Shown: positions 1-64,000 of the stretch, in pieces
Numbering within the stretch: the stretch's first letter is position 1
How the letters are laid out: the number at the start of each line of letters is the position of its first letter
IMG/VR virus record: IMGVR_UViG_3300036766_000416
Location: 32,001 to 96,000 of that record
Source: a virus
Direction: 5' to 3' (one strand)
DNA length: 64,000 bases
Notes under the pieces: generated by a model
What the model was told of the DNA's origin: nothing
The model's database searches: none
Seen by the model: only the letters and a program-made list of their open reading frames with translations
Made by a program: the position numbers and the translations under genes

Positions 1-61
1 TGTGGCAATTTGCGATGGTCAGTATCAACCAGTGAACCCTGTAACTGTGATGGACATCTGA
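1..61 (+). CDS. 3' end of an upstream ORF cut by the window edge (..VAICDGQYQPVNPVTVMDI*)
   Basis: Open frame from position 2 to TGA at 59-61, just before the AGGAG RBS of the next gene. Product unknown. Confidence 0.35.
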   Translation, partial: VAICDGQYQPVNPVTVMDI

Positions 62-73
62 TAGGAGAACGAT

Positions 74-220
74 ATGCCCCAGTACCTCGTCAAGAATATC
101 GAGACCCAAGTGGTCTCAGAGTTGCCCCTGATGTCATGGGAACAGTTTCAGAAATTCCTTAGTGACAATTCAAACTACGAGCAGGTACTCACAAGACCTG
201 CGTTCGTCAAGGTGAACTGA
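74..220 (+). CDS. 48-aa FmdB/zinc-ribbon-like protein without Cys; paralog of the next ORF
   Basis: AGGAG at 63-67 and ATG at 74. MPQYLVKNIETQVVSELPLMSWEQFQKFLSDNSNYEQVLTRPAFVKVN. Its TGA overlaps the next ATG (TGATG). Missing from the supplied ORF track. Confidence 0.7.
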   Translation: MPQYLVKNIETQVVSELPLMSWEQFQKFLSDNSNYEQVLTRPAFVKVN

Positions 221-480
221 TGCCACGCTACGACTTCAAAAACAAAGAGACCGGTGAGGTGTCTGAACACGCCATGACGATTTCTGGACTGGAGACCTTT
301 GTCAAGGAACACCCAGAGCTTGAACAAGTCTTTCTGTCCCTGAACGTAGGGGACCCTGTGTTGCTGGGTGTCAAGAAGGTGCCTAGCGATTTCACGAATT
401 ATATCATTTCTCCCATAGAAAAACATTATTTCAAGAAACGTCGAGAGACCCGTTTCGGAACTAGCAAGCAGCAAGTATGA
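220..480 (+). CDS. Small FmdB-like putative regulatory protein (MPxYxFKNxETGE), typically found before the exonuclease in T4-like phages
   Basis: MPRYDFKNKETGEV N-terminus. ATGA overlap with the exonuclease gene. Confidence 0.65.
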   Translation: MPRYDFKNKETGEVSEHAMTISGLETFVKEHPELEQVFLSLNVGDPVLLGVKKVPSDFTNYIISPIEKHYFKKRRETRFGTSKQQV

Positions 481-1166
481 TCTTCGAGCGAACCACAATA
501 CCCGGTCTCCAGTTTGAGCTTCCTGTGTTGACCCGTGCGGGAGCTAGGTACTATGTGACACCTGAGGGTGCCAAGTACCCGTCAGCTTCAACGGTCGCTG
601 GGCTCCTGACTCGTGATGGTATCAACGCCTGGAGGGCTCGTGTAGGCACCGAAGAGGCTGATCGAATCTCCAAGCGTGGTGCTGACCGTGGGACCAATGT
701 CCATGCAGTCTGTGAGAGGTACCTCGATGGTACTCTGACGACACTTCAGCGACTTGGTATCATGCCGACGATTAAAGAGATGTTCCTGTCACTGCAGCAC
801 AAATTTGACGCGAATATTTCGATGGTCTATGCGATTGAGCAACCTCTGTATTCTGACCGACTCAAGATTGCTGGACGCACCGACGCAGTGGTACGCTGGG
901 CTGGGGAGACGGTGATTCTTGACGTCAAGACCGCGAATCGCCACAAGCCCGATGAGTGGATACTGAACTACTTTGTGCAGACCTCCGCCTATGCGGAGAT
1001 GTTTGAAGAGCGCACAGGTATGCCCATTGATCGTATTGTGCTCTCAACGGCCATTGAGGGTGAGACCCACGCGGTGATCCACAACAAACCAAAAGCAGAG
1101 TATCTGCCTATTCTTCGTCGGTGTATCGACCAATACTACAAGGAAAACGGTTCACAGTTCGTCTAG
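477..1166 (+). CDS. PD-(D/E)XK (Cas4/RecB-like) exonuclease
   Basis: YPSASTV; RGTNVHAVCERYL; IEQPLYSDRLKIAGRTDAV; ILDVKTA; YFVQTSAYAEMFEE. Confidence 0.9.
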   Translation: MIFERTTIPGLQFELPVLTRAGARYYVTPEGAKYPSASTVAGLLTRDGINAWRARVGTEEADRISKRGADRGTNVHAVCERYLDGTLTTLQRLGIMPTIKEMFLSLQHKFDANISMVYAIEQPLYSDRLKIAGRTDAVVRWAGETVILDVKTANRHKPDEWILNYFVQTSAYAEMFEERTGMPIDRIVLSTAIEGETHAVIHNKPKAEYLPILRRCIDQYYKENGSQFV

Positions 1167-1177
1167 GAGGTCACTCC

Positions 1178-1720
1178 ATGCGACACGAAATCCTACATTT
1201 GGTTCGAGTGGTGTTCGCCCTTGTGTTGATCGTGTACCCTCTTGCCGAGGTCTCCACGTTCGATACAGCGGACTCTCCGTACCGTGAGAAGCCTCAAACG
1301 ACCCCATACACCCCCACTTCCCAGGATGAGTATTGCCTGACGCAGGCCATCTACTATGAAGCAGGTAACCAAACGGTCATGGGCAAGGAAGCGGTCGCCT
1401 GGGTTGTGGTGAATCGTGTGGGTCGCCGTGGGTACCCTAAGAGTGTCTGTGGGGTCATTGCTCAGTCTCGCAGGGTGGAAGAGGTCAAAGTCTGCCAGTT
1501 CTCGTTCTGGTGCGAGGCTCGCTACAAGCCCAATAGGGTGATCTGGAAAGAATCAAAAGAAATCGCTCACCGGGTCTTGCAAAATGTCGGGATTCATGCT
1601 ATAATAGATCAATATGGTGAAGCGACCTATTTCCATGCGGATTATGTCAGACCGAAGTGGCGCAAGTCCAAAGAGTTTTTGGGGAAGATTGACAACCATT
1701 TATTCTATAAGGAACCATGA
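1178..1720 (+). CDS. SleB/Hydrolase_2-family cell wall hydrolase with an N-terminal hydrophobic segment
   Basis: GGAGG at 1166-1170 favours ATG 1178 over 1121. CLTQAIYYEA; AVAWVVVNRV; YPKSVCGVIAQ; CQFSFWC; ATYFHADYVRPKW; IDNHLFY. Confidence 0.9.
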   Translation: MRHEILHLVRVVFALVLIVYPLAEVSTFDTADSPYREKPQTTPYTPTSQDEYCLTQAIYYEAGNQTVMGKEAVAWVVVNRVGRRGYPKSVCGVIAQSRRVEEVKVCQFSFWCEARYKPNRVIWKESKEIAHRVLQNVGIHAIIDQYGEATYFHADYVRPKWRKSKEFLGKIDNHLFYKEP

Positions 1721-1818
1721 TGAGAATTGAGAGTTGGCTGTTTGCAGTGTCACTGATGATTTTGGTGATCGTGTTCTCGTTGGCGATAGTGGGTCTAGTG
1801 AAATACTTTTTTGAGTGA
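1717..1818 (+). CDS. 33-aa single-pass membrane protein
   Basis: MMRIESWLFAVSLMILVIVFSLAIVGLVKYFFE. ATGA overlap with the hydrolase stop, AAGGA upstream. Not in the ORF track. Confidence 0.55.
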   Translation: MMRIESWLFAVSLMILVIVFSLAIVGLVKYFFE

Positions 1819-1828
1819 TGGAGATTCG

Positions 1829-1969
1829 ATGAGCACAAAGCAGCAGTGGTTATACTGGGGCCCAGTGGCGGTTATGTTGTCATTGATAGCGGTTGTGATG
1901 TTCCATTTGCAGTTGTGGGCGTTCGCGGTGTTGTATCGGTTGGCTTTATATTTTCATTATTTACCATAG
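1829..1969 (+). CDS. 46-aa membrane protein
   Basis: GGAG at 1820-1823. MSTKQQWLYWGPVAVMLSLIAVVMFHLQLWAFAVLYRLALYFHYLP. Fills the gap before dsbA. Not in the ORF track. Confidence 0.5.
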   Translation: MSTKQQWLYWGPVAVMLSLIAVVMFHLQLWAFAVLYRLALYFHYLP

Positions 1970-1977
1970 GGGGTATC

Positions 1978-2244
1978 ATGTCATTGACAGCAGTTGTAAG
2001 AAGTTTATCACAGGAAGAAAAGGATCGTTTGCTGAAGGCGATCAAGGAAATGTCGAACTCTCTGGCACGTGCCGAAGGTGAAGCCGAGTATGTTCGAGAG
2101 GCTACAAAGAAAATATCCGATGATGTGAAACTCGATAAGAAGTTGGTGACTAAATTGGTTCGAGCCCACCACAAACAAAATTTTGATGAGCTTGTGGCTA
2201 TTCAAGATCAATTCGAGGACCTCTATAAGGCGGTCGTAAAATAG
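1978..2244 (+). CDS. dsbA: T4 DsbA-like double-stranded DNA-binding protein
   Basis: 88 aa from ATG 1978 (MSLTAVV..; KEMSNSLARAEGE; LVRAHHKQNF). Conserved dsbA-33-59-32 order. Confidence 0.8.
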   Translation: MSLTAVVRSLSQEEKDRLLKAIKEMSNSLARAEGEAEYVREATKKISDDVKLDKKLVTKLVRAHHKQNFDELVAIQDQFEDLYKAVVK

Positions 2245-2831
2245 TGTTTACGATTTATCAGGTTACTAACACGCTCAACGGGCACTCATACATCGGATTT
2301 ACTTCTGGACCCGTAGAGGACCGATGGATGGCACATAAAGCTGCGGCACGTAAAGGCGCTCGATGGTCTCTTTCGCGTGCTATTCGGATGTATGGATCGG
2401 ATGTATTTTTGGTGGAAAAACTCGAAGAAGGTTGGGACCCTGAAATTGGTAAGAACATTCGAGAGCCATATTGGATTTCCGTCTTGAATCCAGAATATAA
2501 TATGACTCCAGGAGGTGAAGGGGTTAGGGCTGGAACGAAGCACACTGAGGAACAAAACAAGGAAAAGTCGTTGAGAATGAAGGGGAAGGGATTGGGGAAC
2601 AAGAATTGTATTGGAAAACAAAATTTCAAAGGTAAGAAGCACACGGAGCAGTGGAAAAAGGATAAATCTGCAATGATGATGGGTAGGCGACACACTTTAG
2701 GACGTAGATTTACAACAGAGCAGCTATTAGCACATTCGTTGTTACGCCTGGGGAAAAAACACAAGCCTCATAGAAAAGAAATCAAACCAAGAAAACCTTA
2801 TAAGAAAAGAAATAACAATGCCGACTCGTGA
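2244..2831 (+). CDS. Free-standing GIY-YIG homing endonuclease with NUMOD3-like repeats
   Basis: TIYQVTN..GHSYIGFTS..R; REPYWISVLNPEYNMTPGGEG; GTKHTEE and GKKHTEQ repeats. A-rich sequence. GTG start overlaps the dsbA stop. Confidence 0.9.
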   Translation: MFTIYQVTNTLNGHSYIGFTSGPVEDRWMAHKAAARKGARWSLSRAIRMYGSDVFLVEKLEEGWDPEIGKNIREPYWISVLNPEYNMTPGGEGVRAGTKHTEEQNKEKSLRMKGKGLGNKNCIGKQNFKGKKHTEQWKKDKSAMMMGRRHTLGRRFTTEQLLAHSLLRLGKKHKPHRKEIKPRKPYKKRNNNADS

Positions 2832-3051
2832 GGAAATTCAGAATTTTTCCCTTATGCTTCGTGAGATGGCCGCGCACCAACACATGAGTCTTTGGGATAC
2901 TTTGCTCCATTACTGTGAAAAGACGGGCATGGAGTCTGAGGTCGCTGCTTCGTTGCTCACCAGGGCTGTTCGTGCTGACCTGACGATTGAGATTCAGGAC
3001 CTCAATTTGCTCAAGCGGCGCGGGAAGAAAGATGGCCGACTGCCTCTATGA
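2818..3051 (+). CDS. 33: Late-promoter transcription co-activator gp33
   Basis: DTLLHYCEKTGMESEVAASLL..LTIEIQDLNLLK..RLPL. Synteny. Confidence 0.85.
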   Translation: MPTREEIQNFSLMLREMAAHQHMSLWDTLLHYCEKTGMESEVAASLLTRAVRADLTIEIQDLNLLKRRGKKDGRLPL

Positions 3052-3659
3052 GTGCGACGGGTTTCGAAGCCTTCAAGTTGTATCAATCTCTTCACCTCCA
3101 TTTCACAGACCCTAGGTACGATTTCTTTCGTTACAAGGGGTCTGTGAAACATTGTACCCCCGAAAAGTTTGAGATCCGCCGGGACAAGTTTTTCTTCCAT
3201 CGGTTAGCCAAAAGGTATCCGAACACCGAGGACCTTGTGTTCTTCCTGGCGGCCAACTTCTTCTCACAGAAGGTTGATTGGGTGCGCGATGTCACCTCTG
3301 ATGAGTCCGAGGACGTCTACATGCGCTGTCTGCGTATAAAAGAGTCCCTGGAGTATGTGGTGAACGGTGACCTCAGAGAGCAGGGGTATACCATAGATAC
3401 CCTCCAAGCAGCCATCAGGGTGACCAATGGACAGTACCCACCTTTGTTGACCAAGGCTCTGGAGCATGACATACACGAAGAGACCGTGATCGTGCTGAAT
3501 ACCCTGATAGAATTTCTGCCGTCCTGGGGTAAGCTGGTCACTGATACCATCCTATTTCCACCAATCAAACTTCGCTATGAACGCTATGCGCCGTTTTTAG
3601 AAATAAACCTGAACAAGTTCAGAGGATCACTACGAACACAATTGATGCAGAATAAATAA
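3048..3659 (+). CDS. 59: Helicase loader gp59
   Basis: GFEAFKLYQSLHLHFT..YDFFRYKG; RRDKFFFHRLAK; ETVIVLN; YAPFL. Confidence 0.92.
   Translation: MSATGFEAFKLYQSLHLHFTDPRYDFFRYKGSVKHCTPEKFEIRRDKFFFHRLAKRYPNTEDLVFFLAANFFSQKVDWVRDVTSDESEDVYMRCLRIKESLEYVVNGDLREQGYTIDTLQAAIRVTNGQYPPLLTKALEHDIHEETVIVLNTLIEFLPSWGKLVTDTILFPPIKLRYERYAPFLEINLNKFRGSLRTQLMQNK
3651..3658 (+). promoter_or_regulatory. Variant T4 late promoter (AATAAATA), 5 nt before the HNH ATG
   Basis: One mismatch to TATAAATA. Same spacing to ATG as other late promoters in the window. Confidence 0.45.
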
Positions 3660-3663
3660 ATTT

Positions 3664-4221
3664 ATGGCATATAATTATTCCTACGAACACCACATCATTC
3701 CTCTCCATGAGTGGAAGCGACGAATCAATCCAAAAGCCACCAGGCGTGATAAGGATTTTAATGCCCCCAATAATATTGTGTGGCTAACCTCGGAGCAGCA
3801 TATTCAGGTTCACCAGTTACTTTGGGAATTAAATAATTCGAAGTTCGACTTAATGGCGGCGCGCCTGATGTCTAAGCAAATTACAGACGAAGAGTCTTTT
3901 ATGGAACTCTGCCGAATTGGTGGTGTAATGAGTGGTTTGGCAAATAGAGGAAAGAAATATGCCGCGTGGACAAGAGAACGCCGCCATAGTCAGTCCGAAC
4001 GTATGGTTGGTAATCAGAACACTCTGGGTTATAAACACACAGAGGAATGGAAACAGGAGAAGTCTGCCAGCACGGTGGGTAACCAATATGCTAAAGGTAG
4101 CAAGCGAACTTTAGAACAAAGCATGGCACGAAAAGTCGCCAGACCTAGAAAGGAGCGAGAACCTCACATTTACAAACGTGGCCCTTACAAAAAGAAAAAT
4201 CTTGACAAGCTAACTAAATAG
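3664..4221 (+). CDS. Free-standing HNH homing endonuclease with NUMOD3-like repeats
   Basis: EHHIIPLHEW..NNIVWLTSEQHIQVHQLL; GYKHTEEWKQ. Inserted between 59 and 32. Confidence 0.85.
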   Translation: MAYNYSYEHHIIPLHEWKRRINPKATRRDKDFNAPNNIVWLTSEQHIQVHQLLWELNNSKFDLMAARLMSKQITDEESFMELCRIGGVMSGLANRGKKYAAWTRERRHSQSERMVGNQNTLGYKHTEEWKQEKSASTVGNQYAKGSKRTLEQSMARKVARPRKEREPHIYKRGPYKKKNLDKLTK

Positions 4222-4230
4222 TGTTATACT
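4202..4230 (+). promoter_or_regulatory. Near-consensus sigma70 promoter for gene 32 with a late-promoter-like ACTAAATA in its spacer
   Basis: TTGACA (4202-4207), 17-nt spacer, TATACT (4225-4230). ACTAAATA at 4213-4220. Confidence 0.85.
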
Positions 4231-4286
4231 TGCATCCACATACGGGTTTTCAATAACCATATACTATCACCAATAGGAGGTTTCTT

Positions 4287-5198
4287 ATGTCTACGCCAAC
4301 ATCGTTTTCGGCATTAAAAAGGTCTAGGGGTAGTGTTGAAAAACTTACCCAGGCCATCCAGAGTCTCAATACAAAAAACGACAAGAAAGAGGACGAACGG
4401 TTTTGGGAACCTACAGTCGATAAGGCTGGTAACGGTATCGCCGTTCTTCGGTTCCTTCCAGCACCACAGCAAGACGGTGAGGATGGGTTGCCATGGGTTC
4501 GGACCTTCTCACATGGATTCAAGGGTCCAGGTGGATGGTTGATCGACTTGTGCTTGACCACAGTAGACCAGAAGTGCCCTGTCTGTGAACACAACACCGC
4601 ACTCTGGAATTCTGGAGTTGAGGCGAACAAGACCATTGCGAGAGACCGAAAACGCAAGCTGTCGTATTTTGCGAACATCTTGGTGGTGTCTGATCCAGCC
4701 AAGCCAGAGTTTGATGGTAAGGTGAAGTTGTTCAGATTTGGCAGCAAGATTTTCGACAAGATTTCCGAAAAGATGCATCCAGAATTTGCCGATGAAAAGG
4801 CATTCAGCCCATTCGATTTGTGGGATGGTGCGAACTTCAAGCTCAAGATTCGCCAGGTCGAGGGGTACCGCAACTACGACAAGAGCGAGTTCACCACACA
4901 GGCCCCAGTCTCTACAGACGACGCCGTGCTCGAAAAGCTTTGGCAACAGGAGTTCTCACTGAGGGAGTTTGTATCCCCTAAGCACTTCAAGACCTATGAG
5001 CAGATTGCTGCTCGTATGACCCTGGTGCTTGGGAGTGTCACGGTCAACACCTCAGCGGAAAAGTCTGTGTCAGCAGCTCTCACGGATGACACCGATATGG
5101 GAGTGGTCTCACCTGTCAGTCACCCGGGGTTGCCAACTTCCGCACCGCCGGATGAGGACGATATGAGTTTTTTCCAGAACTTGGCGGAGTCTGAGTAA
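4287..5198 (+). CDS. 32: Single-stranded DNA-binding protein gp32
   Basis: DERFWEPTVDKAGNGIAVLRFLPAP; CLTTVDQKCPVCE; FDLWDGANFKLKIRQVEGYRNYDKSEF; acidic tail DEDDMSFFQNLAE. AGGAGG RBS. Confidence 0.97.
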   Translation: MSTPTSFSALKRSRGSVEKLTQAIQSLNTKNDKKEDERFWEPTVDKAGNGIAVLRFLPAPQQDGEDGLPWVRTFSHGFKGPGGWLIDLCLTTVDQKCPVCEHNTALWNSGVEANKTIARDRKRKLSYFANILVVSDPAKPEFDGKVKLFRFGSKIFDKISEKMHPEFADEKAFSPFDLWDGANFKLKIRQVEGYRNYDKSEFTTQAPVSTDDAVLEKLWQQEFSLREFVSPKHFKTYEQIAARMTLVLGSVTVNTSAEKSVSAALTDDTDMGVVSPVSHPGLPTSAPPDEDDMSFFQNLAESE

Positions 5199-5227
5199 CC
5201 GAATCGGGGTAATCATAGAGACATAGG

Positions 5228-5259
5228 ATGCCACCGGGTCTCATGATCTGGTGGCATTT
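5228..5259. terminator. Intrinsic terminator, probably bidirectional, between convergent gene 32 and the minus-strand gene
   Basis: ATGCCACCGGGTC-TCAT-GATCTGGTGGCAT forms a 13-bp stem (2 G:U pairs) followed by TTT. Confidence 0.75.
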
Positions 5260-5349
5260 GTGGGTCTAAATGAACCCCGTGAGGGGCCAGAAAGGGCTCA
5301 GGAGGGCACTTGAGGTAGGTACCTATGGCAAGCTATAGATATCAATGGG

Positions 5350-7257
5350 TTACGCAGGAGCAAAGCCCCTGTCCAGAGACCGCAAATAGCTCGATTCGCC
5401 GCTCCTGGCTGGGGGCATATTTTGATGTGTGGTAGTAGAGTTTGTGGTCTGGTTTTTCACATTATTGATGATTGTTGGTGCCACGATACCCTGTGTCGCG
5501 GGTGTCATAGCTGCATTTCTTTGAAGATCATTCGCTTGCGTGAGGGTTTGTCCTGTCTGTGGAGTCGCCGCCGGAAGTTCGGTGGGTGACGATGACATGA
5601 GGGTTTGAGGTACACTGCTATTCTCATAGGAATTTTCACCACCCATAGATGCAGGTGTTACAGACGAACCAGTTTGGCCTACGATAGCATCCAACCTCGC
5701 TGCGTCATCCCCAACAGCAGTCGGTGATTCGGACTTTGTTTTAGCTTCACCCATGAGCCAATCAGAGACAGACTCTTTGGCCATGGTCATCAGGCTGGGC
5801 AACCTTTCGGCGATCAGAGGATCGGTGAATGGATCAGCGTTGTAGATTTCCATATACGCATCACGTACCAGTGAGGCCACCAGTGACGGGATAGCCGCGC
5901 CAGGAATTGGAAGTGCTCCAGCGGCGTCGATGCCCGCACCCACCAGATCACCTTGAAGTAAGCGTGATGCAGCGAACGCAAGACCTACTGCGGACCCCAC
6001 TACAGGGATCAAAGTTGCAGCTTTCGACCCCAGAATCTTCGGAGCGATTCTTCCGAGGACCCCGGCAATTTTACTCTTGGGGGCAATCTTAGCCACCCCC
6101 TCAACGGCGACACCCACACCTTTGGTGATCTTGGAGGCGCTGCTGAGTTCTTTTGCTGCAATTTTTCCGGCAGCTTTTTCTCCGGCTTCTCCAACAACCT
6201 TCGCACCAGTTCCCAGGATTTTACCTGCGAGATCCTTGACACCACCTATAATGGCTTTTCCACCTTTGAGAATGGCTGAGCCTCCTTTGGTGACCGCACC
6301 TATTGCACCCTTACCTAAGGATTTCAAGGCACCGGTGATGGAGGGAAGAAGTCTGGTCAATGCTCCACCGAGAAGTGATAGTGGATTGAGGAGTTTACCC
6401 AGTGAAGCTGCGAATTCTAAAGCTGCGGCACCAAGTATCTTGAACCACCCCATGAGCGTTTCGAGCCAGGAGGGACCTTCTTTTTTCTCCTCGCCTTTGA
6501 TAATTTGTTTGGGTGTAACCTTTTTGAATTTTGCGCTTTCAGCAGCTTCTTTGTCCCTGATGCGTTCTGCTTCTGCCTTGGCTAATCCAACTCCCTGCTC
6601 CTCAAATTTTTCTATGTTATGGAGCGACAACACCATTTTTTCTAATAGATTGAGAACCTTTGTTGAAGAGACTGGCGAGGCACCACCTTCCGTGCCCTCG
6701 TTTGCTGGGCTTGGGCTTCCGGCTGCCCCTGCAGCACCATCCAGACCTGGAGGAAGGACACCTTGTAAACCCGCTGCACTGCGTATTGATTGCTCAGAGC
6801 GACCCATGATGCGGCCAGCCAAGACAGTAGCGAGCTTTGAGCCACCGGTGAGTCTGTGAACGATGTTGAGAGGATCGAACCGTTTCTTGATTGATGTTTT
6901 GATTTTTCGAGTTTTGAATCCTGCAGCAGCGCCAATTGCACCCTTGACGGAACCTCCACCCGCGAGGTGTTCGGCTGCTACATCAGCCATTGTGTTTTCA
7001 CGTTGCTGACTTTCGACTATTCGGCTTCTAATATTTCTGAGGGCTGCAAGGATTTCTTTTTTTGTTTCTTTTCCAAGTTCTACTTTAGGAGGTTTGGGAT
7101 CTTTAGGAGCGCGAGGGGTTGGACGGTGCTCGTGTTTGATGTTCGCCTTGGCCACTTCTTCCACGGGCTTTGTTTGCGAGGCAATTTTCTCAAGGCTCTC
7201 GCGCATGTCAGCAAACTGATCTTTCATATCTTTGAATGGGTCTTTTTCTTCAGCCAT
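5350..7257 (-). CDS. Probable tape-measure / baseplate hub (gp29-like) protein, 635 aa
   Basis: Ala/Gly/Lys-rich amphipathic stretches, two hydrophobic segments and a low-complexity S/T/N C-terminus (PTIINNVKNQTTNSTT). Late promoter directly upstream. Located next to gp4 and gp48. Family is inferred. Confidence 0.55.
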   Translation of the reverse strand: MAEEKDPFKDMKDQFADMRESLEKIASQTKPVEEVAKANIKHEHRPTPRAPKDPKPPKVELGKETKKEILAALRNIRSRIVESQQRENTMADVAAEHLAGGGSVKGAIGAAAGFKTRKIKTSIKKRFDPLNIVHRLTGGSKLATVLAGRIMGRSEQSIRSAAGLQGVLPPGLDGAAGAAGSPSPANEGTEGGASPVSSTKVLNLLEKMVLSLHNIEKFEEQGVGLAKAEAERIRDKEAAESAKFKKVTPKQIIKGEEKKEGPSWLETLMGWFKILGAAALEFAASLGKLLNPLSLLGGALTRLLPSITGALKSLGKGAIGAVTKGGSAILKGGKAIIGGVKDLAGKILGTGAKVVGEAGEKAAGKIAAKELSSASKITKGVGVAVEGVAKIAPKSKIAGVLGRIAPKILGSKAATLIPVVGSAVGLAFAASRLLQGDLVGAGIDAAGALPIPGAAIPSLVASLVRDAYMEIYNADPFTDPLIAERLPSLMTMAKESVSDWLMGEAKTKSESPTAVGDDAARLDAIVGQTGSSVTPASMGGENSYENSSVPQTLMSSSPTELPAATPQTGQTLTQANDLQRNAAMTPATQGIVAPTIINNVKNQTTNSTTTHQNMPPARSGESSYLRSLDRGFAPA

Positions 7258-7262
7258 GGTAG

Positions 7263-7270
7263 TATTTATA
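7263..7270 (-). promoter_or_regulatory. T4 late promoter TATAAATA, 5 nt before the ATG at 7257
   Basis: TATTTATA on the + strand at 7263-7270. Confidence 0.85.
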
Positions 7271-8152
7271 TCACAGAAACGGAAGGTCTCTTTCGGTGAG
7301 CACTAGGAATTCCCAACCCTGGTCTTTGGCGAATATTGTGGCCGCGGCAAACTTTGCTTGATTGGTGGCTACAATTGCAGCCTCTTGTAGCAGTTTTTGC
7401 GACCTTCGTTTTGATTGACGTAGCACCGTATCATTAAAAGGTTTTATTTCGATGATAAAGACCTTGATACCTGTCTTTGTTTGAACCTTGGTTAGAAAAT
7501 CTGGATAGTATGTTCGTTGTTTCTGTTTGACGGGGTCAAAGTAAGGTATTTTTAATTCTTCGCTAGACCAAGAGATCGTGGCCGGAGATTCGTCGATCCA
7601 ATACATCACCCTTTTCTCCCACATAGAACGATACACGATTGTCTTGATATTCCCAACGTATTTTGTTGGGTTACGTGGGGTAAAAAACCCTTTGTAGGTC
7701 ATTCTTCCGTTATTCATTCTAAACGCTCCTCTTGTTGCCATAGATAGGGCAATTTTCTTGTATCGAGCATCGTAAAATTGCTGTAAAATCTCAGGAGACG
7801 ATTCTTTATGCCAACGATGGATGCTATTACGGGCAAGTTCTTGTCTTTGTTCTAGGGTCAATCTATTAGTATTCTTCTTTATTAGTTGTTCTTTTGACAT
7901 CAGACTATTTTGTAACCTTATAGTTTGTCCTATCTTTGTTCTTATATTAGCCCCCTCTACTGTCTCTTCCCTCTCTTTCCACAGTCGTTCCATGTTACCT
8001 CGAACCTTTTCTACAAATTGGGAATGCCGTATGGGGTCATTTTTGAGTTTGAGTCTATACAGCTTGGCCGCACAGGACCTAGAGCAACATGGTTGTTTGG
8101 TGGTAGGGATGTGGCAGAATTGGCACTGACCGAGGGTATAAATATCCGACAT
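7271..8152 (-). CDS. 4: Head completion nuclease gp4 (TnsA-like PD-(D/E)XK) with an in-frame N-terminal Zn-finger/basic extension of about 145 aa
   Basis: gp4 core MTYKGFFTPRNPTKYVG..VYRSMWE..WSSEELKIPY..YYPDF..IEIKP..NQAKF..GWEFLVLTE. Long start ATG 8152 with GGAGG 7 nt upstream. Internal start ATG 7717 with GAGGAG 8 nt upstream. Confidence 0.88.
   Translation of the reverse strand: MSDIYTLGQCQFCHIPTTKQPCCSRSCAAKLYRLKLKNDPIRHSQFVEKVRGNMERLWKEREETVEGANIRTKIGQTIRLQNSLMSKEQLIKKNTNRLTLEQRQELARNSIHRWHKESSPEILQQFYDARYKKIALSMATRGAFRMNNGRMTYKGFFTPRNPTKYVGNIKTIVYRSMWEKRVMYWIDESPATISWSSEELKIPYFDPVKQKQRTYYPDFLTKVQTKTGIKVFIIEIKPFNDTVLRQSKRRSQKLLQEAAIVATNQAKFAAATIFAKDQGWEFLVLTERDLPFL
8137..8144 (+). promoter_or_regulatory. 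Perfect late promoter TATAAATA lying antisense within the 5' end of the gp4 fusion
   Basis: Exact consensus. Function not established. Confidence 0.45.
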
Positions 8153-8213
8153 AGCTGGACCTCCCGAAAGGTTTAGAGTGTCTGGGGTGGCGAAACCCGC
8201 GAGGCACATCTTC

Positions 8214-8232
8214 TATTTATGTCACATAAATA
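8214..8232. promoter_or_regulatory. Back-to-back divergent late promoters (CATAAATA on each strand)
   Basis: TATTTATGT-C-ACATAAATA inverted repeat between divergent gp4 and gp48. Confidence 0.85.
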
Positions 8233-8259
8233 CACTGATGCAGTCCATTGGAGGTATTT

Positions 8260-9339
8260 ATGGCGGACGAGAGTCTCGTTGGTGATATACAAAACTATGT
8301 GGTAGATAAGTTCAAACAGTTGGTGAATAGCGAGACAGCACGAAACGCTGCATTCGTTACCAGGGATGCGATCAATAGCATTACGGCTGAGGAGACGCAG
8401 GAGCAACGTGGTAAGAATGTAAAAGAACAAAAACTTTACCAATACAAGTATCACCAGTATCCCCTCGATTTAGCAAAAGGCGGCCGCCATCCATACTATA
8501 TGACATTTTTTATTGCGACTCAAGACTTGTCCCAATTCAAGCGCCCAAAGTCAAAAGGTCCGGCTCCTCTGTCTACCGTTGATATCAACGCCAGGGCTAC
8601 TAAGACTTTAGCTAAAAATTATAAGGACAGCAATATAGGTTTCGGTAGAAAAACCCATCGCACAACCAATGCGATCCGGTTATACATGCCCGATAGCTTG
8701 AGTTGGAATTTCCGCAACCAATTTGGTGACGTGAGTTTATCGGGGATTCCTGGTACGGCCCTAGCTCAGGCTATCGCCTCGGGTCCTGCTTTAGCCAATT
8801 CTCTTATCGAAGGCTACCAAAAGAGCGGTATTACTGGACTCCTGGCCAGTCTCAATTCCAAGGAAGCGCGCGCCGCGGCCGCTCCACTCGCCGAGGTTAT
8901 TGGAGATAAAATTCCAGGAGTTGGTTCTGGATTACTAACCTCGGCCCTAGGTGTGGCGGTAAATCCACAGATCGATGTCATTTATCAATCTCCATCTCTA
9001 CGAGAATTTATATTTGACTACCTTTTTGCCCCTCGTAATGCTCAAGAATCGGCTATGGTGTCCGATATTATCAAATTATTCAAATTTCATGCATCCCCCG
9101 AAATTCTTAGCACGGGGTTTGGTCGATATTTCATTCCACCATCGGAATTTGATATTGAATTTTCAGTAAATACCATGGGAAAGATTTCAACATGTGTGCT
9201 TGAGGAGGTGACCGTTGATTATGCACCATCAGGAGCCTCGTTTTACAGAAGCGATGATCAACCCGTCAATACGCATATGACCTTGAGATTCAAGGAACTC
9301 GAATTTATGACAAAGGAACTCATAGAAAGAGGATACTGA
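8260..9339 (+). CDS. 48: Baseplate tail-tube cap gp48
   Basis: GGAGG at 8250-8254 supports ATG 8260. YQYPLDL; IRLYMPD; AVNPQIDVIYQSPSLREFIFDYLFAPRNAQES; LRFKELEFMTK. Confidence 0.9.
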   Translation: MADESLVGDIQNYVVDKFKQLVNSETARNAAFVTRDAINSITAEETQEQRGKNVKEQKLYQYKYHQYPLDLAKGGRHPYYMTFFIATQDLSQFKRPKSKGPAPLSTVDINARATKTLAKNYKDSNIGFGRKTHRTTNAIRLYMPDSLSWNFRNQFGDVSLSGIPGTALAQAIASGPALANSLIEGYQKSGITGLLASLNSKEARAAAAPLAEVIGDKIPGVGSGLLTSALGVAVNPQIDVIYQSPSLREFIFDYLFAPRNAQESAMVSDIIKLFKFHASPEILSTGFGRYFIPPSEFDIEFSVNTMGKISTCVLEEVTVDYAPSGASFYRSDDQPVNTHMTLRFKELEFMTKELIERGY

Positions 9340-9341
9340 AA

Positions 9342-9983
9342 GTGGCTGGACAATATTCCGAATTTCTTTCTTACATCAGTAGGTATGGGGTCGCTAAAAC
9401 CTCACACTTTCGATTATCCATACCCGCGGTGTTTAAGTTAGACAAAAAAAATAAATTCTCTGATATGGATAAACTACTGGGGCTAAGATGCGAAGCCACA
9501 GAATTACCTGGGCGGCAGATCATCTCCAATGATTCAAAGGTCTACGGTCCCACATATAAAACACCTTATCAGTCGCTCTATCAGGAAATTACATTGAATT
9601 TTATCGAAACTAGCTCATTCCTCATTCGTGATTTTTTTGAACAGTGGTTGAGCAACATCTTCAATCCAACCACAAACATGCTCGCTTATCCAGATGATTA
9701 TAGGTTTGAAGTGTCACTCAAACAATATGAAACATTTTTGGATGATGTAAATAATCCTAGTGCCAGCCTTGTAGCTACAGCAAAATGGAGACTCTATAAT
9801 TCGTTCCCCACTGCTGTCAACCAAATGCCAGTCGCATGGGCCGAAGATGGACTCCATCGAGTCACTGTCACCCTGGCCTATGAGTGGTACACACTCTCAA
9901 CAGGTGGTGATTCTCTGAGTGATGAAAGCCGAGAACGTCTCAAGTCTCCACAACAACCTCCAAAAGGAAGTGCTCGTCCATAA
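9342..9983 (+). CDS. 54: Baseplate tail-tube initiator gp54 / gp19-fold protein
   Basis: LRCEATELPGR; YGPTYKTPY; FFEQW; LYNSFPTAV; VTVTLAYE. Follows gp48. Confidence 0.75.
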   Translation: MAGQYSEFLSYISRYGVAKTSHFRLSIPAVFKLDKKNKFSDMDKLLGLRCEATELPGRQIISNDSKVYGPTYKTPYQSLYQEITLNFIETSSFLIRDFFEQWLSNIFNPTTNMLAYPDDYRFEVSLKQYETFLDDVNNPSASLVATAKWRLYNSFPTAVNQMPVAWAEDGLHRVTVTLAYEWYTLSTGGDSLSDESRERLKSPQQPPKGSARP

Positions 9984-10006
9984 TCATTCTAGAAAGGTGA
10001 ATTGTC

Positions 10007-10756
10007 ATGGCGTTACCCAAATTAACAGTGCCTCTGTATAATATCATGTGTCCGTCAGGATTGAAAGTCTCATTTAGACCATTCCTTGTCAAAGAAGAGA
10101 AACTTTTGATGATTGCCATGCAGTCAAGTGAAACAGAGACTATCATCAACACTGCTAAACAGATTCTTGAAAATTGTATTGGTAGTGTTTCGGGCATCGA
10201 TATTGATAAATTGCCCCTCTTCGATGTTGAGTTTTTGTTCCTGAATCTCCGGGCCCGTAGCATCGGTGAGCAAGTGACCTTGAGGTATAAGTGTAATCAA
10301 TCTGTGATTGATGCGAACACTGGTAATACAGAAATTTGTAATACCGTATCAGAATATCCCGTTGACTTACTGAGCATCCACCCGACGTTTGGTGTAGATC
10401 ACAACAAGTATATCCAATTGACAGAGAAGGTGGGCATCACCTTGAGATACCCTACATTCAAGGCATTTCGCAATATTGCTCGTCGAGACCTCCCAACCGA
10501 TGAGGCGTTTGCGTTTCTTGTGGAGTGTATTGAATCGATCAATGATAGCAATAGTGTAATTTTCACCAAGGACGTACCGGAATCCGAGGTGATCGAATTT
10601 ATCAATGATTTAAGTCATGCACAAGTCGAGAAGATGGATCATTTTTTCGACACGATGCCAAAGATTGAATTGACACTGCATTTCAAGTGCCCGAAGTGTC
10701 AGCACACAGAGGAAATTGTGGTGTCGGGGCTAGACAGTTTTTTCGTCTCATACTGA
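10007..10756 (+). CDS. 26: Baseplate hub assembly protein gp26
   Basis: MALPKL; FRPFLVKEEKLL; LPLFDVEFLFLNLRARSIGE; FFDTMPK; CPKC; GLDSFF. Confidence 0.92.
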   Translation: MALPKLTVPLYNIMCPSGLKVSFRPFLVKEEKLLMIAMQSSETETIINTAKQILENCIGSVSGIDIDKLPLFDVEFLFLNLRARSIGEQVTLRYKCNQSVIDANTGNTEICNTVSEYPVDLLSIHPTFGVDHNKYIQLTEKVGITLRYPTFKAFRNIARRDLPTDEAFAFLVECIESINDSNSVIFTKDVPESEVIEFINDLSHAQVEKMDHFFDTMPKIELTLHFKCPKCQHTEEIVVSGLDSFFVSY

Positions 10757-10806
10757 ACCATGATAATCTAGCGAACTACTACACCACAACGTTCGCTTTG
10801 GTTCAG
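10738..10806 (+). promoter_or_regulatory. Putative -1 programmed ribosomal frameshift signal (26 to 51)
   Basis: T TTT TTC (10738-10744) in the gp26 frame, 8-nt spacer, then hairpin CTGAACCA (10753-10760)/TGGTTCAG (10799-10806) enclosing AGCGAAC (10770-10776)/GTTCGCT (10791-10797). Confidence 0.7.
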
Positions 10807-10941
10807 GATCATAAATTTTCAATATCGGAACTTGAGAACCTCATGCCGTGGGAACGATTGGTGTATTTGACATTGGTGCAGCAACGTGTTGAAAAAGAGA
10901 ACGAACGAATCAGAGCCCTTAACGTACAAAGGAAACGATAA
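10744..10941 (+). CDS. 51: Baseplate hub assembly catalyst gp51, in the -1 frame relative to gp26, with no ATG before its conserved part
   Basis: NHDNLANYYTTTFALVQDHKFSISELENLMPWERLVYL..EKENER. Confidence 0.85.
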   Translation, partial: RLILNHDNLANYYTTTFALVQDHKFSISELENLMPWERLVYLTLVQQRVEKENERIRALNVQRKR

Positions 10942-10944
10942 ATA
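10937..10944 (+). promoter_or_regulatory. Variant late promoter GATAAATA, 5 nt before the gp2 ATG
   Basis: One mismatch to consensus. No SD sequence before ATG 10950. Confidence 0.6.
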
Positions 10945-10949
10945 CTCTT

Positions 10950-11546
10950 ATGAGCACAATTATCCAACGTATCAATGAACAAGCTGTCACCAAAAAGGTG
11001 GATACCTCGACAGCCTTCGGTCGGTCTTGGCTTCTCCAAAAAATGGCGAAGCTGACACCATCGGCCAAAGACCGTATGGAGATTCTCCGTGACCGTGAAG
11101 CTCAACGCACTCGAACCATGGTGGGGAGATTCTATTTTTTCTTTTACTCACCCAAAGGGCACGAAACCCTCCCCTACTGGGACCGGTTTCCAATGGTGAT
11201 TCCTTTGATGAGGTACCATGACGGGTTCCTTGGCCTCAACCTTCATTACATTCCGCCAAAGGACCGATTGATACTCTTGACACAACTCAGGCGGTTCGCC
11301 ACGGGTCCGCTGACGGACGAACGCACTAGATTGCGATTATCGTATCCTATTTTGAAAGCCGCGCACCAAGCGTACCGCGCGACCCCCTGTATCAAGAGGT
11401 ACCTCGCGGGGCATGTACGTTCGAGGTTTATTGAGATACCCACAACCGAATGGGATATTGCAGCGTCCTTGCCAGTTCAAAGTTTTACCAGCAAAACTCG
11501 TATTCGCAAAGAAGAAGTATGGCAAGAGTCAAAGGAGCAATACTAA
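10950..11546 (+). CDS. 2: DNA end protector gp2
   Basis: GRFYFFFYSPKGHETLPYWDRFPMV; GFLGLNLHYIP; PCIKRYLAGHVRS; EWDIAASLP. Confidence 0.93.
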   Translation: MSTIIQRINEQAVTKKVDTSTAFGRSWLLQKMAKLTPSAKDRMEILRDREAQRTRTMVGRFYFFFYSPKGHETLPYWDRFPMVIPLMRYHDGFLGLNLHYIPPKDRLILLTQLRRFATGPLTDERTRLRLSYPILKAAHQAYRATPCIKRYLAGHVRSRFIEIPTTEWDIAASLPVQSFTSKTRIRKEEVWQESKEQY

Positions 11547-12167
11547 GTGTCATCTGAATATTTTTCTGCATTTCCATACATAGGTTATTCCCTCAATGAG
11601 ACATCTCAACCAGGCGAGTTGATGTGGGTTACAGATATTTTTCGGCGTACCGCCCCCATTACGAATCTATTGAAGAATAGGCAATTATTTTATCGTTACC
11701 AGATTGTTGATGGCGAGACTCCAGAAATGATTGCCGGGCGAGTCTATGGTTCAACAAAGTATCACTGGGTTATCAATATTTTGAATAATATTACTGATCC
11801 GTTGCTTGATTGGCCCAAGGATTATTCTAACCTTGTGGCCTATATCAATGAGACATATGGTTCCATAGCAAGTGCTGCGGGTTCCATTCACCACTATACA
11901 ATGACATTGAGCAAGGTCGATTCTCTAGGTAACTCCAGTGAAGAAACTTTTATCATTGACCAGACGAAGTATGATACGCTCACCGGCCTCGTTCCTGTGG
12001 TGGTGACATTCAGTGATGGGGCGACAGTGACCACGACGACGACGCGTTCTACTGTAGATAATTACACTTACGAAATTGATAGAAATGAAGCGAAACGCAT
12101 TATTTTATTACTGAAAGAAGATTACCTTTCGCAAATCTCCTCAGAACTCGAAGGCCTATTGACATAA
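11547..12167 (+). CDS. 53: Baseplate wedge protein gp53 (LysM-like)
   Basis: YFSAFPYIGY; YQIVDGETPEMIAGRVYGSTKYHWVI; DWP; YEIDRNEAKRII. GTG start. Confidence 0.9.
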   Translation: MSSEYFSAFPYIGYSLNETSQPGELMWVTDIFRRTAPITNLLKNRQLFYRYQIVDGETPEMIAGRVYGSTKYHWVINILNNITDPLLDWPKDYSNLVAYINETYGSIASAAGSIHHYTMTLSKVDSLGNSSEETFIIDQTKYDTLTGLVPVVVTFSDGATVTTTTTRSTVDNYTYEIDRNEAKRIILLLKEDYLSQISSELEGLLT

Positions 12168-12168
12168 C

Positions 12169-13482
12169 ATGCCTACACAAGATGGAATACAATACGCCAG
12201 CGAGTTTCAGCTTGACGCCCTCACCATTGTCAGTGCGAGTGGTGGTGTGGTGGACCTTCGTGAGGTCATGCGGGAATTGAACCTCTTTGAGGATTTGTTC
12301 AGTAATACCATGACGGGGAGCTTGTTCATTGCAGACACCCAAAATTTGATCAACATCCTTCCGATTGTGGGAGTTGAGCACTTGATTGTGACATTGATCA
12401 AACCTTCATCGCCATGGAAAATCAGTAAGACATTTCGTATTTATAAAATTACAGATCGTCGCAAAAGCGGCGCCGCCTCCGAAGATTATATCCTTCATTT
12501 TTGCTCCGAGGAATTGATTCTGAGTGAATCATTGAAAATATCAAAATCCTACAAGGGAATGACTGTCTCATCGATCATTAGTGACATCACCACAAATTAT
12601 CTCAAGATTGATTCACTCAAATTTCCCTTATCAGCACTCACTGCGACTGTCGGAAACTTTGATGTGGTGATACCTTATTGGACGCCATTTCAAGCCATCA
12701 ATTGGTTGTCGCGTATGGCACATACAGGTACGACCACTGGCTGTTCGTTCGTCTTTTTTGAAGATGGACTGGGGTATCACTTCAATGCGATTGAAACTAT
12801 GTCGCAACAAGAACCACTCCAGATTGTAAATTTTATGCCCATGAATCTCGCTGGAGAGACCAGTGAGAAGGGTGATAAATCCGACACACAAACACGATTG
12901 GAATCTGCAGAGGAGTATGAACTGAATCAGGCGCCAGATTTGCTCAAATCAATTTCTGGTGGTATGTATGCGAGTAAACTCAGACGAGTGAACACACTTG
13001 ACCAGCAAATCAAGACGACAACACAAAATGGAATAGAATTTTTTGGAAGAACCAAGCACCCCAACAAAAACACCTTCATGCAGACTGGGCAAGATAGAAC
13101 CCGCGTGATACAACCCGAGCATTTTGATGCGTTTCATCGTTCAGTTGTTGATAATTTGAGAGTTGAGACATGGTTATTGCAGCGTAATGCGTATATGGCA
13201 GCCCTACACGGATTTCAGGTGAAGGTTTCGCTACCCGGGAACATGAACTTGCGCGTGGGCCAAGTGGTGGTGCTGAACTTGCCTTCGGCTTCTATTGGTC
13301 TCAAGGATCAGAAACCTATGGATACTTTATTTTCTGGTAGATATATAATTACAGCGATTCGACATAAAGTAGATCGAACGAAGTATGCCTGTGTCCTCGA
13401 ATTGTCAAAGGATTCGCTCGAAGTAGCTTTGCCTGGACCTCTTGAGGGGAGTTCAGCTATGAAAACGATAAGGCAGGCATAA
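12169..13482 (+). CDS. Baseplate hub protein (gp27-like)
   Basis: LNLFEDLFSNTMTGSL; PFQAINWL; FVFFEDGLGYHF; LPGNMNLRVGQVV; SGRYIITAIRH. Directly precedes gp5. Confidence 0.7.
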   Translation: MPTQDGIQYASEFQLDALTIVSASGGVVDLREVMRELNLFEDLFSNTMTGSLFIADTQNLINILPIVGVEHLIVTLIKPSSPWKISKTFRIYKITDRRKSGAASEDYILHFCSEELILSESLKISKSYKGMTVSSIISDITTNYLKIDSLKFPLSALTATVGNFDVVIPYWTPFQAINWLSRMAHTGTTTGCSFVFFEDGLGYHFNAIETMSQQEPLQIVNFMPMNLAGETSEKGDKSDTQTRLESAEEYELNQAPDLLKSISGGMYASKLRRVNTLDQQIKTTTQNGIEFFGRTKHPNKNTFMQTGQDRTRVIQPEHFDAFHRSVVDNLRVETWLLQRNAYMAALHGFQVKVSLPGNMNLRVGQVVVLNLPSASIGLKDQKPMDTLFSGRYIITAIRHKVDRTKYACVLELSKDSLEVALPGPLEGSSAMKTIRQA

Positions 13483-14399
13483 TGGATACGAACATTGGTT
13501 CGCACTTTGTTTGGTGGGTAGGAGTCGTCGAGAGTCGCCAGGACCCTAAGAAAGTGGGTCGATGTCAGGTGCGTATTCTTGGTTCTCATACTGATTTGAA
13601 GTCTGTCATCCCCACAGAAAATCTTCCGTGGGCACAACCCTTGATTCCCCTCAATGACAATGCCTCACTGCAAATCAAAGAAGGTGATTATGTCGTAGGT
13701 TTCTATCTTGACGGACACGATTCTCAGGTACCCATCATCATGGGAATCCTTCCAGGTATTCCTGTGTCGCTTCCTGCTCCGACAGAAGGATTTGCAGACC
13801 CTAGAACAGGAAGGGAGCTATCCAGCGCACCTAGACAGCCAGGCGCTTCTACTGGAGTTCGGTATCCTTCGCGCCTGAACGAGTCCACATTGTCTCGTTT
13901 GGCGCGCAACGAAAAAATTAGTGATACCCCCATTCAATCGAAGAAAAGTAGCGTGTCCACAGTTTCTATCGCTGGTGGAGGTTCTTGGAGTGAGCCTCCG
14001 ACGCCATACGCTACAGTTTATCCTTACAATCGTGTCATGGAAACTGAATCGGGGCATATCCTGGAGTTTGACGAAACACCTGGGGCCGAGCGTGTCCATA
14101 TTTATCACCGTTCGGGAACGTTTGACGAGTATCATCCCGATGGCTCGAAGGTTACTAGAATCAATAAAGATGCCTATGAGATAGTGCTTTCAGATAAAAA
14201 TATCTATGTAAAGGGGTCCCTCAACATAACTGCGGACAAAGATGTTACGATCAAAGCTGGTCAGGATGTTACAATCGAAGCGGGCGGCAGTTTCAAAGTC
14301 AAAGCCGGAGTTTCGATTGAACAGGTTTCTGGAGCAGACACGAAACACACTGCTGGAGCCGGAATGTCCCTCAAGGGCGTTCCGATGAATTGGAACTAA
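13482..14399 (+). CDS. 5: Baseplate spike gp5 (OB fold plus short beta-helix, no lysozyme domain)
   Basis: WWVGVVESRQDP..GRCQVRILG; LPWAQP; VVGFYLDG..QVPIIMG; YPYNRVMETESGHILEFDETPGAERV. Confidence 0.9.
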   Translation: MDTNIGSHFVWWVGVVESRQDPKKVGRCQVRILGSHTDLKSVIPTENLPWAQPLIPLNDNASLQIKEGDYVVGFYLDGHDSQVPIIMGILPGIPVSLPAPTEGFADPRTGRELSSAPRQPGASTGVRYPSRLNESTLSRLARNEKISDTPIQSKKSSVSTVSIAGGGSWSEPPTPYATVYPYNRVMETESGHILEFDETPGAERVHIYHRSGTFDEYHPDGSKVTRINKDAYEIVLSDKNIYVKGSLNITADKDVTIKAGQDVTIEAGGSFKVKAGVSIEQVSGADTKHTAGAGMSLKGVPMNWN

Positions 14400-14400
14400 T

Positions 14401-14703
14401 ATGGGATTACCTGTTGTCAGAATGGGAATTGACATGTGCAGCGGGCATCCTGCTGGGCCGACGTATTTTCCTCCACGACCTGCAATTCAGGGGTCCACTG
14501 ATGTATTTGTTGATGGTCTTCCTGTTGTGCGTGTAGGGGATGTTTGGGCGATGCACACCGATATCATTAGTGTCCATTCAGGTCATGGTGTCTTGGGTTC
14601 TTTCACGGTCTTCTGTAATGGGCGGCCTGTTATGCGTATTTCGGACCCACTGGACTGTGGTTCGGTGTGCGCGATGGGTTCTTCGACTGTGTTTTGTGGA
14701 TAA
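14401..14703 (+). CDS. 5.4: PAAR spike tip protein (gp5.4)
   Basis: CSGH..PRPAIQGSTDVFVDGLPVVRVGD..H..NGRPVMRISDPLDCGS. Confidence 0.92.
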   Translation: MGLPVVRMGIDMCSGHPAGPTYFPPRPAIQGSTDVFVDGLPVVRVGDVWAMHTDIISVHSGHGVLGSFTVFCNGRPVMRISDPLDCGSVCAMGSSTVFCG

Positions 14704-14712
14704 GGAGGTAGC

Positions 14713-15495
14713 ATGGCGTTTTCATTAGACTTTGCTCACATACCTTCAGGGCTCGCTTTGCCGACCTTCCCGACCACCTCGTCTGGTATTAGCGATGTGT
14801 CAAAGAGTGTCATGGACAAAATCACGACCGATCCTGGAAGCCTCTTTACAAACCCCATGATTGGCTCGGTGAACTTTCTAGGTGATAGCACCACCAGATT
14901 GGAAACGACCCTTCAGAGTATTGCTTCAGGTGACCTGGTCAATGGGGGTATCTCCCAGTCTGAGGCCTCGAATTACCTGTCTCTGGACCCCCTCCAGGAC
15001 GTGCGAACCTCGATGGGAAATTTTATGATGCATACAGACCGACTGTCTGGATTGCTCAGGAGCCAGGGTATTCAGGCACCCGGGCTGCAGCAGGTGCTTT
15101 CTATTGGGGTGCAGATGCAAAATATGATGACCATACTTCAAGCAGGTTCTGGGTGCCTCCCGGTCATAGGTGGCTGCACCGGACTGTTCTCGGAGGAGGA
15201 TTTTCTAGGGTTCACCAATCAACTCAATAACATCCTGACCAGCCTAGAACGGGGGGCCGCAACGATTGCTAACATTACGGACACTGTGGCTACGGTGTCA
15301 AATTTTATTCGAGGCATCATGGACAAGGATAGTCAATTCTTGCAGAATTGCGTGAACCAGTTGCAGGCCGCGGGTGTTGGGTTGGTCTTGGAGGCCCTCG
15401 ATTCTAACCCGTGCGCCCATTTTTTATTTGATACAATTTCCAATAAAAACCCCGGTGGGTTGCTCAACGTCCTTTCGAAGCCCATCATCGGATAA
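14713..15495 (+). CDS. Hypothetical 260-aa helical protein downstream of PAAR
   Basis: AAGGAGG RBS, long open frame, no recognised motif. Confidence 0.8.
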   Translation: MAFSLDFAHIPSGLALPTFPTTSSGISDVSKSVMDKITTDPGSLFTNPMIGSVNFLGDSTTRLETTLQSIASGDLVNGGISQSEASNYLSLDPLQDVRTSMGNFMMHTDRLSGLLRSQGIQAPGLQQVLSIGVQMQNMMTILQAGSGCLPVIGGCTGLFSEEDFLGFTNQLNNILTSLERGAATIANITDTVATVSNFIRGIMDKDSQFLQNCVNQLQAAGVGLVLEALDSNPCAHFLFDTISNKNPGGLLNVLSKPIIG

Positions 15496-15497
15496 CA

Positions 15498-15505
15498 TAT
15501 AAATA
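15498..15505 (+). promoter_or_regulatory. Late promoter TATAAATA, 6 nt before the gp25 ATG
   Basis: Exact consensus, no SD sequence. Confidence 0.85.
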
Positions 15506-15511
15506 AGTAAC

Positions 15512-15901
15512 ATGGCCACACCTATCATTTACCAGGATTTTACGTTAGATTTTTCTATCCACCCGATCAGGAAAGACCTGGTTCTCAAGAGCAATGAGGA
15601 TGTGGTCATAAGGGCGATTATGAACCTCTTGAGGACGAACCATTACGAAGTTCCCTTCCACCCCGAAATCGGGTGTAACATTAGAAAGCTGTTGTTTGAG
15701 AATGTCTCTGAATTCACGGCCCGTGATATTTCTCGATTTATCCAAGAATGTATAGAAAATTTTGAACCGAGGGCCACTATCCAATCGTTGGCGGTGTCAC
15801 CCAATGAAGATTTGAATGCCTATGAAGTGAGGTTGCGGGTGTTCGTAAACACGTTCGCTAACCCATTGACTGTGGATTTTATCCTGGAGAGAGTGAGATA
15901 A
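15512..15901 (+). CDS. 25: Baseplate wedge protein gp25
   Basis: YQDFTLDF..HP..KDL; NLLRTNHYEVPFHPEIG..LLFE; IENFEPRA. Confidence 0.95.
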   Translation: MATPIIYQDFTLDFSIHPIRKDLVLKSNEDVVIRAIMNLLRTNHYEVPFHPEIGCNIRKLLFENVSEFTARDISRFIQECIENFEPRATIQSLAVSPNEDLNAYEVRLRVFVNTFANPLTVDFILERVR

Positions 15902-16452
15902 TGCCCTGGCACCACGTGATACCGAAACATGAATGGAAAAGACGCTTTGGGAATCTTAATGGGTTCAATGCACATGATAATCAGATAAACCTGAGCCACG
16001 AGAATCATACTCAACTTCATGTAAGGTATGGAGAAGAAGGTTCTGGGCCAGATATGATTGCTGGAAAAGCCATGAGTGGGCGGATAGGAAAGGAAGAGGC
16101 TCAGAGGCAAGCAACTATATTGGCCAATACAGGAAAGAAGTATGCTCTCGGTCATAGATTCACTCGCCCAAAGGAGTGGAAACTTCAGAAATCAAAAGAT
16201 ATGGTGGGTAATAGGAATGCCTCGGGGCGCAGAACAGAAGCACAGAATTTAGTTAATTCAATTAGTCACATTGGGAAGAAACAGTCTCCCGAAACTGTTG
16301 CTAAGAGAGTTGCAAAACTGATAGGAAAGCAACCAACTTTAGGAAAAACATGGCAGCAACTTAAAGTTGGTTGCCCCCATTGTCCAAAGATTGGTGGAGC
16401 AGGTATAATGAAACGGTGGCACTTCAATAATTGTAAGAAGAGGATGAAGTAA
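15901..16452 (+). CDS. Free-standing HNH homing endonuclease with NUMOD3-like repeats and a C-terminal CPHC..RWHF.NC motif
   Basis: WHHVIPKHEW..NQINLSHENHTQLH; GKKQSPET; CPHCPKIGGAGIMKRWHFNNCK. TAATG-coupled to gene 25. Confidence 0.85.
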   Translation: MPWHHVIPKHEWKRRFGNLNGFNAHDNQINLSHENHTQLHVRYGEEGSGPDMIAGKAMSGRIGKEEAQRQATILANTGKKYALGHRFTRPKEWKLQKSKDMVGNRNASGRRTEAQNLVNSISHIGKKQSPETVAKRVAKLIGKQPTLGKTWQQLKVGCPHCPKIGGAGIMKRWHFNNCKKRMK

Positions 16453-16453
16453 A

Positions 16454-18493
16454 ATGTCCGAAAAACTTATCATCACAGATTTAGACTTCGAGACGATAAA
16501 GACAAATTTGAAGGAATTCCTCAGTTCTCAAACAACCTTCTTGGACTATAATTTCGAGGGTTCCGCTTTATCTATTCTAATAAATTTATTAAGTTATAAC
16601 ACTTATTATTCGGCTTATTATACCAACATGGTGGCCAATGAATTGTTCATCGATTCTGCCCAGGTTCGCAACTCGCTCTTATCTCATTCAAAGTCATTGA
16701 ATTATACCCCCGTATCTCGCCGGGCAGCCACTGCAATTGTTGATATCATGGTGACCCCTCCTGGTGGAAACTTACAGTCGGTGTTGACATTAGATCGGTT
16801 CACTGAATTTCAATCGCAAGCCATCGATGGGGTGAACTACACGTTCGTTCCAGTGGGTTCACAATCTGTGTATAAAGAAAATGGCGTGTTCACGTTTCAG
16901 GACGTGGAAATCAAATCGGGAACCCCTCAACTCGCCACACTCACCTATGATTCATCGAGCAACCCTGCTTCGCGGTTTGAACTCCCTAATGATGACATCG
17001 ACACCGACACCTTGTTGGTGACCGTTCAGGTATCGGACATCAATACGTCCTCTGAGGTCTTTCAACTTTCCTCTGATGTCACAGAGGTCGAATCAACATC
17101 AGCGGTTTATTACTTGAGCACCTCAACCAACAACAAGTACCAGCTAACATTTGGTGACGATGCCATTTCAAAGGCGCTGTCCAACGGAAACATTGTTATT
17201 GCGAGCTATCTGTCCACTCCTGGGGCCGCTGCGAACAAAGCGAATTCGTTTGCGACGGGGTCGATAGGTGGTTTTTCGAATGTCATCATTACTCCAGTTT
17301 CATCGGCCTCCGCTGGTGCTGAACGAGAGTCTGATGATTCAATCCGTCGCAACGCACCCCTGGCATATACTTCCCAAAACCGTGCAGTAACACAGAAAGA
17401 CTATGAATCACTACTCAAGTCCCTGTACCCCAATATTCAGAGTATCTTTGTGTGGGGCGGAGAGGACAATATTCCACCAGTCTATGGTAAGGTGTTTATC
17501 TCGATTGCTCCCAAGGAAGGTGTCATCATCAATGATGCCGAGAAAGTTCGGATTGCTTCTGAGATTCTTGGTCCCATTTCTATTCTCACCATCACACCCG
17601 AACTTGTGGACCCAGACTATGTATATCTCAAATTTGAAACGACCGTGGAAGTGGATGGCAAAAAGACCACGTTGACGGCTCCTCAGATTGTGACGACCGT
17701 GATGTCCTCTATTGTTGATTACTCCGAGGACACGTTCAATCAATTTGGTGCTATTTTCGTCATTTCAAAGTTCAGCCGTGCTATCGACGATTCCCTGACC
17801 GCGATCATCGGGTCTGATACCACGGTGCGATTGGAGAAACGCTTCACACCTACTCTCAACACACGTTCAACCTATACGGTGAGTTTTGCGACACCACTGC
17901 ACCATGCTCCGATTCAGACCGCCCTCAAGTCAACGGCGTTTACGGTGTTTGACGGAACAGACATTCTACGTACTGCATACCTAGAGGAGATGTTCAATTC
18001 TTCTACTGGGGTTGATTCGATTATGATTACTAACCCAGGATTCAATTATGTCGATCCACCAACAATCACGATCACTGGAGATGGAACGGGTGCGTTAGCT
18101 GAAGCGACGATTGTGAATGGACGCATTGAAACGATTACGGTGACGAAACGTGGGACTTCCTATACTTCAGCCATCGTAACAATTTCTGGAGGTGTTGGTG
18201 AGGGTGGGGAGGCCTCGGCAGTCGTCCAATCAAAATATGGGACCTTGCGGTTGTTCTACTACAACAGCAATTCAGAAAAAGTTGATATCGACCCAGAAAT
18301 TGGGACGATTGATTATTTCAAGGGTGAGATTGTGATTTCGGATTTGCGTGTTGTGGAGTCATTGACAGACACAGAGGATATTCGAATCAGCGTGGAGCCC
18401 GAAGAGTCGATCATTGAAACCCAGCAGAACCAATTGCTGCTACTTGACTCCAATGATCCAACTGCTATCAACATCTCTGTGGTTGTGCGGTAA
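16454..18493 (+). CDS. 6: Baseplate wedge protein gp6
   Basis: DLDFETIKTNLKEFL..DYNFEGS; ANELFIDSAQVRNS; SQNRAVTQKDY; VWGGEDNIPPVYGKVFISI; GTIDYFKG. Confidence 0.95.
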   Translation: MSEKLIITDLDFETIKTNLKEFLSSQTTFLDYNFEGSALSILINLLSYNTYYSAYYTNMVANELFIDSAQVRNSLLSHSKSLNYTPVSRRAATAIVDIMVTPPGGNLQSVLTLDRFTEFQSQAIDGVNYTFVPVGSQSVYKENGVFTFQDVEIKSGTPQLATLTYDSSSNPASRFELPNDDIDTDTLLVTVQVSDINTSSEVFQLSSDVTEVESTSAVYYLSTSTNNKYQLTFGDDAISKALSNGNIVIASYLSTPGAAANKANSFATGSIGGFSNVIITPVSSASAGAERESDDSIRRNAPLAYTSQNRAVTQKDYESLLKSLYPNIQSIFVWGGEDNIPPVYGKVFISIAPKEGVIINDAEKVRIASEILGPISILTITPELVDPDYVYLKFETTVEVDGKKTTLTAPQIVTTVMSSIVDYSEDTFNQFGAIFVISKFSRAIDDSLTAIIGSDTTVRLEKRFTPTLNTRSTYTVSFATPLHHAPIQTALKSTAFTVFDGTDILRTAYLEEMFNSSTGVDSIMITNPGFNYVDPPTITITGDGTGALAEATIVNGRIETITVTKRGTSYTSAIVTISGGVGEGGEASAVVQSKYGTLRLFYYNSNSEKVDIDPEIGTIDYFKGEIVISDLRVVESLTDTEDIRISVEPEESIIETQQNQLLLLDSNDPTAINISVVVR

Positions 18494-18498
18494 ATTTT

Positions 18499-20847
18499 AT
18501 GGCTAATACAATTTCCCTACTGATTCGCCAACAGTTACCTGAATACATAAGATCAGATTATGATACATTTGTAGAGTTCGTAGAAAGTTATTACGAGTGG
18601 ATGGATTTGCAAGGCAATACCATTGATCTCAGCAAAAACATTCCCGCCTACATGGACCTCGACACAAGCCTCAATGCGTTTATTGAGTTTTTCACGAAGC
18701 AATTTTTGCCGCTGTTCCCACCAGATTTATTGACGAACCCCACATTCTTTATTCAGCACGCCAAAGAATTTTATCGCACCAAAGGTACCGCCAAAGCAGT
18801 GAGGTTGCTTTTTCGGTTACTTTACAACCAAGATATTGATATTTTCTATCCAAAAGAGAGTGTGCTGAGAGCATCATCAAGCGGTTGGACCAATACCCCT
18901 TCACTGAGGATGGACCCCACCATGTGGACCATCCAATATGGTGACGGGGCTAACACTCGGTTCAGGGCATTGGACACCTCTATTGGAACAACTGTAGTGG
19001 TCTATCTCAATTCGGTGTTGCAGACCTCTGGGTACAATCACAGCCCCAATGAACCCTATATTATTTTCACTGTTGCTCCAGGTGATGGTGTCGAAGTCAA
19101 AGTTGAATACATCGGAGAAGAACTGATCGATTTATTTGACACCAATGAAATTGTGGTGCGCTGGGTGGGTCAATCTTCGGGTGCTAGTGGAATCTCAGAA
19201 ACACTTCAAGAAGTTGTTGATAGTGGTATTACACAAATGGACATGCGTATATCTAAACCTCTGGGCACCCTAACACAATATGAGGTCGTGAAGGGCCGTT
19301 GGGTATACGATATAGATACGGGTGCGTATGTCGATATCTATGGTCGCCTCGTGTCGTACCTTATTGATATTCAAATCGTTGAAGGGGGATTGAGTTACAA
19401 TGTGGGGGACCCCGTGATTGTGACGGGTGGATTCCCTGCAAATAATGCCACAGCGGTCGTGGACTCTATTTTCTCGGCTCTTATTTCCAACATCACGGTT
19501 CTGAAAGGTGGAGCGGGGTATCAACCAGGCCAAGCAGCCTACATCACCTCCACACCTAACACGGGCTTGAATGCCTTTGTGCTTTCCGTTGATACCTCTG
19601 GAAATGTTCACCCCAATTCCTATCCAATCAATCAAGACGTGATCAATCTCTGGGCCAATGTGGCGATGTCGGACTCGGATTTCTATTTTACTCCGGGTGT
19701 GTCAGAGAATGTCAATACGCTTATGTCCGTTGCGTTCACGGATATGATCTTTGGTGAACAAGGTCCTGAGAGACTTGGACCTATCACCGCTATGACCATT
19801 ACGAGCAGCACACAGGTTTTTAATCCAGCACCAACGCTGAATGTCGATTCTCCTATTGTGGTTGTGACAGGTATCAATGCGAATGGAAATGTTGCGGTTG
19901 CCAATGTCCCGTTATCTTATTTTGGGATATTGGGTCGCATGAATGTTGTTCATGGAGGTAGCGGATATGTCGGAGGAGATGAGGTTTCGTTCGAGAATAT
20001 ACCAGGCATAGGTCTTGGTATTGGTGCAGCAGCAGAGGTTATTTCAACACACTCTGCGAATTCGGGAATCAAGGAGGTTCGTTTTAGGCCCTCGCGTGTT
20101 ACAGGAAATGTCAACGTCAATATTTCCGTTTCGAATACACAGGTTGTGGGTACAGGAACATTCTTTACAACAGAATTATTTGCGAACGACCGTATTGAAA
20201 TCAACAGCGAATCGACCTATGCGACCACGATTATCAACAACACTCACCTGACCGTGAATACTGCGTTTACCAAGAATTCCACTTCAAGAAAGCTGGGTGT
20301 CTATGGACGATATTTTATTGGTGGCATGAATTATCGTCAGGACAAACGCCCCATTGTTCATGTCAGTTCGATCAATCCAGCGGCGTCTGATGCGAACCTT
20401 GAGGTTGAAGTGGTTATTTCAAATGGTGCGTCTTTCTTGCTGGAGCCCCAGACCGAGGAACCGTTTGGAAAGATCAAAACCATCAGAATCACCAACCATG
20501 GTTATGGGTACCAAACCGCTCCAACGATTGATCTTAGTGGGAGTGGCAACGGAAGGGCCAACGCAGTTGCGGTTATGTTGAGCAATCTATTCTCTGCACC
20601 CGGCCGGTTCCAAACTACAGAGGGGTTTTTGAGTTCAGATCAAAAGCTCCAGAATGCAGATTACTATATGACGTTCTCCTATGTGGTGAGGTCTCAGACA
20701 GAACTTGGAAAATATAAGTCTATTCTCAAGGACCTCGTACACCCTGCTGGTGTAAAGTTGTGGGGGGAATATCTCATCGACTCGGTGCTTCCGGGCGATT
20801 TGGGGTTGTCAGCAAATATTGCTAATACATACCAAACGTCCAGCTAG
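18499..20847 (+). CDS. 7: Baseplate wedge initiator gp7-like
   Basis: QQLPEYIRSDY..FVEFVESYYEW; EFYRTKGT..LFRLLY; LQNADYYMTFSYV; VHPAG. Confidence 0.85.
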   Translation: MANTISLLIRQQLPEYIRSDYDTFVEFVESYYEWMDLQGNTIDLSKNIPAYMDLDTSLNAFIEFFTKQFLPLFPPDLLTNPTFFIQHAKEFYRTKGTAKAVRLLFRLLYNQDIDIFYPKESVLRASSSGWTNTPSLRMDPTMWTIQYGDGANTRFRALDTSIGTTVVVYLNSVLQTSGYNHSPNEPYIIFTVAPGDGVEVKVEYIGEELIDLFDTNEIVVRWVGQSSGASGISETLQEVVDSGITQMDMRISKPLGTLTQYEVVKGRWVYDIDTGAYVDIYGRLVSYLIDIQIVEGGLSYNVGDPVIVTGGFPANNATAVVDSIFSALISNITVLKGGAGYQPGQAAYITSTPNTGLNAFVLSVDTSGNVHPNSYPINQDVINLWANVAMSDSDFYFTPGVSENVNTLMSVAFTDMIFGEQGPERLGPITAMTITSSTQVFNPAPTLNVDSPIVVVTGINANGNVAVANVPLSYFGILGRMNVVHGGSGYVGGDEVSFENIPGIGLGIGAAAEVISTHSANSGIKEVRFRPSRVTGNVNVNISVSNTQVVGTGTFFTTELFANDRIEINSESTYATTIINNTHLTVNTAFTKNSTSRKLGVYGRYFIGGMNYRQDKRPIVHVSSINPAASDANLEVEVVISNGASFLLEPQTEEPFGKIKTIRITNHGYGYQTAPTIDLSGSGNGRANAVAVMLSNLFSAPGRFQTTEGFLSSDQKLQNADYYMTFSYVVRSQTELGKYKSILKDLVHPAGVKLWGEYLIDSVLPGDLGLSANIANTYQTSS

Positions 20848-20851
20848 ATCA

Positions 20852-20859
20852 CATAAATA
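20852..20859 (+). promoter_or_regulatory. Late promoter CATAAATA upstream of gp8
   Basis: Intergenic, same variant as at 8225. Confidence 0.75.
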
Positions 20860-20881
20860 GGACAATTAGACAAGGAATTCT

Positions 20882-22222
20882 ATGGCGAACAATTTCTCAA
20901 ATGTTTCCAGACGCCTCGGGTATGAGCGAGCTTTCACCTTCTATGATAGCTTTGTCACTACTGCGAACGATGCTGCAGTTGGTTACATAATGCTCGGAAG
21001 GAACATTTCTTGGAATGCGAATGACGAACCTATAGCCATCTACGATACTGAAAACACCTTATTCGATACCTATAACAATTTCCTAGGTGGAAAGAAAATC
21101 ACGGGTAATGACGTATTTCCCGTTATCCCCAGGGTCAATTGGGTGGCGAATACTGTCTGGACTCAATATGATGATGATAGCAATACCCTATTTACCTCAA
21201 CCAATTCCATGTATGTGTATGCTTCGGGCGGTAATGTCTACAAGTGTCTAAATAACGCTAATGGTGCTTACTCGACTATCGAACCCGCTAATAACTATTC
21301 AAGCGCAAATGGGTTCACATCACCAGGCGACGGGTACCTTTGGAAATATATGTATAAGGTGCCCAGTTCTAGTAAATTTCTTACGTCCGACTGGATACCA
21401 GTTCCATTAACCCAAACGGGGGCCTATTTCGGGTTTGCCAACAACCTTGTGGTTGGAGCCATCTCTCGCATTATCCTGACAAATGGTGGCGCCGGGTATT
21501 CAAACACCAACACCACGGTTTCTGTTACGGGTTCTGGGACCTCTGGGAATGTCACAGCCAACGTCAACGCAAACGGCAACGTGATTGCCGTGACACTCAA
21601 TAACAGGGGCGTAGGCTACTTGAGAAATAACACTCGAATCAGAGTAGTGGGTTCTGGGGCAAGTGCCGTTATCAGGTATATCTTGTCACCTTATGGTGGA
21701 CATGGGTACAACCCAGCCCGTGAATTGGGGTCCAATTCGGTGATGCTTTCGGTGAAAGTAGGAGAGGTTGATTCTACTGAAGGTCTCAAGATTACAGCCA
21801 ATAATGACTTCAGACAGATTGGGCTCCTTATGCGCCCTAATCGCTATGGTGAAAACACCACAGTTACCACGGCTAATGCTAACATTGCGGTGACCATGGT
21901 CACCCAGATCATCTTGACTTCTGGTCCATCATATCTTCAGGATGAGTTGGTGTATCAGGGTGCTAATGTGGCGTATTCCACCTTCTCAGCAAATGTATCT
22001 GACGTGTTCACCAACGCAGTTGAAACGACGCATCGGCGCGGAACTCCTATTCCAGGGGACCTGTTGATTGGGCAGACCTCGGGTATTTCACGCACATTGG
22101 TTGCTTTTACCAACCCCGACCTGGATGAGGAGTCTGGTGACCTGGTCTATGCAGAGAACCGATCCCTGGTCTTGCGTTCAGCGGGTCAGTCTGAGTGGGT
22201 GAAAATAGTCTTGAACTTCTAA
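20882..22222 (+). CDS. 8: Baseplate wedge protein gp8
   Basis: PVIPRVNW; VYKCLNN; DGYLWKYMY; GGHG..ELG; DFRQIGL; SGDLVYAENR..QSEWVKIVLNF. Confidence 0.92.
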   Translation: MANNFSNVSRRLGYERAFTFYDSFVTTANDAAVGYIMLGRNISWNANDEPIAIYDTENTLFDTYNNFLGGKKITGNDVFPVIPRVNWVANTVWTQYDDDSNTLFTSTNSMYVYASGGNVYKCLNNANGAYSTIEPANNYSSANGFTSPGDGYLWKYMYKVPSSSKFLTSDWIPVPLTQTGAYFGFANNLVVGAISRIILTNGGAGYSNTNTTVSVTGSGTSGNVTANVNANGNVIAVTLNNRGVGYLRNNTRIRVVGSGASAVIRYILSPYGGHGYNPARELGSNSVMLSVKVGEVDSTEGLKITANNDFRQIGLLMRPNRYGENTTVTTANANIAVTMVTQIILTSGPSYLQDELVYQGANVAYSTFSANVSDVFTNAVETTHRRGTPIPGDLLIGQTSGISRTLVAFTNPDLDEESGDLVYAENRSLVLRSAGQSEWVKIVLNF

Positions 22223-22231
22223 CACAGAGCA

Positions 22232-22239
22232 TATAAATA
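22232..22239 (+). promoter_or_regulatory. Late promoter TATAAATA
   Basis: Exact consensus, intergenic. The leader carries a GGGAG RBS. Confidence 0.85.
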
Positions 22240-22267
22240 CTTTTATTCAAAGGCTGGGAGCAATTTC

Positions 22268-25200
22268 ATGGCTATCGACTTGACGCAGAATCCATATTTC
22301 GACGATTTTGACGAAACCAAGAATTATCACAAGATATTGTATCGTCCAAGTTTTGCCGTTCAGTCCCGTGAACTCACTCAATCTCAGACCATTCTCCAAG
22401 ACCAAATCAAGAAATTTGGTAACCACATCTTCCAAAATGGTTCTATTGTCTCTGGTGGGCAGTCGATGCTTGAAACCACCGCAACGAAATATGCGTGTAT
22501 TGAAGATACGGACCCCACGGGCAACGAAATTGACGTAGACAATTTTATTGGTCAGTTTATTGTTGACTCAGCTAACACCGGTGTCCGAGCTTATGTTATT
22601 GCCGGCGCCGCGGCCACTTTGACCTCCCCAACAGTCCTTATTCTCAAATACACCTCCGGTCAAACACTCAATGTCGCTAATACAATGCCTATTAGGACAG
22701 AAGATGGCTTATATTCAGCCAACCTGTTGTCCAACGTGGTTAGCTTTACAGATGTCACAAGTGGTAACACGCTCGGTAATGCGTCCGTCTGCAGCGTTGA
22801 TGAAGGGGTGTTCTTTGTTGATGGGTACTTTGTCCAGGTATCACCGCAAACTGTTATTCTCAATGCGTTTGATAATACCCCCACCTATCGTATCGGATTA
22901 CAGATTGATGAGGCTATTGTTGATGCGACCGAGGATGCATCGCTACTCGACCCAGCGCAAGAAGCGACAAATTTTCAGGCACCTGGCGCGGACCGCTATC
23001 AAATAAATTTGACCCTGGTCAAACGATCCTTGACGTCCACAGACGACACCAAGTTTATTGAGTTGATTCGCGTGTCGAATGGAACTCTCACCAAGAAAGT
23101 TGTCTATCCAGTCTACTCCGCATTAGAGGAAACCCTCGCCCGTCGAACAAACGACCAATCGGGTTCTTTCACTGTTCGTCCATTCAAGATTGCGACCGTC
23201 TCTCATCCAACGTATGCGAATGCGTATAACATTGTTGTGGAACCAGGTAAGGCCTATGTGCAGGGTTACGAATTTGAAACCATCGGACCAACAGTGATCA
23301 AGTCTGAACGAGCAAGAACCGCAGCGAATGTTACAAACTATAACACCACGATTGATTATCAGAACTGGTTAGAAGTCACTCGACTTGCTGGCCCCATCCC
23401 ATTCAAAACACTTCAGGCCGGAGTCATTCATTGCGTCAGCACTGCCAACATTGCAGTTTCCAATGCTGCTGTGGCATCAAATACAGTTATAGGAACACTT
23501 CGTATCCGTGCGTTGGATTTTCAAAGTGGTGCGAACGCTTCATCGATCATCAACTCAGTTTGGCGCGCCTACACATTTGATGTTGATGTGGGTGAGAGTG
23601 CGACGTGTAATTGTGGCGCAACAGGTTCCGCAAACACCATGTATCTTGCTCCAAATTTCTCGTCTATTGCCAATGCGTATGTAGGTGTCAAATTCACTGT
23701 CACAAATCATGCTGGAGCGGCGCTTGATGAAACACATACAATTGGACAGTATGACGGGGCCAACAATTTGGCAACTCTACAGGGCACGGAGACGTTCGCG
23801 TTTGGCACTCCTACGACCGCAACTCAATTCAGACTCAACTTCGAATTCAAAGACGCAGAGTGTGTTGTGTATGCGAACACCACCACAAACCAGCATATCT
23901 TTTCAACAACAATGGACGTCAGTTCTTCGAGCAAAGAAGCATTTTTGATTGACCGGTATGAGGGAGCATTCCTTACTGACACTGGATTCAACCGTTCGAT
24001 TCTTGAACTACCCTACCCGACTATTGCTGATCAAACTGTGGTGGGTGGTCTGCCGTTGACCAATACCGAGTACTTCGGACGTAAATCCTACACTGGGCAG
24101 AGTTTCACAGCGAATGTCACCACGATCACCAGTGCCGCAGGTATTACTTCCGCAGTCAATGGGTCACTATCGGGTTCTGATGCTGTAGACAATATTCTCG
24201 TGGTTGTGAAGAACAACACAGGTTCCCCTCTGGGTAATAACCAAGTTATCAATTTTTCATCTGGCAACCCAGACGGCAATACGGTTTCTGTCACCACCGT
24301 TAGCAATACCTCTACGTGGATTATTACGGTGCCTAATATGAACAGCGCGGCATCGGCCGATGTGTATGTGAAGGTCAAATTGCCCTATTCGCACGTCATT
24401 GGAAGTCTGCTTCGCAGCAAAACTGCGAGAATTGCGAACGTGGCCAGTGGGTTGAATTCTGGTGGTGTTCAGATACCTGATACGACTGGATTGGTTCAGT
24501 GGTTCTCACAAGGTTCCGGTACCCTAGGTGCTCAAATCACCATTTACGCGAACTCTGCAGCATGGCTCAATCTCAAGGACCCATCGAAGGCACAATCCCT
24601 CTTTACAGCAGACGTATCCTCGCTTCGCAAAGTCATTGATGTTGGAACGAATGTTATTGAAGATGGCAACGTCGCTATCGCCGCAGATATCACCAATCGC
24701 TATACCCTCGACAATGGACAACGCGACAATTCCTATGACCATGCCTCCATCACCTTGAAACCACAATCTCAGGGGCCAACAGGTAATGTGGTCATTTATG
24801 TGGATTACTTCGCACACTCTGGATTGGGATACCTCACGGTTGATTCGTATATTTCGGGAAACGTGAGCTATGCGAATATCCCATCATATACATCAGCCAC
24901 CACAGGGCAGGTGTTCTTGTTGCGCGATTGTATCGATTTCCGCCCTCGTCGCCAGGATGCCGATTTCCTAGGTATCTTTGATGAAGAGTTGTTTGGAATA
25001 TCTGGTCTCACATTTGAGACCGATTTTTCCTACTACCTAGCCCGCATTGACAAAATCATGTTGACAAAAGATCGGGTGTTTGAAGTGTTGTCTGGTGTTC
25101 CGTCCCTGTTCCCGGTATCTCCGGCGGACAAAGACAACGCGATGACGTTATACACCCTCGTATTGCCTCCATTTACTGCGACGACCAAAGAAATCCGACA

Positions 25201-28200
25201 ACGCTATAACGATAACCGGCGCTATACCATGCGCGACATTGGTACATTGGAAAAGCGTATTTCAAACTTGGAATACTACACCTCCTTGAACTTGCTTGAA
25301 CAAACCGCAAAGAACCAGGAAATCACGGATGATGTGGGTGGCAATCGTTTCAAGAATGGTATTCTTGTAGACCCATTCAAAGGACACTCGATTGGTGATG
25401 TGCTTAACGTGGATCACATTTGCTCTGTTGATCCGCAGAACGGTGAATTACGTCCACCATTCGTTCCACGTAGTTTGTTTCTTTCTTTAGTACCGACTAA
25501 CTCAACAAATTATGCGCGTAAGGGGGCATTCCTCACGCTACCCTATACCGTTCGAACCCTTATTGATCAATCATTCTCCTCACAGGCGATCAATGTCAAT
25601 CCATTCAATACGGTTTCGTTTATTGGCCAACTACAGCTTGATCCAACATCGGACATCTGGGTGGACCGAGACCAAGCACCCGATGTGAATGTGAACCTTG
25701 AGGGTGACGCCGATGCTTGGGAAGCTCTGGCATTTACTGTCAATAAATCGGCAGCCAATGGCACCTTTGGAGAAACTACATTCGGGACTATCTGGAATGA
25801 TTGGAACACATCATTCTATGGTGAAAATAAATTATCTGATAGGAAGATTGTTCCTAAAAACCGCGGTTGGTTGGGGCCATTGGGGCACTATGTTCCTGTA
25901 TATGGCAATGTTCTCAACCGTAGCACAACCGAGATCACTCAAACGCGGGCCCGCTCGGGCGTCACCTCCAAATTTTCAACTGAGGTGATCACCGAATCCA
26001 TTGGCAACAAGGTCAAAGATGTATCGGTCATCCCGTATATTCGTTCAAGGGGGGTGTTGTTTGTTGGAAAAATGTTCGCACCCAACACAAACCTCTATGC
26101 GTTCTTTGATGAAACGGCGGTGACGAATTATTGCAACAGACCGAACATTGTCAAGGTAGCCGATAATGATGTGGATTACCAAGACGATTACCAAGACACC
26201 GAAACAGTTCGTGTGTGGGACCCCGCAAGAGGCCAGAACACCGCCTTTGGTGTTGTCGCATTGAGCCGTAATGAGCCCGATTACAGCAACGTCAGTGTCA
26301 TCAATGTAACTGGGGGCGATGACGCGAACATTGCGAATGCGTATTTTGTTCACTCAACGAATTCGACGTTCTTGATTGGAGAAACCAGTGGAGCAAATTC
26401 GCGCATCTCTGGGTACTATCATAATGCAGGATTTGTTACGAATCCCAATGTGTCGAGCATTCTCTTGTCGCATGACATTGCCAATTCCAATAATGGCATC
26501 TCCAATACAACAATCGTGGGACAGACTATCTATTTCACTGCTGGTGAGGGTCTCGGTCAATCCTCAGTGATTACTTCATACAATTACATTACGCGTAACG
26601 CGTCGTTCAGTCCAGCGGTAACGGTAACACCAAACACCGAAACTGCCTATTCAATTGGACAATTCCAAAGTGATTATCGTGGTGAATTCTCGGGTATCTT
26701 TGTCATTCCATCCAATGATAACACAAGATTTCGCACCGGGGATAGACAATTCACATTCGTCGATTCCTTCTCTGGAAACCTAGAAGGTTCGGGAACCAAC
26801 GGTTCAGTCACCTATCAAGCTTCGGGTCTCTTGGAGACGTTGGAAAATACGATTATCTCGACGCGTGTTCCTGTTGTTCAGCGCACCGTGTTGAATCAAG
26901 CCAAAACCACTGTTACCTCAAAAATTACTGATACTGTTGTTGGGAAAATCCAAGTCGGCTATTGGGACCCTCTCGCCCAAACATTCCTGGTCGATCAGAC
27001 ATTCCATCCATCTGGTGTCATGATTACGGGTATTCGTTTGCTCATTAAGAGTACGGACCCTAATATCCCAATGGAAATACAGTTACGCCCTGTGGTCAAT
27101 GGATTCCCACATTCCTCTCAGGTTATACCTGGTTCTGATGTTGTGCTCAACGCCAGTGATATCAACCTTTGCTCTGAGGAATCCCTCGCTGCGGTGAACG
27201 CCGCGGGAGAGAATCCTTTGGATGATGGCACACTCTATACACAAATCGACTTTAGCGGACCTGTGTTCCTGCAGCAAGGGGCCGAGTATTGCGTGGTCCT
27301 AATGGCGAATTCTGTGAAGTACCAAGTCTACGTCTCACGAATGGGTGACAAGTTACTGGGCACAGAACGACTCATCTCTTCGCAACCATACCTGGGAGTC
27401 TTGTTCAAGTCACAGAACTCAACCACATGGAACCCAATTCAGGAAGAGGACTTGACGTTCCGCTTGCTGTATGCGGAGTTTGATACCAGCGTGCAGTCGA
27501 ACATCGAATTTCAATTGTCCTCTTCGAATGCTATTAGCGCCAATGTGCCACTGGATACGTTCTATATTTCATCAGGTAACCTCTTGTTGCCAAATACCAG
27601 TATCAATGCGTTGTTTGCTTCCACGACTTCTACAGGCGTCAAGGAAGAAAATAGGATCATTCCGTTGGATGAGAATATTTATTTCGATGATACAATCGGG
27701 CGCCGGGTGGCCACGAGCACTGCAACTTCTTTCAAGTTGCGCCTGCTCTTGTCGTCGTTAAATGAGGATATTTCACCTATTGTGGATATGGACCGGCTCT
27801 CATTGTTGGCTATTGAGAACCTTGTCAATAACTTGCCACTGACTAACAATTCATTGGTGGTGATCAGTTCAAGCAACAATTGGATCACTGCGGCAAACCT
27901 CACTGTCACGATTTCGGGTGGAGGTGGCAGCGGGGCTAATGCGTATATTGCCAACACACAAATCGATAGCAATAATAGAGTCCTCGCCAACGTAGTGGTC
28001 GATCTCTCAGGAAGCGGATATACCACCACTCCGACAGTGACCATCACGGGCAATAACACCATTACTGCGAACGTGCAGGTAGTTGGTGAGGATCGTTCAT
28101 CGGGTGGTCCGGCATACGCTCGTTACATTACACGAAAGGTCACCCTTGCTGATGGTCTGGACGCCGGAGATTTCCGTGTATTCTTTGAGGCCTATAAGCC

Positions 28201-28507
28201 GACTAATGCGGGTATCTATGTTTACTATAAGATTCTCTCGTCTGACGACGTCGATGTATTTGACAATAAAGGTTATCAACTGATGACCGTTATTCGGGGT
28301 GCCACCAACGTATCCTTGAACCAAGATGACTGGAAGGATTTTGTTCATGCCCCAGGCTCCGATAACATCGCTGCGGACCGTGTTCAATATGGGTCATTCG
28401 TGAGCTTCAAATATTTTGCGATAAAAATTGTAATGACTTCAACGGACACCACGAAGGTGCCTCGCATCAGAGATTTCCGAGTTGTGGCGTTGCCTTCTCT
28501 CTCATAA
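22268..28507 (+). CDS. Large virion structural protein (DUF4815 / VrlC-like), 2079 aa
   Basis: PYFDDFDETKNYHKILYRP..VQSRELTQSQT; APGADRY; RRTNDQSG; RYTMRDIGTLEKRI..LEYYTSL; RFKNGILVDPF; DPLAQTF; FAIKIVM..PRIRDFRVVAL. Confidence 0.85.
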   Translation: MAIDLTQNPYFDDFDETKNYHKILYRPSFAVQSRELTQSQTILQDQIKKFGNHIFQNGSIVSGGQSMLETTATKYACIEDTDPTGNEIDVDNFIGQFIVDSANTGVRAYVIAGAAATLTSPTVLILKYTSGQTLNVANTMPIRTEDGLYSANLLSNVVSFTDVTSGNTLGNASVCSVDEGVFFVDGYFVQVSPQTVILNAFDNTPTYRIGLQIDEAIVDATEDASLLDPAQEATNFQAPGADRYQINLTLVKRSLTSTDDTKFIELIRVSNGTLTKKVVYPVYSALEETLARRTNDQSGSFTVRPFKIATVSHPTYANAYNIVVEPGKAYVQGYEFETIGPTVIKSERARTAANVTNYNTTIDYQNWLEVTRLAGPIPFKTLQAGVIHCVSTANIAVSNAAVASNTVIGTLRIRALDFQSGANASSIINSVWRAYTFDVDVGESATCNCGATGSANTMYLAPNFSSIANAYVGVKFTVTNHAGAALDETHTIGQYDGANNLATLQGTETFAFGTPTTATQFRLNFEFKDAECVVYANTTTNQHIFSTTMDVSSSSKEAFLIDRYEGAFLTDTGFNRSILELPYPTIADQTVVGGLPLTNTEYFGRKSYTGQSFTANVTTITSAAGITSAVNGSLSGSDAVDNILVVVKNNTGSPLGNNQVINFSSGNPDGNTVSVTTVSNTSTWIITVPNMNSAASADVYVKVKLPYSHVIGSLLRSKTARIANVASGLNSGGVQIPDTTGLVQWFSQGSGTLGAQITIYANSAAWLNLKDPSKAQSLFTADVSSLRKVIDVGTNVIEDGNVAIAADITNRYTLDNGQRDNSYDHASITLKPQSQGPTGNVVIYVDYFAHSGLGYLTVDSYISGNVSYANIPSYTSATTGQVFLLRDCIDFRPRRQDADFLGIFDEELFGISGLTFETDFSYYLARIDKIMLTKDRVFEVLSGVPSLFPVSPADKDNAMTLYTLVLPPFTATTKEIRQRYNDNRRYTMRDIGTLEKRISNLEYYTSLNLLEQTAKNQEITDDVGGNRFKNGILVDPFKGHSIGDVLNVDHICSVDPQNGELRPPFVPRSLFLSLVPTNSTNYARKGAFLTLPYTVRTLIDQSFSSQAINVNPFNTVSFIGQLQLDPTSDIWVDRDQAPDVNVNLEGDADAWEALAFTVNKSAANGTFGETTFGTIWNDWNTSFYGENKLSDRKIVPKNRGWLGPLGHYVPVYGNVLNRSTTEITQTRARSGVTSKFSTEVITESIGNKVKDVSVIPYIRSRGVLFVGKMFAPNTNLYAFFDETAVTNYCNRPNIVKVADNDVDYQDDYQDTETVRVWDPARGQNTAFGVVALSRNEPDYSNVSVINVTGGDDANIANAYFVHSTNSTFLIGETSGANSRISGYYHNAGFVTNPNVSSILLSHDIANSNNGISNTTIVGQTIYFTAGEGLGQSSVITSYNYITRNASFSPAVTVTPNTETAYSIGQFQSDYRGEFSGIFVIPSNDNTRFRTGDRQFTFVDSFSGNLEGSGTNGSVTYQASGLLETLENTIISTRVPVVQRTVLNQAKTTVTSKITDTVVGKIQVGYWDPLAQTFLVDQTFHPSGVMITGIRLLIKSTDPNIPMEIQLRPVVNGFPHSSQVIPGSDVVLNASDINLCSEESLAAVNAAGENPLDDGTLYTQIDFSGPVFLQQGAEYCVVLMANSVKYQVYVSRMGDKLLGTERLISSQPYLGVLFKSQNSTTWNPIQEEDLTFRLLYAEFDTSVQSNIEFQLSSSNAISANVPLDTFYISSGNLLLPNTSINALFASTTSTGVKEENRIIPLDENIYFDDTIGRRVATSTATSFKLRLLLSSLNEDISPIVDMDRLSLLAIENLVNNLPLTNNSLVVISSSNNWITAANLTVTISGGGGSGANAYIANTQIDSNNRVLANVVVDLSGSGYTTTPTVTITGNNTITANVQVVGEDRSSGGPAYARYITRKVTLADGLDAGDFRVFFEAYKPTNAGIYVYYKILSSDDVDVFDNKGYQLMTVIRGATNVSLNQDDWKDFVHAPGSDNIAADRVQYGSFVSFKYFAIKIVMTSTDTTKVPRIRDFRVVALPSLS

Positions 28508-28520
28508 GGATTTGAGGACC

Positions 28521-28760
28521 ATGCTAAATAATATTGTTCAGATTGAAAATAATCCCGATTTAGTGAGGGACATAGAATCGAAAGCGGTGTTGAGTGTCGA
28601 TGTATCGGGGTTATCGAGATACAAGGAAGCTCGCCGGCGCACACTTATGTCAAAACAAGAGATGATGGAGACGAAAATTCGTCTAGAACAAATAGAGCAA
28701 GAAATGACCTCATTGAAACGAATTGTGAATGAATTGTCGGTGTTGAGGAACGGGGTATAG
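28521..28760 (+). CDS. 79-aa coiled-coil protein of the kind that follows DUF4815 genes
   Basis: GAGGA RBS before ATG 28521. NNPDLVRDIESKAVL..coiled-coil C-terminus. Confidence 0.75.
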   Translation: MLNNIVQIENNPDLVRDIESKAVLSVDVSGLSRYKEARRRTLMSKQEMMETKIRLEQIEQEMTSLKRIVNELSVLRNGV

Positions 28761-28761
28761 T

Positions 28762-29481
28762 ATGGAAGAATCTTTTGTGTATTGTTGGACCGATCATATT
28801 AAAAATATGAAATATATTGGATACCATAAAGGTTCACCAGACGATGGTTATGTGTGTTCCTCTAATCCAATGACACTAGAATATGAGAAAAGACCTGAGG
28901 ATTTTACACGGAAGGTTCTGCGTAGTGGTCCGGCAAAAGATATGTATATTTTTGAAACTTGGATTCTGGGGGCCGTGGATGCACGAAACAACCCAGAGTA
29001 TTATAACATGCACAATAACGAGGCGCCTTTCTGGAACCAAGGTTCGGAAAAATATTCGTTAGCGCTAAGTATGGGACTCAAGAGACGATGGTCTAGTGAA
29101 GCGGCACGGATTGAGCAAGGAGAAAAAGCAAAAAATGGATGGGCCGACCCTGAAGTGAGGTCAAGACGTATGATGGGAATAAAGAAGCATTGTGATAACC
29201 CAGTTGTGCGAGCCCATAGGAGTGCGATTGCTAAGTCCTCTCCTAAATCTATACTTCAACGAGAACGAAATCATAGTGATCCCAGTCGTATAGCAAAACA
29301 TGCAGCGGCAATGGCAAGAACGTACCGTGTTAGGTGGCCTGATGGCAAGCAAGAAGTTGTTACGAATATGAGGGAATTCTGTAGAACACATGAACTCAAT
29401 GCGGGTAATATGATCCAGGTGTCCAAAGGACGCTACGCACATTCTAAAGGCCTTAAGGTTATAAAAGTGGAGACACTATGA
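28762..29481 (+). CDS. Free-standing GIY-YIG (Seg-like) homing endonuclease
   Basis: FVYCWTD..KYIGYHKG..GYVCSS; E..ILGAVDA..YYN; C-terminal NUMOD1-like EFCRTHELN. Confidence 0.8.
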   Translation: MEESFVYCWTDHIKNMKYIGYHKGSPDDGYVCSSNPMTLEYEKRPEDFTRKVLRSGPAKDMYIFETWILGAVDARNNPEYYNMHNNEAPFWNQGSEKYSLALSMGLKRRWSSEAARIEQGEKAKNGWADPEVRSRRMMGIKKHCDNPVVRAHRSAIAKSSPKSILQRERNHSDPSRIAKHAAAMARTYRVRWPDGKQEVVTNMREFCRTHELNAGNMIQVSKGRYAHSKGLKVIKVETL

Positions 29482-31784
29482 GCATTTCACAAATAACAAC
29501 TGCGAACACTTTCGGAATGTTGATTTCTGCTGTATCTGCCCTCATTAGTGTGAGTAATAATTTTACAGACGGACCACAATCTCAAACGGGTTCAACGTGG
29601 ACCTTCACCAATGCTAATGTCGGTGTCAATGTCATTGGCACATTATTGTCAACGAATGCCAACGTCGGTATCTTGAATTGCTCCAATGCCAATGTCACCA
29701 ATGAGACCATTGGTCGCTCGAATATCTCCACTGCGAACGTGACCGTAGCGAACGTGGTAGCTGCAACGATCACCGACCTCAATGCGACCCGTATCACCAC
29801 AGCCAATGCGAACGTCACCTTACTGTTACAAGTGGATGACAGAGCGAATATTTTCTCAGCCAATATTCAATCTGCGAACATCACAACCTTGGGTGTATCG
29901 TTTCTGTCAGCTTCGGAACTAACTCTAGCGGTCCTGAACGCCTCGTTTGCGAATATCACGACCTTGTCGGTCACCGGAACTTCTCAACACCAGGCTCTGG
30001 TAGCCACCCTAGTCACCACAGACAACTGCAATGTGAGAATTTTGAACGCGTCCACTGCGAATATTTCCAACCTCACGGCACCCACTGTCAATGCTTCATT
30101 TGCAAACCTCACAACGGCCTCTATAGGAACCTTAACAATCACCACTACAGCAGTGGGTACGGTGACCACCGGAATCTTGAATGCTTCATTTGCGAACATC
30201 ACCAGTGCGAACATTGTTGCTGCGAACATTGGGCAGGCAAATATCACACAGATGACAGGCACCACAATTACAACTCTCAATGTTTCCTCGTTGAATGTTA
30301 CGGCAATCACCAGCGCACCAACGATGGCCGGCAACCCTACTGCGAACCTGCATATTGCAACCAAGAATTATGCGGATACGGGCGCTGGTGGTAACGTGGT
30401 CTGGAAGAATACATTCTCCGCGAAGGGGGATCTTCCTGTTGGTAACGGGGTCAATACGTTCACGAACATTCAATCCGGTGTCAATGGGCAATCACTCATC
30501 GTTGATACTCAAACATCTTCTGGGTTGCGCTGGTCAAACACTGCACCTTCACAGAGCTTTCGTGGTCTTTCCTTACAGACGTCTGTCACCGATTTCAAAA
30601 ATTCTAACGCCAATAATATCATTCTTGAACATGTTGATGAAATTACAATGGACGATGGAGAACTCGTTAGAGGTTGGACAGACAAGAGTGTGATTATCAA
30701 TACAGCAAACTCCGGCGTGGGTGGCCTAGACACCGGCACAATGTTAGCGAACACCTGGTATGAAATCTATGCGATTCGTAAACGTTCAGATGGCACAAAG
30801 GGGTTCATCATTCATCGTGCCTTGGATCGTTATGTTGATCAGAATACTGCTGGTGTCGCACAGTTCGCGCACAACGCCACAGTGCAGGTCAATCGAGTCA
30901 CCGCCCCAAATGTCAGAGTGGCACAGAGTTTTGTAGCGAACGTATCAGGTCCCTTGACAAGTTTTGAAATGAGAATGTTCAAGACTGGAACTCCAACCGG
31001 CAATGTGTGGATACAACTTCATGCTAATACCGCAGGAGACCCCGGGGCAAGTGCCCTTGCGATCAGTCGAAAATATGATGTGGCACGTATGGTAATCACA
31101 ACTCATTATCCAATACGATTTGTGTTTGATGTAACAGCCAACGTGGTCGCAACAACGAGCTATTTTGCTGTTGCTCAAACTGACTTTACAGCCAGTGACA
31201 CAAATCATATAACTTTGGAAGCCTCCTCAACTGACTATTTCAACGGAGTGGTGAAGGGGAATACGGGGGCATCGTGGGTCGATCTCTCACCTGGTATAGG
31301 TACTTTGATTTTCAAGGAGTACGTTGAAGCCAATAGCACTTCGTTGACATTCCCTGCTGGGTATGACCAGAAGTGTTTGGTTGGATATACTGCCACTGAT
31401 CAGGCCGGAAAACTTCGAGAATTTACGCAACGAGATAGGAAAATTATGTGCCCCCTCACTGCTCAATGGATGGGTTTTGCATCTATAGGTACTGAGAAGG
31501 AAGTGTCGGACCTTACGACTGTCCTGCCTCCGACTACTGCTGAAGTTATGTTTATGATAGTTGGTGGAACAGCAAGTCCTCAGGCTATGTCATTGGGAAG
31601 GCTTCATGCTATCGATCTGACTGCTGTTACCATAGCAGACACCTTGGGAGGTATCGTGTGGTGTCAGGCTAGTGGAGGCACAACCATATCACCCACACCT
31701 CCAATATGGGTTGAGCATCAGGCTCTCAATATGCGTGTTCAGACCGCTGCTGGTAAGCTCTATCCAGTATCGATCACATTCTAA
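29478..31784 (+). CDS. Fibre / receptor-binding protein, paralog 1 of 4, with a 5-residue periodic (xAN[IV]T) shaft
   Basis: IATKNYAD; KGDLPVG; GGLDTG..WYEIYAIR; VAQSFV..; GYDQKCL, shared with the next three ORFs. Confidence 0.75.
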   Translation: MSISQITTANTFGMLISAVSALISVSNNFTDGPQSQTGSTWTFTNANVGVNVIGTLLSTNANVGILNCSNANVTNETIGRSNISTANVTVANVVAATITDLNATRITTANANVTLLLQVDDRANIFSANIQSANITTLGVSFLSASELTLAVLNASFANITTLSVTGTSQHQALVATLVTTDNCNVRILNASTANISNLTAPTVNASFANLTTASIGTLTITTTAVGTVTTGILNASFANITSANIVAANIGQANITQMTGTTITTLNVSSLNVTAITSAPTMAGNPTANLHIATKNYADTGAGGNVVWKNTFSAKGDLPVGNGVNTFTNIQSGVNGQSLIVDTQTSSGLRWSNTAPSQSFRGLSLQTSVTDFKNSNANNIILEHVDEITMDDGELVRGWTDKSVIINTANSGVGGLDTGTMLANTWYEIYAIRKRSDGTKGFIIHRALDRYVDQNTAGVAQFAHNATVQVNRVTAPNVRVAQSFVANVSGPLTSFEMRMFKTGTPTGNVWIQLHANTAGDPGASALAISRKYDVARMVITTHYPIRFVFDVTANVVATTSYFAVAQTDFTASDTNHITLEASSTDYFNGVVKGNTGASWVDLSPGIGTLIFKEYVEANSTSLTFPAGYDQKCLVGYTATDQAGKLREFTQRDRKIMCPLTAQWMGFASIGTEKEVSDLTTVLPPTTAEVMFMIVGGTASPQAMSLGRLHAIDLTAVTIADTLGGIVWCQASGGTTISPTPPIWVEHQALNMRVQTAAGKLYPVSITF

Positions 31785-31792
31785 ATGTGACT

Positions 31793-31800
31793 TATAAATA
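31793..31800 (+). promoter_or_regulatory. Late promoter TATAAATA, 9 nt before ATG 31810
   Basis: Exact consensus, no SD sequence. Confidence 0.85.
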
Positions 31801-31809
31801 CCTTTCACT

Positions 31810-33711
31810 ATGTTTATATGGAATTCCAACCCAAATCCTCCTCCAGTTGTACCCGCACCGGTCATTGGCCCGGATGAGGTTTCCTTTGATGTTCATGTAG
31901 TCGCCAATACTGTCAATGTCCATGGTCTAGTCATTGGTACTCTTTCCTATAATACTGCAAACGAGGGGTATGATGTTATCTATGAACTCCCCTCACTGAA
32001 CGTTCGAAATCTCCACGCACAAACTCTCACAGCAATCCGAGCAACGATCAACTCAGCATTCATCAATACCGCTACTATCAATAACGCGACCATTAACACC
32101 GCAAACATATCCAGTGCGACCATCGCTAATGGAATAATGGGGGTGCACCCAGTTCAGAATCTTCAGATTGCGACGAAGGAGTATGTGGATACTCTCATAG
32201 CGAATTCTGTACCACAGGGTGGAAATTTACAGTTACTCATCATCGCTGCCGGCGACCTCCTGGTGGGTATTGCGGATAACACCGCGGAACGATTGCCCAT
32301 AGGAACATTAGATCGATCTGTGCTGATCGCTGGAAGTGACAGCAATACGGGGGTGCGCTGGAGCACTGGAACCAGGGGGTCTATCTCCACACACCGAGGC
32401 CTCTACATAGGAACGTCTTTTGATTCTCAACTGAGAAATACACATGTCGAATTGGTGACGGTGGATGAGGTAGTAATGGATGATGGTACGCGCATTTCGT
32501 CTGGTTGGAATGGATTAACAGCAGCGATTACCTCGAATGTCGCCACATCAGGAGTGGGATACATAGATACGGGGGTCGTTAAGGCGCAAACATGCTATGA
32601 AATATGGGGTGTTCGTAACAGTAGCAACGGGGCCCAGGGACTCGTGCTGCATCGTGCTATTGAGCGATTTGTTGATGTGTCATACCGGCCAACCATCGTC
32701 GCTGCGTTCCGAAAAATAAATTATGCGCTTGGAGTCGGTCTCACAACCTGTATCAATGCAGCCCAGAGCTTTGTCTCCACCAATACAGGTCCATTTACAT
32801 CGATAGAACTGACGATGTTCCGAGTGGGATCGCCGGTAGGGAATTGTTGGGTGACGCTTGAGGCGAACACTGGGGGAAATGCGAGCGGAGTACCATTGTC
32901 CACCAGTCGATACATGGATGCCGGTCGAATGCCCACTGATGCCACTGGGGGTCGAATTCGGTTTGTTTTTGATACCACGGCCAACGTCGTTTCTGGGAAT
33001 TCCTATTGGGGAGTCTTTCATGTGGATTATCCCCAGGCCTTTGTCGGAAATGAGAATCATCTTTCGTTGTGTGGAGTCGCCACTGAGGCGTTTGCGAACG
33101 GAACAGGAAAACAATTTAGTGCGAACACCAATACGTGGCAATCAGCGAACGCAAGTGCCCCAGCAATCGCCGACTTTTATATTCGAACATTTGTGGAAAG
33201 TTTCAACACCGATCTATTGATGCCAACGGGTTATGACCAGAAATGTCTACTCAGTTACATGTCAACCTCTGGTAATGCCGGAGGTTTTGGTGTCGTCGTG
33301 TCGGAGTATCACCAAAGGGGTACCAAAATTGAAACAAATTTTCATTATAACTGGGACATTAACTATAACTCAGCATTTGGTGGGGGTGCTAACCCCACCG
33401 ATGTGCAAACTGGGCTACTAGAAGTCTTGGATATGCGAAACTATGTACCCCCAGTTCCTTGCCTTGTGACATTTGCAGTGAGTTGTTATAGTGGCGTCCA
33501 TACGTTTACATGCGTGGGGGCTTTGTCCAGCACGGATATGGGAGGAACAGGAGGAACCCCCATAGTCATTGAGTCGAGCGGTCAGATATGTGCGAATATA
33601 CCCGCCTCTTCTCAGATGTTATTTGGACCGGTGCTTGTGGAACACCAATCTGTTGTACTTCGTACTCATGCGTCTACCACAACCTTCTGGACCGCTGAGG
33701 TGGAATACTAA
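31810..33711 (+). CDS. Fibre / receptor-binding protein, paralog 2 of 4
   Basis: FIWNSNPNPPP N-terminus; IATKEYVD; GDLLVG; AAQSF; GYDQKCL. Confidence 0.75.
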   Translation: MFIWNSNPNPPPVVPAPVIGPDEVSFDVHVVANTVNVHGLVIGTLSYNTANEGYDVIYELPSLNVRNLHAQTLTAIRATINSAFINTATINNATINTANISSATIANGIMGVHPVQNLQIATKEYVDTLIANSVPQGGNLQLLIIAAGDLLVGIADNTAERLPIGTLDRSVLIAGSDSNTGVRWSTGTRGSISTHRGLYIGTSFDSQLRNTHVELVTVDEVVMDDGTRISSGWNGLTAAITSNVATSGVGYIDTGVVKAQTCYEIWGVRNSSNGAQGLVLHRAIERFVDVSYRPTIVAAFRKINYALGVGLTTCINAAQSFVSTNTGPFTSIELTMFRVGSPVGNCWVTLEANTGGNASGVPLSTSRYMDAGRMPTDATGGRIRFVFDTTANVVSGNSYWGVFHVDYPQAFVGNENHLSLCGVATEAFANGTGKQFSANTNTWQSANASAPAIADFYIRTFVESFNTDLLMPTGYDQKCLLSYMSTSGNAGGFGVVVSEYHQRGTKIETNFHYNWDINYNSAFGGGANPTDVQTGLLEVLDMRNYVPPVPCLVTFAVSCYSGVHTFTCVGALSSTDMGGTGGTPIVIESSGQICANIPASSQMLFGPVLVEHQSVVLRTHASTTTFWTAEVEY

Positions 33712-33712
33712 C

Positions 33713-35518
33713 ATGCCGTTTATTTGGAATACCAACCCCAATCCTCCACCCCAGGTACCACCATTTGTCATTGGGTCAGACGAAATCACCTACAAAGCTC
33801 ATGTGGTTGCCAACGCGGTGAATGCCGGTGGCGAACTGTCCTACAACACACCTAATGTTGGGTTTGATATTGTCTATGAGCTTGATTCACTCAATGTCAG
33901 GAACCTGAGAGTCACGACACTGAATGGTTCTCAACTCACGATCAATACGGCGACCATCAACACCGCAAGTATCAATCGAGCCACAATCAACACCGCAAAT
34001 TTTACCAATGTATTCATCCAATATGGGTTCATGGGAGGCGACCCTACTTCAAATTTACAGATTGCTACAAAGCATTATGTCGATATTCAATCGGCCAACG
34101 TACCCGCCGGAGGCAGTGACCTACAAAATATCATTAATGCCCGAGGGGATTTATTAGTAGGAATTGCAGCCAATACTGCTGCCCGGCTTCCCGTGGGTTC
34201 CAATGGACAGATACTTATTGCTGATAGCACCTCCAACACAGGTCTACGATGGGCGACTGTCGCTGGCTTGACGTCCTTTAATAATTTATGGATACAGACG
34301 CACTACAATCTTGCAGTGAAAAATCACCAGGTACTTTTGAGACAGGCTGATGAGATTATTATGAATGACGGTTCTCGTGTAGCAGGGTGGTCCAACCTTG
34401 TTGCGGATATTACGGTATCGGGTGCAGGCGGGCTTGATATAGGTGTGGAGGAACCCTCGCATTGGTACGAGGTCTATGCGCTTCACGATAGCTCCAATGA
34501 TGTCGTGTCGCTGGTCCTTCACCGAGCACCTGAAACTCTTTTGGATCAGTCGCTTGTCACGACTACAGACAACGGAAGAAATGTGAGGAATGCCGCAGGA
34601 GGTGAATCGAAGATTGCACAGAGTTTTGTGCCGCTAGTTGCCGGCCCATTGACCAGCGTAGAGGTAGAGGTTAGCAGAGTGGGTTCACCAACGGGGTTGA
34701 TTTGGGTGACCTTGGAGACCGATGATGCTAATAATGTCGGATTCCCTAGTGGTAATGTACTAGCGACGAGCCGTGTGATGGACGTGGCACGACTCCCTAC
34801 AGATAAAGCCAGAATGCGGTTTCTATTCGACACAAATACATCTGTGTCGTTGAGCACGACGTACCATCTAGTGTATCAAGGTGATTATACTGTGAGTGGT
34901 GTGAACTACACAACGATATGGGGGATTGCTGCTGGTGGTTACACAAATGGTCGAGCCAATGAATTTCGTATTCCAACGTCAACCTGGAGACGCTGCACGG
35001 ACTCTGGTGGTCCTGCAGACCTTTGGTTCAAAACATTTGTGAAGGGTACTCCTGCCACCGAGGTTGTGTTACCTGTGAATTACGACCAATGGTGTCACAT
35101 TAGTTACGTGTATAACAATAGTGCCGGGCACTTCAAACCCTATGTTCAAAAAAACCGCAAAATCGTTGCATCGGTGTCGAGCGATTGGAGAGCCTTTACA
35201 GCGGTTACTGGACTCATTGAAGCGGTGGATTTGGGGACCTTTGTTCCTCCGGTGCCATGTGCGGTTCAATTTTATTTGTGGACTGCTCATGCGAGCCCTA
35301 ATGTCCCTAGCCCGATTGGTGGTGTGTCAAGCACTGATATGCTCATTACAGGAGGGACTTCTGTAGGATCAGTGACCGCCAACGTGAAGGGTCCAAGTGT
35401 AACCACCCGTGGTGTGTCTGTGGGTCCATATAATTATATGGTCGTCGAGGACCAGGTGATTCTCGCACGAATGCAGAATGTGGATTCACGTCTCTATTCG
35501 GTTGCCGTAAGTTTTTAA
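33713..35518 (+). CDS. Fibre / receptor-binding protein, paralog 3 of 4 (601 aa)
   Basis: True start MPFIWNTNPNPPP at 33713 by alignment with the paralogs. IATKHYVD; GDLLVG; IAQSF. Confidence 0.75.
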   Translation: MPFIWNTNPNPPPQVPPFVIGSDEITYKAHVVANAVNAGGELSYNTPNVGFDIVYELDSLNVRNLRVTTLNGSQLTINTATINTASINRATINTANFTNVFIQYGFMGGDPTSNLQIATKHYVDIQSANVPAGGSDLQNIINARGDLLVGIAANTAARLPVGSNGQILIADSTSNTGLRWATVAGLTSFNNLWIQTHYNLAVKNHQVLLRQADEIIMNDGSRVAGWSNLVADITVSGAGGLDIGVEEPSHWYEVYALHDSSNDVVSLVLHRAPETLLDQSLVTTTDNGRNVRNAAGGESKIAQSFVPLVAGPLTSVEVEVSRVGSPTGLIWVTLETDDANNVGFPSGNVLATSRVMDVARLPTDKARMRFLFDTNTSVSLSTTYHLVYQGDYTVSGVNYTTIWGIAAGGYTNGRANEFRIPTSTWRRCTDSGGPADLWFKTFVKGTPATEVVLPVNYDQWCHISYVYNNSAGHFKPYVQKNRKIVASVSSDWRAFTAVTGLIEAVDLGTFVPPVPCAVQFYLWTAHASPNVPSPIGGVSSTDMLITGGTSVGSVTANVKGPSVTTRGVSVGPYNYMVVEDQVILARMQNVDSRLYSVAVSF

Positions 35519-35534
35519 CTTTTATAGGAACGTT

Positions 35535-37460
35535 ATGCCATTTATTTGGAATTCAAATCCTAACCCTCCTCCAGCGAACGTTGCTCCTGAGATTGCTTCA
35601 ACGGAGATTAGCTACAAGGTCCATGTGGTGGCCAATACGGTCAACGCCGGAGGCGAGGTATCCTACAACACCCCCAATGCTGGGTACGACGTCATCTACG
35701 AACTTGATTCGCTGAACGTCAGAACCATGAGGGTACAGAGTGGAATCATTGGTGCAGCAAATATTGGAACGGCATTCATCAACAATGCGACGATCAACCA
35801 GGCCTCCATCAACACCGCGAACATCACCCACGCAACCATCAATGTCGGATTTTTCACTGGAAATGCCACAGCGAATTTCAGCATGGTTTCAAAGCAATAT
35901 GTGGACAATGCGATTGCGAATATCTCTGGTGGTTCGGGACCTGATCTTACAGCTAATATTTTCCAATTAAAGGGTGACTTGCTTGTTGGGTTCGCACCCA
36001 ATACAGCCCATCGATTGGGTGTGGGAGATGATGGGGAAATCTTGAGTGTGCGTGGAAGTAGCAACCTCAAGACTCGGTGGATTTCCTCATCCAGCACTCA
36101 ATCATTTTCTGGATTGCGTATTGGTACCCATTTTCATCCTACATTGAAACACTCACAAGTGTTGTTGAATCATGTTGATGGTATCGTAATGAATGACGGG
36201 GAATACGTCACAGGGTGGGATGGTCTCGTTGCGGATATCACTGTTTCGGGAGCAGGTGGACTAGACTCCAACAGTGCAGAAGCCGCGAATACCTGGTATG
36301 AGGTCTGGGCCATCCGCAACAGTAATAGCGGAGCAAAGAGCCTTCTTCTTCATCGTACTCTTAATAGAGAGATCAACCAAGAATGGGTACCCACTACATT
36401 TGGGGGTGTCGGTGTCACGGCAGTCTTACGAATAGGGGATGCTGCTGGATTCAGTCTTCCTAGCCAGAGATATTGCACGAAAGTTTCGCAAAGTTTTATT
36501 CCTTCTTCATCAAATCCCATTGGAATGATACAACTGGCATCGGGAACCAATGTGACACCAAATGGAAATTTATGGATCAGCATACAAAGTGATAGTAGTG
36601 GAAACGCCAGTGGATCGAGTATCGCTACGTCAGAGAGCATTCTTGTAAACGGGTGGGTTTCAGGTAGACTACAACTCAGTTTCATATTTGACACCACTGT
36701 TTCTTTAACACCAGGAGGTCGATACCATATTGTGATGGAGGGTGACTGGGATTATCTTTTGGGTCTGCAGTCCAACGCAATAATTTTTTGGGGGAATAGC
36801 GCACCCATATCGGGTGGTCAGCAACAATGGATGGCCAACGTGGGGTATAATCCAGGTGGCAATGCAGCCCCATATGGGTTTGGGGATTGTAGGATGTATA
36901 ATGTAGTAACTGACAGATGGTCTGTCTCATCAAATATAGGGGGACCATCTGACCTCTGGTTCAAACTCTACACCAACAATAATGACACCTCTTTGGCTTT
37001 GCCTTCGGGGTACAATCAAAGATGCCTTATTAGTTACGTGAACAACAACGGTTCTAGCAATTTTAAGGAATACCACCAAATGGGCAGAACCATTTATGGT
37101 GGTTATGATGATGATTGGCGAGTTCACACCTTGGATTCTTCGACTGATTTTACACTGATAGCATCGGACGTGTCTAGTGGTGTTCCACCGGTACCCTGTG
37201 CGGTTCAGTTTTTGGGTCGTCAATTTCTGAGTTCCGTTGCCGGTATCAATTTGGGTCTCAGAAATATGTATGGATTGACTGTATCTTCTGTCAATGATAC
37301 CTCTCATGGACCATTAGGGAGCTACACCTTTGGTGGGTTTACGGTCCATACGGTACTCTCTCATACCATGCCCCTCGATGGAATACAAGTTGTAAATTGG
37401 AACGGCGCGCCACCTCCTGGAGCAGGGGACACACTTTACATGGCCAACATCACGTTCTAG
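35535..37460 (+). CDS. Fibre / receptor-binding protein, paralog 4 of 4
   Basis: MPFIWNSNPNPPP; VSKQYVD; KGDLLVG; VSQSF; GYNQRCL. Confidence 0.75.
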   Translation: MPFIWNSNPNPPPANVAPEIASTEISYKVHVVANTVNAGGEVSYNTPNAGYDVIYELDSLNVRTMRVQSGIIGAANIGTAFINNATINQASINTANITHATINVGFFTGNATANFSMVSKQYVDNAIANISGGSGPDLTANIFQLKGDLLVGFAPNTAHRLGVGDDGEILSVRGSSNLKTRWISSSSTQSFSGLRIGTHFHPTLKHSQVLLNHVDGIVMNDGEYVTGWDGLVADITVSGAGGLDSNSAEAANTWYEVWAIRNSNSGAKSLLLHRTLNREINQEWVPTTFGGVGVTAVLRIGDAAGFSLPSQRYCTKVSQSFIPSSSNPIGMIQLASGTNVTPNGNLWISIQSDSSGNASGSSIATSESILVNGWVSGRLQLSFIFDTTVSLTPGGRYHIVMEGDWDYLLGLQSNAIIFWGNSAPISGGQQQWMANVGYNPGGNAAPYGFGDCRMYNVVTDRWSVSSNIGGPSDLWFKLYTNNNDTSLALPSGYNQRCLISYVNNNGSSNFKEYHQMGRTIYGGYDDDWRVHTLDSSTDFTLIASDVSSGVPPVPCAVQFLGRQFLSSVAGINLGLRNMYGLTVSSVNDTSHGPLGSYTFGGFTVHTVLSHTMPLDGIQVVNWNGAPPPGAGDTLYMANITF

Positions 37461-37471
37461 CTTACCGGACG

Positions 37472-37479
37472 CATAAATA
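37472..37479 (+). promoter_or_regulatory. Late promoter CATAAATA
   Basis: Intergenic. The leader carries GAGGT before ATG 37505. Confidence 0.75.
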
Positions 37480-37504
37480 GAGGGAACACTTCAAGAGGTA
37501 ACCA

Positions 37505-37837
37505 ATGGCTGGATATGTCGCAATCAATATTGAGCAGCATGCGAACTTTTCGCGGGTTATTACAGTCAAACAAGCCGATGGGTCAGCCCAAAACCTCACA
37601 GGTTACGCTGCAAACACCCTGATACGCCGATCTTTCTACTCCGAACACTCCAACACCATTACTACGGTTATTACCGATGCCTCCAACGGGCAGATTACCC
37701 TGAGTATGACTGCGGCCAATACAGGGTTATTGAGGGCTGGTCGTTATGTGTTTGACACCACGACGACCACCGGGGGTGGAGTAGTCCAACGTATGATCGA
37801 AGGGGTAGCTGTGGTATCCCCAGGTGTAACCCACTGA
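37505..37837 (+). CDS. Small Ig-like/BppU-like fibre-associated protein
   Basis: INIEQHANF..QNLTGY..GQITLSMTAANT..LRAGRYVFD..RMIEG..VSPGVT. This type commonly precedes fibre genes in T4-like phages. Confidence 0.7.
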   Translation: MAGYVAINIEQHANFSRVITVKQADGSAQNLTGYAANTLIRRSFYSEHSNTITTVITDASNGQITLSMTAANTGLLRAGRYVFDTTTTTGGGVVQRMIEGVAVVSPGVTH

Positions 37838-37838
37838 T

Positions 37839-38428
37839 ATGTTCACGATTTATCAAGTAACTAATACAGTCAATGGAAAGAGGTATGTAGGGTTTACAAG
37901 TCAGAATCCACCACTCAATCGATGGACCGATCATAAGCGCAATGCCAAAAATGGATCAATGACACACCTTCATTGTGCCATCAGGAAATATGGTTTCGAA
38001 TCGTTTCTTTGGAGTGTATTGGAGGAAGGTCTGGAAACTGAAGTTGGGCAAAATGCTAGGGAACCCTATTGGATTTCTGTTATAAACCCTGAATATAATA
38101 AAACGCGAGGTGGAGAAGGGAGAGTGGGTTTTACTCAAGGAGCCGCAGAACGAGAGAAAAGAAGCAAAACAATGAAAATAGTAATGTTAGGTAACAAAAA
38201 CGGAAGAGGTCGCAAAGGGGTTAAAAATAAGGAAGAGCAAAACAGAAAACACTCAGAATTCATGATGGGGAAACACCATCTCCTCAGACCCTTGAAAAAA
38301 GACGAACCTCTATGCTCGGAAAAAACACGGGACCACAAATCAAGGTTACCTGCTTGATTTGTAAAAGGACTGGAGGACTTCCTAATATGATTCGTTATCA
38401 TTTCGGAAATTGTAAGGAAAAGAAATAA
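37839..38428 (+). pseudogene. GIY-YIG homing endonuclease with a 1-nt frameshift near 38280
   Basis: The annotated frame stops at 38357. The shifted frame continues PQTLEKRRTSMLGK..CLICKRTGGLPNMIRYHFGNCKEKK and ends at TAA 38426-38428, overlapping the next ATG. Confidence 0.8.
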
Positions 38429-41400
38429 TGCCACTCGATCCCATAGTTGTCCAGATTAAAGGCGGTCCTACCAAGGTTATCACAGGTCCTGCTGGTGCAG
38501 CTACACGTCTTGTTGAACTCTCAGACGTCGATGCAACACCAGTTGCCAATGGTGACGTGCTCACCTATGTCTCGGCCAACGGAAAATTTGAATTCCATCC
38601 AACAGCCGACAGTTCCAATGCCTTCGGTGTTGTCAACGTCGCGGGGCAGAACAATGTCATTGCCACAACACCTTCCGATACGCTTGAGCTAATCGCTGGA
38701 ACAGGCATCCTGGTTCTCACCGATAACGTCAATAATTCAGTGACCATCGTGGCTACAGGTGGATCGGCGTTTGACCAATATGCGCGTGATGTAGCCAACG
38801 GTGCATACGACCAAGCCAACGCGGCCTACGCAAATGCGAACACGGCGATTTATACCGCGGCGCAAATCCGCGCCAACATCAGTAACACTGCACCAATCAA
38901 CTACAGTGCGACAACAGGGATCATCAGTCACGCGGATTCCGGTGTCACCGCAACAACCTATGGTAACACCACGTATGTTCCCACGGTCACGGTGGATGCC
39001 CGTGGTCATGTGACGTCCATCACCAATACAGCAATCACATTCCCACCAAGTGGCGTCACATCGGTTGCAGGCAAGACTGGAGCAGTTCTCCTAGACACGT
39101 ATGACATTGCGGAGAACACTTCAAGCAACCTCTGGTTCACTGCTGCAAGAGTCCGTTCGAACATTTCCAATACCGCTCCAATCAACTATGAGCCCACGAC
39201 CGGTGTTGTTTCCCATGCGGATTCTGGAGTTGTCGCTTCTGGATATGGTGATGCCGCAACGGTACCTAAGGTTGTCGTAGACTCTAAGGGGCACGCTACC
39301 TCGGTCACCAATACTTCCATTGCTATCTCAGCAGTAGCCATCACGTCAGGAACCTTAGCAGTCGCTAGAGGTGGTACCGGGCAGACAGCAATAACAGTTA
39401 ATGGATCATTGCTAATTGGAAATACCGTCAGTGGTGGATTCGACGTCAACCCGATCACGCAGGGTGCGGGAATTCTGGTCACCAATGACAAGGGTTCAAT
39501 TACAATTACAGCGAACGTCACTTCAGCGACCGATCAATTCGCCCGAGACCAAGCGAATGCTGCATATAATCAAGCGAATAATGCCTATGCGAATGCGAAC
39601 ACGGCCATCTACACAGCGGCTCAGATACGCGCCAACATTTCCAACACAGCACCAATAAACTATGACCCTACAGCAGGTGTAATCAGTCATGCGTTATCTG
39701 GAGTAGCCGCATCAGGATATGGTGACGCTGCCACCGTAGCCAAAGTTGTTGTAGATTCGAATGGTCACGTCACCTCGGTCGTAAATACAGCCATTGCGAT
39801 TTCTGCGGCAGCAATCACCAGCGGCACCCTAGCAGTCGTTCGCGGAGGTACCGGCCAAACCGCCATCACGGTCAATGGATCATTACTTATTGGCAACACG
39901 GTCTCTAGTGGTTTTGACGTCAACCCAATCACCCAAGGTGCCGGAATCCTTATCACCAATGATAAAGGTTCGATCACCATCACTGCAAATGTGACCTCAG
40001 CTACAGATCAATTTGCTCGTGACCAAGCCAACGCTGCATTCAATCAAGCGAATACAGCGAATGTCACCGGACAAGCGGCATTTGATAAAGCGAATGGTGC
40101 CATCTATACGGCCGCACAAATCCGAGCTAACCTGTCCAATACAGCACCAATCAACTATGACGCTACTACTGGTGTCATCAGCCACGCACTATCCGGTGTG
40201 ACCGCTTCTGGATATGGCGATGCGGCCACAGTGGCCAAAGTCGTGGTGGATTCCAATGGTCACGTCACTTCCGTAGTGAATACTGCCATAGCAATCTCCG
40301 CTACGCAAATCACATCAGGAACGCTCGCGGTTGTTCGTGGGGGTACCGCACAGACTGCGATCAATGGCAATGGTTCTCTGCTCATCGGCAATACCGTATC
40401 AGGTGGTTATGATGTCAACACCCTCACTCAAGGCACCGGTATCATCATCACCAACGATAAGGGCTCAATCACGATTGAAGCGACGGGTGGGGCGGCAACC
40501 GATCAGTATGCCCGCGACAAAGCTAACGGGGCCGCACAGAATGCCTTCGTCACGATCAACATTGCTGGACAGTCCGATGTGGTGGCGGATTCCAATGTAG
40601 ACACCCTGATTCTCGTAGCTGGTACAGGCATACTACTCACCACTGATTCACCAAACGACACCATCACCATTACAGCAACGGGTGGATCAGCGACCGACCA
40701 ATTCGCCAGAGACACAGCTAATGGTGCGTTCGCAAAGGCCAATGGGGCCGCACAAAATGCCTTCGTCACACTCAATGTAGCGGGTCAATCGGATATCGTA
40801 GCGGATTCGAATACCGATACCTTGACGATTGTTGGTTCAGGTATCACGATTACGACTGATGCGGGAACCGATACACTGACCATTCAGCACCCGGCATCAG
40901 GTGTTGTGGCCTCTGGATATGGTGACGCTGCGACAGTGCCGAAGTTTGTGGTCGATGCCAATGGTCACGTCACTTCGGTCACGAATACAGCCATCGCTAT
41001 CTCAGCGACACAGATTACTTCTGGTACTCTTACCGTAGCACGGGGGGGTACCGGTCAAACCGCCATTACAGTGAATGGTTCATTGTTGATTGGCAATACC
41101 GTTAGTGGTGGTTTCGACGTGAACCCGATTACCCAGGGCACTAACATTACGGTCACCAATGACAAAGGTTCGATCACCATATCGTCAAGTGATGCCTTCG
41201 CGCAGTCTCAAGCCAATGCGGCCTATGATCGTGCCAATGCCGCCTATGCGAACGCGAATACTGCCATCTACACCGCAGCACAAATCCGTGCCAATTTGTC
41301 TAATACCACACCGATCAATTATGACGCGACGACGGGTGTTATCAGTCATGCGCTCTCTGGAGTCGCGGCAAGTGGTTATGGTGATGCAGCCACAGTGGCG

Positions 41401-44400
41401 AAGGTTGTGGTGGATTCGAATGGTCACGTCACTTCAGTCACCAATACTGCTATAGCAATATCCGCAACACAAATTACTTCAGGCACCTTAGCGGTTGTTC
41501 GTGGGGGTACTGGGCAGACCGCAATCACGGTGAATGGTTCGTTGTTGATTGGAAACACAGTGAGTGGGGGATTCGACGTCAATCCAATCACACAGGGAAC
41601 CAATATCACCGTTACGAACGATAAAGGTTCGATTACCATATCATCTAGCGATGCTTTCGCGCAATCCCAGGCCAATGCCGCTTATGACCGAGCGAATGCC
41701 GCCTATGCCAATGCGAACACCGCTATCTACACTGCGGCTCAAATCAGGGCTAATCTTTCGAACACCGCGCCGATCAATTATGACGCCACCACTGGTGTTA
41801 TTTCCCATGCGGTATCGGGTGTCGCCGCGAGTGGTTATGGTGATGCAGCTACGGTGCCGAAGGTTGTGGTTGATGTAACAGGGCACGTCACTTCCGTAGT
41901 GAATACCGCCATAGCAATCTCTGCTGCTGCAATCACGTCAGGTACTCTAGCGGTCGCTAGAGGAGGTACCGGTCAAACTACCATCACGGTGAATGGATCA
42001 CTCCTCATAGGTAATACAGTCTCCGGTGGCTTTGACGTCAACCCCATTACTCAAGGGACCAATATCACCATCACCAATGATAAGGGTTCGATCACGATTG
42101 CATCGTCAGATGCCTTTGCCCAGTCTCAAGCGAATGCGGCTTTTGATCGTGCCAATGCCGCCTATGCCAATGCCAATACAGCAATTTACACCGCTGCTCA
42201 AATAAGAGCCAATCTTTCCAATACTGCCCCAATCAATTACGATGCCACAACAGGAGTTATCAGTCACGCAATATCAGGTGTAACCGCTTCTGGTTACGGT
42301 GACGCGGCTACAGTAGCCAAGGTTGTTGTTGATACCTTTGGTCATGTCACTTCAGTCACCAATACTGCCATAGCAATCTCTGCTGCTGCAATCACCAGTG
42401 GCACCTTAGCGGTCGCTAGAGGTGGCACAGCACAAACGGCGATCAATGGCAATGGTTCTTTGCTCATCGGCAACACAGTCTCCGGTGGCTACGACGTCAA
42501 CACCTTGACCCAGGGAACTGGTATCGTCATCACCAACGATAAGGGATCGATCACGATTGCCGCAACAGGTGGCTCTGCGACCGATGATTATGCGAGAGCA
42601 CACGCCAATGGTGCGTTTGATAAAGCTAATGGTGCCGCACAGAATGCGTTTATTACACTCAACGTCGCTGGTCAATCCGATATCGTGGCGGATTCGAATG
42701 TAGACACCTTGATTCTTGTGGGTTCTGGTATCACCCTTACGACAGATGCGGGTACCGATACCCTAACCATCCAGCACCCGGCGTCTGGTGTTGTCGCCTC
42801 AGGTTATGGTGACGCATCGACAGTGCCGAAGTTTGTGGTCGATGCCAATGGTCACGTCACTTCGGTCACGAATACAGCCATAGCAATATCCGCAACACAA
42901 ATCACTTCAGGAACACTTGCGGTCGCCCGAGGTGGCACAGGTCAAACCGCAATCACTGTAAATGGTTCTCTCTTAATTGGAAATACTGTGTCCGGTGGTT
43001 TCGACGTCAATCCAATTACTCAAGGAACCAATATCACTGTTACAAACGATAAAGGTTCGATCACGATTTCGTCAAGTGATGCCTTTGCTCAGTCCCAAGC
43101 CAATGCGGCCTTTGATCGTGCGAATGCAGCCTATGCGAATGCCAATACAGCTATCTACACCGCGGCTCAAATAAGGGCCAATCTGTCCAACACAGCACCA
43201 ATAAATTATGACGCAACCACTGGAGTCATCAGCCATGCCTTGTCTGGTGTAACGGCCTCTGGATATGGTGACGCGGACACAGTAGCAAAGGTTGTAGTAG
43301 ACTCCAACGGGCACGTCACTTCAGTAGTGAATACGGCCATAGCAATATCCGCCACACAAATCACATCGGGAACTTTAGCAGTTGCTAGAGGTGGAACGGG
43401 TCAAACCGCGATTACGGTAAATGGCTCCTTGTTGATCGGCAATACCGTTAGTGGTGGTTTTGACGTCAACCCGATTACTCAAGGAACCAACATCACAGTT
43501 ACGAACGACAAGGGTTCAATTGCAATCTCGTCCAGTGATGCCTTTGCCCAGGCTCAAGCCAATGCGGCCTTTGCTCGTGCCAATGCGGCCTATGCCAATG
43601 CGAACACCGCTATCTACACTGCGGCTCAAATCAGGGCTAATCTTTCGAACACCGCGCCGATCAATTATGACGCCACCACTGGAGTTATCAGTCATGCTCT
43701 GTCTGGTGTAACCGCTTCGGGTTATGGTGACGCAGCTACTGTCGCAAAGGTTGTCGTGGATTCGAATGGTCATGTAACTTCAGTAGTGAATACTGCTATA
43801 GCGATTTCTGCAACACAGATTACTTCAGGCACCTTAGCAGTTGTTCGTGGAGGTACTGGACAAACCGCTATAACGGTCAACGGTTCCCTGCTCATCGGCA
43901 ACACGGTCTCTGGTGGATTCGATGTAAACCCGATTACTCAGGGCACCAATATCACGGTCACCAATGACAAGGGTTCGATCACCATATCCTCATCGGATGC
44001 GTTTGCCCAGTCTCAAGCGAACGCTGCGTTCGACAGAGCCAATGCTGCTTACGCGAATGCGAACACCGCGATTTACACCGCTGCCCAGATTCGAGCGAAC
44101 CTTAGTAACACAGCCCCAATCAATTATGATGCCACCACTGGTGTTATTTCCCATGCGTTATCTGGAGTAACGGCGAGTGGTTATGGCGATGCAGCAACGG
44201 TGGCAAAAGTCGTCGTGGACTCAAACGGTCATGTAACTTCAGTAGTGAATACTGCTATAGCAATTTCCGCTACGCAAATCACCAGTGGTACCTTAGCAGT
44301 TGTTCGCGGGGGTACCGCACAAACGGCGATCAACGGCAATGGTTCCTTGTTGATCGGCAATACGGTGTCCGGTGGCTACGACGTCAATACCTTGACCCAG

Positions 44401-47400
44401 GGTTCTGGTATCGTCATCACCAATGATAAGGGATCAATCACCGTCGCAGCCACTGGTGGTGCGGCGATCGACCAATATGCCAGAGACAAGGCGAATGGTG
44501 CTGCACAGAATGCCTTCATCACCCTGAATGTCGCCGGACAGTCGGACATTGTAGCCGACTCCAATGTAGACACACTGATTCTCGTCGGATCGGGTATCAC
44601 CCTCACGACTGATGCAGGCACCGACACATTGACGATTCAGCACCCCGCGTCGGGCGTCACACCATCAGGTTATGGTGATGCGGCCACGGTACCTAAGTTT
44701 GTGGTGGACGCAAATGGGCATGTTACATCCGTCACCAATACAGCCATCGCCATCTCCGCGACACAAATTACTTCAGGAACCTTAGCGGTCGCACGAGGAG
44801 GTACAGGACAAACAGCCATCACGGTCAACGGCTCCTTATTGATTGGAAACACGGTCTCTGGTGGATTTGACGTCAATCCAATCACCCAGGGAACGAATAT
44901 CCTCATCACCAACGACAAAGGCTCAATCACGATTGCTTCTAGCGATGCTTTCGCACAAACTCAAGCGAATGCGGCCTTTGATCGGGCGAATGCGGCCTAC
45001 GCGAATGCGAATACCGCCATCTATACTGCAGCACAAATTCGCGCCAACATCAGCAATACCGCTCCGATTAGGTATGATGCCACAACCGGAATTGTGAGTC
45101 ATGCAGATTCGGGCGTTGTCGCCTCTGGTTACGGTGATGCCGCAACCATTCCCGTCTTTGTCGCCAATGCGACCGGGCACATTTCTTCTGTCACCAATAC
45201 AGCCATCGCCATCTCTGCGACACAAATCACTTCAGGCACCCTTGCGGTCGCTCGTGGAGGTACCGCACAAACCGCCATCAACGGAAACGGTTCACTATTG
45301 ATAGGTAACACCGTCAGCGGCGGCTACGATGTCAATACCCTCACTCAAGGAACCGGAATCGTCATCACCAATGACAAGGGATCAATCAGTATAGCAGCCA
45401 CCGGTGGTGCGAGTGCTAATGGATTTGGGATCATAGAGGTTGCTGGACAAGCTAATGTGGTCGCCGACCAAGCCAATGATACCCTGTTGCTCGTCGGATC
45501 GGGTATCACCCTCACGACTGATGCAGGCACCGACACATTGACGATTCAGCACCCTGCCTCTGGAGTCGTAGCATCTGGGTACGGTGATGCAGCGACAGTA
45601 CCTAAAGTAGTGGTGGATGCGAATGGACATTTAACGTCTGTGGTCAATACTTCCATAGCGATTTCAGCAACACAAATCACCTCAGGAACCTTGGCTGTGG
45701 TGCGTGGTGGTACTGGACAAACAGCAATCACTGTAAACGGTTCCCTGCTCATAGGTAACACAGTGTCGGGTGGGTTCGACGTCAATCCAATCACTCAGGG
45801 CACCAATATCACGGTCACGAATGATAAAGGTTCAATCACCATATCGTCTAGCGACGCTTTCGCCCAATCCCAAGCCAACGCAGCCTTTGATCGCGCCAAT
45901 GCCGCCTATGCTAATGCGAATACGGCGATTTATACCGCAGCACAAATTAGGGCTAACCTTAGCAACACCGCGCCAATAAATTATGATGCGACAACGGGTA
46001 TTGTGTCTCATGCGCTATCCGGCGTGACAGCAAGTGGTTATGGTGACGCCGCCACGGTAGCGAAGGTTGTAGTAGACTCCAACGGGCACGTCACTTCCGT
46101 AGTGAACACTGCGATAGCGATTTCCGCAACACAGATCACTTCAGGTACCCTTGCAGTAGCCAGAGGTGGTACCGGTCAAACAGCGATCACTGTCAATGGT
46201 TCCCTACTGATCGGAAACACAGTTTCGGGTGGATTTGACGTTAATACACTGACTCAGGGTACTGGTATCGTTATCACCAACGACAAGGGATCGATCACCA
46301 TAGAGGCCACTGGTGGTGCGGCGACCGATCAATTCGCAAGGGATACAGCCAATGGTGCCTTCGCAAAGGCCAATGGTGCCGCACAAAATGCGTTTGTTAC
46401 ACTCACCATTGCCGGTCAATCCGATGTGGTCGCCGATTCCAACGTCGATACACTGACCTTGGTGGCTGGTGCGGATGTTGTCTTGACGACTGATGCGGGC
46501 ACCGATACGATCACGTTTGCGACTTCACGTTATGCCAAGAACGCAGTCAACAATGAGATGGCGTTTATTTACTCGGACTATGCGGCTAATGGTGTCTATA
46601 CCTCCTGGTCCACACTTCACGCCGCTTATGTGGCCTCAGGTTCCCCAGTCTGTACGATAGGATTCTGGCAGCAGGCTCCATTCAACCCAGCGTATCTTGA
46701 TATTCCTGCAGGCGCCTGGGCCTTCGAGTTTGGTACACGATGGAAGGGGTTAGGTAGCTACAGCGATGGTACTAGCATCCGTTTCCTTGAGGGCGCTACA
46801 ATATCTGGGGTACAATTCTTTGAAACGATTTATATTCTATCTAATTCTGCTGGTGGTGTTCAGCAAATTGGAAGAACAACCGACGCCAATGGTGCCTTTA
46901 CAATTGTCAATCAACCTATTCTTCATCGCGCAGCTATCCAAGGTGGTAACTCATCACAAACAGTATTCCAGTCGATAGATACTTTAACAGAGATATGGTT
47001 GGGTGAAGAATGTGTTCTCTATGCCAATTGCGTGGGTCTAGGGGCCAATGCAAATACATTCTTTGTGAACTATGCCGGACCTAGGTCGGATATAGCAGCC
47101 AATTCTTTCGTATCCACCAATGCATCTGCCGTTCTCCAATACCGAAGATTTGATGCGAGAACGTCAACAATTAGTGCCACACAAGCATTTTTTGCTGGTA
47201 TCACTCGCACTGAAGATATACCAGAGCAAATAGGTACCACGGCCGCACGTCCTCCGGTGCCATCTAACGGCCACATGTATTATGATTCCACCATAGCGGT
47301 TCCAATCTGGTGGTATAACGGCGCCTGGAGACGCCTAGTGACTGCGAACATCCCAGAATCCACCAGCAACCTATACTTTACAGCGGCCCGTGTTCGCGCC

Positions 47401-49488
47401 AACATCAGCAACACTGCTCCAATCAATTATGACTCCACCACAGGCATAGTATCACACGCGACTTCAGGTGTCACCGCAACCGGGTACGGGGATGCAAACA
47501 CCATACCCGTAGTGGTCGTTGATAACAAAGGTCACTTGTCCTCTGTGACCAATACAGCCATCACATTCTCTGATGGGTCCGCCACATCTCCCTCTATTCC
47601 TCACCGTGGAGACCTTGATACTGGATTCTGGTTCCCTGCAGCCGATACGATTGCAGCAAGCACCAATGGTCTTGAAAGACTGCGAATCACGGATGCGGGT
47701 TACATTGGCATCGGCACCAATAACCCTGTAGCCGACATTGAATTGCTGGCCAATGCTCCAGCCGCCTACATTGTCGTGACACAATACAGCGGGGCCCCTG
47801 GAGACGCCACTGATCCTGAATTCACCACACAGGCAGCCAGAGGGACACCAGGTACCCCAGCGGCCGTTCAACAGAATGATACATTGTTTGTGTTCGGAGC
47901 AGCAGCCTACAATGGCTCTGCATTCACCCCGAACAAAGTCTACTTAGAGATGGCTGCAGCCGAGAATTGGACAGCGGCCAACAACGGCACACTCATAGGA
48001 TTCAATACGACAGCAAATAATTCTACCCTTGTTACGCGGAGGATGTTGATAGACGGAAACGGCAACATCGGTATTGCGAATAGCTCACCAAAGCACAAAT
48101 TATCCATTACGGGAAATCTTTGGGTACGCGATACTGTCGTACTCCAAGACGGATTGATCGCCAACGGGACTCTAGGTGTTGTGGGTTCTGTGCTGACATC
48201 CAATAGCGCGACACCTCGATGGACTGGGGCCTCAGCGAATGGACAATTGTTTATTGGCAACACTGTGAGTGGCGGCTATGACGTCAATACGTTGACACAA
48301 GGTTCTGGTATCGTTATCACCAACACAAAGGGTGCTATTGAGATTGCTGCCACTGGTGGAGCGGCGACCGATCAGTTTGCTAGAGATACAGCCAACGGTG
48401 CCTTTACAAAAGCCAACGGGGCTGTTCAAACGGGGTTCACGATTTACGCTGTCAGTGGTCAATCGGATATCGTACCGGATTCCAATACTGACACGATAAC
48501 TCTCGTGGGTTCAGGTATTACTCTGACGACTGATGCAGGCACCGATACACTGACGGTTCAGCACCCCGCCTCTGGTGTGACTGCAAGTGGCTATGGAGAT
48601 GCAGCCACAGTTCCTAAATTTGTTGTGGATGCAAATGGTCATGTCACAAGTGTCACGAATACGGCTATCGCAATTTCCGCTACAGCGATCACCAGTGGTA
48701 CCTTAGCGGTTGCCAGAGGAGGTACTGGTCAGACGGCCATTACCGTCAATGGTTCGTTGCTCATCGGCAACACAGTCTCCGGTGGCTTCGACGTCAACCC
48801 GATCACCGCCACAACTCCAATCGTCGTTACAAACGATAAAGGCTCTATCGCACTTACTCATGCGACCTCAGGTGTCGTAGCAACTGGTCATGGTGATGCC
48901 GCGACGGTGCCTAAGTTTATTGTAGATGACAAGGGGCACGTCACCTCGGTCACCAATACGACTATCGCCATTGCTGCATCAGCGATCACTTCAGGTGTCT
49001 TGATCCAAGCCCAAGGAGGCACAGGGTTCTCTGGTGCCACAGCGAACGGACAATTACTTATTGGAAATACAGTAAGTGGTGGATTTGATCGTGCCACGTT
49101 GACACAGGGCACCAATATCACGATCACGAACGCAAAGGGATCGATCACGATTGATTCTACGGGTGGTGCTGGCAGCAATGGATTTGGTATTGTCAGTGTC
49201 TCTGGACAATCCGACGTCGTTGCAGACCAAGCCAATGATACCCTGACCATAGTTGCGGGATCGGGAATCACAATCACAACGGCTGCTGCTCTGGATCGTG
49301 TCAACATATCAGGTCAACCAATAGGAAATACCGTAGTTGGAGATTCGGTGTTCTTTGAGAATGGTCAAACTGTTACGGGTAACTATACAATTACCACAGG
49401 CAAATCCGCGATTTCTGCTGGACCCATCACACTCAACCCAGATATTATCGTGACTGTTCCTGGGGGAAGTCGCTGGGTTATCGTATAA
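38428..49488 (+). CDS. Giant repeat-rich tail fibre / adhesin, 3686 aa
   Basis: LVELSDVD..GDVLTY motif; about 16 copies of ITSGTLAVxRGGT..NDKGSITI modules; one unique internal domain; C-terminal FFENGQTVTGNYTIT..SAGPITL..VTVPGGSRWVIV. Confidence 0.85.
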   Translation: MPLDPIVVQIKGGPTKVITGPAGAATRLVELSDVDATPVANGDVLTYVSANGKFEFHPTADSSNAFGVVNVAGQNNVIATTPSDTLELIAGTGILVLTDNVNNSVTIVATGGSAFDQYARDVANGAYDQANAAYANANTAIYTAAQIRANISNTAPINYSATTGIISHADSGVTATTYGNTTYVPTVTVDARGHVTSITNTAITFPPSGVTSVAGKTGAVLLDTYDIAENTSSNLWFTAARVRSNISNTAPINYEPTTGVVSHADSGVVASGYGDAATVPKVVVDSKGHATSVTNTSIAISAVAITSGTLAVARGGTGQTAITVNGSLLIGNTVSGGFDVNPITQGAGILVTNDKGSITITANVTSATDQFARDQANAAYNQANNAYANANTAIYTAAQIRANISNTAPINYDPTAGVISHALSGVAASGYGDAATVAKVVVDSNGHVTSVVNTAIAISAAAITSGTLAVVRGGTGQTAITVNGSLLIGNTVSSGFDVNPITQGAGILITNDKGSITITANVTSATDQFARDQANAAFNQANTANVTGQAAFDKANGAIYTAAQIRANLSNTAPINYDATTGVISHALSGVTASGYGDAATVAKVVVDSNGHVTSVVNTAIAISATQITSGTLAVVRGGTAQTAINGNGSLLIGNTVSGGYDVNTLTQGTGIIITNDKGSITIEATGGAATDQYARDKANGAAQNAFVTINIAGQSDVVADSNVDTLILVAGTGILLTTDSPNDTITITATGGSATDQFARDTANGAFAKANGAAQNAFVTLNVAGQSDIVADSNTDTLTIVGSGITITTDAGTDTLTIQHPASGVVASGYGDAATVPKFVVDANGHVTSVTNTAIAISATQITSGTLTVARGGTGQTAITVNGSLLIGNTVSGGFDVNPITQGTNITVTNDKGSITISSSDAFAQSQANAAYDRANAAYANANTAIYTAAQIRANLSNTTPINYDATTGVISHALSGVAASGYGDAATVAKVVVDSNGHVTSVTNTAIAISATQITSGTLAVVRGGTGQTAITVNGSLLIGNTVSGGFDVNPITQGTNITVTNDKGSITISSSDAFAQSQANAAYDRANAAYANANTAIYTAAQIRANLSNTAPINYDATTGVISHAVSGVAASGYGDAATVPKVVVDVTGHVTSVVNTAIAISAAAITSGTLAVARGGTGQTTITVNGSLLIGNTVSGGFDVNPITQGTNITITNDKGSITIASSDAFAQSQANAAFDRANAAYANANTAIYTAAQIRANLSNTAPINYDATTGVISHAISGVTASGYGDAATVAKVVVDTFGHVTSVTNTAIAISAAAITSGTLAVARGGTAQTAINGNGSLLIGNTVSGGYDVNTLTQGTGIVITNDKGSITIAATGGSATDDYARAHANGAFDKANGAAQNAFITLNVAGQSDIVADSNVDTLILVGSGITLTTDAGTDTLTIQHPASGVVASGYGDASTVPKFVVDANGHVTSVTNTAIAISATQITSGTLAVARGGTGQTAITVNGSLLIGNTVSGGFDVNPITQGTNITVTNDKGSITISSSDAFAQSQANAAFDRANAAYANANTAIYTAAQIRANLSNTAPINYDATTGVISHALSGVTASGYGDADTVAKVVVDSNGHVTSVVNTAIAISATQITSGTLAVARGGTGQTAITVNGSLLIGNTVSGGFDVNPITQGTNITVTNDKGSIAISSSDAFAQAQANAAFARANAAYANANTAIYTAAQIRANLSNTAPINYDATTGVISHALSGVTASGYGDAATVAKVVVDSNGHVTSVVNTAIAISATQITSGTLAVVRGGTGQTAITVNGSLLIGNTVSGGFDVNPITQGTNITVTNDKGSITISSSDAFAQSQANAAFDRANAAYANANTAIYTAAQIRANLSNTAPINYDATTGVISHALSGVTASGYGDAATVAKVVVDSNGHVTSVVNTAIAISATQITSGTLAVVRGGTAQTAINGNGSLLIGNTVSGGYDVNTLTQGSGIVITNDKGSITVAATGGAAIDQYARDKANGAAQNAFITLNVAGQSDIVADSNVDTLILVGSGITLTTDAGTDTLTIQHPASGVTPSGYGDAATVPKFVVDANGHVTSVTNTAIAISATQITSGTLAVARGGTGQTAITVNGSLLIGNTVSGGFDVNPITQGTNILITNDKGSITIASSDAFAQTQANAAFDRANAAYANANTAIYTAAQIRANISNTAPIRYDATTGIVSHADSGVVASGYGDAATIPVFVANATGHISSVTNTAIAISATQITSGTLAVARGGTAQTAINGNGSLLIGNTVSGGYDVNTLTQGTGIVITNDKGSISIAATGGASANGFGIIEVAGQANVVADQANDTLLLVGSGITLTTDAGTDTLTIQHPASGVVASGYGDAATVPKVVVDANGHLTSVVNTSIAISATQITSGTLAVVRGGTGQTAITVNGSLLIGNTVSGGFDVNPITQGTNITVTNDKGSITISSSDAFAQSQANAAFDRANAAYANANTAIYTAAQIRANLSNTAPINYDATTGIVSHALSGVTASGYGDAATVAKVVVDSNGHVTSVVNTAIAISATQITSGTLAVARGGTGQTAITVNGSLLIGNTVSGGFDVNTLTQGTGIVITNDKGSITIEATGGAATDQFARDTANGAFAKANGAAQNAFVTLTIAGQSDVVADSNVDTLTLVAGADVVLTTDAGTDTITFATSRYAKNAVNNEMAFIYSDYAANGVYTSWSTLHAAYVASGSPVCTIGFWQQAPFNPAYLDIPAGAWAFEFGTRWKGLGSYSDGTSIRFLEGATISGVQFFETIYILSNSAGGVQQIGRTTDANGAFTIVNQPILHRAAIQGGNSSQTVFQSIDTLTEIWLGEECVLYANCVGLGANANTFFVNYAGPRSDIAANSFVSTNASAVLQYRRFDARTSTISATQAFFAGITRTEDIPEQIGTTAARPPVPSNGHMYYDSTIAVPIWWYNGAWRRLVTANIPESTSNLYFTAARVRANISNTAPINYDSTTGIVSHATSGVTATGYGDANTIPVVVVDNKGHLSSVTNTAITFSDGSATSPSIPHRGDLDTGFWFPAADTIAASTNGLERLRITDAGYIGIGTNNPVADIELLANAPAAYIVVTQYSGAPGDATDPEFTTQAARGTPGTPAAVQQNDTLFVFGAAAYNGSAFTPNKVYLEMAAAENWTAANNGTLIGFNTTANNSTLVTRRMLIDGNGNIGIANSSPKHKLSITGNLWVRDTVVLQDGLIANGTLGVVGSVLTSNSATPRWTGASANGQLFIGNTVSGGYDVNTLTQGSGIVITNTKGAIEIAATGGAATDQFARDTANGAFTKANGAVQTGFTIYAVSGQSDIVPDSNTDTITLVGSGITLTTDAGTDTLTVQHPASGVTASGYGDAATVPKFVVDANGHVTSVTNTAIAISATAITSGTLAVARGGTGQTAITVNGSLLIGNTVSGGFDVNPITATTPIVVTNDKGSIALTHATSGVVATGHGDAATVPKFIVDDKGHVTSVTNTTIAIAASAITSGVLIQAQGGTGFSGATANGQLLIGNTVSGGFDRATLTQGTNITITNAKGSITIDSTGGAGSNGFGIVSVSGQSDVVADQANDTLTIVAGSGITITTAAALDRVNISGQPIGNTVVGDSVFFENGQTVTGNYTITTGKSAISAGPITLNPDIIVTVPGGSRWVIV
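39340..46500 (+). repeat. Coding tandem repeats (about 153-aa / 459-nt main unit plus a longer AQNAF..QHPASG variant)
   Basis: 15 recognisable SGTL[AT]V cores in this interval. The 43843 and 44302 copies are 459 nt apart. Confidence 0.85.
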
Positions 49489-49500
49489 TGGGGGCGTGAT

Positions 49501-50883
49501 ATGGATACCACTCTGAGCAGCATAACGGGTGCGGTGACCACAAACACATTTTTTCTCGCAGGAGACACATCGGGCATCTCCAACCTCTCAGCCAATTCTG
49601 TGGCTGGCTCGACCTCACTCACTCTGCCAGGTGCCAATGGGTCGTTGATGACGGGCACTGAACCCGGCACGCTTTCTGTAATATCAGTGATCACCCCGGC
49701 TCAAATTACTGCTGATGTTGATGACTGGGTACCTGGAGGTTATACGAATGAAAAAGTCATTCGCGCCAATACCAGTGACACCTGGTCGATAGGTGGCCTA
49801 AAGTTTGGATCGACCTTGTGCGTCTCGTTGATCAACATTGGATCGAATACGTTTCTGCTGAATCATAATGTGAGTACCTCCGCGGCCGTCAATCGTTTCA
49901 GTCTCACTGAGGACCAGGTGAGCGTGTATAGCAACACCAAGGTTGTGTTGATCTATGATGTGCCTTCGAGCCGTTGGTTTGTGAATGGTGGGGAACGCAA
50001 GGTGGGGAAGGGATTCTTCTCTGGGGGCATCGCAGGTTCCCCTTCTGCTGTGGCCGACCGGACGACCTATGCGACTGAAACGACTGCAGCGGTCTCAGGG
50101 GCCAACCTGTCACTGGCCCGATCTGGTCTTGCCGGGGCCGGGACTGCAACCAAAGGCTTCTTCATTGGAGGATTCGCGGGTGGCAACTCTGCTGTGGCTG
50201 ACCGGACGACCTATGCGACCGAAGTGACTGTAGCGGTCCCTGGAGCCAATTTGCCAGTGGCACGCAATCTTCTGGCGGCCGCTGGTAATGCCTTCAAAGG
50301 ATTCTTCTCAGGAGGCAGCGGCTCGTCTGTTGTCGCCAACCGGACGACCTATGCGACCGAGGTTACGGTCGCGGTCCCTGGTGCGGACCTGTCGGTGGGA
50401 CGAGACAGTCTTACGGCCGCCGGCAATGCGACCAAAGGATTCTTCTCAGGAGGCACCACGACCGATACTGTCGAGTCCCTTGTCGCTGATCGAACGACCT
50501 ATGCGACTGAAACGACTGCAGCAGTTCCGGGTGCGAATTTATCGCTAGCCCGATGGGGACTTGCGGCCGCTGGTAATGCAACCAAAGGATTCTTTTCTGG
50601 AGGAGACCCAGTGGGTCCTGTTACCGCGGTTGCTGACCGAACGACCTATGCAACTGAAACAACTGCTGCAGTCTCTGGGGCCAATCTGTCGATGGCGAGA
50701 AATACCCTGGCCGCGACAGGTAATGCGTCCAAAGGGTTCTTCTCTGGAGGGTTCAACGACACTATTGACGTCGCTGTGGCCGACCGGACGACCTATGCGA
50801 CAGAAACAACCGCGGCGGTCTCTGGAGCAAACTTGAGCCTGGCACGAGAGGGACCTGCGGCAGCCGGCACAGGTATTTTCTAA
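49501..50883 (+). CDS. Fibre-tip protein 1: adaptor N-terminus plus six 48-aa GFFSGG (Kelch-like propeller) repeats
   Basis: LAGDTSG..AGSTSLTLP; ITPAQIT..NRF..RW; 6 x KGFFxGG..ADRTTYATE..GANLS.AR; ends TGIF. Confidence 0.75.
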   Translation: MDTTLSSITGAVTTNTFFLAGDTSGISNLSANSVAGSTSLTLPGANGSLMTGTEPGTLSVISVITPAQITADVDDWVPGGYTNEKVIRANTSDTWSIGGLKFGSTLCVSLINIGSNTFLLNHNVSTSAAVNRFSLTEDQVSVYSNTKVVLIYDVPSSRWFVNGGERKVGKGFFSGGIAGSPSAVADRTTYATETTAAVSGANLSLARSGLAGAGTATKGFFIGGFAGGNSAVADRTTYATEVTVAVPGANLPVARNLLAAAGNAFKGFFSGGSGSSVVANRTTYATEVTVAVPGADLSVGRDSLTAAGNATKGFFSGGTTTDTVESLVADRTTYATETTAAVPGANLSLARWGLAAAGNATKGFFSGGDPVGPVTAVADRTTYATETTAAVSGANLSMARNTLAATGNASKGFFSGGFNDTIDVAVADRTTYATETTAAVSGANLSLAREGPAAAGTGIF

Positions 50884-50891
50884 AGGAGTCT

Positions 50892-52280
50892 ATGGGTATC
50901 ACAATCAGTGGCGATGGGTACATTGCCGCACGTAAAATTTTCTTGCGAGGCAGCACATCAGGGAACACCACACTGTCTGCGAGTGAGAACGCAGACCTGT
51001 TTGTGGCGACTCTGCCTGCAGCCAATGGCACCCTGTTGATCGACGCGTGGTCTGATGCGGCTGTGCTGGCACCTAACATTACTCCGACACAGATCACCAG
51101 TGATACCGATGACTGGGCACCCACAGGGTACGCGAACGCTCGCATCATCCGTGCGAATACCAGCGACACCTGGTCCTTGGGTGGCCTGACGCACAGCACC
51201 ACTGACTTTGCGAACACGAATTTTGTGGTCCTACTCAATGTGGGACCGAATAGATTGCTCCTGAACCATGAAGCGAATACCTCGACGGCTGCGAATAGAT
51301 TTTATTTAGGTGAGGACCAAGTGGTTCTGTATGCGAATGCCTGTGTGTTCCTGACCTATAATAATACCTTGAGCCGTTGGGTGGCAAATGGTGGCGAACG
51401 AAAGGTTGGGAAAGGATTCTTCTCTGGAGGTCACACAGGTTCCGTTTCTGCTGTGGCCGACCGGACGACCTATGCCACAGAGACAACCGCAGCGGTCCCT
51501 GGAGCAAACTTGAGCCTGGCACGGCAGTTGCTTGCGGCTGCTGGCAATGCCTCCAAAGGATTCTTCTCAGGAGGCACCACAGGTGTAAGGTCTGTTGTGG
51601 CTGACCGGACCACCCATGCCACTGAAGTCACCGCAGCGGTCTCTGGTGCGAACTTGAGTGTAGCACGAGAGGGACCTGCGGCCGCTGGAAATGCCTTCAA
51701 AGGCTTTTTCTCAGGAGGTTCCACAGGTGCCGATTCTGCTGTGGCCGACCGGACGACGTATGCCACAGAAGTGACCGTTGCGGTCCCTGGAGCAAACTTG
51801 AGCCTGGCACGGCAGTTGCTTGCGGCTGCTGGCAATGCCTCCAAAGGATTCTTCTCAGGAGGCTTCACAGGTTCCTATTCTGCTGTAGCCGACCGGACGA
51901 CCTATGCAACCGAAACGACGGCTGCGGTCTCTGGAGCCAACTTGAGTGTGGCACAATCCGACCTTGCGGCTGCTGGTAATGCCTCCAAAGGATTCTTCTC
52001 AGGAGGCTTCACAGGTTCCTATTCTGCTGTAGCCAACCGGACGACCTATGCAACCGAAACGACGGCTGCGGTCTCTGGAGCCGACTTGAGTGGGGCCCGA
52101 GCCATTCTCGCTGCCGCAGGCAACGCCTCCAAAGGGTTCTTCTCAGGAGGCGACACGGGGTCTGATTCTGCTGTGGCTGACCGGACCACGTATGCAACCG
52201 AAGTAACTGTAGCGGTCTCTGGTGCAAACCTCAGCGTGGCACGTGACGGGACAGCGGCCACAGGCACCGGTATTTTCTAA
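50892..52280 (+). CDS. Fibre-tip protein 2, same architecture
   Basis: LRGSTSG..TLP; six 48-aa repeats; ends TGIF. Confidence 0.75.
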   Translation: MGITISGDGYIAARKIFLRGSTSGNTTLSASENADLFVATLPAANGTLLIDAWSDAAVLAPNITPTQITSDTDDWAPTGYANARIIRANTSDTWSLGGLTHSTTDFANTNFVVLLNVGPNRLLLNHEANTSTAANRFYLGEDQVVLYANACVFLTYNNTLSRWVANGGERKVGKGFFSGGHTGSVSAVADRTTYATETTAAVPGANLSLARQLLAAAGNASKGFFSGGTTGVRSVVADRTTHATEVTAAVSGANLSVAREGPAAAGNAFKGFFSGGSTGADSAVADRTTYATEVTVAVPGANLSLARQLLAAAGNASKGFFSGGFTGSYSAVADRTTYATETTAAVSGANLSVAQSDLAAAGNASKGFFSGGFTGSYSAVANRTTYATETTAAVSGADLSGARAILAAAGNASKGFFSGGDTGSDSAVADRTTYATEVTVAVSGANLSVARDGTAATGTGIF

Positions 52281-52289
52281 GAGGAACGA

Positions 52290-53666
52290 ATGAGTCTTAT
52301 TCTCGACGGCAACACAGCCACAGTCACCGCGAACTCCATTATTTTTAGGGGGAATACCTCAGGTACGATCACGCTCACTGCAAATGCAGTTGCCGATACT
52401 ACGAACATTTACTTGCCCGGTGTGACTGGCACCCTACAGACGACCTCGAATACCGCGAATGTCGTCACCACGGCACCGATGATTACTCCGACACAGATCA
52501 CCGTGGATACCGATGACTGGGCACCCACAGGGTACGCGAATGCCAAGGTGATCAATGCCAACACCAGTGACGTGTGGTCTCTAGGTGGCCTGACCTATGG
52601 ATTGACGAATTCTGTCATCATAAATAATGTTGGAGCAAATAGTTTTCTATTGAACCATGAGGCGAATACCTCCACGGCGGCAAATAGATTTCAGTTAGAC
52701 GAAGATCAAGTCACCGTGTATGCGAATGTCTCGATTTTCCTCATGTATGACGTCACTGGGACCCGTTGGGTTGTCAATGGGGGTGAACGAAAAGTCGGCA
52801 AAGGGTTCTTCTCAGGAGGCTTTACAAGTTCCGACTCTGCTGTAGCCGACCGGACGACCTATGCGACTGAAGTCACTGCAGCGGTCTCTGGTGCGAACCT
52901 CAGTGTAGCCCGAGATGGCCCTGCGGCTGCCGGTAATGCGTCCAAAGGATTCTTCTCAGGAGGCCATGCAGGTTCCGACTCTGCTGTAGCCGACCGGACG
53001 ACGTATGCAACTGAAGTCACCGCAGCGGTCCCCGGTGCGAACTTGAGCCTGGCACGGCGTTACCCGGCAGCCGCCGGTAATGCCTCCAAAGGATTCTTCT
53101 CAGGAGGTTTTACAGGCACCTATTCTGTTGTGGCCGACCGGACGACCTATGCGACCGAGGTTACCGCTGCAGTCTCTGGTGCGAACTTGAGCGTGGCGCG
53201 GAACGAACTGGCGGCCGCCGGTAATGCCTCCAAAGGGTTCTTCTCAGGAGGCGGCACAGGTGCCGACTCTGCTGTGGCCGACCGGACCACCTATTCGACC
53301 GAAGTGACTGCAGCGGTCTCTGGTGCGAACTTGAGCGTGGCGCGAAACGGACTTGCGGCCGCTGGTAATGCCTCCAAAGGGTTCTTCTCAGGAGGCCATA
53401 CAGGTTCCAATTCTGTTGTGGCCGACCGGACGACGTATGCAACTGAAGTGACTGCAGCGGTCTCTGGTGCGGACTTGAGCGTAGCCAGGCAGTTGCCCTC
53501 CGCTGCTGGTAATGCGTCCAAAGGATTCTTCTCAGGAGGTGATCCAGGTCCTTCTGCTGTGGCCGACCGGACCACGTATGCGACGGAAACGACTGCAGCG
53601 GTCTCTGGAGCGAACTTGAGCCTGGCACGATACGGGTTGGCTGCAGCCGGCACTGGAATTTTCTAA
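52290..53666 (+). CDS. Fibre-tip protein 3, same architecture
   Basis: FRGNTSG..LP; six 48-aa repeats; ends TGIF. Confidence 0.75.
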   Translation: MSLILDGNTATVTANSIIFRGNTSGTITLTANAVADTTNIYLPGVTGTLQTTSNTANVVTTAPMITPTQITVDTDDWAPTGYANAKVINANTSDVWSLGGLTYGLTNSVIINNVGANSFLLNHEANTSTAANRFQLDEDQVTVYANVSIFLMYDVTGTRWVVNGGERKVGKGFFSGGFTSSDSAVADRTTYATEVTAAVSGANLSVARDGPAAAGNASKGFFSGGHAGSDSAVADRTTYATEVTAAVPGANLSLARRYPAAAGNASKGFFSGGFTGTYSVVADRTTYATEVTAAVSGANLSVARNELAAAGNASKGFFSGGGTGADSAVADRTTYSTEVTAAVSGANLSVARNGLAAAGNASKGFFSGGHTGSNSVVADRTTYATEVTAAVSGADLSVARQLPSAAGNASKGFFSGGDPGPSAVADRTTYATETTAAVSGANLSLARYGLAAAGTGIF

Positions 53667-53688
53667 TGTTCACTATGAGGAGGTTATA

Positions 53689-54255
53689 ATGAATTTACCA
53701 GAAATTATTTCACAACATGATGCGCTCTTTGCCGCGTTTGACGCCGTTAGTCAACCACGAAGCGATTATCAACTGAGAAAGTTTGTGGTGGGAGAACACG
53801 AAACACCCGAGAGACAGTATCTTCAAGTCGTGGTCGAAATGCAACGAAAAGTGTCGTCCCTTCGACGCGCTGTGATTGAGCGACGAAAGAAAATCGCCGC
53901 CATAGAGAAGGAAACGGATCTCGACGAGAAAGAATTGATGCAGATTGATCTTGATGACATGAACTTTGCGATTACGGGGGCCATGCGCGAATTCAACACG
54001 CTCTATGACATCTACATGAGCCTTCCGACATTCACGACCCAGCAACTTCAGGATGCGGAAGAAGGTTACTGGATTCGCCGATTGATTCGTCAATCACAGG
54101 TTGATATCGATTCCTGTGGGCAAGTGTCACCTGGCAACATGGATGCCCTGAGACAAGCAGGGATTGTCACCGGATTTGAGGAACGATTCAATTTGGTTTC
54201 ACAGTCACTTCGAGGAGTCAATCATGATTTACTTCAGTTACCAACTCAAGGCTAA
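53689..54255 (+). CDS. Coiled-coil hypothetical protein following the propeller genes
   Basis: GAGGAGG RBS. SDYQLRKFVV..TPERQYLQVVVE, then heptad-rich helices. Confidence 0.8.
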   Translation: MNLPEIISQHDALFAAFDAVSQPRSDYQLRKFVVGEHETPERQYLQVVVEMQRKVSSLRRAVIERRKKIAAIEKETDLDEKELMQIDLDDMNFAITGAMREFNTLYDIYMSLPTFTTQQLQDAEEGYWIRRLIRQSQVDIDSCGQVSPGNMDALRQAGIVTGFEERFNLVSQSLRGVNHDLLQLPTQG

Positions 54256-54826
54256 TCCTGATGGGTCGCGGTCAGGACCCGCGAGTATTCTTCCGGCCAA
54301 TTCCGTCACTGGGATCACGGCCAATGGAAATTACTACGGAAAAGCCAGTATCGGTTCGATTTCCATTTTGACGAATGCTGGATTTCAGGCGAACGTGCTC
54401 AATAGTGCGTATCAGTATGTCATGGCCAATGCGGCGAACGGTGTGATTACAGGGGTCGAGCGTCGTGCTGACCATCTTCTGATTACAAACAATTCGGCCA
54501 ATACCGCCAATGCAGAGAATATCGCCTTTACAGCCTATACGACCTGGATCAGCGAGGGGAAGGTACCACTACCACCAACACTCCCCTATGAGACACCTGA
54601 TTATGAAGGATTTAGTAGCTGGCTGAACAATGCGCTCTCGGTGGTCAATATCAATGCGTTTTGCGCCGCGTACCCAGGGTTCGCATGGTTTGTGATGTCA
54701 CACAATAATGCTGGTATCTCAGCGGTGATGATCGACGCCTTCAACACCGGAAAAATTACGGCCGGGCAACTCTTGGCCGTCAAGAACTCGATGATCGATT
54801 TCAACATTCCTATTGTGCTACCATAA
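54224..54826 (+). CDS. Hypothetical protein, 200 aa
   Basis: GAGGAG at 54212-54217 supports ATG 54224 (MIYFSYQLK..). Confidence 0.75.
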   Translation: MIYFSYQLKANPDGSRSGPASILPANSVTGITANGNYYGKASIGSISILTNAGFQANVLNSAYQYVMANAANGVITGVERRADHLLITNNSANTANAENIAFTAYTTWISEGKVPLPPTLPYETPDYEGFSSWLNNALSVVNINAFCAAYPGFAWFVMSHNNAGISAVMIDAFNTGKITAGQLLAVKNSMIDFNIPIVLP

Positions 54827-54838
54827 AGGGATCACTCC

Positions 54839-55630
54839 ATGGCTCTACTGAGAATTGCAGGAGACACTTCGGGATTCTCCAACCTCGCGGCCCCCGCGGT
54901 CGCGGGGAGTAACACCTACACCTTTGACTACCCCCAAGGATCACCTGTCACCACGCTGACGCCTGTCGTCATCGCCAACGGCACTCTGTTGATGGGCAAT
55001 ACGATCTCAGGACGTCTGGAGGCCAACACCCTTGTTGCCGGAACCAGCATCACAATCACCAATGGACCGAGTACCATCACGATTGCTTCGACCGTTACGG
55101 GCACCGCGGGTCTCCATACCATTTGGGTGCCTGCATGGGCCATGTATCCCACGACCACCAACGGGGCCTCAGCAGCGAACGGTGCGTTCCAAACAGTCAC
55201 CAACATCCTGATGTTCAAGACCCTGGACTATGATACGACCACCTCAGAGAAAGCCCAGTTCAGTCTCAAGCTTGGCAACTCGTGGAACCTGAGCACGGTG
55301 ACTGCAAAGGTCGTCTGGTCTCACGGTACGACCGCGACCAACTTTGGAGTCTCGTGGTCTGTCGCAGGACATGCGTTCAGTGACAACGAAGCGGGTGACG
55401 CAGCACTCGGTACTCCAATGGTGTTCAGTGACACCGGTGGTACCGCGAACAACATTTATATTTCACCTGCATCGGGAGGCATCACGATTGGTGGTACCCC
55501 TGCGGATGGTGATTGGATCATCATGGAAGTCTTGCGCTCAGTCGCCAATGCGAGTGATACCATGGCGATTGATGCCCGACTGCATGGCGTCGAATTGACC
55601 TACACCACCGATGCCGAAACGGATGCTTAA
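54839..55630 (+). CDS. Fibre-tip protein 4: same GDTSG..P adaptor N-terminus, different beta-sandwich-like head
   Basis: IAGDTSGFSNLAAPAVAGSNTYT; GTLLMGNT..LVAGTSITITNGPSTITI resembles the giant-fibre module. Confidence 0.7.
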   Translation: MALLRIAGDTSGFSNLAAPAVAGSNTYTFDYPQGSPVTTLTPVVIANGTLLMGNTISGRLEANTLVAGTSITITNGPSTITIASTVTGTAGLHTIWVPAWAMYPTTTNGASAANGAFQTVTNILMFKTLDYDTTTSEKAQFSLKLGNSWNLSTVTAKVVWSHGTTATNFGVSWSVAGHAFSDNEAGDAALGTPMVFSDTGGTANNIYISPASGGITIGGTPADGDWIIMEVLRSVANASDTMAIDARLHGVELTYTTDAETDA

Positions 55631-55639
55631 GAGGAACCT

Positions 55640-56062
55640 ATGATACCCTATGTCTGTCTCTATGCCGATACGTTGATTGTGCACCACTATCATGATTTTT
55701 TTGATCATGAGGTGTTGCCGATTGACCTGCTCCACAAGAACCTCATCTGGCGCAAGCTCGTGGTGGTCCATCCACCCTTTGATCACAGGACCGAACACGA
55801 AGCGGGGACCACTCAGGAGGTCACCGACACGGACTGTATCATCACCTATATCATTGAGCCCAACGTACCTGTGCCACCAGAGACCCCTGAGCAACGCCAG
55901 AGCCGAACGCTTCGAGTGGTCCAGGCACAATTTTTCAGTAATGAGAAGTTTCTTTTGACGACATTCATATTCGCGCTGTATAATGAGGTTCTGACACTCA
56001 AAGGTCTCCCGACTATTGAGATGGAAGAATTCAAGAAAGTGTTGCAGACCTATGTTGCCTAG
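55640..56062 (+). CDS. Hypothetical protein, 140 aa
   Basis: GAGGAA RBS, continuous operon spacing. Confidence 0.75.
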   Translation: MIPYVCLYADTLIVHHYHDFFDHEVLPIDLLHKNLIWRKLVVVHPPFDHRTEHEAGTTQEVTDTDCIITYIIEPNVPVPPETPEQRQSRTLRVVQAQFFSNEKFLLTTFIFALYNEVLTLKGLPTIEMEEFKKVLQTYVA

Positions 56063-57044
56063 TACCCAACAGACAGGATTCAACGCAGGTCGGCGCATCG
56101 AATTCAGCGTGAGAACGGTCATCACTGGTGTCACCGGAAACACCGTTTATACTGTGCCACAAGATTGTTATAATATTTTTGTCAAGATGTGGGGCTCAGG
56201 TGGAGGTGGTGCCCACGCAGGTTCCACGGTCTCCTCAGGTGGGGGCGGCGGCGGCGGCGGTGGATTCGTTCAAGGCGTGATCCCCGTCACTCCAGGTGAA
56301 ACATTATTTTATGCGCTCGGTGCTGGTGGTGCGCTGACGTCCGCGACACGCAATGGTGCGGGTGGCGGTGGCATGACGCATGTTATGCGCGGACCCACCT
56401 ACCTCAGTTCTGCTGGAGCCGGTGGCGGCGGAGGTGGTGGCGCCAACTTGAACGTGGAAGACGGAGGCGGTGGTGGCGCAGGTGGAGGCACAACGGGAGG
56501 CGCGGGAACCACGGGTGCTGGTGGAGGAGGTAACGGAGGTGGTGGAGGCACTGCCTCTGCAGGTGGTGCAGGTGGAACAGGAACAACTGGATCGGATGGT
56601 GAGGCCGGTGAAGTAGACGGCAGAAACTTTGGTGGTGATGGTGGGCAGAACGCCGGTGGCACCCAGGGCGGTGGCGGCGCAGGTGGCGCGACTGGTGGTG
56701 GCGCAGGTGGATCGAATGTCACAGATGCGGGCGGAGCAGGTGGTGGTGGCGGGGCAGGATATTTTGGTGGTGGGGGTGCCGAGGGTGGTCCCGTAGGAGA
56801 AGCGGGTGGCGGTGGCGGTGGAGCATCCAGCTACACGGGTGGCATGGTTGAAGGTGGAACAGGACGCGCAATCACCAACACTCAAGGTACTGTAGGAGGT
56901 ACCCCAGGAGCAGGTGGTGCTTCAGCGAACCAAACAGATGTGGATTGGGTCGCCAGCGCAGGAAATGGTGGAGCAGGTGGAGCCGGATCAGATGCGACTG
57001 GTGCTGTCGGACAGGACGCACGAATCGTGATTTATGCCAACTAA
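56052..57044 (+). CDS. Glycine-rich phage tail-associated protein
   Basis: YTVP..VKMWGSGGGG..GGGGGFV..VTPGETL..GAGG; long poly-Gly tracts; GQDARIVI C-terminus. Confidence 0.8.
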   Translation: MLPSTQQTGFNAGRRIEFSVRTVITGVTGNTVYTVPQDCYNIFVKMWGSGGGGAHAGSTVSSGGGGGGGGGFVQGVIPVTPGETLFYALGAGGALTSATRNGAGGGGMTHVMRGPTYLSSAGAGGGGGGGANLNVEDGGGGGAGGGTTGGAGTTGAGGGGNGGGGGTASAGGAGGTGTTGSDGEAGEVDGRNFGGDGGQNAGGTQGGGGAGGATGGGAGGSNVTDAGGAGGGGGAGYFGGGGAEGGPVGEAGGGGGGASSYTGGMVEGGTGRAITNTQGTVGGTPGAGGASANQTDVDWVASAGNGGAGGAGSDATGAVGQDARIVIYAN

Positions 57045-57047
57045 ATA
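57040..57047 (+). promoter_or_regulatory. Variant late promoter ACTAAATA heading the HEG-13 unit
   Basis: Same variant as at 4213. Followed by GAGGA and ATG 57064. Confidence 0.55.
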
Positions 57048-57063
57048 GAATCAGAGGAAACCT

Positions 57064-57828
57064 ATGTTCACGATCTACCAGGTAACTAATAGGGACAACG
57101 AAGAAAGGTATGTTGGGTTCACAAGCGAGAATCCACCAAAGAATAGATGGGTTGCTCATCAGTACCTAGCTCGTAAAGGTTCTATGACCCACTTCCACTG
57201 TGCGATTAGGAAATATGGTGTTGGTGCATTTGAATGGAAAATTTTGGAGATGGGTGAGAATGGGGATTATGGGAAGAATGTTGCTGAACCGTTGTATATT
57301 GCTTGGCTGAAGCCAGAGTATAACAAAACCAAAGGTGGCGACGGAATAGTGGGCTATAAGCATACACCCGAACATTGTCTAGCACAATCGGAACGAAAAA
57401 GAGGAAAGAAGTATGCCTTAGGTCACAGACACACTGAGGAAACCAAACGAATTATTGCCGAAGCAAGTAGAAGCCGTAAGCGCACCCCAGAACAAAATAA
57501 AGCAGCATCCATTAGAATGATGGGCAAGAAAATGGGGCTTGGACACAAAAAATCCGAGGAGTGTAAGAGATTGATGTCGGAGAAAATGAAAGGTCGGACA
57601 GGAATTTCCCATTCAAAAGAACGGAAACTCAAATCATCAGAACGAATGAAGGGTAATCAATATTCTTTGGGAGTCAAACATTCAAAAGAACAAAATTTAT
57701 CCAAATCCTCTCGTCAAAAGGGAAGAAAACAAATGTTAGTTCGGTGCCCTCATTGCGAAAAATCAGGAGGGCATAGAAATATGAAACGATGGCACTTTGA
57801 CAACTGCAAACAAAGAACGGGTGTATAA
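57064..57828 (+). CDS. Free-standing GIY-YIG homing endonuclease with NUMOD3 repeats and a CPHC..RWHFDNC tail
   Basis: TIYQVTN..RYVGFTS; EPLYIAWLKPEYNKTKGGDG; GYKHTPE, GHRHTEET, GVKHSKE. TAATG-coupled to gene 13. Confidence 0.9.
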   Translation: MFTIYQVTNRDNEERYVGFTSENPPKNRWVAHQYLARKGSMTHFHCAIRKYGVGAFEWKILEMGENGDYGKNVAEPLYIAWLKPEYNKTKGGDGIVGYKHTPEHCLAQSERKRGKKYALGHRHTEETKRIIAEASRSRKRTPEQNKAASIRMMGKKMGLGHKKSEECKRLMSEKMKGRTGISHSKERKLKSSERMKGNQYSLGVKHSKEQNLSKSSRQKGRKQMLVRCPHCEKSGGHRNMKRWHFDNCKQRTGV

Positions 57829-58793
57829 TGAGTATACCAACGACCAGAGCACAATTTATCGACTACTGCAAACGCAATAACGGCTGGCCCGTGATCGACA
57901 TAAATGTGGATGACGATCAAGTTGAGGATAGAATCGATGAAGCCCTGGAATTCTTTTTTGATTATGCGTACGACGGTTCAGAAAAAACTTATTTGAAACA
58001 CCGGATCACTCAACAGGACCGGGACCGCAAGTATATCCTGATACCCAATCGGATCATTGGTGTCACAGCGGTGATGCCATTCGATGATTCGGCAGCCAGT
58101 GTTAATATGTTTGACTTGAGGTATCAGCTTCGCCTGCACGATTTATATGATTTTACTTCGGTGAGTTACGTGCCGTATGCCATAACAATGTCGCATTTAC
58201 GGACCATGCAGATCCTCTTTTCTGGTACCCCACAGTTCCGATTCCACAGGCACCGCAATCGGTTGAACCTGGACATCGATTGGGAGGCCTCAGCACAACT
58301 GGGTTCCTATGTCGTCATGGAGTGCTATGCGACCATGAATCCTGATCGAATCGACTTTGCTGGTACAGTGAGTACCATAGCAGGTTCCAACACGATCACG
58401 AGCACTGGTGCAACATTCGACTCCGCATTCTTCAGGGGTGATGAGATTGTCATTGCGAACACTGGAGGCGACATTGCGACCACTGTAGATTTTCTGGCCA
58501 ATGCGAGTACCATGAACGTCTTAACCACTATGGTCTCTACAGAGACCGGGCTCTCTGTGTACCAAGTAGGGAACAGCGATGTTTGGAATGACCGATGGCT
58601 CAAGAGGTATGGAAGCGCACTGATCAAGAAACAGTTTGGTACCAACCTCAAGAAATTTGGAGGCGTGCAGATGCCAGGAGGTATCGTGCTGAACGGACAA
58701 ATTATTTTCGATGAAGCGGTCAGAGAGATCAAGGAACTTGAAGAGGAAATGTTCAAATTGTCGGTTTTGCCGAACGATTTTTATATTGGTTAG
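57828..58793 (+). CDS. 13: Neck protein gp13
   Basis: PVIDINVDDDQVEDRIDEAL; FDLRYQLRLHDLYD; WNDRWLKRY..LIKKQFGTNLKKFGGVQMPGG..LNG. Confidence 0.95.
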   Translation: MSIPTTRAQFIDYCKRNNGWPVIDINVDDDQVEDRIDEALEFFFDYAYDGSEKTYLKHRITQQDRDRKYILIPNRIIGVTAVMPFDDSAASVNMFDLRYQLRLHDLYDFTSVSYVPYAITMSHLRTMQILFSGTPQFRFHRHRNRLNLDIDWEASAQLGSYVVMECYATMNPDRIDFAGTVSTIAGSNTITSTGATFDSAFFRGDEIVIANTGGDIATTVDFLANASTMNVLTTMVSTETGLSVYQVGNSDVWNDRWLKRYGSALIKKQFGTNLKKFGGVQMPGGIVLNGQIIFDEAVREIKELEEEMFKLSVLPNDFYIG

Positions 58794-58804
58794 GAAATAA
58801 TACT

Positions 58805-59440
58805 ATGCCTGCTATTGTCTATGTGACCACTAATCTAGTTAATGGAAAGAAATACTTGGGGAAGCATAGCGGGAAAAGGATTGATTATTTGGGTTCCGGT
58901 TTAGGTATAAAACGCGCAATTAAGAAATATGGCAAAAATAATTTCATTAGAGAAGTAGTCGCTGAATGTTCGACAGATCAGGAAGCATTTGATGTCGAAG
59001 AGAGTTTATCAAAAAAATGGAATGTTGTATCTGATCCTAAATGGTATAACAATACAATTGGGGGAAAAGGATTTCAGTCCGGTTTGGGGCATCCATATTT
59101 CGGGAAGCCACTTCCCAAAGATCAGATAAGGAAGATTGCAATAGCTAGACGGGCGCGCCAGCCGGAAATTTGTTTGAAATTAAAGGAATCTGGAATACGG
59201 GCTTGGTCAGACCCAAACACACGTCAGAAAATAAAAGATTCTATGAACACCGAAAGGGCTATCAGAAATCGTAGCGATGCGGGGAAAAAACGATATGATG
59301 ACCCAATTGAAAGACAACAACAGAGTTTAAGAATGAAGCTGCGATATGAAAACACATCGGAAAGACAAAAAACAAGTGAAGCCGGAAAATTAGGATGGAT
59401 AAAAAGAAGGCGAAGAGGGTCTGATGTCCTATTCAAGTAA
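58805..59440 (+). CDS. Free-standing GIY-YIG (Seg-like) homing endonuclease
   Basis: IVYVTTNLVNGKKYLGKH..YLGSG..IKKYGKNNFIRE; WYNNTIGGKG; GKPLPKD. Confidence 0.9.
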   Translation: MPAIVYVTTNLVNGKKYLGKHSGKRIDYLGSGLGIKRAIKKYGKNNFIREVVAECSTDQEAFDVEESLSKKWNVVSDPKWYNNTIGGKGFQSGLGHPYFGKPLPKDQIRKIAIARRARQPEICLKLKESGIRAWSDPNTRQKIKDSMNTERAIRNRSDAGKKRYDDPIERQQQSLRMKLRYENTSERQKTSEAGKLGWIKRRRRGSDVLFK

Positions 59441-59810
59441 AGTTATCGACCATTTCAATAATCCTAGAAATATGGGAAGCCTTCCAAAAAATGATAAGGA
59501 TGTAGGAACTGGATTAGTGGGTGCACCTGAATGTGGGGATGTTCTCAAACTCCAAATTAGAATCGACAAAGATGTAATAGTTGATGCCAAGTTTCGTGCT
59601 TTTGGTTGTGGTTCTGCTATAGCCAGCTCAAGTCTTGCCACAGAATTTCTTAAAGGCAAGACCGTTCAGGAAGCGCAAACAATCAGGAACACGGACATTG
59701 TGCAGGAACTGAACCTGCCACCCGTAAAAATTCACTGTTCGGTGCTCGCAGAGGATGCGATTAAGGCAGCGTTGGCGGATTACCAGAAGAAACAGGTGGT
59801 CTCAATATGA
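59424..59810 (+). CDS. iscU: Fe-S cluster scaffold IscU
   Basis: YSSKVIDHFNNPRN; GAPECGD; AFGCGSAIASSS; LPPVKIHCSVLAEDAI. All three Cys and the regulatory Asp are present. Confidence 0.97.
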   Translation: MSYSSKVIDHFNNPRNMGSLPKNDKDVGTGLVGAPECGDVLKLQIRIDKDVIVDAKFRAFGCGSAIASSSLATEFLKGKTVQEAQTIRNTDIVQELNLPPVKIHCSVLAEDAIKAALADYQKKQVVSI

Positions 59811-60124
59811 TCACCGTGACACCGGAAGCAGCCAGCAAAATCAAGGCATTCATAGCTGACGAACCAGATGCCCTGGGTCTCAGAATATACGTCAAGGGCG
59901 GCGGGTGCTCCGGTTACAGCTATGGCATGGCCCTCGAACCCACGATCAGTGAGGACGATACGGTCATTGAGAAAGACGGTATCCAGGTGATTGTTGATCC
60001 ACAATCGCTCCCGTTGATTCAAGACTCCGTTGTAGACTATTCCGATAGCCTGATGGGCGCTGGGTTCCAGATCAAGAACCCCCAAGCCAAAACGACCTGT
60101 GGTTGCGGAAGTTCCTTCTCATGA
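59807..60124 (+). CDS. iscA: A-type Fe-S carrier (IscA/ErpA, HesB family)
   Basis: LRIYVKGGGCSGYSY; VDPQS; DY; GF..NPQAKTTCGCGSSF. Confidence 0.95.
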   Translation: MITVTPEAASKIKAFIADEPDALGLRIYVKGGGCSGYSYGMALEPTISEDDTVIEKDGIQVIVDPQSLPLIQDSVVDYSDSLMGAGFQIKNPQAKTTCGCGSSFS

Positions 60125-60402
60125 CAGAATTTGTGATTAGTTGGATTATGTGGGCGCTCGTAGCCTCCACAACTCCCAACGTGAATATGATTGTGGTGCT
60201 TGATGAATTTCCGAGGCAGGATACCTGCCTGGGAATTGCAGAGCAGGTGGCGATCAGTGCGGCCAAGGATATTGAAGTCAAAAAGATTTCAGGTGTCGAG
60301 AGTATCACCGTGGTCTGTCTCCCGGTGCTCACGCGAGAGTCAGAAGATGCAGAATCTGATGGCAAACCCAAAAAGCATGTGCGAACCGAACCCGTAGGAT
60401 AA
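60121..60402 (+). CDS. Small putative exported protein (hydrophobic N-terminus, 2 Cys), 93 aa
   Basis: ATGA overlap with the iscA stop. MTEFVISWIMWALVA..TC..VC. Confidence 0.6.
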   Translation: MTEFVISWIMWALVASTTPNVNMIVVLDEFPRQDTCLGIAEQVAISAAKDIEVKKISGVESITVVCLPVLTRESEDAESDGKPKKHVRTEPVG

Positions 60403-60403
60403 C

Positions 60404-61300
60404 ATGAGCACGAATCACTACTTTTCGTTTTTCCCCGAACAGATTACCTCCGAGCAATTGCTCGTTGAAGACCTGGTCATCGAGTCCCTAAAAATACACG
60501 GCATGGACGTCTACTATCTGCCCAGAGAGTCCAGGGACCAAATTGATCCTCTGATGGGTGAGGAGCAACTGAAGTTATTTGGTTCCGCTTACACCATTGA
60601 AATGTACCTTGAGAATGTGCTGGGTATGGAGGGCGAACAGGACCTTATCACTCGCTTTGGTCTCGAAATACGCGACGAGATGACCTTACTGGTGTCTCGT
60701 AGACGCTTTCAGTTCACCATCCCCTCAATGGTACGCCCACGCGAAGGTGACCTGGTGTATGTACCGCTGCTCCAAAATTTCTTTGAGATTATGCATGTTG
60801 AGCACGAGAACCAGCAAGCCGCATTCCACACTCTCGGAAGAGGCCGCGGGGGAAATGTGAATGTGTTTGCGCTCAAGCTCAAACAGTTTGTGTTCAGCAA
60901 CGAACAGATTCAAACAGGGGTATCCGAGGTGGATGAAGAAATCATTGAGAACTATCAACTCACCAACCTTGTGCTCTCAACGGGCACTGGGACTTTTGAC
61001 GTGGCCAACAGTGAACTGGTGTTTCAGGGTGCCAACATTGCGTATGCGAATGCGTTCGGTACAGCGCACACCTGGGATTCAGCGAACACCACGCTGTCGA
61101 TCTACCTGGTCAATGGTCTGTTCGCCAATACCGCGAACGTCAAGGGTGCGAATTCAGGAGCACAGTGGATCATGTCGTCGTTGGACACGGATACACCATC
61201 GGGTTCACAGTTTGAAGATCCTAGTGACAACAAGCAAATCGAGACCGAGAGCAACGCGATCCTTGACTTCGACGCAACCAATCCGTTTGGAAACCCATAA
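60404..61300 (+). CDS. 14: Neck protein gp14
   Basis: EQLLVEDLVIESLKIHGMDVYYLPRE; IEMYLEN; FGLEIRDE; RPREGDLVY; FEIMHVEHE; LDFDATNPFG. Confidence 0.95.
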   Translation: MSTNHYFSFFPEQITSEQLLVEDLVIESLKIHGMDVYYLPRESRDQIDPLMGEEQLKLFGSAYTIEMYLENVLGMEGEQDLITRFGLEIRDEMTLLVSRRRFQFTIPSMVRPREGDLVYVPLLQNFFEIMHVEHENQQAAFHTLGRGRGGNVNVFALKLKQFVFSNEQIQTGVSEVDEEIIENYQLTNLVLSTGTGTFDVANSELVFQGANIAYANAFGTAHTWDSANTTLSIYLVNGLFANTANVKGANSGAQWIMSSLDTDTPSGSQFEDPSDNKQIETESNAILDFDATNPFGNP

Positions 61301-61309
61301 AGGACTACG

Positions 61310-62335
61310 ATGCTGGGGCACAGACCATTTTTTCACAACACGATAAGGAAGTATGTCGTCCTCATGGGCTCCATATTCAATGACATCTTCGTGGTCCGCG
61401 AGACCTCTGTGGGCACAGAGAAGGAACGCCAGAAGGTACCGATTCTTTATGGGCCCAAAGAAAAGTGGCTAACCAGTCTCCGCACGGACCCGTCGCTCAC
61501 GAAGTCCATCCTGACCACAGTACCACGTATGAGTTTTGAACTACTGTCTTTGACGTATGACCAAACACGTAAGCAGGAATCCACCATACGGCACAGGGTT
61601 CCCAACTCCGCGAACAGTGCGTTCCCACAGACCCAGTACGTCGGGGTACCCTACAATTTTGAATTTGGTGTCTCGGTGTATGTGCGGAACATCACCGATG
61701 GTCTCCAGATCATCGAGCAGATCCTTCCCTTCTTCTTGCCTGACTACACCGTGAGCGCGGAGGTCTCGCAGGAACTCAACATCATCAAGGACCTGCCAAT
61801 CATCCTCAAGTCTGTGACCGAGAAGGTGGATTACGAGGGCGCGATGGCCGACGGTACCCGCATCGTTACCTGGGACCTTGAGTTTACGCTGAAGGGGTAT
61901 ATCTTTGGACCTGTCGCTGAGACTGCCATCATCAAGGGTGTCCAGACAGGCAACACAATCACCGGTGGTGTCTATGCGAACCTGTATACCGATGTCAACA
62001 ACAAGACCCTCCAGAAAGTCATGCTCACAGGGGGTATCACAGACTATCGTGACCTGGAGGCTGTGCGGGAACCAGAGAACGATGTGACGGGGGTGGTCTA
62101 CTCGTGGAGCAACACCTCCAACACGCTGATCCTGTCAGGCATGACAGGGGTACTCAAGGCCAACGATGAGGTCTGGGGTCTGGTCACTGGGGCGCATTGG
62201 ACTGTGCAGAGCGTCGAGGTATCGAACCTCAAGGATGCAGAAATTTGGATCACCCAGAATCCTATCACTGCAAACGCTGATAGTGACTATGGGTTCACAA
62301 CGGTTATAACCGAGTGGCCCGACACGATACCTTAG
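61310..62335 (+). CDS. 15: Tail terminator / sheath stabiliser gp15
   Basis: FFHNTIRKYVVLMGSIFNDI; KVPILYGPKEK; PRMSFE; QIIEQILPFF; WDLEFTLKGYIFGP. Confidence 0.95.
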   Translation: MLGHRPFFHNTIRKYVVLMGSIFNDIFVVRETSVGTEKERQKVPILYGPKEKWLTSLRTDPSLTKSILTTVPRMSFELLSLTYDQTRKQESTIRHRVPNSANSAFPQTQYVGVPYNFEFGVSVYVRNITDGLQIIEQILPFFLPDYTVSAEVSQELNIIKDLPIILKSVTEKVDYEGAMADGTRIVTWDLEFTLKGYIFGPVAETAIIKGVQTGNTITGGVYANLYTDVNNKTLQKVMLTGGITDYRDLEAVREPENDVTGVVYSWSNTSNTLILSGMTGVLKANDEVWGLVTGAHWTVQSVEVSNLKDAEIWITQNPITANADSDYGFTTVITEWPDTIP

Positions 62336-62349
62336 AGGATGACTAGATC

Positions 62350-62826
62350 ATGAGCGACACAAAACTCAATGAAATTCTCGACGTAGAAATTCCCGCTGGT
62401 CAAACTGAGACGTGGGTGGACATCACACCGATTGAGCCTCCCAACCTCGCGCACTATGCGAACAACTCCGTCGAACAGGATGCGCTGGAGTCACGAACCT
62501 ACATCCGTCAATCGATGGCGCAACTGTCCACCGCGATCACAGAGATGCTGGCGATTGCGAAGGCCTCAGGGAAACCCAGAGCCTACGAGGTCGTCACACA
62601 GATGCTACGGTCCCTCGCTGAGATGCAGCAGGACCTCATGGGTAGCCATCAGTCGGAGCAGGTGCTCTCGCAACCCGAAGAAGCTGGTGGTGAAGTTCAC
62701 AACCACTTTGAGAACGCGGTGTTCATTGGATCAACCAGCGAACTGAGCGAACTGGTTCGACGCAAGCGAGCCGAACGCGAGGCCAATACCATCACCGTGA
62801 GTGCGTCCAATGCAGCCAACACCTAA
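62350..62826 (+). CDS. 16: Terminase small subunit gp16
   Basis: KPRAYEVV; NAVFIGSTSELSELV. Directly upstream of and overlapping gene 17. Confidence 0.9.
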   Translation: MSDTKLNEILDVEIPAGQTETWVDITPIEPPNLAHYANNSVEQDALESRTYIRQSMAQLSTAITEMLAIAKASGKPRAYEVVTQMLRSLAEMQQDLMGSHQSEQVLSQPEEAGGEVHNHFENAVFIGSTSELSELVRRKRAEREANTITVSASNAANT

Positions 62827-64000
62827 AAAGAAACCCAACGCCTTCAGCTTCAAGGTCAAGCCGGTACCCAATGGATTCTATCTCAAGAATCCAAAACTCA
62901 AGCAGGTCGGCGTCAAGGTGCCGTTCACTCAAGAGCAGGTGTCTGAATGGGTGAAGTGCAGCCAGGACCCGGTGTATTTCATCAAGAAATACTGCAAGAT
63001 CGTTCATGTCGATAAAGGTGTCATACCCTTTGACATGTGGGACTTCCAGGAAAAAATTATTGAGACCTACTTCTGCGAGCGCAAGGTCATCGTCAAGCTC
63101 CCTCGTCAGATGGGGAAATCGACGGCCACCGCGGCCTTCTTCGTGTGGTACATCCTGTTCAACAACAACAAGGTCTGTGCAATCCTCGCCAACAAGGCCG
63201 AGATGGCCCAAGAAATTCTAGGTCGCCTCAAGTTCATGTATGAATTTATTCCACTGTGGCTCCAACAGGGTATCGCTGAGTGGAACAAACGGTCGATCAC
63301 CCTGGAGAACGGTTCGCGTATCCTCGCTGCAGCGACGAGTTCGAGTGCCATTCGAGGTTACTCGCTGTCTATCGTGTTTCTCGACGAATTCGCGCACGTA
63401 CCCAACAACATCGCCGAGGACTTCTTCACCTCCATCTACCCCACGATTTCATCGGGAAAGGACACCAAGATTCTGATTGCCTCAACGCCGTTTGGGATGA
63501 ACCATTACTATAAATTCTGGACCGAAGCGACCAGTGGAGCCAACGACTTCATACCCATCATGTACCCATGGAATGCGGTGCCTACTCGTGACGAAGCCTG
63601 GTTCAAGGAACAGCAGCGAGCCCTGGGGCCCGTCAAGTTCCGGCAAGAGGTGCTCTGTGAATTTTTGGGTTCATCTGGTACCCTTATCTCAGGTGAAAAG
63701 TTGGCCGCACTGGCCATGACACAACCCATCTACACTGAGGACGACTGGAGTGTCTACGAGCACCCACAAGAAAACCGAACTTACGTGATTGCCTGTGACC
63801 CTGCGAGAGGACTGGACCAAGATGCCTCAGCATTCTGGGTCATAGACATCACCAACATACCCTACAGGTGTGTCGCCCGCTACAAGAGCCACACGGTGTC
63901 ACCGATCATCCTACCTAACTTTCTCTACAACGCGGCCGTTAGGTACAACCATGCATTCATTCTCGTGGAGATCAATGACAACGGGCAACAGGTAGTCGAC
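62810..64000 (+). CDS. 17: Terminase large subunit gp17 (5' part, runs off the window)
   Basis: ATG 62810. YLKNPKLK; KCSQDPVYF; Walker A KLPRQMGKST; ILANKAEMA; ENGS; Walker B VFLDEFA; IASTP; FRQE..CEFLGS; CDPARG..D. Absent from the ORF track only because there is no stop in the window. Confidence 0.97.
   Translation, partial: MQPTPKKKPNAFSFKVKPVPNGFYLKNPKLKQVGVKVPFTQEQVSEWVKCSQDPVYFIKKYCKIVHVDKGVIPFDMWDFQEKIIETYFCERKVIVKLPRQMGKSTATAAFFVWYILFNNNKVCAILANKAEMAQEILGRLKFMYEFIPLWLQQGIAEWNKRSITLENGSRILAAATSSSAIRGYSLSIVFLDEFAHVPNNIAEDFFTSIYPTISSGKDTKILIASTPFGMNHYYKFWTEATSGANDFIPIMYPWNAVPTRDEAWFKEQQRALGPVKFRQEVLCEFLGSSGTLISGEKLAALAMTQPIYTEDDWSVYEHPQENRTYVIACDPARGLDQDASAFWVIDITNIPYRCVARYKSHTVSPIILPNFLYNAAVRYNHAFILVEINDNGQQVVD

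Follow-up and report, generated by a model that had tools for sequence, protein, structure and literature searches.

Why would an essential virion protein carry a second domain that most of its relatives do without? In T4, the head-completion protein gp4 is a member of PF08722 with a TnsA-like PD-(D/E)XK fold (Kosinski 2005, PMC1189080), and it is reported to be a DNase required for head completion (Benler 2020, as cited in PMC7824862). Like most members of its family, thousands of them, the T4 protein measures about 150 aa and lacks an N-terminal domain, whereas an uncultured T4-like phage encodes, in a single minus-strand open reading frame, a complete gp4 preceded by a 145-aa extension. An earlier note on the 64,000-nt stretch of DNA analysed here (the window) had left two options: a new homing endonuclease that borrows an essential structural nuclease as its catalytic domain, or the remnant of a homing endonuclease gene (HEG) that has lost its nuclease and become fused to gene 4. 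With moderate confidence, we favor the second option: an HNH-less homing-endonuclease remnant was captured by gp4 and has been kept by selection.

One reading frame with two starts

The minus-strand frame is open across positions 7271..8209 and would yield 312 aa if started at the ATG at 8209. From the ATG at 8152-8150, the gene (7271..8152, minus strand; protein P0001) encodes 293 aa plus the stop codon, confirming that gp4 is fused in frame behind 145 additional codons. This long start is preceded at a distance of 7 nt by the Shine-Dalgarno (SD) sequence GGAGG (8160..8164, minus strand). Within the long frame, the ATG at 7717-7715 (M146) corresponds to the canonical gp4 start and has its own SD, GAGGAG, 8 nt upstream (7726..7731, minus strand); the assignment of a separate ribosome-binding site (RBS) to each start thus holds. 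M146 lies 8 residues before the KG motif, the same spacing as from the start methionine of a standard gp4 (P0076), and a further ATG at 7702-7700 encodes M151. The same architecture is present at a related locus, L001 (protein P0003), with AGGAGG 5 nt upstream of the long-start ATG and AAGGAG 5 nt upstream of the ATG that aligns to 7717. The public gene call (P0002, 240 aa) starts at M54, and a precomputed table assigns PF27227 to this 240-aa call.

The 19 in-frame codons 5' of the long start (8153..8209, minus strand) possibly represent an eroded duplicate of the gp4 5' end (M...GF.TP). At a fixed offset, 23 of 57 nt are identical to the 5' end of the phage's own gp4, a value equaled by ~2% of shuffles and only weakly suggestive of a vestigial copy. 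A search for sequencing runs containing the locus listed no RNA run; its single DNA run is a sediment metagenome, the probable source.

The C-terminal half is a complete gp4

Family profiles, fold match and putative catalytic residues agree in identifying the last 148 aa (7274..7717, minus strand) as the canonical head-completion nuclease core with a TnsA-like PD-(D/E)XK fold, as the earlier note had proposed. The gp4 part matched PF08722 with 68.9 bits (cutoff 26.5; E = 5.5e-19) and phrog_218 ('head closure') with 3.6e-47, and a Foldseek search with the AF2 model (pLDDT 90) matched TnsA (1f1z; E = 6.6e-4, prob 1.00). The putative catalytic residues E198/E199, D218, E235 and K237 (E..PD..ExK) are conserved among the long forms, and D218 stays invariant once HEGs and one short gp4 sequence join the alignment. 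The core therefore shares family, fold and catalytic residues with T4 gp4. It likewise lies beside baseplate genes and is the only gp4 of the 178.6-kb genome, which also holds only one copy of the extension module. By analogy with T4 gp4, the C-terminal half would act as a DNase in head completion.

The extension consists of a zinc knuckle, a helical module and a linker

The cysteine motif CQFC..CCSRSC, spotted earlier in the sequence, is present (C10, C13, C22/C23 and C27 of P0001) and forms a predicted C4 zinc knuckle (C10, C13, C23, C27; 8072..8125, minus strand; pLDDT 92-95). Its ligands are conserved in 32 aligned relatives, with C10 and C13 invariant and C23 and C27 at least 90% conserved. 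A helical module of seven helices follows (residues 25-141; 7730..8080, minus strand) and is connected to gp4 by a low-confidence linker of about residues 142-150 (7703..7729, minus strand; pLDDT ~51 for residues 141-150). AF2 modeled the extension with a pLDDT of about 90; the model of the whole protein reached a pTM of 0.54, with the disordered linker separating the two domains. The extension is basic, with 28 K+R versus 14 D+E and a pI of 10. This charge and its place in a HEG-like family (see below) suggest that it binds DNA, and it may serve a regulatory or protective role.

Searches of reference collections with the extension returned no match in Pfam (E ≤ 1), PHROG or PDB, and neither a NUMOD module nor any known DNA-binding fold was recognized. 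It carries no D-H..N..N motif and matches no nuclease family, and a C2H2 pattern is absent from both P0001 and P0003. Foldseek found no similar fold in the PDB, the best VIA-wide match (Z 5.0) fell on generic long helices, and the PDB sequence search gave just Mnd1 (E = 0.5). No match was obtained in cultured phages (tblastn) or in IMG/VR (peptide patterns), nor by megablast of the DNA of the region against phages. The sole paralogue candidate in the phage's own genome was a chance match of 40 aa that contains a stop.

The module probably derives from a HEG-like family

A phmmer search revealed about 70 environmental homologues of the extension (E ≤ 1e-3; best non-self 6.7e-14). Most are 200–320 aa long (about 290) and share one layout: a C2H2 finger is followed by a C4 finger, then, in mid-protein, by a helical region homologous to the module described above, and finally by an HNH-like motif. 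The latter, a C-terminal D-H..N..N..K (His-Me/HNH-like) motif, is invariant in this parent family. The domain HMM scored 124.7 bits on P0001 and 2.3e-37 on the genome's own ORF. The alignment of the extension reaches only to about position 183 of the 289-position family profile; the window protein lacks the D-H..N..N..K motif, and gp4 occupies its place. The C2H2 finger is found in most family members, and some fusions keep it as well (P0042, P0046, P0073 and L014).

The HNH-like class of the parent family is a putative assignment based on the motif, which profile searches of Pfam and PDB did not identify as HNH; its Atlas neighbors are HNH clusters (0.88-0.89), which we regard as a lead only. 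A match of the family to 7ong was discarded as a repeat artefact. These proteins define a HEG-like phage family, associated with the 5' flank of gene 4, that is apparently undescribed.

Intact, decaying and fused copies lie beside gene 4

All three states of the element, intact, decayed and fused, were found next to gp4. At L162, an intact 297-aa member overlaps the start of a 144-aa gp4 by 14 nt, and a direct repeat of 89 nt, matching the gp4 5' end, flanks it. At L082, a frameshifted copy without the HNH-like part lies immediately 5' of a complete gp4. In the cultured phage Marzo, an unannotated remnant ORF, also without the HNH-like part, occupies the 'gap' before gp4. Duplications of the gp4 5' end occur at L162 and L082 and in P0006, for which a search for related loci gave no relative. 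Besides the window, in-frame fusions are present at L001, L014 and L083, and further fusion proteins are P0042, P0046, P0050, P0057, P0060, P0073, P0074 and P0075. Several other long forms have no in-frame methionine at the normal gp4 start, and therefore the long protein must act as gp4 there.

The module is sporadic, occurring at four of the 161 gp4 loci fetched (three fused, namely L001, L014 and L083, and one decayed copy). More than 2,500 gp4 genes from cultured phages and nearly all kept IMG/VR gp4 loci lack it. Nor is the extension fixed among relatives of the window gene: L001 has it, all other gp4 cores of ~50% identity lack it, and the more distant L014 (33%) has it again. Family homology together with this series of states next to gene 4 shows the HEG origin of the extension, which the earlier note had guessed from a cysteine motif and composition, and supports the option of a remnant fused to gene 4.

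In a tree of gp4 cores, the long forms (n = 15; 11 fusions with clear module homology and four designated 'long2') were scattered and required 7 changes. The 11 fusions were likewise scattered in the module tree, again with 7 changes. A single clade of all 15 long forms was rejected on the core tree (p-AU 0.0097), although this grouping was specified only once the tree was known, and each of the two trees rests on few alignment columns and has a weakly supported backbone.

The extension is under constraint

The protein from L001 is the sole close relative of the window protein (68% overall identity, same fusion), and our estimate of selection compares these two. Synonymous sites are saturated (pS 0.78), and pN amounts to 0.265 for the extension versus 0.117 for the gp4 core. 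Both phages retain the open frame, the cysteine ligands and both SD/ATG pairs. Because pN is low while synonymous sites are saturated, we conclude from this comparison that the extension is made as protein and is constrained. Some of this constraint could come from gp4 translation running through the extension and from an attached domain having to stay folded, rather than from a function of the module itself.

Proposed origin and competing explanations

Our preferred reading builds on homology, architecture, decay series and constraint, all of which are established by the data above. The parent would have been a free-standing HEG-like gene of C2H2-C4-helical-HNH-like architecture, sited 5' of gene 4 in T4-like phages, and the front end of the window protein would correspond to its non-catalytic, presumably DNA-binding mid-part. 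Deletions in the window lineage would have removed the family's C2H2 finger and its HNH-like nuclease part, and what remained would have been joined in frame directly 5' of gp4's own SD and ATG. Late transcripts from upstream NATAAATA motifs would then be translated from the ATG at 8152 into the 293-aa protein, presumably the phage's main or only full gp4, with the internal SD and the ATG at 7717 possibly supplying some normal 148-aa gp4. The C-terminal half would provide the PD-(D/E)XK DNase for head completion. Purifying selection would keep the front end as a folded, basic, putative DNA-binding module on a flexible tether, which most likely still binds near gene 4 (the old homing or operator site) or tethers gp4 to DNA. 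The long protein would not be an autonomous homing enzyme.

One alternative is an active chimeric homing endonuclease, in which the HEG module steers the PD-(D/E)XK DNase of gp4 via the flexible linker. Such an enzyme would cleave gene 4 alleles that lack the extension in co-infecting phages, thereby spreading the fused allele, while the internal start leaves normal gp4 for head completion. We consider this unlikely, and equally doubtful is its broader form, a natural 'zinc-finger nuclease' with gp4 as the cutting head that is still homing, the nuclease swap having been repeated across T4-like lineages. Several observations fit the idea: for T4 gp4, non-specific DNase activity is reported (Benler 2020, as cited in PMC7824862), the putative catalytic residues D218/E235/K237 are retained and a disordered tether separates the domains, fusions apparently arose or persisted repeatedly under constraint, the genome is very rich in HEGs (HEG-sized A-rich ORFs), and the 'endonuclease' profile phrog_15137 spans a C2H2-type front and a gp4-like core. 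However, an element with drive would be expected to be frequent within its clade, and only three fused loci and one decayed copy were present among 161. Related loci also show plain HEG decay, with frameshifts and out-of-frame remnants, which fits a loss of homing better than a nuclease swap, and the window protein lacks the C2H2 finger, which presumably belongs to the recognition surface. A functionless passenger also strikes us as improbable. Here, gp4 expression would depend on the promoter of the dead HEG and on translation through its remnant, and selection would keep just the frame and a non-toxic fold of a module that binds nothing useful. The overlap of the intact HEG with the gp4 start implies translational coupling, the window has no late-promoter motif between the long and the short start, a stop in the extension would kill gp4 in those fused forms that lack an internal methionine, and the extension evolves ~2x faster than the core. 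Yet the internal SD and ATG of the window gene should make stops in the extension tolerable, but neither phage carries one there; at saturated synonymous divergence, pN reaches just one third of pS; the four zinc ligands are retained across fused forms at about 30–37% identity; and a useless domain could be removed by simple deletion.

Two further readings carry far less weight. The direction of transfer could be the reverse, the module being an old accessory domain of gp4 that was borrowed by HNH-like proteins. Homology alone is silent on direction, and resolution in the module tree is poor, but the module is missing from the more than 2,500 cultured-phage genes and nearly all kept IMG/VR loci, long forms are scattered rather than basal, some fusions retain all of the HEG front, C2H2 finger included, and decaying intermediates were found 5' of normal gp4, which makes this direction very improbable. 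It is harder still to believe that the extension is untranslated and that just the 148-aa gp4, or a 240-aa product from M54, is made. The public call does start at M54, and the internal SD and ATG are good. Against this, conservation reaches the first residues and includes zinc ligands upstream of M54 (codons 1-60: pN 0.22, pS 0.98 between the window and L001), the SD of the long start is conserved in both phages, and 145 unconstrained codons would stay open with a chance of ~0.001 per lineage by a simple 61/64 estimate.

Relation to known systems

T4-like phages harbor free-standing HNH-type homing endonucleases of the Mob family (reviewed in PMC2988022). Like these, members of the parent family are encoded by small ORFs wedged between or overlapping conserved genes, combine a modular DNA-binding part with a small nuclease motif, and show a sporadic distribution with decaying copies. 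Mob proteins begin with the HNH, whereas the parent family has its fingers first and its nuclease motif, unrecognized by Pfam, last; the window copy differs further in having neither the nuclease motif nor an ORF of its own. I-TevI consists of a GIY-YIG nuclease, a linker with a zinc finger and a DNA-binding domain, and it also acts as an autorepressor (PMC2988022). Like the window protein, it couples a nuclease to a DNA-binding module through a flexible, zinc-finger-containing linker, and it sets a precedent for a HEG DNA-binding domain acting alone, through promoter occlusion. There is no sequence or fold relation between I-TevI and the extension, and both parts of I-TevI belong to the selfish gene, whereas the nuclease in the window is an essential phage protein.

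In mitochondria of the fungus Ophiostoma, rps3 is joined to a LAGLIDADG HEG. Such in-frame fusions of HEG ORFs with host genes are documented for fungal mitochondria (PMC7902536). As in our case, the HEG is inserted in a conserved host gene and read in frame. There, a second copy of the gene end that was displaced keeps the host gene whole, comparable to the gp4 5' duplications described above. The fungal examples involve LAGLIDADG proteins at the 3' end of organellar genes, whereas an HNH-like family sits here at the 5' end of a phage gene for a structural nuclease, and the part that survives is the half without the nuclease. Among annotated profiles, the 236-position phrog_15137 matches the C2H2-type front (P0013, P0046) and, further along, the gp4-like core, although these matches are weak (E 1e-3 to 1e-5).

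The loci form a natural multi-stage series for a HEG settled beside an essential gene, from the intact element through decay to capture of its DNA-binding half. They also reveal that an essential head-completion nuclease tolerates a 17-kDa putative DNA-binding domain and that several lineages have gp4 only with it, which is relevant to the way gp4 contacts DNA when heads are completed. Annotation can be corrected in two places: the zinc finger falls outside the public gene call, and the remnant in phage Marzo is unannotated. Should the fusion retain site-specific cleavage, it would represent a new survival route for selfish nucleases and a natural template for programmable ones.

Composition and signals around the long start

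The earlier note had described the extension as A-rich like the HEGs of the window. This applies to the extension itself (GC 0.411, A 0.366; HEG-sized ORFs of the window, A 0.33–0.38), but fails as a discriminator: the gp4 core is A-rich as well (GC 0.423, A 0.342), and composition therefore cannot separate the two halves. An RBS-sequestering hairpin at the long start, also suggested, is not supported, as the 91-nt region folds worse than its shuffled controls (z +1.58; 197 of 200 shuffles equal or surpass the native fold).

Late-promoter-like motifs surround the start. On the minus strand, CATAAATA lies 5' of the long ORF at 8214..8221, with a second copy at 8255-8262. The antisense TATAAATA is real and is located on the plus strand within codons 3-5 of the long ORF (8137..8144), facing the divergent baseplate operon (ATG 8260). 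A role as a conserved regulator is not supported: it is absent from the corresponding position in L001 and is one of four NATAAATA motifs clustered within 8137-8262. It is probably a component of the neighboring operon's divergent late-promoter cluster; in the window as a whole, TATAAATA occurs 6 times versus 1.2 expected.

A gp4 nuclease gene with two in-frame starts

On the minus strand of the window, an open reading frame extends from 8209 to a stop codon at 7271-7273. Its long start (ATG 8152-8150), 7 nt downstream of an SD sequence (GGAGG, 8164-8160), yields a 293-aa protein (P0001), and a second assembly holds a record of exactly this protein. The canonical gp4 start lies within the frame (ATG 7717-7715; M146 of P0001), preceded at 8 nt by an internal SD (GAGGAG, 7731-7726) and followed by a further internal ATG at 7702-7700, all on the minus strand. 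Both the in-frame long start and the retained inner start described in the earlier note are therefore present. M146 matches in position the initiator Met of an ordinary gp4 (P0076, 149 aa), 8 residues ahead of the KG motif. The public gene call (P0002; 7271-7993, minus; 240 aa), to which the newer Pfam accession PF27227 is attached, begins at M54, so that the conserved zinc knuckle is lost; this start is probably wrong.

The last 148 aa (the core) are gp4, as the earlier note had recognized. They match the PF08722 TnsA-like N-terminal domain with 68.9 bits (cutoff 26.5) and phrog_218 ‘head closure’ at 3.6e-47, TnsA is the Foldseek match for the core model, and gp4 proteins from T4-like phages, cyanophages among them, are ~45% identical. 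gp4 has been predicted to be a PD-(D/E)XK nuclease (PMC1189080), and for the T4 protein, non-specific DNase activity and a requirement in morphogenesis are reported (Benler 2020, as cited in PMC7824862). The phage genome, a single 178.6-kb contig of 48% GC, contains only one gp4 and one copy of the extension.

Origin and constraint of the N-terminal extension

No match to the first 145 aa of P0001 (the extension) was found in Pfam, in PHROG or among 50,697 phage records. When 1.84 billion representatives were searched exhaustively with phmmer, 70 homologues emerged at E ≤ 1e-3, most of them 200-320 aa long and ordered as C2H2 finger, ‘YYD’ stretch, C4 knuckle, helical region and C-terminal block. 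In this parent family of free-standing proteins resembling products of homing endonuclease genes (HEGs), which has no model in local Pfam or PHROG annotation, the N-terminal C2H2 finger is classical, as weak Pfam and PDB zinc-finger matches confirm. The C-terminal block carries invariant D-H, S, N-L, N and K residues and reads as a His-Me/HNH motif; we call it HNH-like by motif because Pfam and PDB profile searches did not confirm the HNH class and the language-model neighbours of the family, which include HNH clusters at 0.88-0.89, are at lead level only. The extension aligns with the C4 and helical part of the family, and the alignment ends before the nuclease block.

AlphaFold2 modelled the full protein with a pLDDT of 90 and the extension alone with 89.9, placing a zinc knuckle at residues 8-24, seven helices at 25-141, a disordered linker at about 141-155 and, beyond it, the TnsA-like core. 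Structure searches with the extension gave no convincing fold match, in contrast to the core. The extension is basic (28 K+R versus 14 D+E; pI about 10).

A 287-aa protein on a 5.1-kb Logan contig (L001) is composed of the same two parts and has the same neighbours; its identity to P0001 is 56% across the extension and 80% across the core. In this Nei-Gojobori comparison, which rests on one close relative, pS is saturated in both halves (0.78 in the extension, 0.82 in the core), while pN is 0.265 and 0.117, respectively, and 0.22 across codons 1-60, zinc ligands included. Both phages retain the SDs before the long start and the inner ATG. Together, the kept SDs and the pN/pS values argue that the extension is translated from about 8152 under purifying selection weaker than that on the core.

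The parent family beside gene 4

Four independent kinds of context, namely L162, L082, phage Marzo and the in-frame fusions, place the parent family 5′ of gene 4. On the IMG/VR contig L162, an intact 297-aa member (4001-4894) overlaps an ordinary 144-aa gp4 (4881-5315) by 14 nt. The HEG-like gene is flanked by an 89-nt direct repeat (L162:3893-4942) containing the SD, ATG and first 21 codons of gp4; the copies are spaced 961 nt apart and nearly identical over their last 34 nt, and the upstream one has its own TATAAATA ahead of it and terminates at a stop. A GIY-YIG-like ORF (5328-5990) directly follows gp4 on this contig.

The ORF of locus L082 begins with 17 gp4-like codons, continues in frame through C2H2, C4 and helical parts and then meets a frameshift; it has no nuclease block, and a complete 153-aa gp4 lies directly downstream. 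Another protein, P0006, has an N-terminus built like the start of this ORF. In the cultured Stenotrophomonas phage Marzo (MZ326868.1, about 116574-117215; L163:2474-3115), a remnant ORF of the family occupies an unannotated 550-bp gap between a gp48-like gene and gp4; both fingers (C2H2 and C4) and the first helices remain, the nuclease block is absent, and the ORF runs into gp4 in another frame. A decay series from intact HEG through loss of the nuclease block to gp4 fusion is plausible from these loci.

In the window, the 19 in-frame codons ahead of the long start (8153-8209, minus; M...GF.TP...) resemble the N-terminus of the phage’s own gp4 with the same spacing. The match to the gp4 5′ end is 23/57 nt, which about 2% of shuffles equalled, and the segment is possibly a worn copy of a duplicated gp4 5′ end as in L162, L082 and P0006.

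Spread of the fused forms

In-frame fusions were found in the window, L001, L014, L083 (P0042), P0046, P0050, P0057, P0060, P0073, P0074 and P0075, some still with the C2H2 finger; the similarity of P0077, P0085 and their relatives to the module (the extension) is weak. The module occurs in 4 of 161 gp4 loci from IMG/VR and other sources and in none of the rest, and more than 2,500 gp4 genes from cultured phages are of the short type. In trees with few columns, and with the one-clade group named post hoc after the first tree, the 15 long forms (11 clear module fusions and 4 weakly similar) require 7 changes on the gp4-core tree, the best tree uniting them is 96 log-likelihood units worse (p-AU 0.0097), and the 11 fused forms are interspersed with free-standing members on the module tree, again with 7 changes and with weak support. 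For both these reasons, independent fusion or loss on several occasions is likely rather than proven.

In several long forms, the position of the normal gp4 start lacks an in-frame Met, and the sole option there in L083 is a GTG with a distant SD. With no usable inner start in such phages, the long protein must, as read from sequence, itself be the working gp4.

Two database entries touch on these forms. The profile of the ‘endonuclease’ phrog_15137 (236 positions) aligns over 2-129 with the C2H2-type front of HEG-like proteins and over 123-212 with gp4-like cores; it may stand either for long forms of gp4 or for a related enzyme of the zinc-finger PD-(D/E)XK type. In Synechococcus phage S-B68 (MK016664.1, L164:2001-2156), a tblastn match of P0046 residues 141-339 begins about 150 nt before gp4 is annotated to start, its upstream part overlapping a divergent neighbour.

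Interpretation of the fusion

Homology and codon comparison show P0001 as a predicted two-domain fusion in which a zinc-finger/helical module of HEG origin precedes a complete gp4 nuclease, with both halves constrained. The earlier note had offered either a new homing endonuclease using gp4 as its nuclease or a nuclease-less HEG remnant fused to gene 4; an HEG-derived module joined to gp4 is borne out by the family homology and the loci at gene 4, but the module’s own nuclease block is missing. We favour, with some reserve, a remnant captured by gp4 with its DNA-binding role retained. The module would serve gp4 as a tethered, DNA-binding partner without catalytic activity, acting either at its old target or an operator near gene 4 or simply as an anchor of gp4 on DNA. 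Operator binding would be akin to that of I-TevI, whose DNA-binding domain represses its own promoter (PMC2988022).

A chimera that actively homes and cuts with gp4 appears unlikely, and we give similarly little weight to a functionless passenger kept open since gp4 translation passes through it. Domain transfer in the reverse direction is highly improbable. Least credible of all is an untranslated extension, against which stand the pN of codons 1-60 and the SD before the long start in both phages. HEG decay, moonlighting HEG domains and, in fungal mitochondria, fusions of HEGs to host genes are already known; no publication was found on an HEG family at gene 4 or on gp4 with such an extension. 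In the favoured reading, an essential phage nuclease would have repeatedly captured the recognition module of a selfish one.

Regulatory signals near the long start

Within 126 bp (8137-8262) lie four late-promoter-like NATAAATA motifs, two per strand. Those on the minus strand (8262-8255 and 8221-8214) are upstream of the long ORF, and those on the plus strand (8137-8144 and 8225-8232) face the divergent baseplate operon, which starts at 8260. The window contains 6 copies of TATAAATA versus 1.2 expected, and 4 of the 16 ATAAATA occurrences in its 64 kb fall within this segment, a putative compact divergent late-promoter-like hub between gp4 and the baseplate operon. Judged by these predicted signals, expression of the long protein would start from a late-type promoter region and use a strong SD. 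Between the long and short starts the window has no late-promoter-like motif, so short gp4 could come only from internal initiation on the same mRNA.

Other proposed signals fared less well. A hairpin hiding the long-start SD found no support, the region being less stable than 197 of 200 shuffles. The antisense motif at the long start is a perfect copy (8137-8144, plus) within codons 3-5 of the long ORF but is missing in L001; it may be an extra promoter of the neighbouring operon or a chance match. The A-rich composition of the extension does resemble that of the window’s HEG-sized ORFs, yet the gp4 core is A-rich as well. Immediately after the gp4 stop, and 5 nt ahead of the SD-less start (ATG 7257) of a 635-aa downstream gene, lies a perfect TATAAATA (7263-7270, minus).

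Follow-up and report, generated by a model that had tools for sequence, protein, structure and literature searches.

A T4-like phage very likely makes its gp26-type baseplate hub chaperone in two forms, gp26 and a gp26-51 fusion, through a programmed −1 ribosomal frameshift within a single gene. The gene is located in the window, the stretch of 64,000 nucleotides analysed here, which is part of a complete uncultured T4-like virus genome of 178,609 bp (~179 kb) with terminal repeats. In the proposed mechanism, most ribosomes would stop at the TGA at positions 10754–10756 and release gp26 (249 aa), while some would slip back one base on U_UUU_UUC (10738–10744), probably aided in this phage by a hairpin 8 nt downstream. 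The slipped ribosomes would read the −1 frame to position 10941 and complete a 311-aa fusion with the junction ...GLDSFF/RLILNHDNL.... The short form would correspond to T4 gp26 and the long form to T4 gp51. By analogy with lambda gpG/gpGT, the N-terminal domain shared by both forms, which resembles that of tail assembly chaperones (TACs), would hold a tape-measure or hub protein, and the additional helical C-terminal domain of the long form would make a second contact. A preliminary description of this DNA had suggested the −1 frameshift between gp26 and gp51, and the suggestion is strongly supported by an invariant in-phase heptamer that is held by synonymous choices, a conserved −1 ORF that lacks a start, a complete genome that encodes gp51 nowhere else and the T-even gp51, which represents an in-frame long form. 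The same description assigned a fixed ratio to gp26 and the fusion, a property that cannot be inferred from sequence.

The zero-frame short form (positions 10007–10756, plus strand) is a gp26-like baseplate hub assembly chaperone of 249 aa. Residues 14–246 match PF12322 (T4_baseplate) with an E-value of 2e-56 and 191.4 bits, compared with a gathering cut-off of 24.5, and the protein matches phrog_150 ('baseplate hub') with an E-value of 5e-63, filling this profile up to position 233. The AlphaFold2 model of the protein has a pLDDT of 92.6. The surrounding genes are T4-type tail genes, which include a gp48-like cap, a tube-like protein, a gp2-like DNA end protector, and gp53-like and gp5-like proteins. 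The complete genome contains one gp26 locus. Its 3′ end reads AGT TTT TTC GTC TCA TAC TGA, which places T_TTT_TTC at 10738–10744 in the X_XXY_YYZ phase, exactly where the heptamer had been reported.

To define the junction in relatives, we compared 91 loci, which comprise the window and ten GenBank T4-like phages (a reference panel of 11) together with 80 IMG/VR loci; the gp26 proteins of the compared loci are at most 45% identical to that of the window. The alignment bears out the expectation that the heptamer is common to T4-like junctions: an in-phase T_TTT_TTN just before the gp26 stop is kept in 89 of the 91 loci (80/80 from IMG/VR and 9/11 from the reference panel), although these loci are related to one another and the counts are not independent events. 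The residue that precedes the heptamer differs (S, N, D, A or G), and its codon is NNT in 89/89 (AGT in 44 loci, AAT in 24, GAT in 10, TCT in 7, GCT in 3 and GGT in 1), against a background use of those NNT codons within the same ORFs of 0.32 to 0.84. Because the FF dipeptide is itself conserved, some of the T-run follows from the protein sequence, but all 89 of these loci use TTT at the first Phe position compared with a background of 0.72, and T_TTT_TTY spells only 9 out of 105 further Phe-Phe dipeptides within the same ORFs. The last codon is TTC in 69 loci, TTT in 16 and TTA in 4; TTA changes the zero-frame residue from F to L and keeps the classical slippery pattern. Fixed synonymous positions amid varying amino acids are expected of a signal at the nucleotide level, and the signal, kept in phase in 89/91 related loci, is far beyond chance.

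The site is a homopolymer run of 6–7 T, which also brings transcriptional slippage into consideration. RNA polymerase would add one U in the run, so that some mRNAs join the two frames; the inserted U would give an identical protein, and the absence of a conserved downstream structure (described below) would be irrelevant to a polymerase mechanism. However, efficient transcriptional slippage in bacteria usually requires runs of ~8–9 or more, and 73 of the 89 loci end the run at 6 T (with TTC or TTA) and show no lengthening. What the loci retain is precisely an in-phase X_XXY_YYZ, of which the classical U_UUU_UUA is one form. In addition, the distance from the heptamer to the zero-frame stop is 3 nt in 76 loci and 0 nt in 9, which places the stop within 0–3 nt in 85/89, a position that matters to ribosomes and not to the polymerase; the window is the sole locus with 9 nt in this interval. 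We consider transcriptional slippage very improbable and favour slippage of the ribosome.

After the ribosomal slip, base 10744 would be read twice, and the −1 frame reads FFRLILNHDNLANYY... up to a stop at 10939–10941. This segment (10744–10941, plus strand; RLILNHDNL...) is a gp51-like C-terminal domain. It matches phrog_634 ('baseplate hub assembly catalyst', gp51) with an E-value of 9e-23 and also positions 232–278 of the 282 positions of phrog_150, within the last 50 positions of the profile that gp26 fills up to position 233. The computed fusion has 244 + 67 = 311 aa, in agreement with the length of about 311 aa estimated earlier. The gp51 part is modelled as four helices with a pLDDT of 78. 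Conservation of the −1 product sets in at the heptamer, as illustrated by L10 (85/86 loci), N17 (81/86) and F18 (84/86), and the mean column identity of the −1 ORF is 55% in loci whose gp26 is at most 45% identical to that of the window.

Whether gp51 could be translated by itself depends on the available starts. The window −1 frame has no ATG, GTG or TTG between the heptamer and codon 20, which confirms the earlier observation that no ATG precedes the conserved gp51 core and extends it to GTG and TTG. The first canonical starts downstream of the heptamer are a TTG at codon 20 and then an ATG at codon 35. Upstream of the heptamer, the frame contains GTG codons at 10696 (14 codons) and 10687 (17 codons), and no obvious Shine-Dalgarno (SD) motif was seen before either of them. 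Among 86 loci, the nearest start after the heptamer often falls at codon 20–21, and 77 have no ATG, GTG or TTG from the nearest upstream −1-frame stop to the heptamer.

The two upstream GTG codons, which may serve as starts, together with an ATG at codons 3–8 of the −1 product in some loci, would suit a small, independently initiated gp51 protein, in which case the heptamer would be a by-product of the conserved Phe-Phe. Six GenBank records (S-SM2, P-SSM2, Melnitz, phiM19, R10Z and Moby) present gp51 in this way, as a small separate ORF. Against this explanation, the window has no canonical start ahead of the conserved core, most loci have none upstream of the heptamer, and about half of the loci have conserved residues ahead of the earliest possible start. 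Moreover, protein constraint does not account for the wobble T (89/89), the TTT (89/89) or the F-to-L TTA variants, and the T-even gp51 has a gp26-like body in frame. Independent initiation is thus a very improbable source of gp51. None of the eight GenBank loci with the heptamer has an annotated joined CDS, and the gp51 region is unannotated in ACG-2014b (L002, 2211–2392) and Aeromonas phage Ah1 (L007, 2214–2381) though both contain the heptamer and the conserved −1 ORF. A search for longer natural proteins that hold the 67-aa gp51 part returned none, which is weak evidence by the rating of the tool. An alternative without any recoding event, in which the −1 ORF would be what is left of a decaying gp51 that was formerly separate or fused, is barely credible: the missing start codon and nothing else speaks for it, whereas the ORF is open and conserved across diverged loci, no second gp51 domain exists anywhere in the complete 178,609-bp genome, and gene 51 is essential in T4 (PMC3004832).

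A different junction is observed in Salmonella phage Se-B (Kuttervirus; L010, 2200–2410), whose gp26 ends GAG ATT TTC ATT TAA without a canonical X_XXY_YYZ. Its −1 frame still runs into gp51-like sequence (…SMPWHLD…), and the record annotates a 42-aa ORF from an internal ATG. Ackermannviridae may employ another slip site or independent initiation.

Downstream of the window heptamer, a spacer of 8 nt (10745–10752) leads to a two-stem hairpin at 10753–10806 (plus strand), so the hairpin with two perfect stems exactly 8 nt past the heptamer is present as first described. The outer stem has 8 bp (CTGAACCA/TGGTTCAG) and the inner stem 7 bp (AGCGAAC/GTTCGCT), and the gp26 stop TGA sits in the 5′ arm. 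The hairpin has a minimum free energy (MFE) of −17.7 kcal/mol and a z-score of −2.7, with 4 of 200 shuffles folding as well, and a 75-nt fold test at the window junction gives a z-score of −3.7. The covariation anticipated across T4-like junctions was not borne out. RNAalifold found no consensus structure over 50 gap-free aligned junctions, and the window stem pairs are formed in 62.7% of the cells of aligned relatives versus 61.0% in shuffles; conservation of the hairpin across the family was therefore rejected, and the hairpin was retained as a local feature only. Segments downstream of the heptamer show a mild enrichment of stable folds, with z < −2 in 24% versus 11% of controls. From its MFE and z-score, the window hairpin is a candidate lineage-specific stimulator that may act locally, and the adjacent stop codon may serve as a substitute stimulator in most relatives.

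In most loci, the heptamer is preceded at a distance of ~9 nt by a purine-rich, SD-like GAGGG, GAAGG or GGGG (10726–10737 in the window), and its spacing resembles that of the dnaX stimulator. It is not claimed as a stimulator here, because it encodes a conserved Glu/Arg-Gly and is present in the non-shifting T2 too, so that its presence may reflect protein constraint.

T-even phages offer a long form that is encoded in frame. T2 gp26 ends GAG TTC TTT, which is non-slippery, and T2 gene 51 is located on the other strand. T2 gp51 (249 aa) matches positions 13–280 of the 282 positions of phrog_150 (E 7e-88), PF12322 (E 3e-54) and, in addition, phrog_634; its alignments to the gp26 proteins of the window and of T2 have E-values of 3e-6 and 9e-6, respectively. 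BLASTP gave no alignment between T2 gp51 and the window gp51 part, and the link between these two consists of the shared PHROG profiles. By these matches, T2 gp51 combines a full-length paralogue of gp26 with the same C-terminal domain in frame, which makes it the counterpart of the proposed fusion. T4 gp26 (208 aa) and gp51 (249 aa) are hub assembly chaperones, and T4 particles reportedly lack gp51 (Leiman et al., 2010; PMC3004832). In cyanophages and marine vibriophages, gp51 has been described without the first ~200 residues (Sullivan et al., 2010; PMC3037559), and it is these residues that a frameshift fusion would supply.

To compare the fold of gp26 with known structures, its AlphaFold2 model was aligned to 48,161 PDB representative chains without Foldseek. 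For residues 1–95, ranks 1 to 3 are 3fgx (Z 7.7, 86 aligned residues), 3klu/YqbN (Z 7.1) and 2ob9 (Z 6.4), where Z < 8 is middling by the standard of the tool, and each alignment spans most of the chain. These entries are the three solved tail assembly chaperones, 2ob9 being that of HK97 (PMC9603447). The first clearly unrelated fold appears at rank 5 with a Z of 4.7. In a Foldseek search of the model against the PDB, no match was found at E ≤ 0.001 and 2ob9 appeared at E 0.66; the gp26 and gp51 profiles gave no match to the sequences of solved structures. The modelled N-terminal domain thus resembles the TAC fold (HK97 gp13-like), a similarity that stops short of proving homology. The analogy to G/G-T, drawn at the outset from the frameshift signal, gains from the finding that the top three PDB folds for this domain are the solved TACs. 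Combining sequence and model, we lean slightly towards gp26/gp26-51 being a tail-chaperone analogue.

Rank 4 of the same alignment (Z 5.6) is 5ir0, the uncharacterised ORF19 of a Vibrio cholerae PICI-like element (PLE), which may itself be TAC-like. Beyond its N-terminal domain, gp26 consists of an alpha/beta domain (~150 residues) with Cys pairs. Cys57 is invariant, and gp26 also contains Cys96 and a C-terminal CPKC motif (residues 229 and 232), which becomes an NPKT-like sequence in marine cyanophage members; T2 gp51 shows weak Zn-ribbon matches in Pfam. The Cys residues may form a metal site that is kept by part of the family only. The whole gp26 fold is found in BFVD, with a probability of 1.0, in distant non-T4 myoviruses: Campylobacter CP220, Bacillus SP-15, Ralstonia phiRSL1, Pseudomonas PaBG and Leptospira LE4. 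Its occurrence outside the T4 group indicates that the family is much wider than 'T4-like'.

Gene order in the relatives points to a possible client. An ORF of at least 300 aa starts at the gp51 stop in 64 of the 72 relatives with enough sequence, and in 60 of them it has at least 400 aa. Weak tape-measure PHROG matches were obtained for two of four tested proteins from this large ORF. The succession of gp51 and a large ORF corresponds to the lambda G-T-H order, and in 55 relatives among L011–L090 a gp2-like gene upstream of gp26 accompanies the large ORF after gp51. The window is rearranged at 8248–11546, where gp2 follows gp51 and the G-T-H-like order is broken. The only large Gly/Ala-rich candidate ORF in the window is at 5350–7257, on the opposite strand and beyond the gp4 fusion gene. 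Its 635-aa product, which the preliminary description took as the likely client, aligns by hhalign to the large ORF after gp51 in relatives over 35 columns (probability 55%, E 1e-4), and it gives one tblastn match to a post-gp51 ORF, in L045. It has no match in Pfam, and a BLASTP comparison with the large gene that follows gp51 in S-SM2 is not significant. This minus-strand protein, possibly a gp29-like tape measure, is a possible but weakly linked client of gp26/gp26-51.

The −1 frameshift of tail assembly chaperone genes is reportedly conserved, as described by Xu, Hendrix and Duda in 2004. A contractile-tailed example is P2, in which a −1 slip occurs in the chaperone gene ahead of the tape measure and gives gpE/gpE+E'; the gpE family consists of a small protein that is unrelated to gp26. 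The P2 chaperone frameshift is mentioned in a 2016 recoding review, which describes the G-T frameshift as conserved among long-tailed phages "except T4" (PMC5009743). The terms T4-like, baseplate and gene 26 are absent from this review, and a full-text search of the openly accessible literature found no report of a 26/51 frameshift. A frameshift at this junction would remove the stated exception to a nearly universal recoding in long-tailed phages, and it would imply that many T4-like genome records misannotate or omit the gp26-51 product. A wider proposal is that the T4 superfamily as a whole has gp26 and gp26-51 as its true, hitherto unrecognised tail assembly chaperones, fold homologues of HK97 gp13/lambda gpG, that the frameshift pair is ancestral, and that T-even phages replaced the pair by duplication into 26 (short) and 51 (long); to us the case for and against this proposal is evenly balanced. 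If it is true, the G/GT rule would apply to every long-tailed phage, and the role of T4 gp26/gp51, in question for decades, would be explained, in that they would hold gp29 and recruit the tube or hub.

The proposed pair resembles two known systems. With T4 gp26/gp51 it shares the PF12322/phrog_150 body, the phrog_634 C-terminal domain, the presence of a short and a long form, and the baseplate neighbourhood of gp48, gp54, gp2, gp53 and gp5. In T-even phages, the two forms come from separate, divergently transcribed paralogous genes that are ~20% identical, and gp26 has no slippery site. In contrast, the window phage does not have two separate genes for the short and the long form; its long form appears to be reachable only through the −1 frame, and one gene with a −1 slip would give two forms with an identical body. 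One gene here very probably does what T4 does with genes 26 and 51. With lambda gpG/gpGT, the pair shares an X_XXY_YYZ near the end of the upstream ORF, a −1 extension that lacks a start, T4 homologues that are non-virion proteins and, in relatives, a large tape-measure-like gene in the next position. Compared with the known TACs, gp26 shows no sequence similarity and carries an extra alpha/beta domain; in T4 it acts in hub and baseplate assembly, and the synteny is rearranged in the window.

What the first reader, a model, noticed from the sequence alone, without database searches (positions are those of the whole stretch)
49300..55630. Plug-and-socket branched receptor system: one fibre end, four heads sharing an adaptor peptide
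Seen: the giant fibre ends not in a head but in FFENGQTVTGNYTITTGKSAISAGPITL..VTVPGGSRWVIV. Four downstream genes start with the same motif: LAGDTSGISNLSANSVAGSTSLTLP (49501), LRGSTSGNTTLSA..TLP (50892), FRGNTSGTITLTA..YLP (52290) and IAGDTSGFSNLAAPAVAG (54839). They carry two different head types. Two unknown ORFs (53689, coiled-coil; 54224) sit inside the cluster. Inference: the C-terminal motif is a socket onto which alternative heads polymerise or compete, giving heterogeneous or multivalent fibre tips, and the coiled-coil ORF may be a chaperone or linker. I recall both motifs adjacent in other environmental phages but know of no functional description.
Basis: partly seen in the sequence, partly recalled or inferred. 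Interest (0 to 1): 0.7.

Follow-up and report, generated by a model that had tools for sequence, protein, structure and literature searches.

The report
Plug-and-socket joint on phage tail fibres
A cyanophage's giant tail fibre ends in a small conserved domain and four downstream receptor-binding heads start with a matching conserved peptide; the same pair sits side by side in very many aquatic phages, so it is most likely the joint that fastens interchangeable heads to fibre ends.

Summary
The 3686-aa fibre (38428-49488) ends in a 46-aa all-beta domain (the "socket", 49348-49485). Exactly four ORFs in the 178.6-kb genome begin with one ~35-aa peptide (the "plug"). Three are tandem Kelch-type propeller paralogs. 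One is a CBM6/36-like beta-sandwich head.

The pair is general. The socket occurs in at least 7479 protein clusters and lies at the extreme C-terminus in 143 of the top 150. In loci picked by the plug alone, 69 of 82 plugs (58 of 65 clusters at 70% identity) have a socket gene within 2.5 kb upstream on the same strand. None has one on the opposite strand. The plug starts at residue 1-2 and precedes at least 23 unrelated heads. Mini-proteins of 94-98 aa carry a plug and a socket together, and one is followed by another plug-bearing head.

P-SSP7 gp17 ends in the socket. Published host-range mutations map to its downstream genes 37 and 38.

Physical docking is not shown: an AF2 monomer fusion was inconclusive, and no solved structure matches. 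Branching versus competition is open. The typical locus has one plug gene, so four is an expansion. P0004 is not tied to the system.

Verdict: a new docking-module family working on a known principle (KP32 anchor-branch, T4 fibre joints).

The parts
38428..49488 (+). Giant repetitive tail fibre (3686 aa), the proximal element that carries the socket
   Evidence: ORF list. PHROG tail-fibre hits lie in its last 400 aa and match the C-terminal ends of phrog_34255 and phrog_36881.
49348..49485 (+). Socket: 46-aa conserved all-beta C-terminal domain ending at the stop codon
   Evidence: Unique in the genome. Found in 54 phage records. At least 7479 protein clusters match the combined socket+plug profile, and 143 of the top 150 have it at the exact C-terminus. 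AF2 pLDDT 83-92. No fold match.
49501..50883 (+). Head A1 (P0001): short leader, plug, middle domain, six-blade Kelch-type propeller (residues ~160-460)
   Evidence: Atlas structure TM 0.88 to Kelch-like protein clusters. phrog_19111.
49549..49647 (+). Plug of head A1 (residues 17-49)
50892..52280 (+). Head A2 (P0002), paralog of A1; plug at 50937-51035
52290..53666 (+). Head A3 (P0003), paralog of A1; plug at 52338-52436
53689..54255 (+). P0004: conserved cyanomyovirus protein of unknown function (phrog_1409; homolog Syn19_045, T4-GC 353). Lies in the cluster but is not specific to the plug-socket pair
54224..54826 (+). P0005: orphan ORF with no family hit, no plug and no phage homolog found
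54839..55630 (+). Head B (P0006): plug at residues 1-36 (54839-54946), linker, CBM6/35/36-like beta-sandwich tip at residues 91-258 (55109-55612)
   Evidence: AF2 pLDDT about 90 for the tip. VIA Z 12.6, rmsd 2.7 over 123 of 124 aa of CBM36 7ay3_A. The tip domain occurs in at least 512 proteins with many different N-termini.

Best explanation
The last 46 residues of the giant fibre form a small, conserved, autonomously folding beta domain. It serves as the distal attachment point (socket) of the fibre. The ~35-residue peptide at the very N-terminus of each downstream head (core G-x-T-S-G ... A-P-A-x-A-G ... L-T-L-P) is the complementary docking element (plug). Each head is a module of plug, optional spacer and receptor-binding domain. 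It is made separately and fastened non-covalently to the fibre end. Receptor specificity can then be changed by swapping, duplicating or adding head genes without touching the fibre. In this phage one socket is served by four plug-bearing heads: three Kelch-type propellers and one CBM-like sugar-binding sandwich. Virions should therefore carry more than one receptor specificity at the fibre tips. Shown here: the motifs, their strict terminal positions, their synteny and co-occurrence, the modularity of the heads, and the existence of plug+socket adaptors. Inferred: the physical contact, the stoichiometry, and whether different heads share one fibre.
For: (1) Position. 304 sockets in 307 fetched loci all end within 7 aa of the stop, 284 of them exactly. 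143 of the top 150 hits among 1.84 billion proteins are C-terminal. The plug starts at the first residue in 138 of 161 cases.
(2) Synteny. In loci chosen by a plug DNA pattern alone, 69 of 82 plugs with at least 3 kb upstream have a socket gene within 2.5 kb upstream on the same strand. That is 58 of 65 clusters at 70% identity and 32 of 38 at 50%. Pooled, 171 of 202 plugs fit this and none has a socket on the opposite strand. The socket is present in only 54 of 50,697 phage records.
(3) Modularity. One plug precedes at least 23 unrelated head families. The P0006 tip domain occurs behind many other N-termini.
(4) Adaptors. Proteins of 94-98 aa consist of a plug plus a socket (P0015, P0016), and longer ones exist. 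P0015 is a genuine ORF and is followed 9 nt later by a plug-bearing head.
(5) Socket-bearing proteins have virion-anchoring N-termini. These include the T7 tail-fibre N-terminal domain, and P-SSP7 gp17 is one of them.
(6) The socket is conserved (50-70% identity) across phages of cyanobacteria, Vibrio, Rhodobacteraceae and Methylophilales. This fits a structural interface, not a receptor-binding tip.
(7) In P-SSP7, resistance-breaking mutations map to genes 37 and 38, directly downstream of the socket-bearing fibre gene (PMC5520035).
Against: No contact was demonstrated. AF2 on the monomeric read-through fusion gave pTM 0.39 and a plug at pLDDT 60-71 without strands. Plug-like units also occur 11-19 times, by the plug-only profile, inside giant fibre proteins, so the peptide may be a general shaft element. 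Genes with other N-terminal types also follow sockets directly. In 74 of 104 in-frame TAA-ATG junctions the next gene lacks a type-A plug. S-CAM7 has a socket with no plug gene nearby. No natural socket-plug fusion exists among the top hits; the one candidate depends on TAG being read as Q.
Confidence: 0.65

Rival explanations
1. The N-terminal peptide is only a common fibre-shaft repeat unit, inherited when heads were carved out of longer fibres. The heads attach elsewhere (baseplate, other fibres) or are independent short fibres. Adjacency to socket genes merely reflects clustering of fibre genes.
For: Giant proteins P0011-P0013 and P0102 contain 11-19 internal plug-like units by the plug-only profile; P0010 has 44 stretches matching the combined profile. 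AF2 did not dock the plug. Several N-terminal types follow sockets.
Against: Clustering alone does not explain three things. The plug sits at residue 1-2 in 138 of 161 cases. The socket is always upstream on the same strand within 2.5 kb and never downstream-only or opposite in the great majority. Plug+socket mini-proteins of 94-98 aa have no other content.
Confidence: 0.15
2. The two conserved segments are mainly recombination linkers. They are conserved gene-boundary sequences that let head cassettes be exchanged between phages, with no protein-protein role.
For: The region downstream of the fibre gene is a hypervariable metagenomic island in T7-like cyanophages (PMC5520035). A homing endonuclease in MEP301 sits between two plug-type head genes and starts with the same first ten codons as the head downstream of it. 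Heads are shuffled.
Against: Conservation is at the protein level between phages whose DNA is unalignable; megablast of the whole region finds nothing. The socket is a confidently folded domain. It spans myo- and podoviruses of unrelated hosts. The two roles are not exclusive.
Confidence: 0.1
3. The C-terminal domain is itself a small receptor-binding or cell-wall-binding knob, and the downstream proteins act independently as second fibres or chaperones.
For: T7 gp17 ends in a receptor-binding tip (general knowledge). S-CAM7's socket protein has no plug gene nearby. One protein has four tandem socket domains (P0014), as lectin-like modules sometimes do.
Against: The domain is 50-70% identical across phages of very different hosts, whereas receptor tips are hypervariable. 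P-SSP7 host-range mutations fall in genes 37 and 38, not at the gp17 end. No fold match to any lectin or CBM was found.
Confidence: 0.06

Closest known systems
Anchor-branch dual RBP system of Klebsiella phage KP32 and relatives (also G7C gp66/gp63.1)
   Same: A second receptor-binding protein, encoded just downstream, docks through a short conserved N-terminal peptide onto a conserved domain of the first fibre or spike. The enzymatic or binding modules are swappable (PMC13082707).
   Different: In KP32 the docking (branching) domain is T4 gp10-like and lies near the N-terminus of RBP1, ahead of RBP1's own active domain. Here the docking domain is a 46-aa unit at the extreme C-terminus of a fibre that has no head of its own. 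It has no detectable fold or sequence match.
Serial joints of the T4 long tail fibre (gp34-gp35-gp36-gp37)
   Same: Separate gene products, encoded in proximal-to-distal order, are joined end to end to make one fibre whose last piece binds the receptor (established knowledge of T4). The plug+socket adaptors found here would play the part of gp35/gp36.
   Different: No sequence relation: PHROG and Pfam scans give no gp35, gp36 or gp37 hits. Here one joint type is reused for many heads and across myo- and podoviruses.
P-SSP7 fibre gene 36 (gp17) with downstream paralogous genes 37-39
   Same: Same socket at the gp17 C-terminus and small head genes directly downstream; gene 38 starts with a plug-like peptide. 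Genes 37 and 38 carry host-range mutations (PMC5520035).
   Different: The published work did not identify the shared terminal motifs or the mode of attachment. It states that direct evidence for a structural role is lacking. The distal gp17 is unresolved in cryo-EM.
Branched L-shaped fibres of T5-like phages DT57C (LtfA/LtfB) and the tail-spike complexes of CBA120-like Ackermannviridae
   Same: Several RBPs are assembled on one appendage through dedicated N-terminal attachment modules (titles and abstracts).
   Different: Different attachment domains; not compared in detail here.

Membership tests
KP32-type anchor-branch RBP system | Secondary RBP carries a conserved N-terminal docking peptide | tested here: met
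   The plug is at residue 1-2 of the ORF in 138 of 161 cases and is shared by at least 23 head families. This is analogy, not homology.
KP32-type anchor-branch RBP system | Docking domain is a T4 gp10-like branching domain placed N-proximally in RBP1 | tested here: not met
   The docking candidate lies at the extreme C-terminus (284 of 304 end exactly at the stop). Fold comparison with T4 gp10-like domains was inconclusive: best VIA Z 2.4, Foldseek E above 3.
KP32-type anchor-branch RBP system | Physical complex of RBP1 and RBP2 | not testable with these tools
   Only monomer AF2 was available. The read-through fusion was inconclusive.
T4 long-tail-fibre joint proteins (gp35/gp36/gp37) | Sequence homology to gp35, gp36 or gp37 | tested here: not met
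   No such PHROG or Pfam family hit for any of the seven proteins.
T4 long-tail-fibre joint proteins (gp35/gp36/gp37) | Proximal-to-distal gene order with end-to-end assembly | tested here: inconclusive
   The gene order fits (fibre, then heads; adaptor, then head in L315). Assembly itself was not observed.
Kelch-type six-blade beta-propeller (heads A1-A3) | Six ~48-aa blades with a G-G doublet, and a propeller fold | tested here: met
   Six repeats are seen in alignment A1. The Atlas model of residues 160-460 aligns at TM 0.88 to Kelch-like protein clusters.
Kelch-type six-blade beta-propeller (heads A1-A3) | Match to Pfam Kelch profiles | tested here: not met
   No Pfam hit at E up to 0.1. 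There is only a weak PDB Kelch hit at E 0.077. Treat this as fold-level likeness.
CBM6/35/36-like beta-sandwich (head B tip) | Beta-sandwich fold superposable on CBM6/35/36 | tested here: met
   VIA Z 12.6, rmsd 2.7, 123 of 124 aa of 7ay3_A; many CBM6/35/36 rows at Z 10-12. Foldseek 1w0n E 1.2e-4.
CBM6/35/36-like beta-sandwich (head B tip) | Sugar- or calcium-binding residues | not tested
   No residue-level comparison was made.
Peptidase S74 intramolecular chaperone (as a reading of the fibre C-terminus) | Match to the S74 profile; helical domain of about 100-150 aa | tested here: not met
   No Pfam hit on the last 399 aa. The domain is 46 aa and all-beta.

The most novel reading that the evidence does not exclude
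The socket-plug pair is a universal, reusable fibre connector of aquatic phages. It permits both daisy-chaining, through plug+socket adaptors, and multi-head tips. Each chain of the trimeric socket would hold one plug, so that three heads, possibly different paralogs, sit on one fibre end. Virions of this phage would then display mixed propeller and CBM tips, a combinatorial receptor array.
Probability: 0.2. Interest if true: 0.8.

Novelty: new variant of a known kind. Interest (0 to 1): 0.6.

Why it matters
The receptor-binding proteins of marine cyanophages and other abundant aquatic phages are largely unidentified, and the distal fibre is invisible in current cryo-EM maps. A sequence rule would let receptor-binding proteins be called automatically in thousands of uncultured phage genomes. 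The rule is: a fibre that ends in the socket, then genes that start with the plug. It would also explain the hypervariable island downstream of fibre genes, and why P-SSP7 host-range mutations fall in genes 37 and 38. Finally, it offers a natural plug-in site for head-swapping experiments in model phage-host pairs.

Tried and rejected
- Megablast of the region against phage records found no match.
- The search for related loci with plug alignments failed twice because no stretch was conserved enough. I replaced it with a degenerate DNA pattern.
- The first AF2 alignment was discarded because MAFFT placed unpaired plug rows over the socket. I rebuilt it with 17 in-frame read-through pairs plus socket-only rows.
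- That misalignment suggested plug and socket might be homologous. hhalign says they are not: probability 0.3%.
- The socket fold gave nothing in Foldseek PDB or VIA-wide. PDB sequence and profile searches also gave nothing.
- The apparent natural fusion P0065 is rejected, because it translates only with TAG read as Q.
- The 'chain-like fibres' of podophage A1002 are a different thing: dimers strung on a rope protein.
- P0004 as a dedicated chaperone is unsupported.
- P0005 has no homolog in phage records.
- Covariation between socket and plug was considered and not run. There are too few independent pairs, and shared ancestry cannot be controlled.
Full report
**Context**

The window is bases 32001-96000 of a single 178.6-kb contig with 48% G+C. 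PHROG scans identify T4-type baseplate wedge proteins at 16454-22222. They also identify the neck, sheath-stabiliser and terminase genes at 57828-64000, with GIY-YIG homing endonucleases and a NifU-like gene between them. The genome is therefore of the T4-like cyanomyovirus type. The finding lies in the fibre region between these blocks. All its genes are on the + strand, separated by 8-22 nt or overlapping, which suggests one operon.

**The observation**

A TAA stop follows, then 12 nt, then the next ATG in the same frame.
- P0001, P0002 and P0003 (49501, 50892, 52290) are paralogs of about 67% identity. Each has a short leader, the shared peptide, a middle domain and six repeats of about 48 aa.
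- P0006 (54839) shares only residues 6-42 with residues 19-55 of P0001: 51% identity, E 7e-6.
- A profile of the three paralogs' N-termini finds P0006 at E 8e-4 among all 2251 frames of the genome, and nothing else. The fibre's C-terminal peptide is unique in the genome.
The non-trivial part is the fourth, unrelated head.

**The heads**

- Residues 160-460 of P0001 superpose at TM 0.88 on Kelch-like protein clusters and on many viral proteins, using the Atlas's own model. No Pfam Kelch profile matches, so this is likeness of fold.
- The repeats resemble proteins of the Synechococcus siphovirus S-SKS1. The middle domain resembles annotated tail-fibre proteins of freshwater phages.
- AF2 on P0006 with 120 homologs gives a tip at residues 91-258 with pLDDT about 90. 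It superposes on CBM36, CBM6 and CBM35 modules: VIA Z 12.6, rmsd 2.7 over 123 of 124 aa of 7ay3_A; Foldseek E 1.2e-4.
- That tip occurs in at least 512 proteins behind many different N-termini. Only 8 of the 120 listed carry the plug.
- Two head types are thus confirmed, and both are plausible glycan binders.

**The socket elsewhere**

- tblastn finds the last 48-70 aa of the fibre in 54 of 50,697 phage records. These include T4-like cyanophages (S-CAM7, S-T4, P-TIM68, S-RIM44 and others), T7-like cyanophages (P-SSP7, S-SBP1, SS120-1), and Vibrio, Lentibacter and Methylophilales phages.
- In P-SSP7 gp17, MEP401 gp57, MEP301 gp22 and S-T4 gp069 the match ends at the last residue of the annotated fibre.
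- In 80 IMG/VR loci all 96 hits end within 7 aa of a stop.
- A combined socket+plug profile searched against 1.84 billion representative proteins gives 7479 clusters at E up to 1e-3. Of the top 150, 143 have the socket at the exact C-terminus.
- Among 87 such proteins, the recognisable N-terminal domains are fibre-anchoring ones: T7 tail-fibre N-terminal domain in 6, Mtd_N in 5, fibre repeats and collagen.

**Co-occurrence**

- Forward test. With a strict profile, 27 of 47 socket loci with at least 3 kb downstream have the plug. Inspection of the rest shows a variant plug (G-N-A-S-G-T-G ... A-P-N-T-N-T ... L-T-L-P-D) or other N-terminal types in the next genes.
- Reverse test. Loci were picked by a degenerate DNA pattern for the plug alone. 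Of 82 plugs with at least 3 kb upstream, 69 have a socket gene upstream on the same strand, all within 2.5 kb.
- After dereplication this is 58 of 65 clusters at 70% identity and 32 of 38 at 50%.
- Pooled over 307 loci, which are partly redundant: 171 of 202 plugs have a socket within 3 kb upstream, and none has a socket only on the opposite strand.
- The plug begins at the first residue in 138 of 161 cases and precedes at least 23 unrelated head families.
- A typical locus has one type-A plug gene per socket: 52 of 67, none with two or more. The four in this window are therefore an expansion.

**Adaptors and fusions**

- Nine hits in the pooled, partly redundant loci are ~254-aa proteins with a plug at one end and a socket at the other. 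The big search adds proteins of 94-98 aa that are nothing but plug plus socket (P0015, P0016), and longer ones.
- P0015 is a true table-11 ORF. A plug-bearing head follows it 9 nt later. A serial or branching connector would look like this.
- One protein has four tandem sockets (P0014), so the domain folds autonomously.
- The one apparent socket-head fusion (P0065) depends on reading TAG as Q. I reject it.

**Structure**

- I folded the natural read-through of the fibre's last 75 aa into the first 70 aa of P0001 (TAA read as Q). The alignment held 17 in-frame read-through pairs from other loci plus socket-only rows.
- The socket is confident (pLDDT 83-92, all-beta). The plug reaches only 60-71 with no strands, and pTM is 0.39.
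- Fibres are normally trimers, and only a monomer could be run. This neither supports nor refutes docking.
- The socket matches no solved fold and no PDB sequence.
- Plug and socket are not homologous to each other.

**Literature**

- Cryo-EM of P-SSP7 and P-SCSP1u resolves only the N-terminal ~117 aa of the fibre.
- Schwartz and Lindell 2017 found that P-SSP7 resistance-breaking mutants carry mutations in genes 37 and 38. These form a paralogous cassette directly downstream of fibre gene 36. The authors proposed them as unrecognised host-recognition proteins and noted that direct evidence of a structural role is lacking (PMC5520035). Gene 36 ends in the socket, and gene 38 begins with a plug-like peptide.
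- The nearest described principle is the KP32 anchor-branch system. There RBP2 docks by a conserved N-terminal peptide on a T4 gp10-like branching domain of RBP1 (PMC13082707).
- In four literature searches I found no paper describing this motif pair. The library is incomplete, so prior description cannot be excluded.

**Mechanism and rivals**

Most likely (about 0.65), the socket is the distal attachment point of the fibre. Plug-bearing heads are fastened to it as exchangeable receptor-binding modules.

Rivals:
- The plug is only a shaft repeat. Plug-like units occur 11-19 times, by the plug-only profile, inside some giant proteins.
- The motifs are mainly recombination linkers.
- The socket is itself a binding knob.

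Each rival is weakened by one or more of the following:
- the strict terminal positions of both motifs;
- the fixed order and strand of the two genes;
- the minimal plug+socket adaptors;
- conservation of the socket across unrelated hosts;
- the P-SSP7 genetics.

Open points:
- stoichiometry;
- whether the four heads branch, mix or compete;
- how genes with other N-terminal types attach after sockets;
- the roles of P0004 and P0005. P0004 is conserved in 115 cyanomyovirus records and so is not specific to the system. P0005 is an orphan.

Noticed in passing
L003:6023-7161 (Methylophilales phage MEP301 gp20, gp19): The annotated endonuclease gp20 sits between two plug-type head genes. It begins with the same first ten residues as the plug of the head gene downstream of it, as if the insertion duplicated the start of that head gene.
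   Followed up: no
window 49501-49548, 50892-50936, 52290-52337: The three propeller heads carry a 15-16-aa leader before the plug. By eye it resembles the second common N-terminal type found after sockets (M-x-I-T-I-N-G-T-T-G-I). P0006 has the plug alone.
   Followed up: no
window 56016-57044: ORF for a glycine-rich protein (long G/A/T runs) in a stretch with GC skew +0.24. No Pfam or PHROG hit; it lies just after the head cluster.
   Followed up: partly
window 37839-38357, 57064-57828, 58805-59440: Three GIY-YIG-type homing endonuclease genes. One lies immediately upstream of the giant fibre gene, and two flank the gp13 neck gene.
   Followed up: partly
many IMG/VR loci, e.g. L056:6567-6575, L158, L033: The socket gene's TAA stop is directly abutted by the ATG of the next gene in the same frame (V-stop-M). 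At least 104 socket-bearing instances were recovered with one DNA pattern. The window has the same frame relation with four extra codons.
   Followed up: partly
P0014 (329 aa, metagenomic): A protein with four tandem copies of the socket domain and no plug. This shows that the domain is an autonomous unit.
   Followed up: partly
P0010-P0013, P0102 (1782-4593 aa, metagenomic): Giant proteins with repeated plug-like units: 11-19 copies by the plug-only profile in P0011-P0013 and P0102, and 44 matching stretches to the combined profile in P0010. The window's own giant fibre has none.
   Followed up: partly
window 22268-28507: A 2079-aa ORF with a DUF4815 domain (E 4e-64) upstream of four tandem paralogous fibre-like genes (29478-37460).
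   Followed up: no
alignment A9 (socket-bearing proteins): Just upstream of the socket, many proteins share a further conserved stretch (G-T-T-x-Q-R-P ... R-x-N ... E-G ... W ... glycine-rich linker). The conserved fibre end may therefore be longer than 46 aa in most phages. The window's fibre lacks this part.
   Followed up: no
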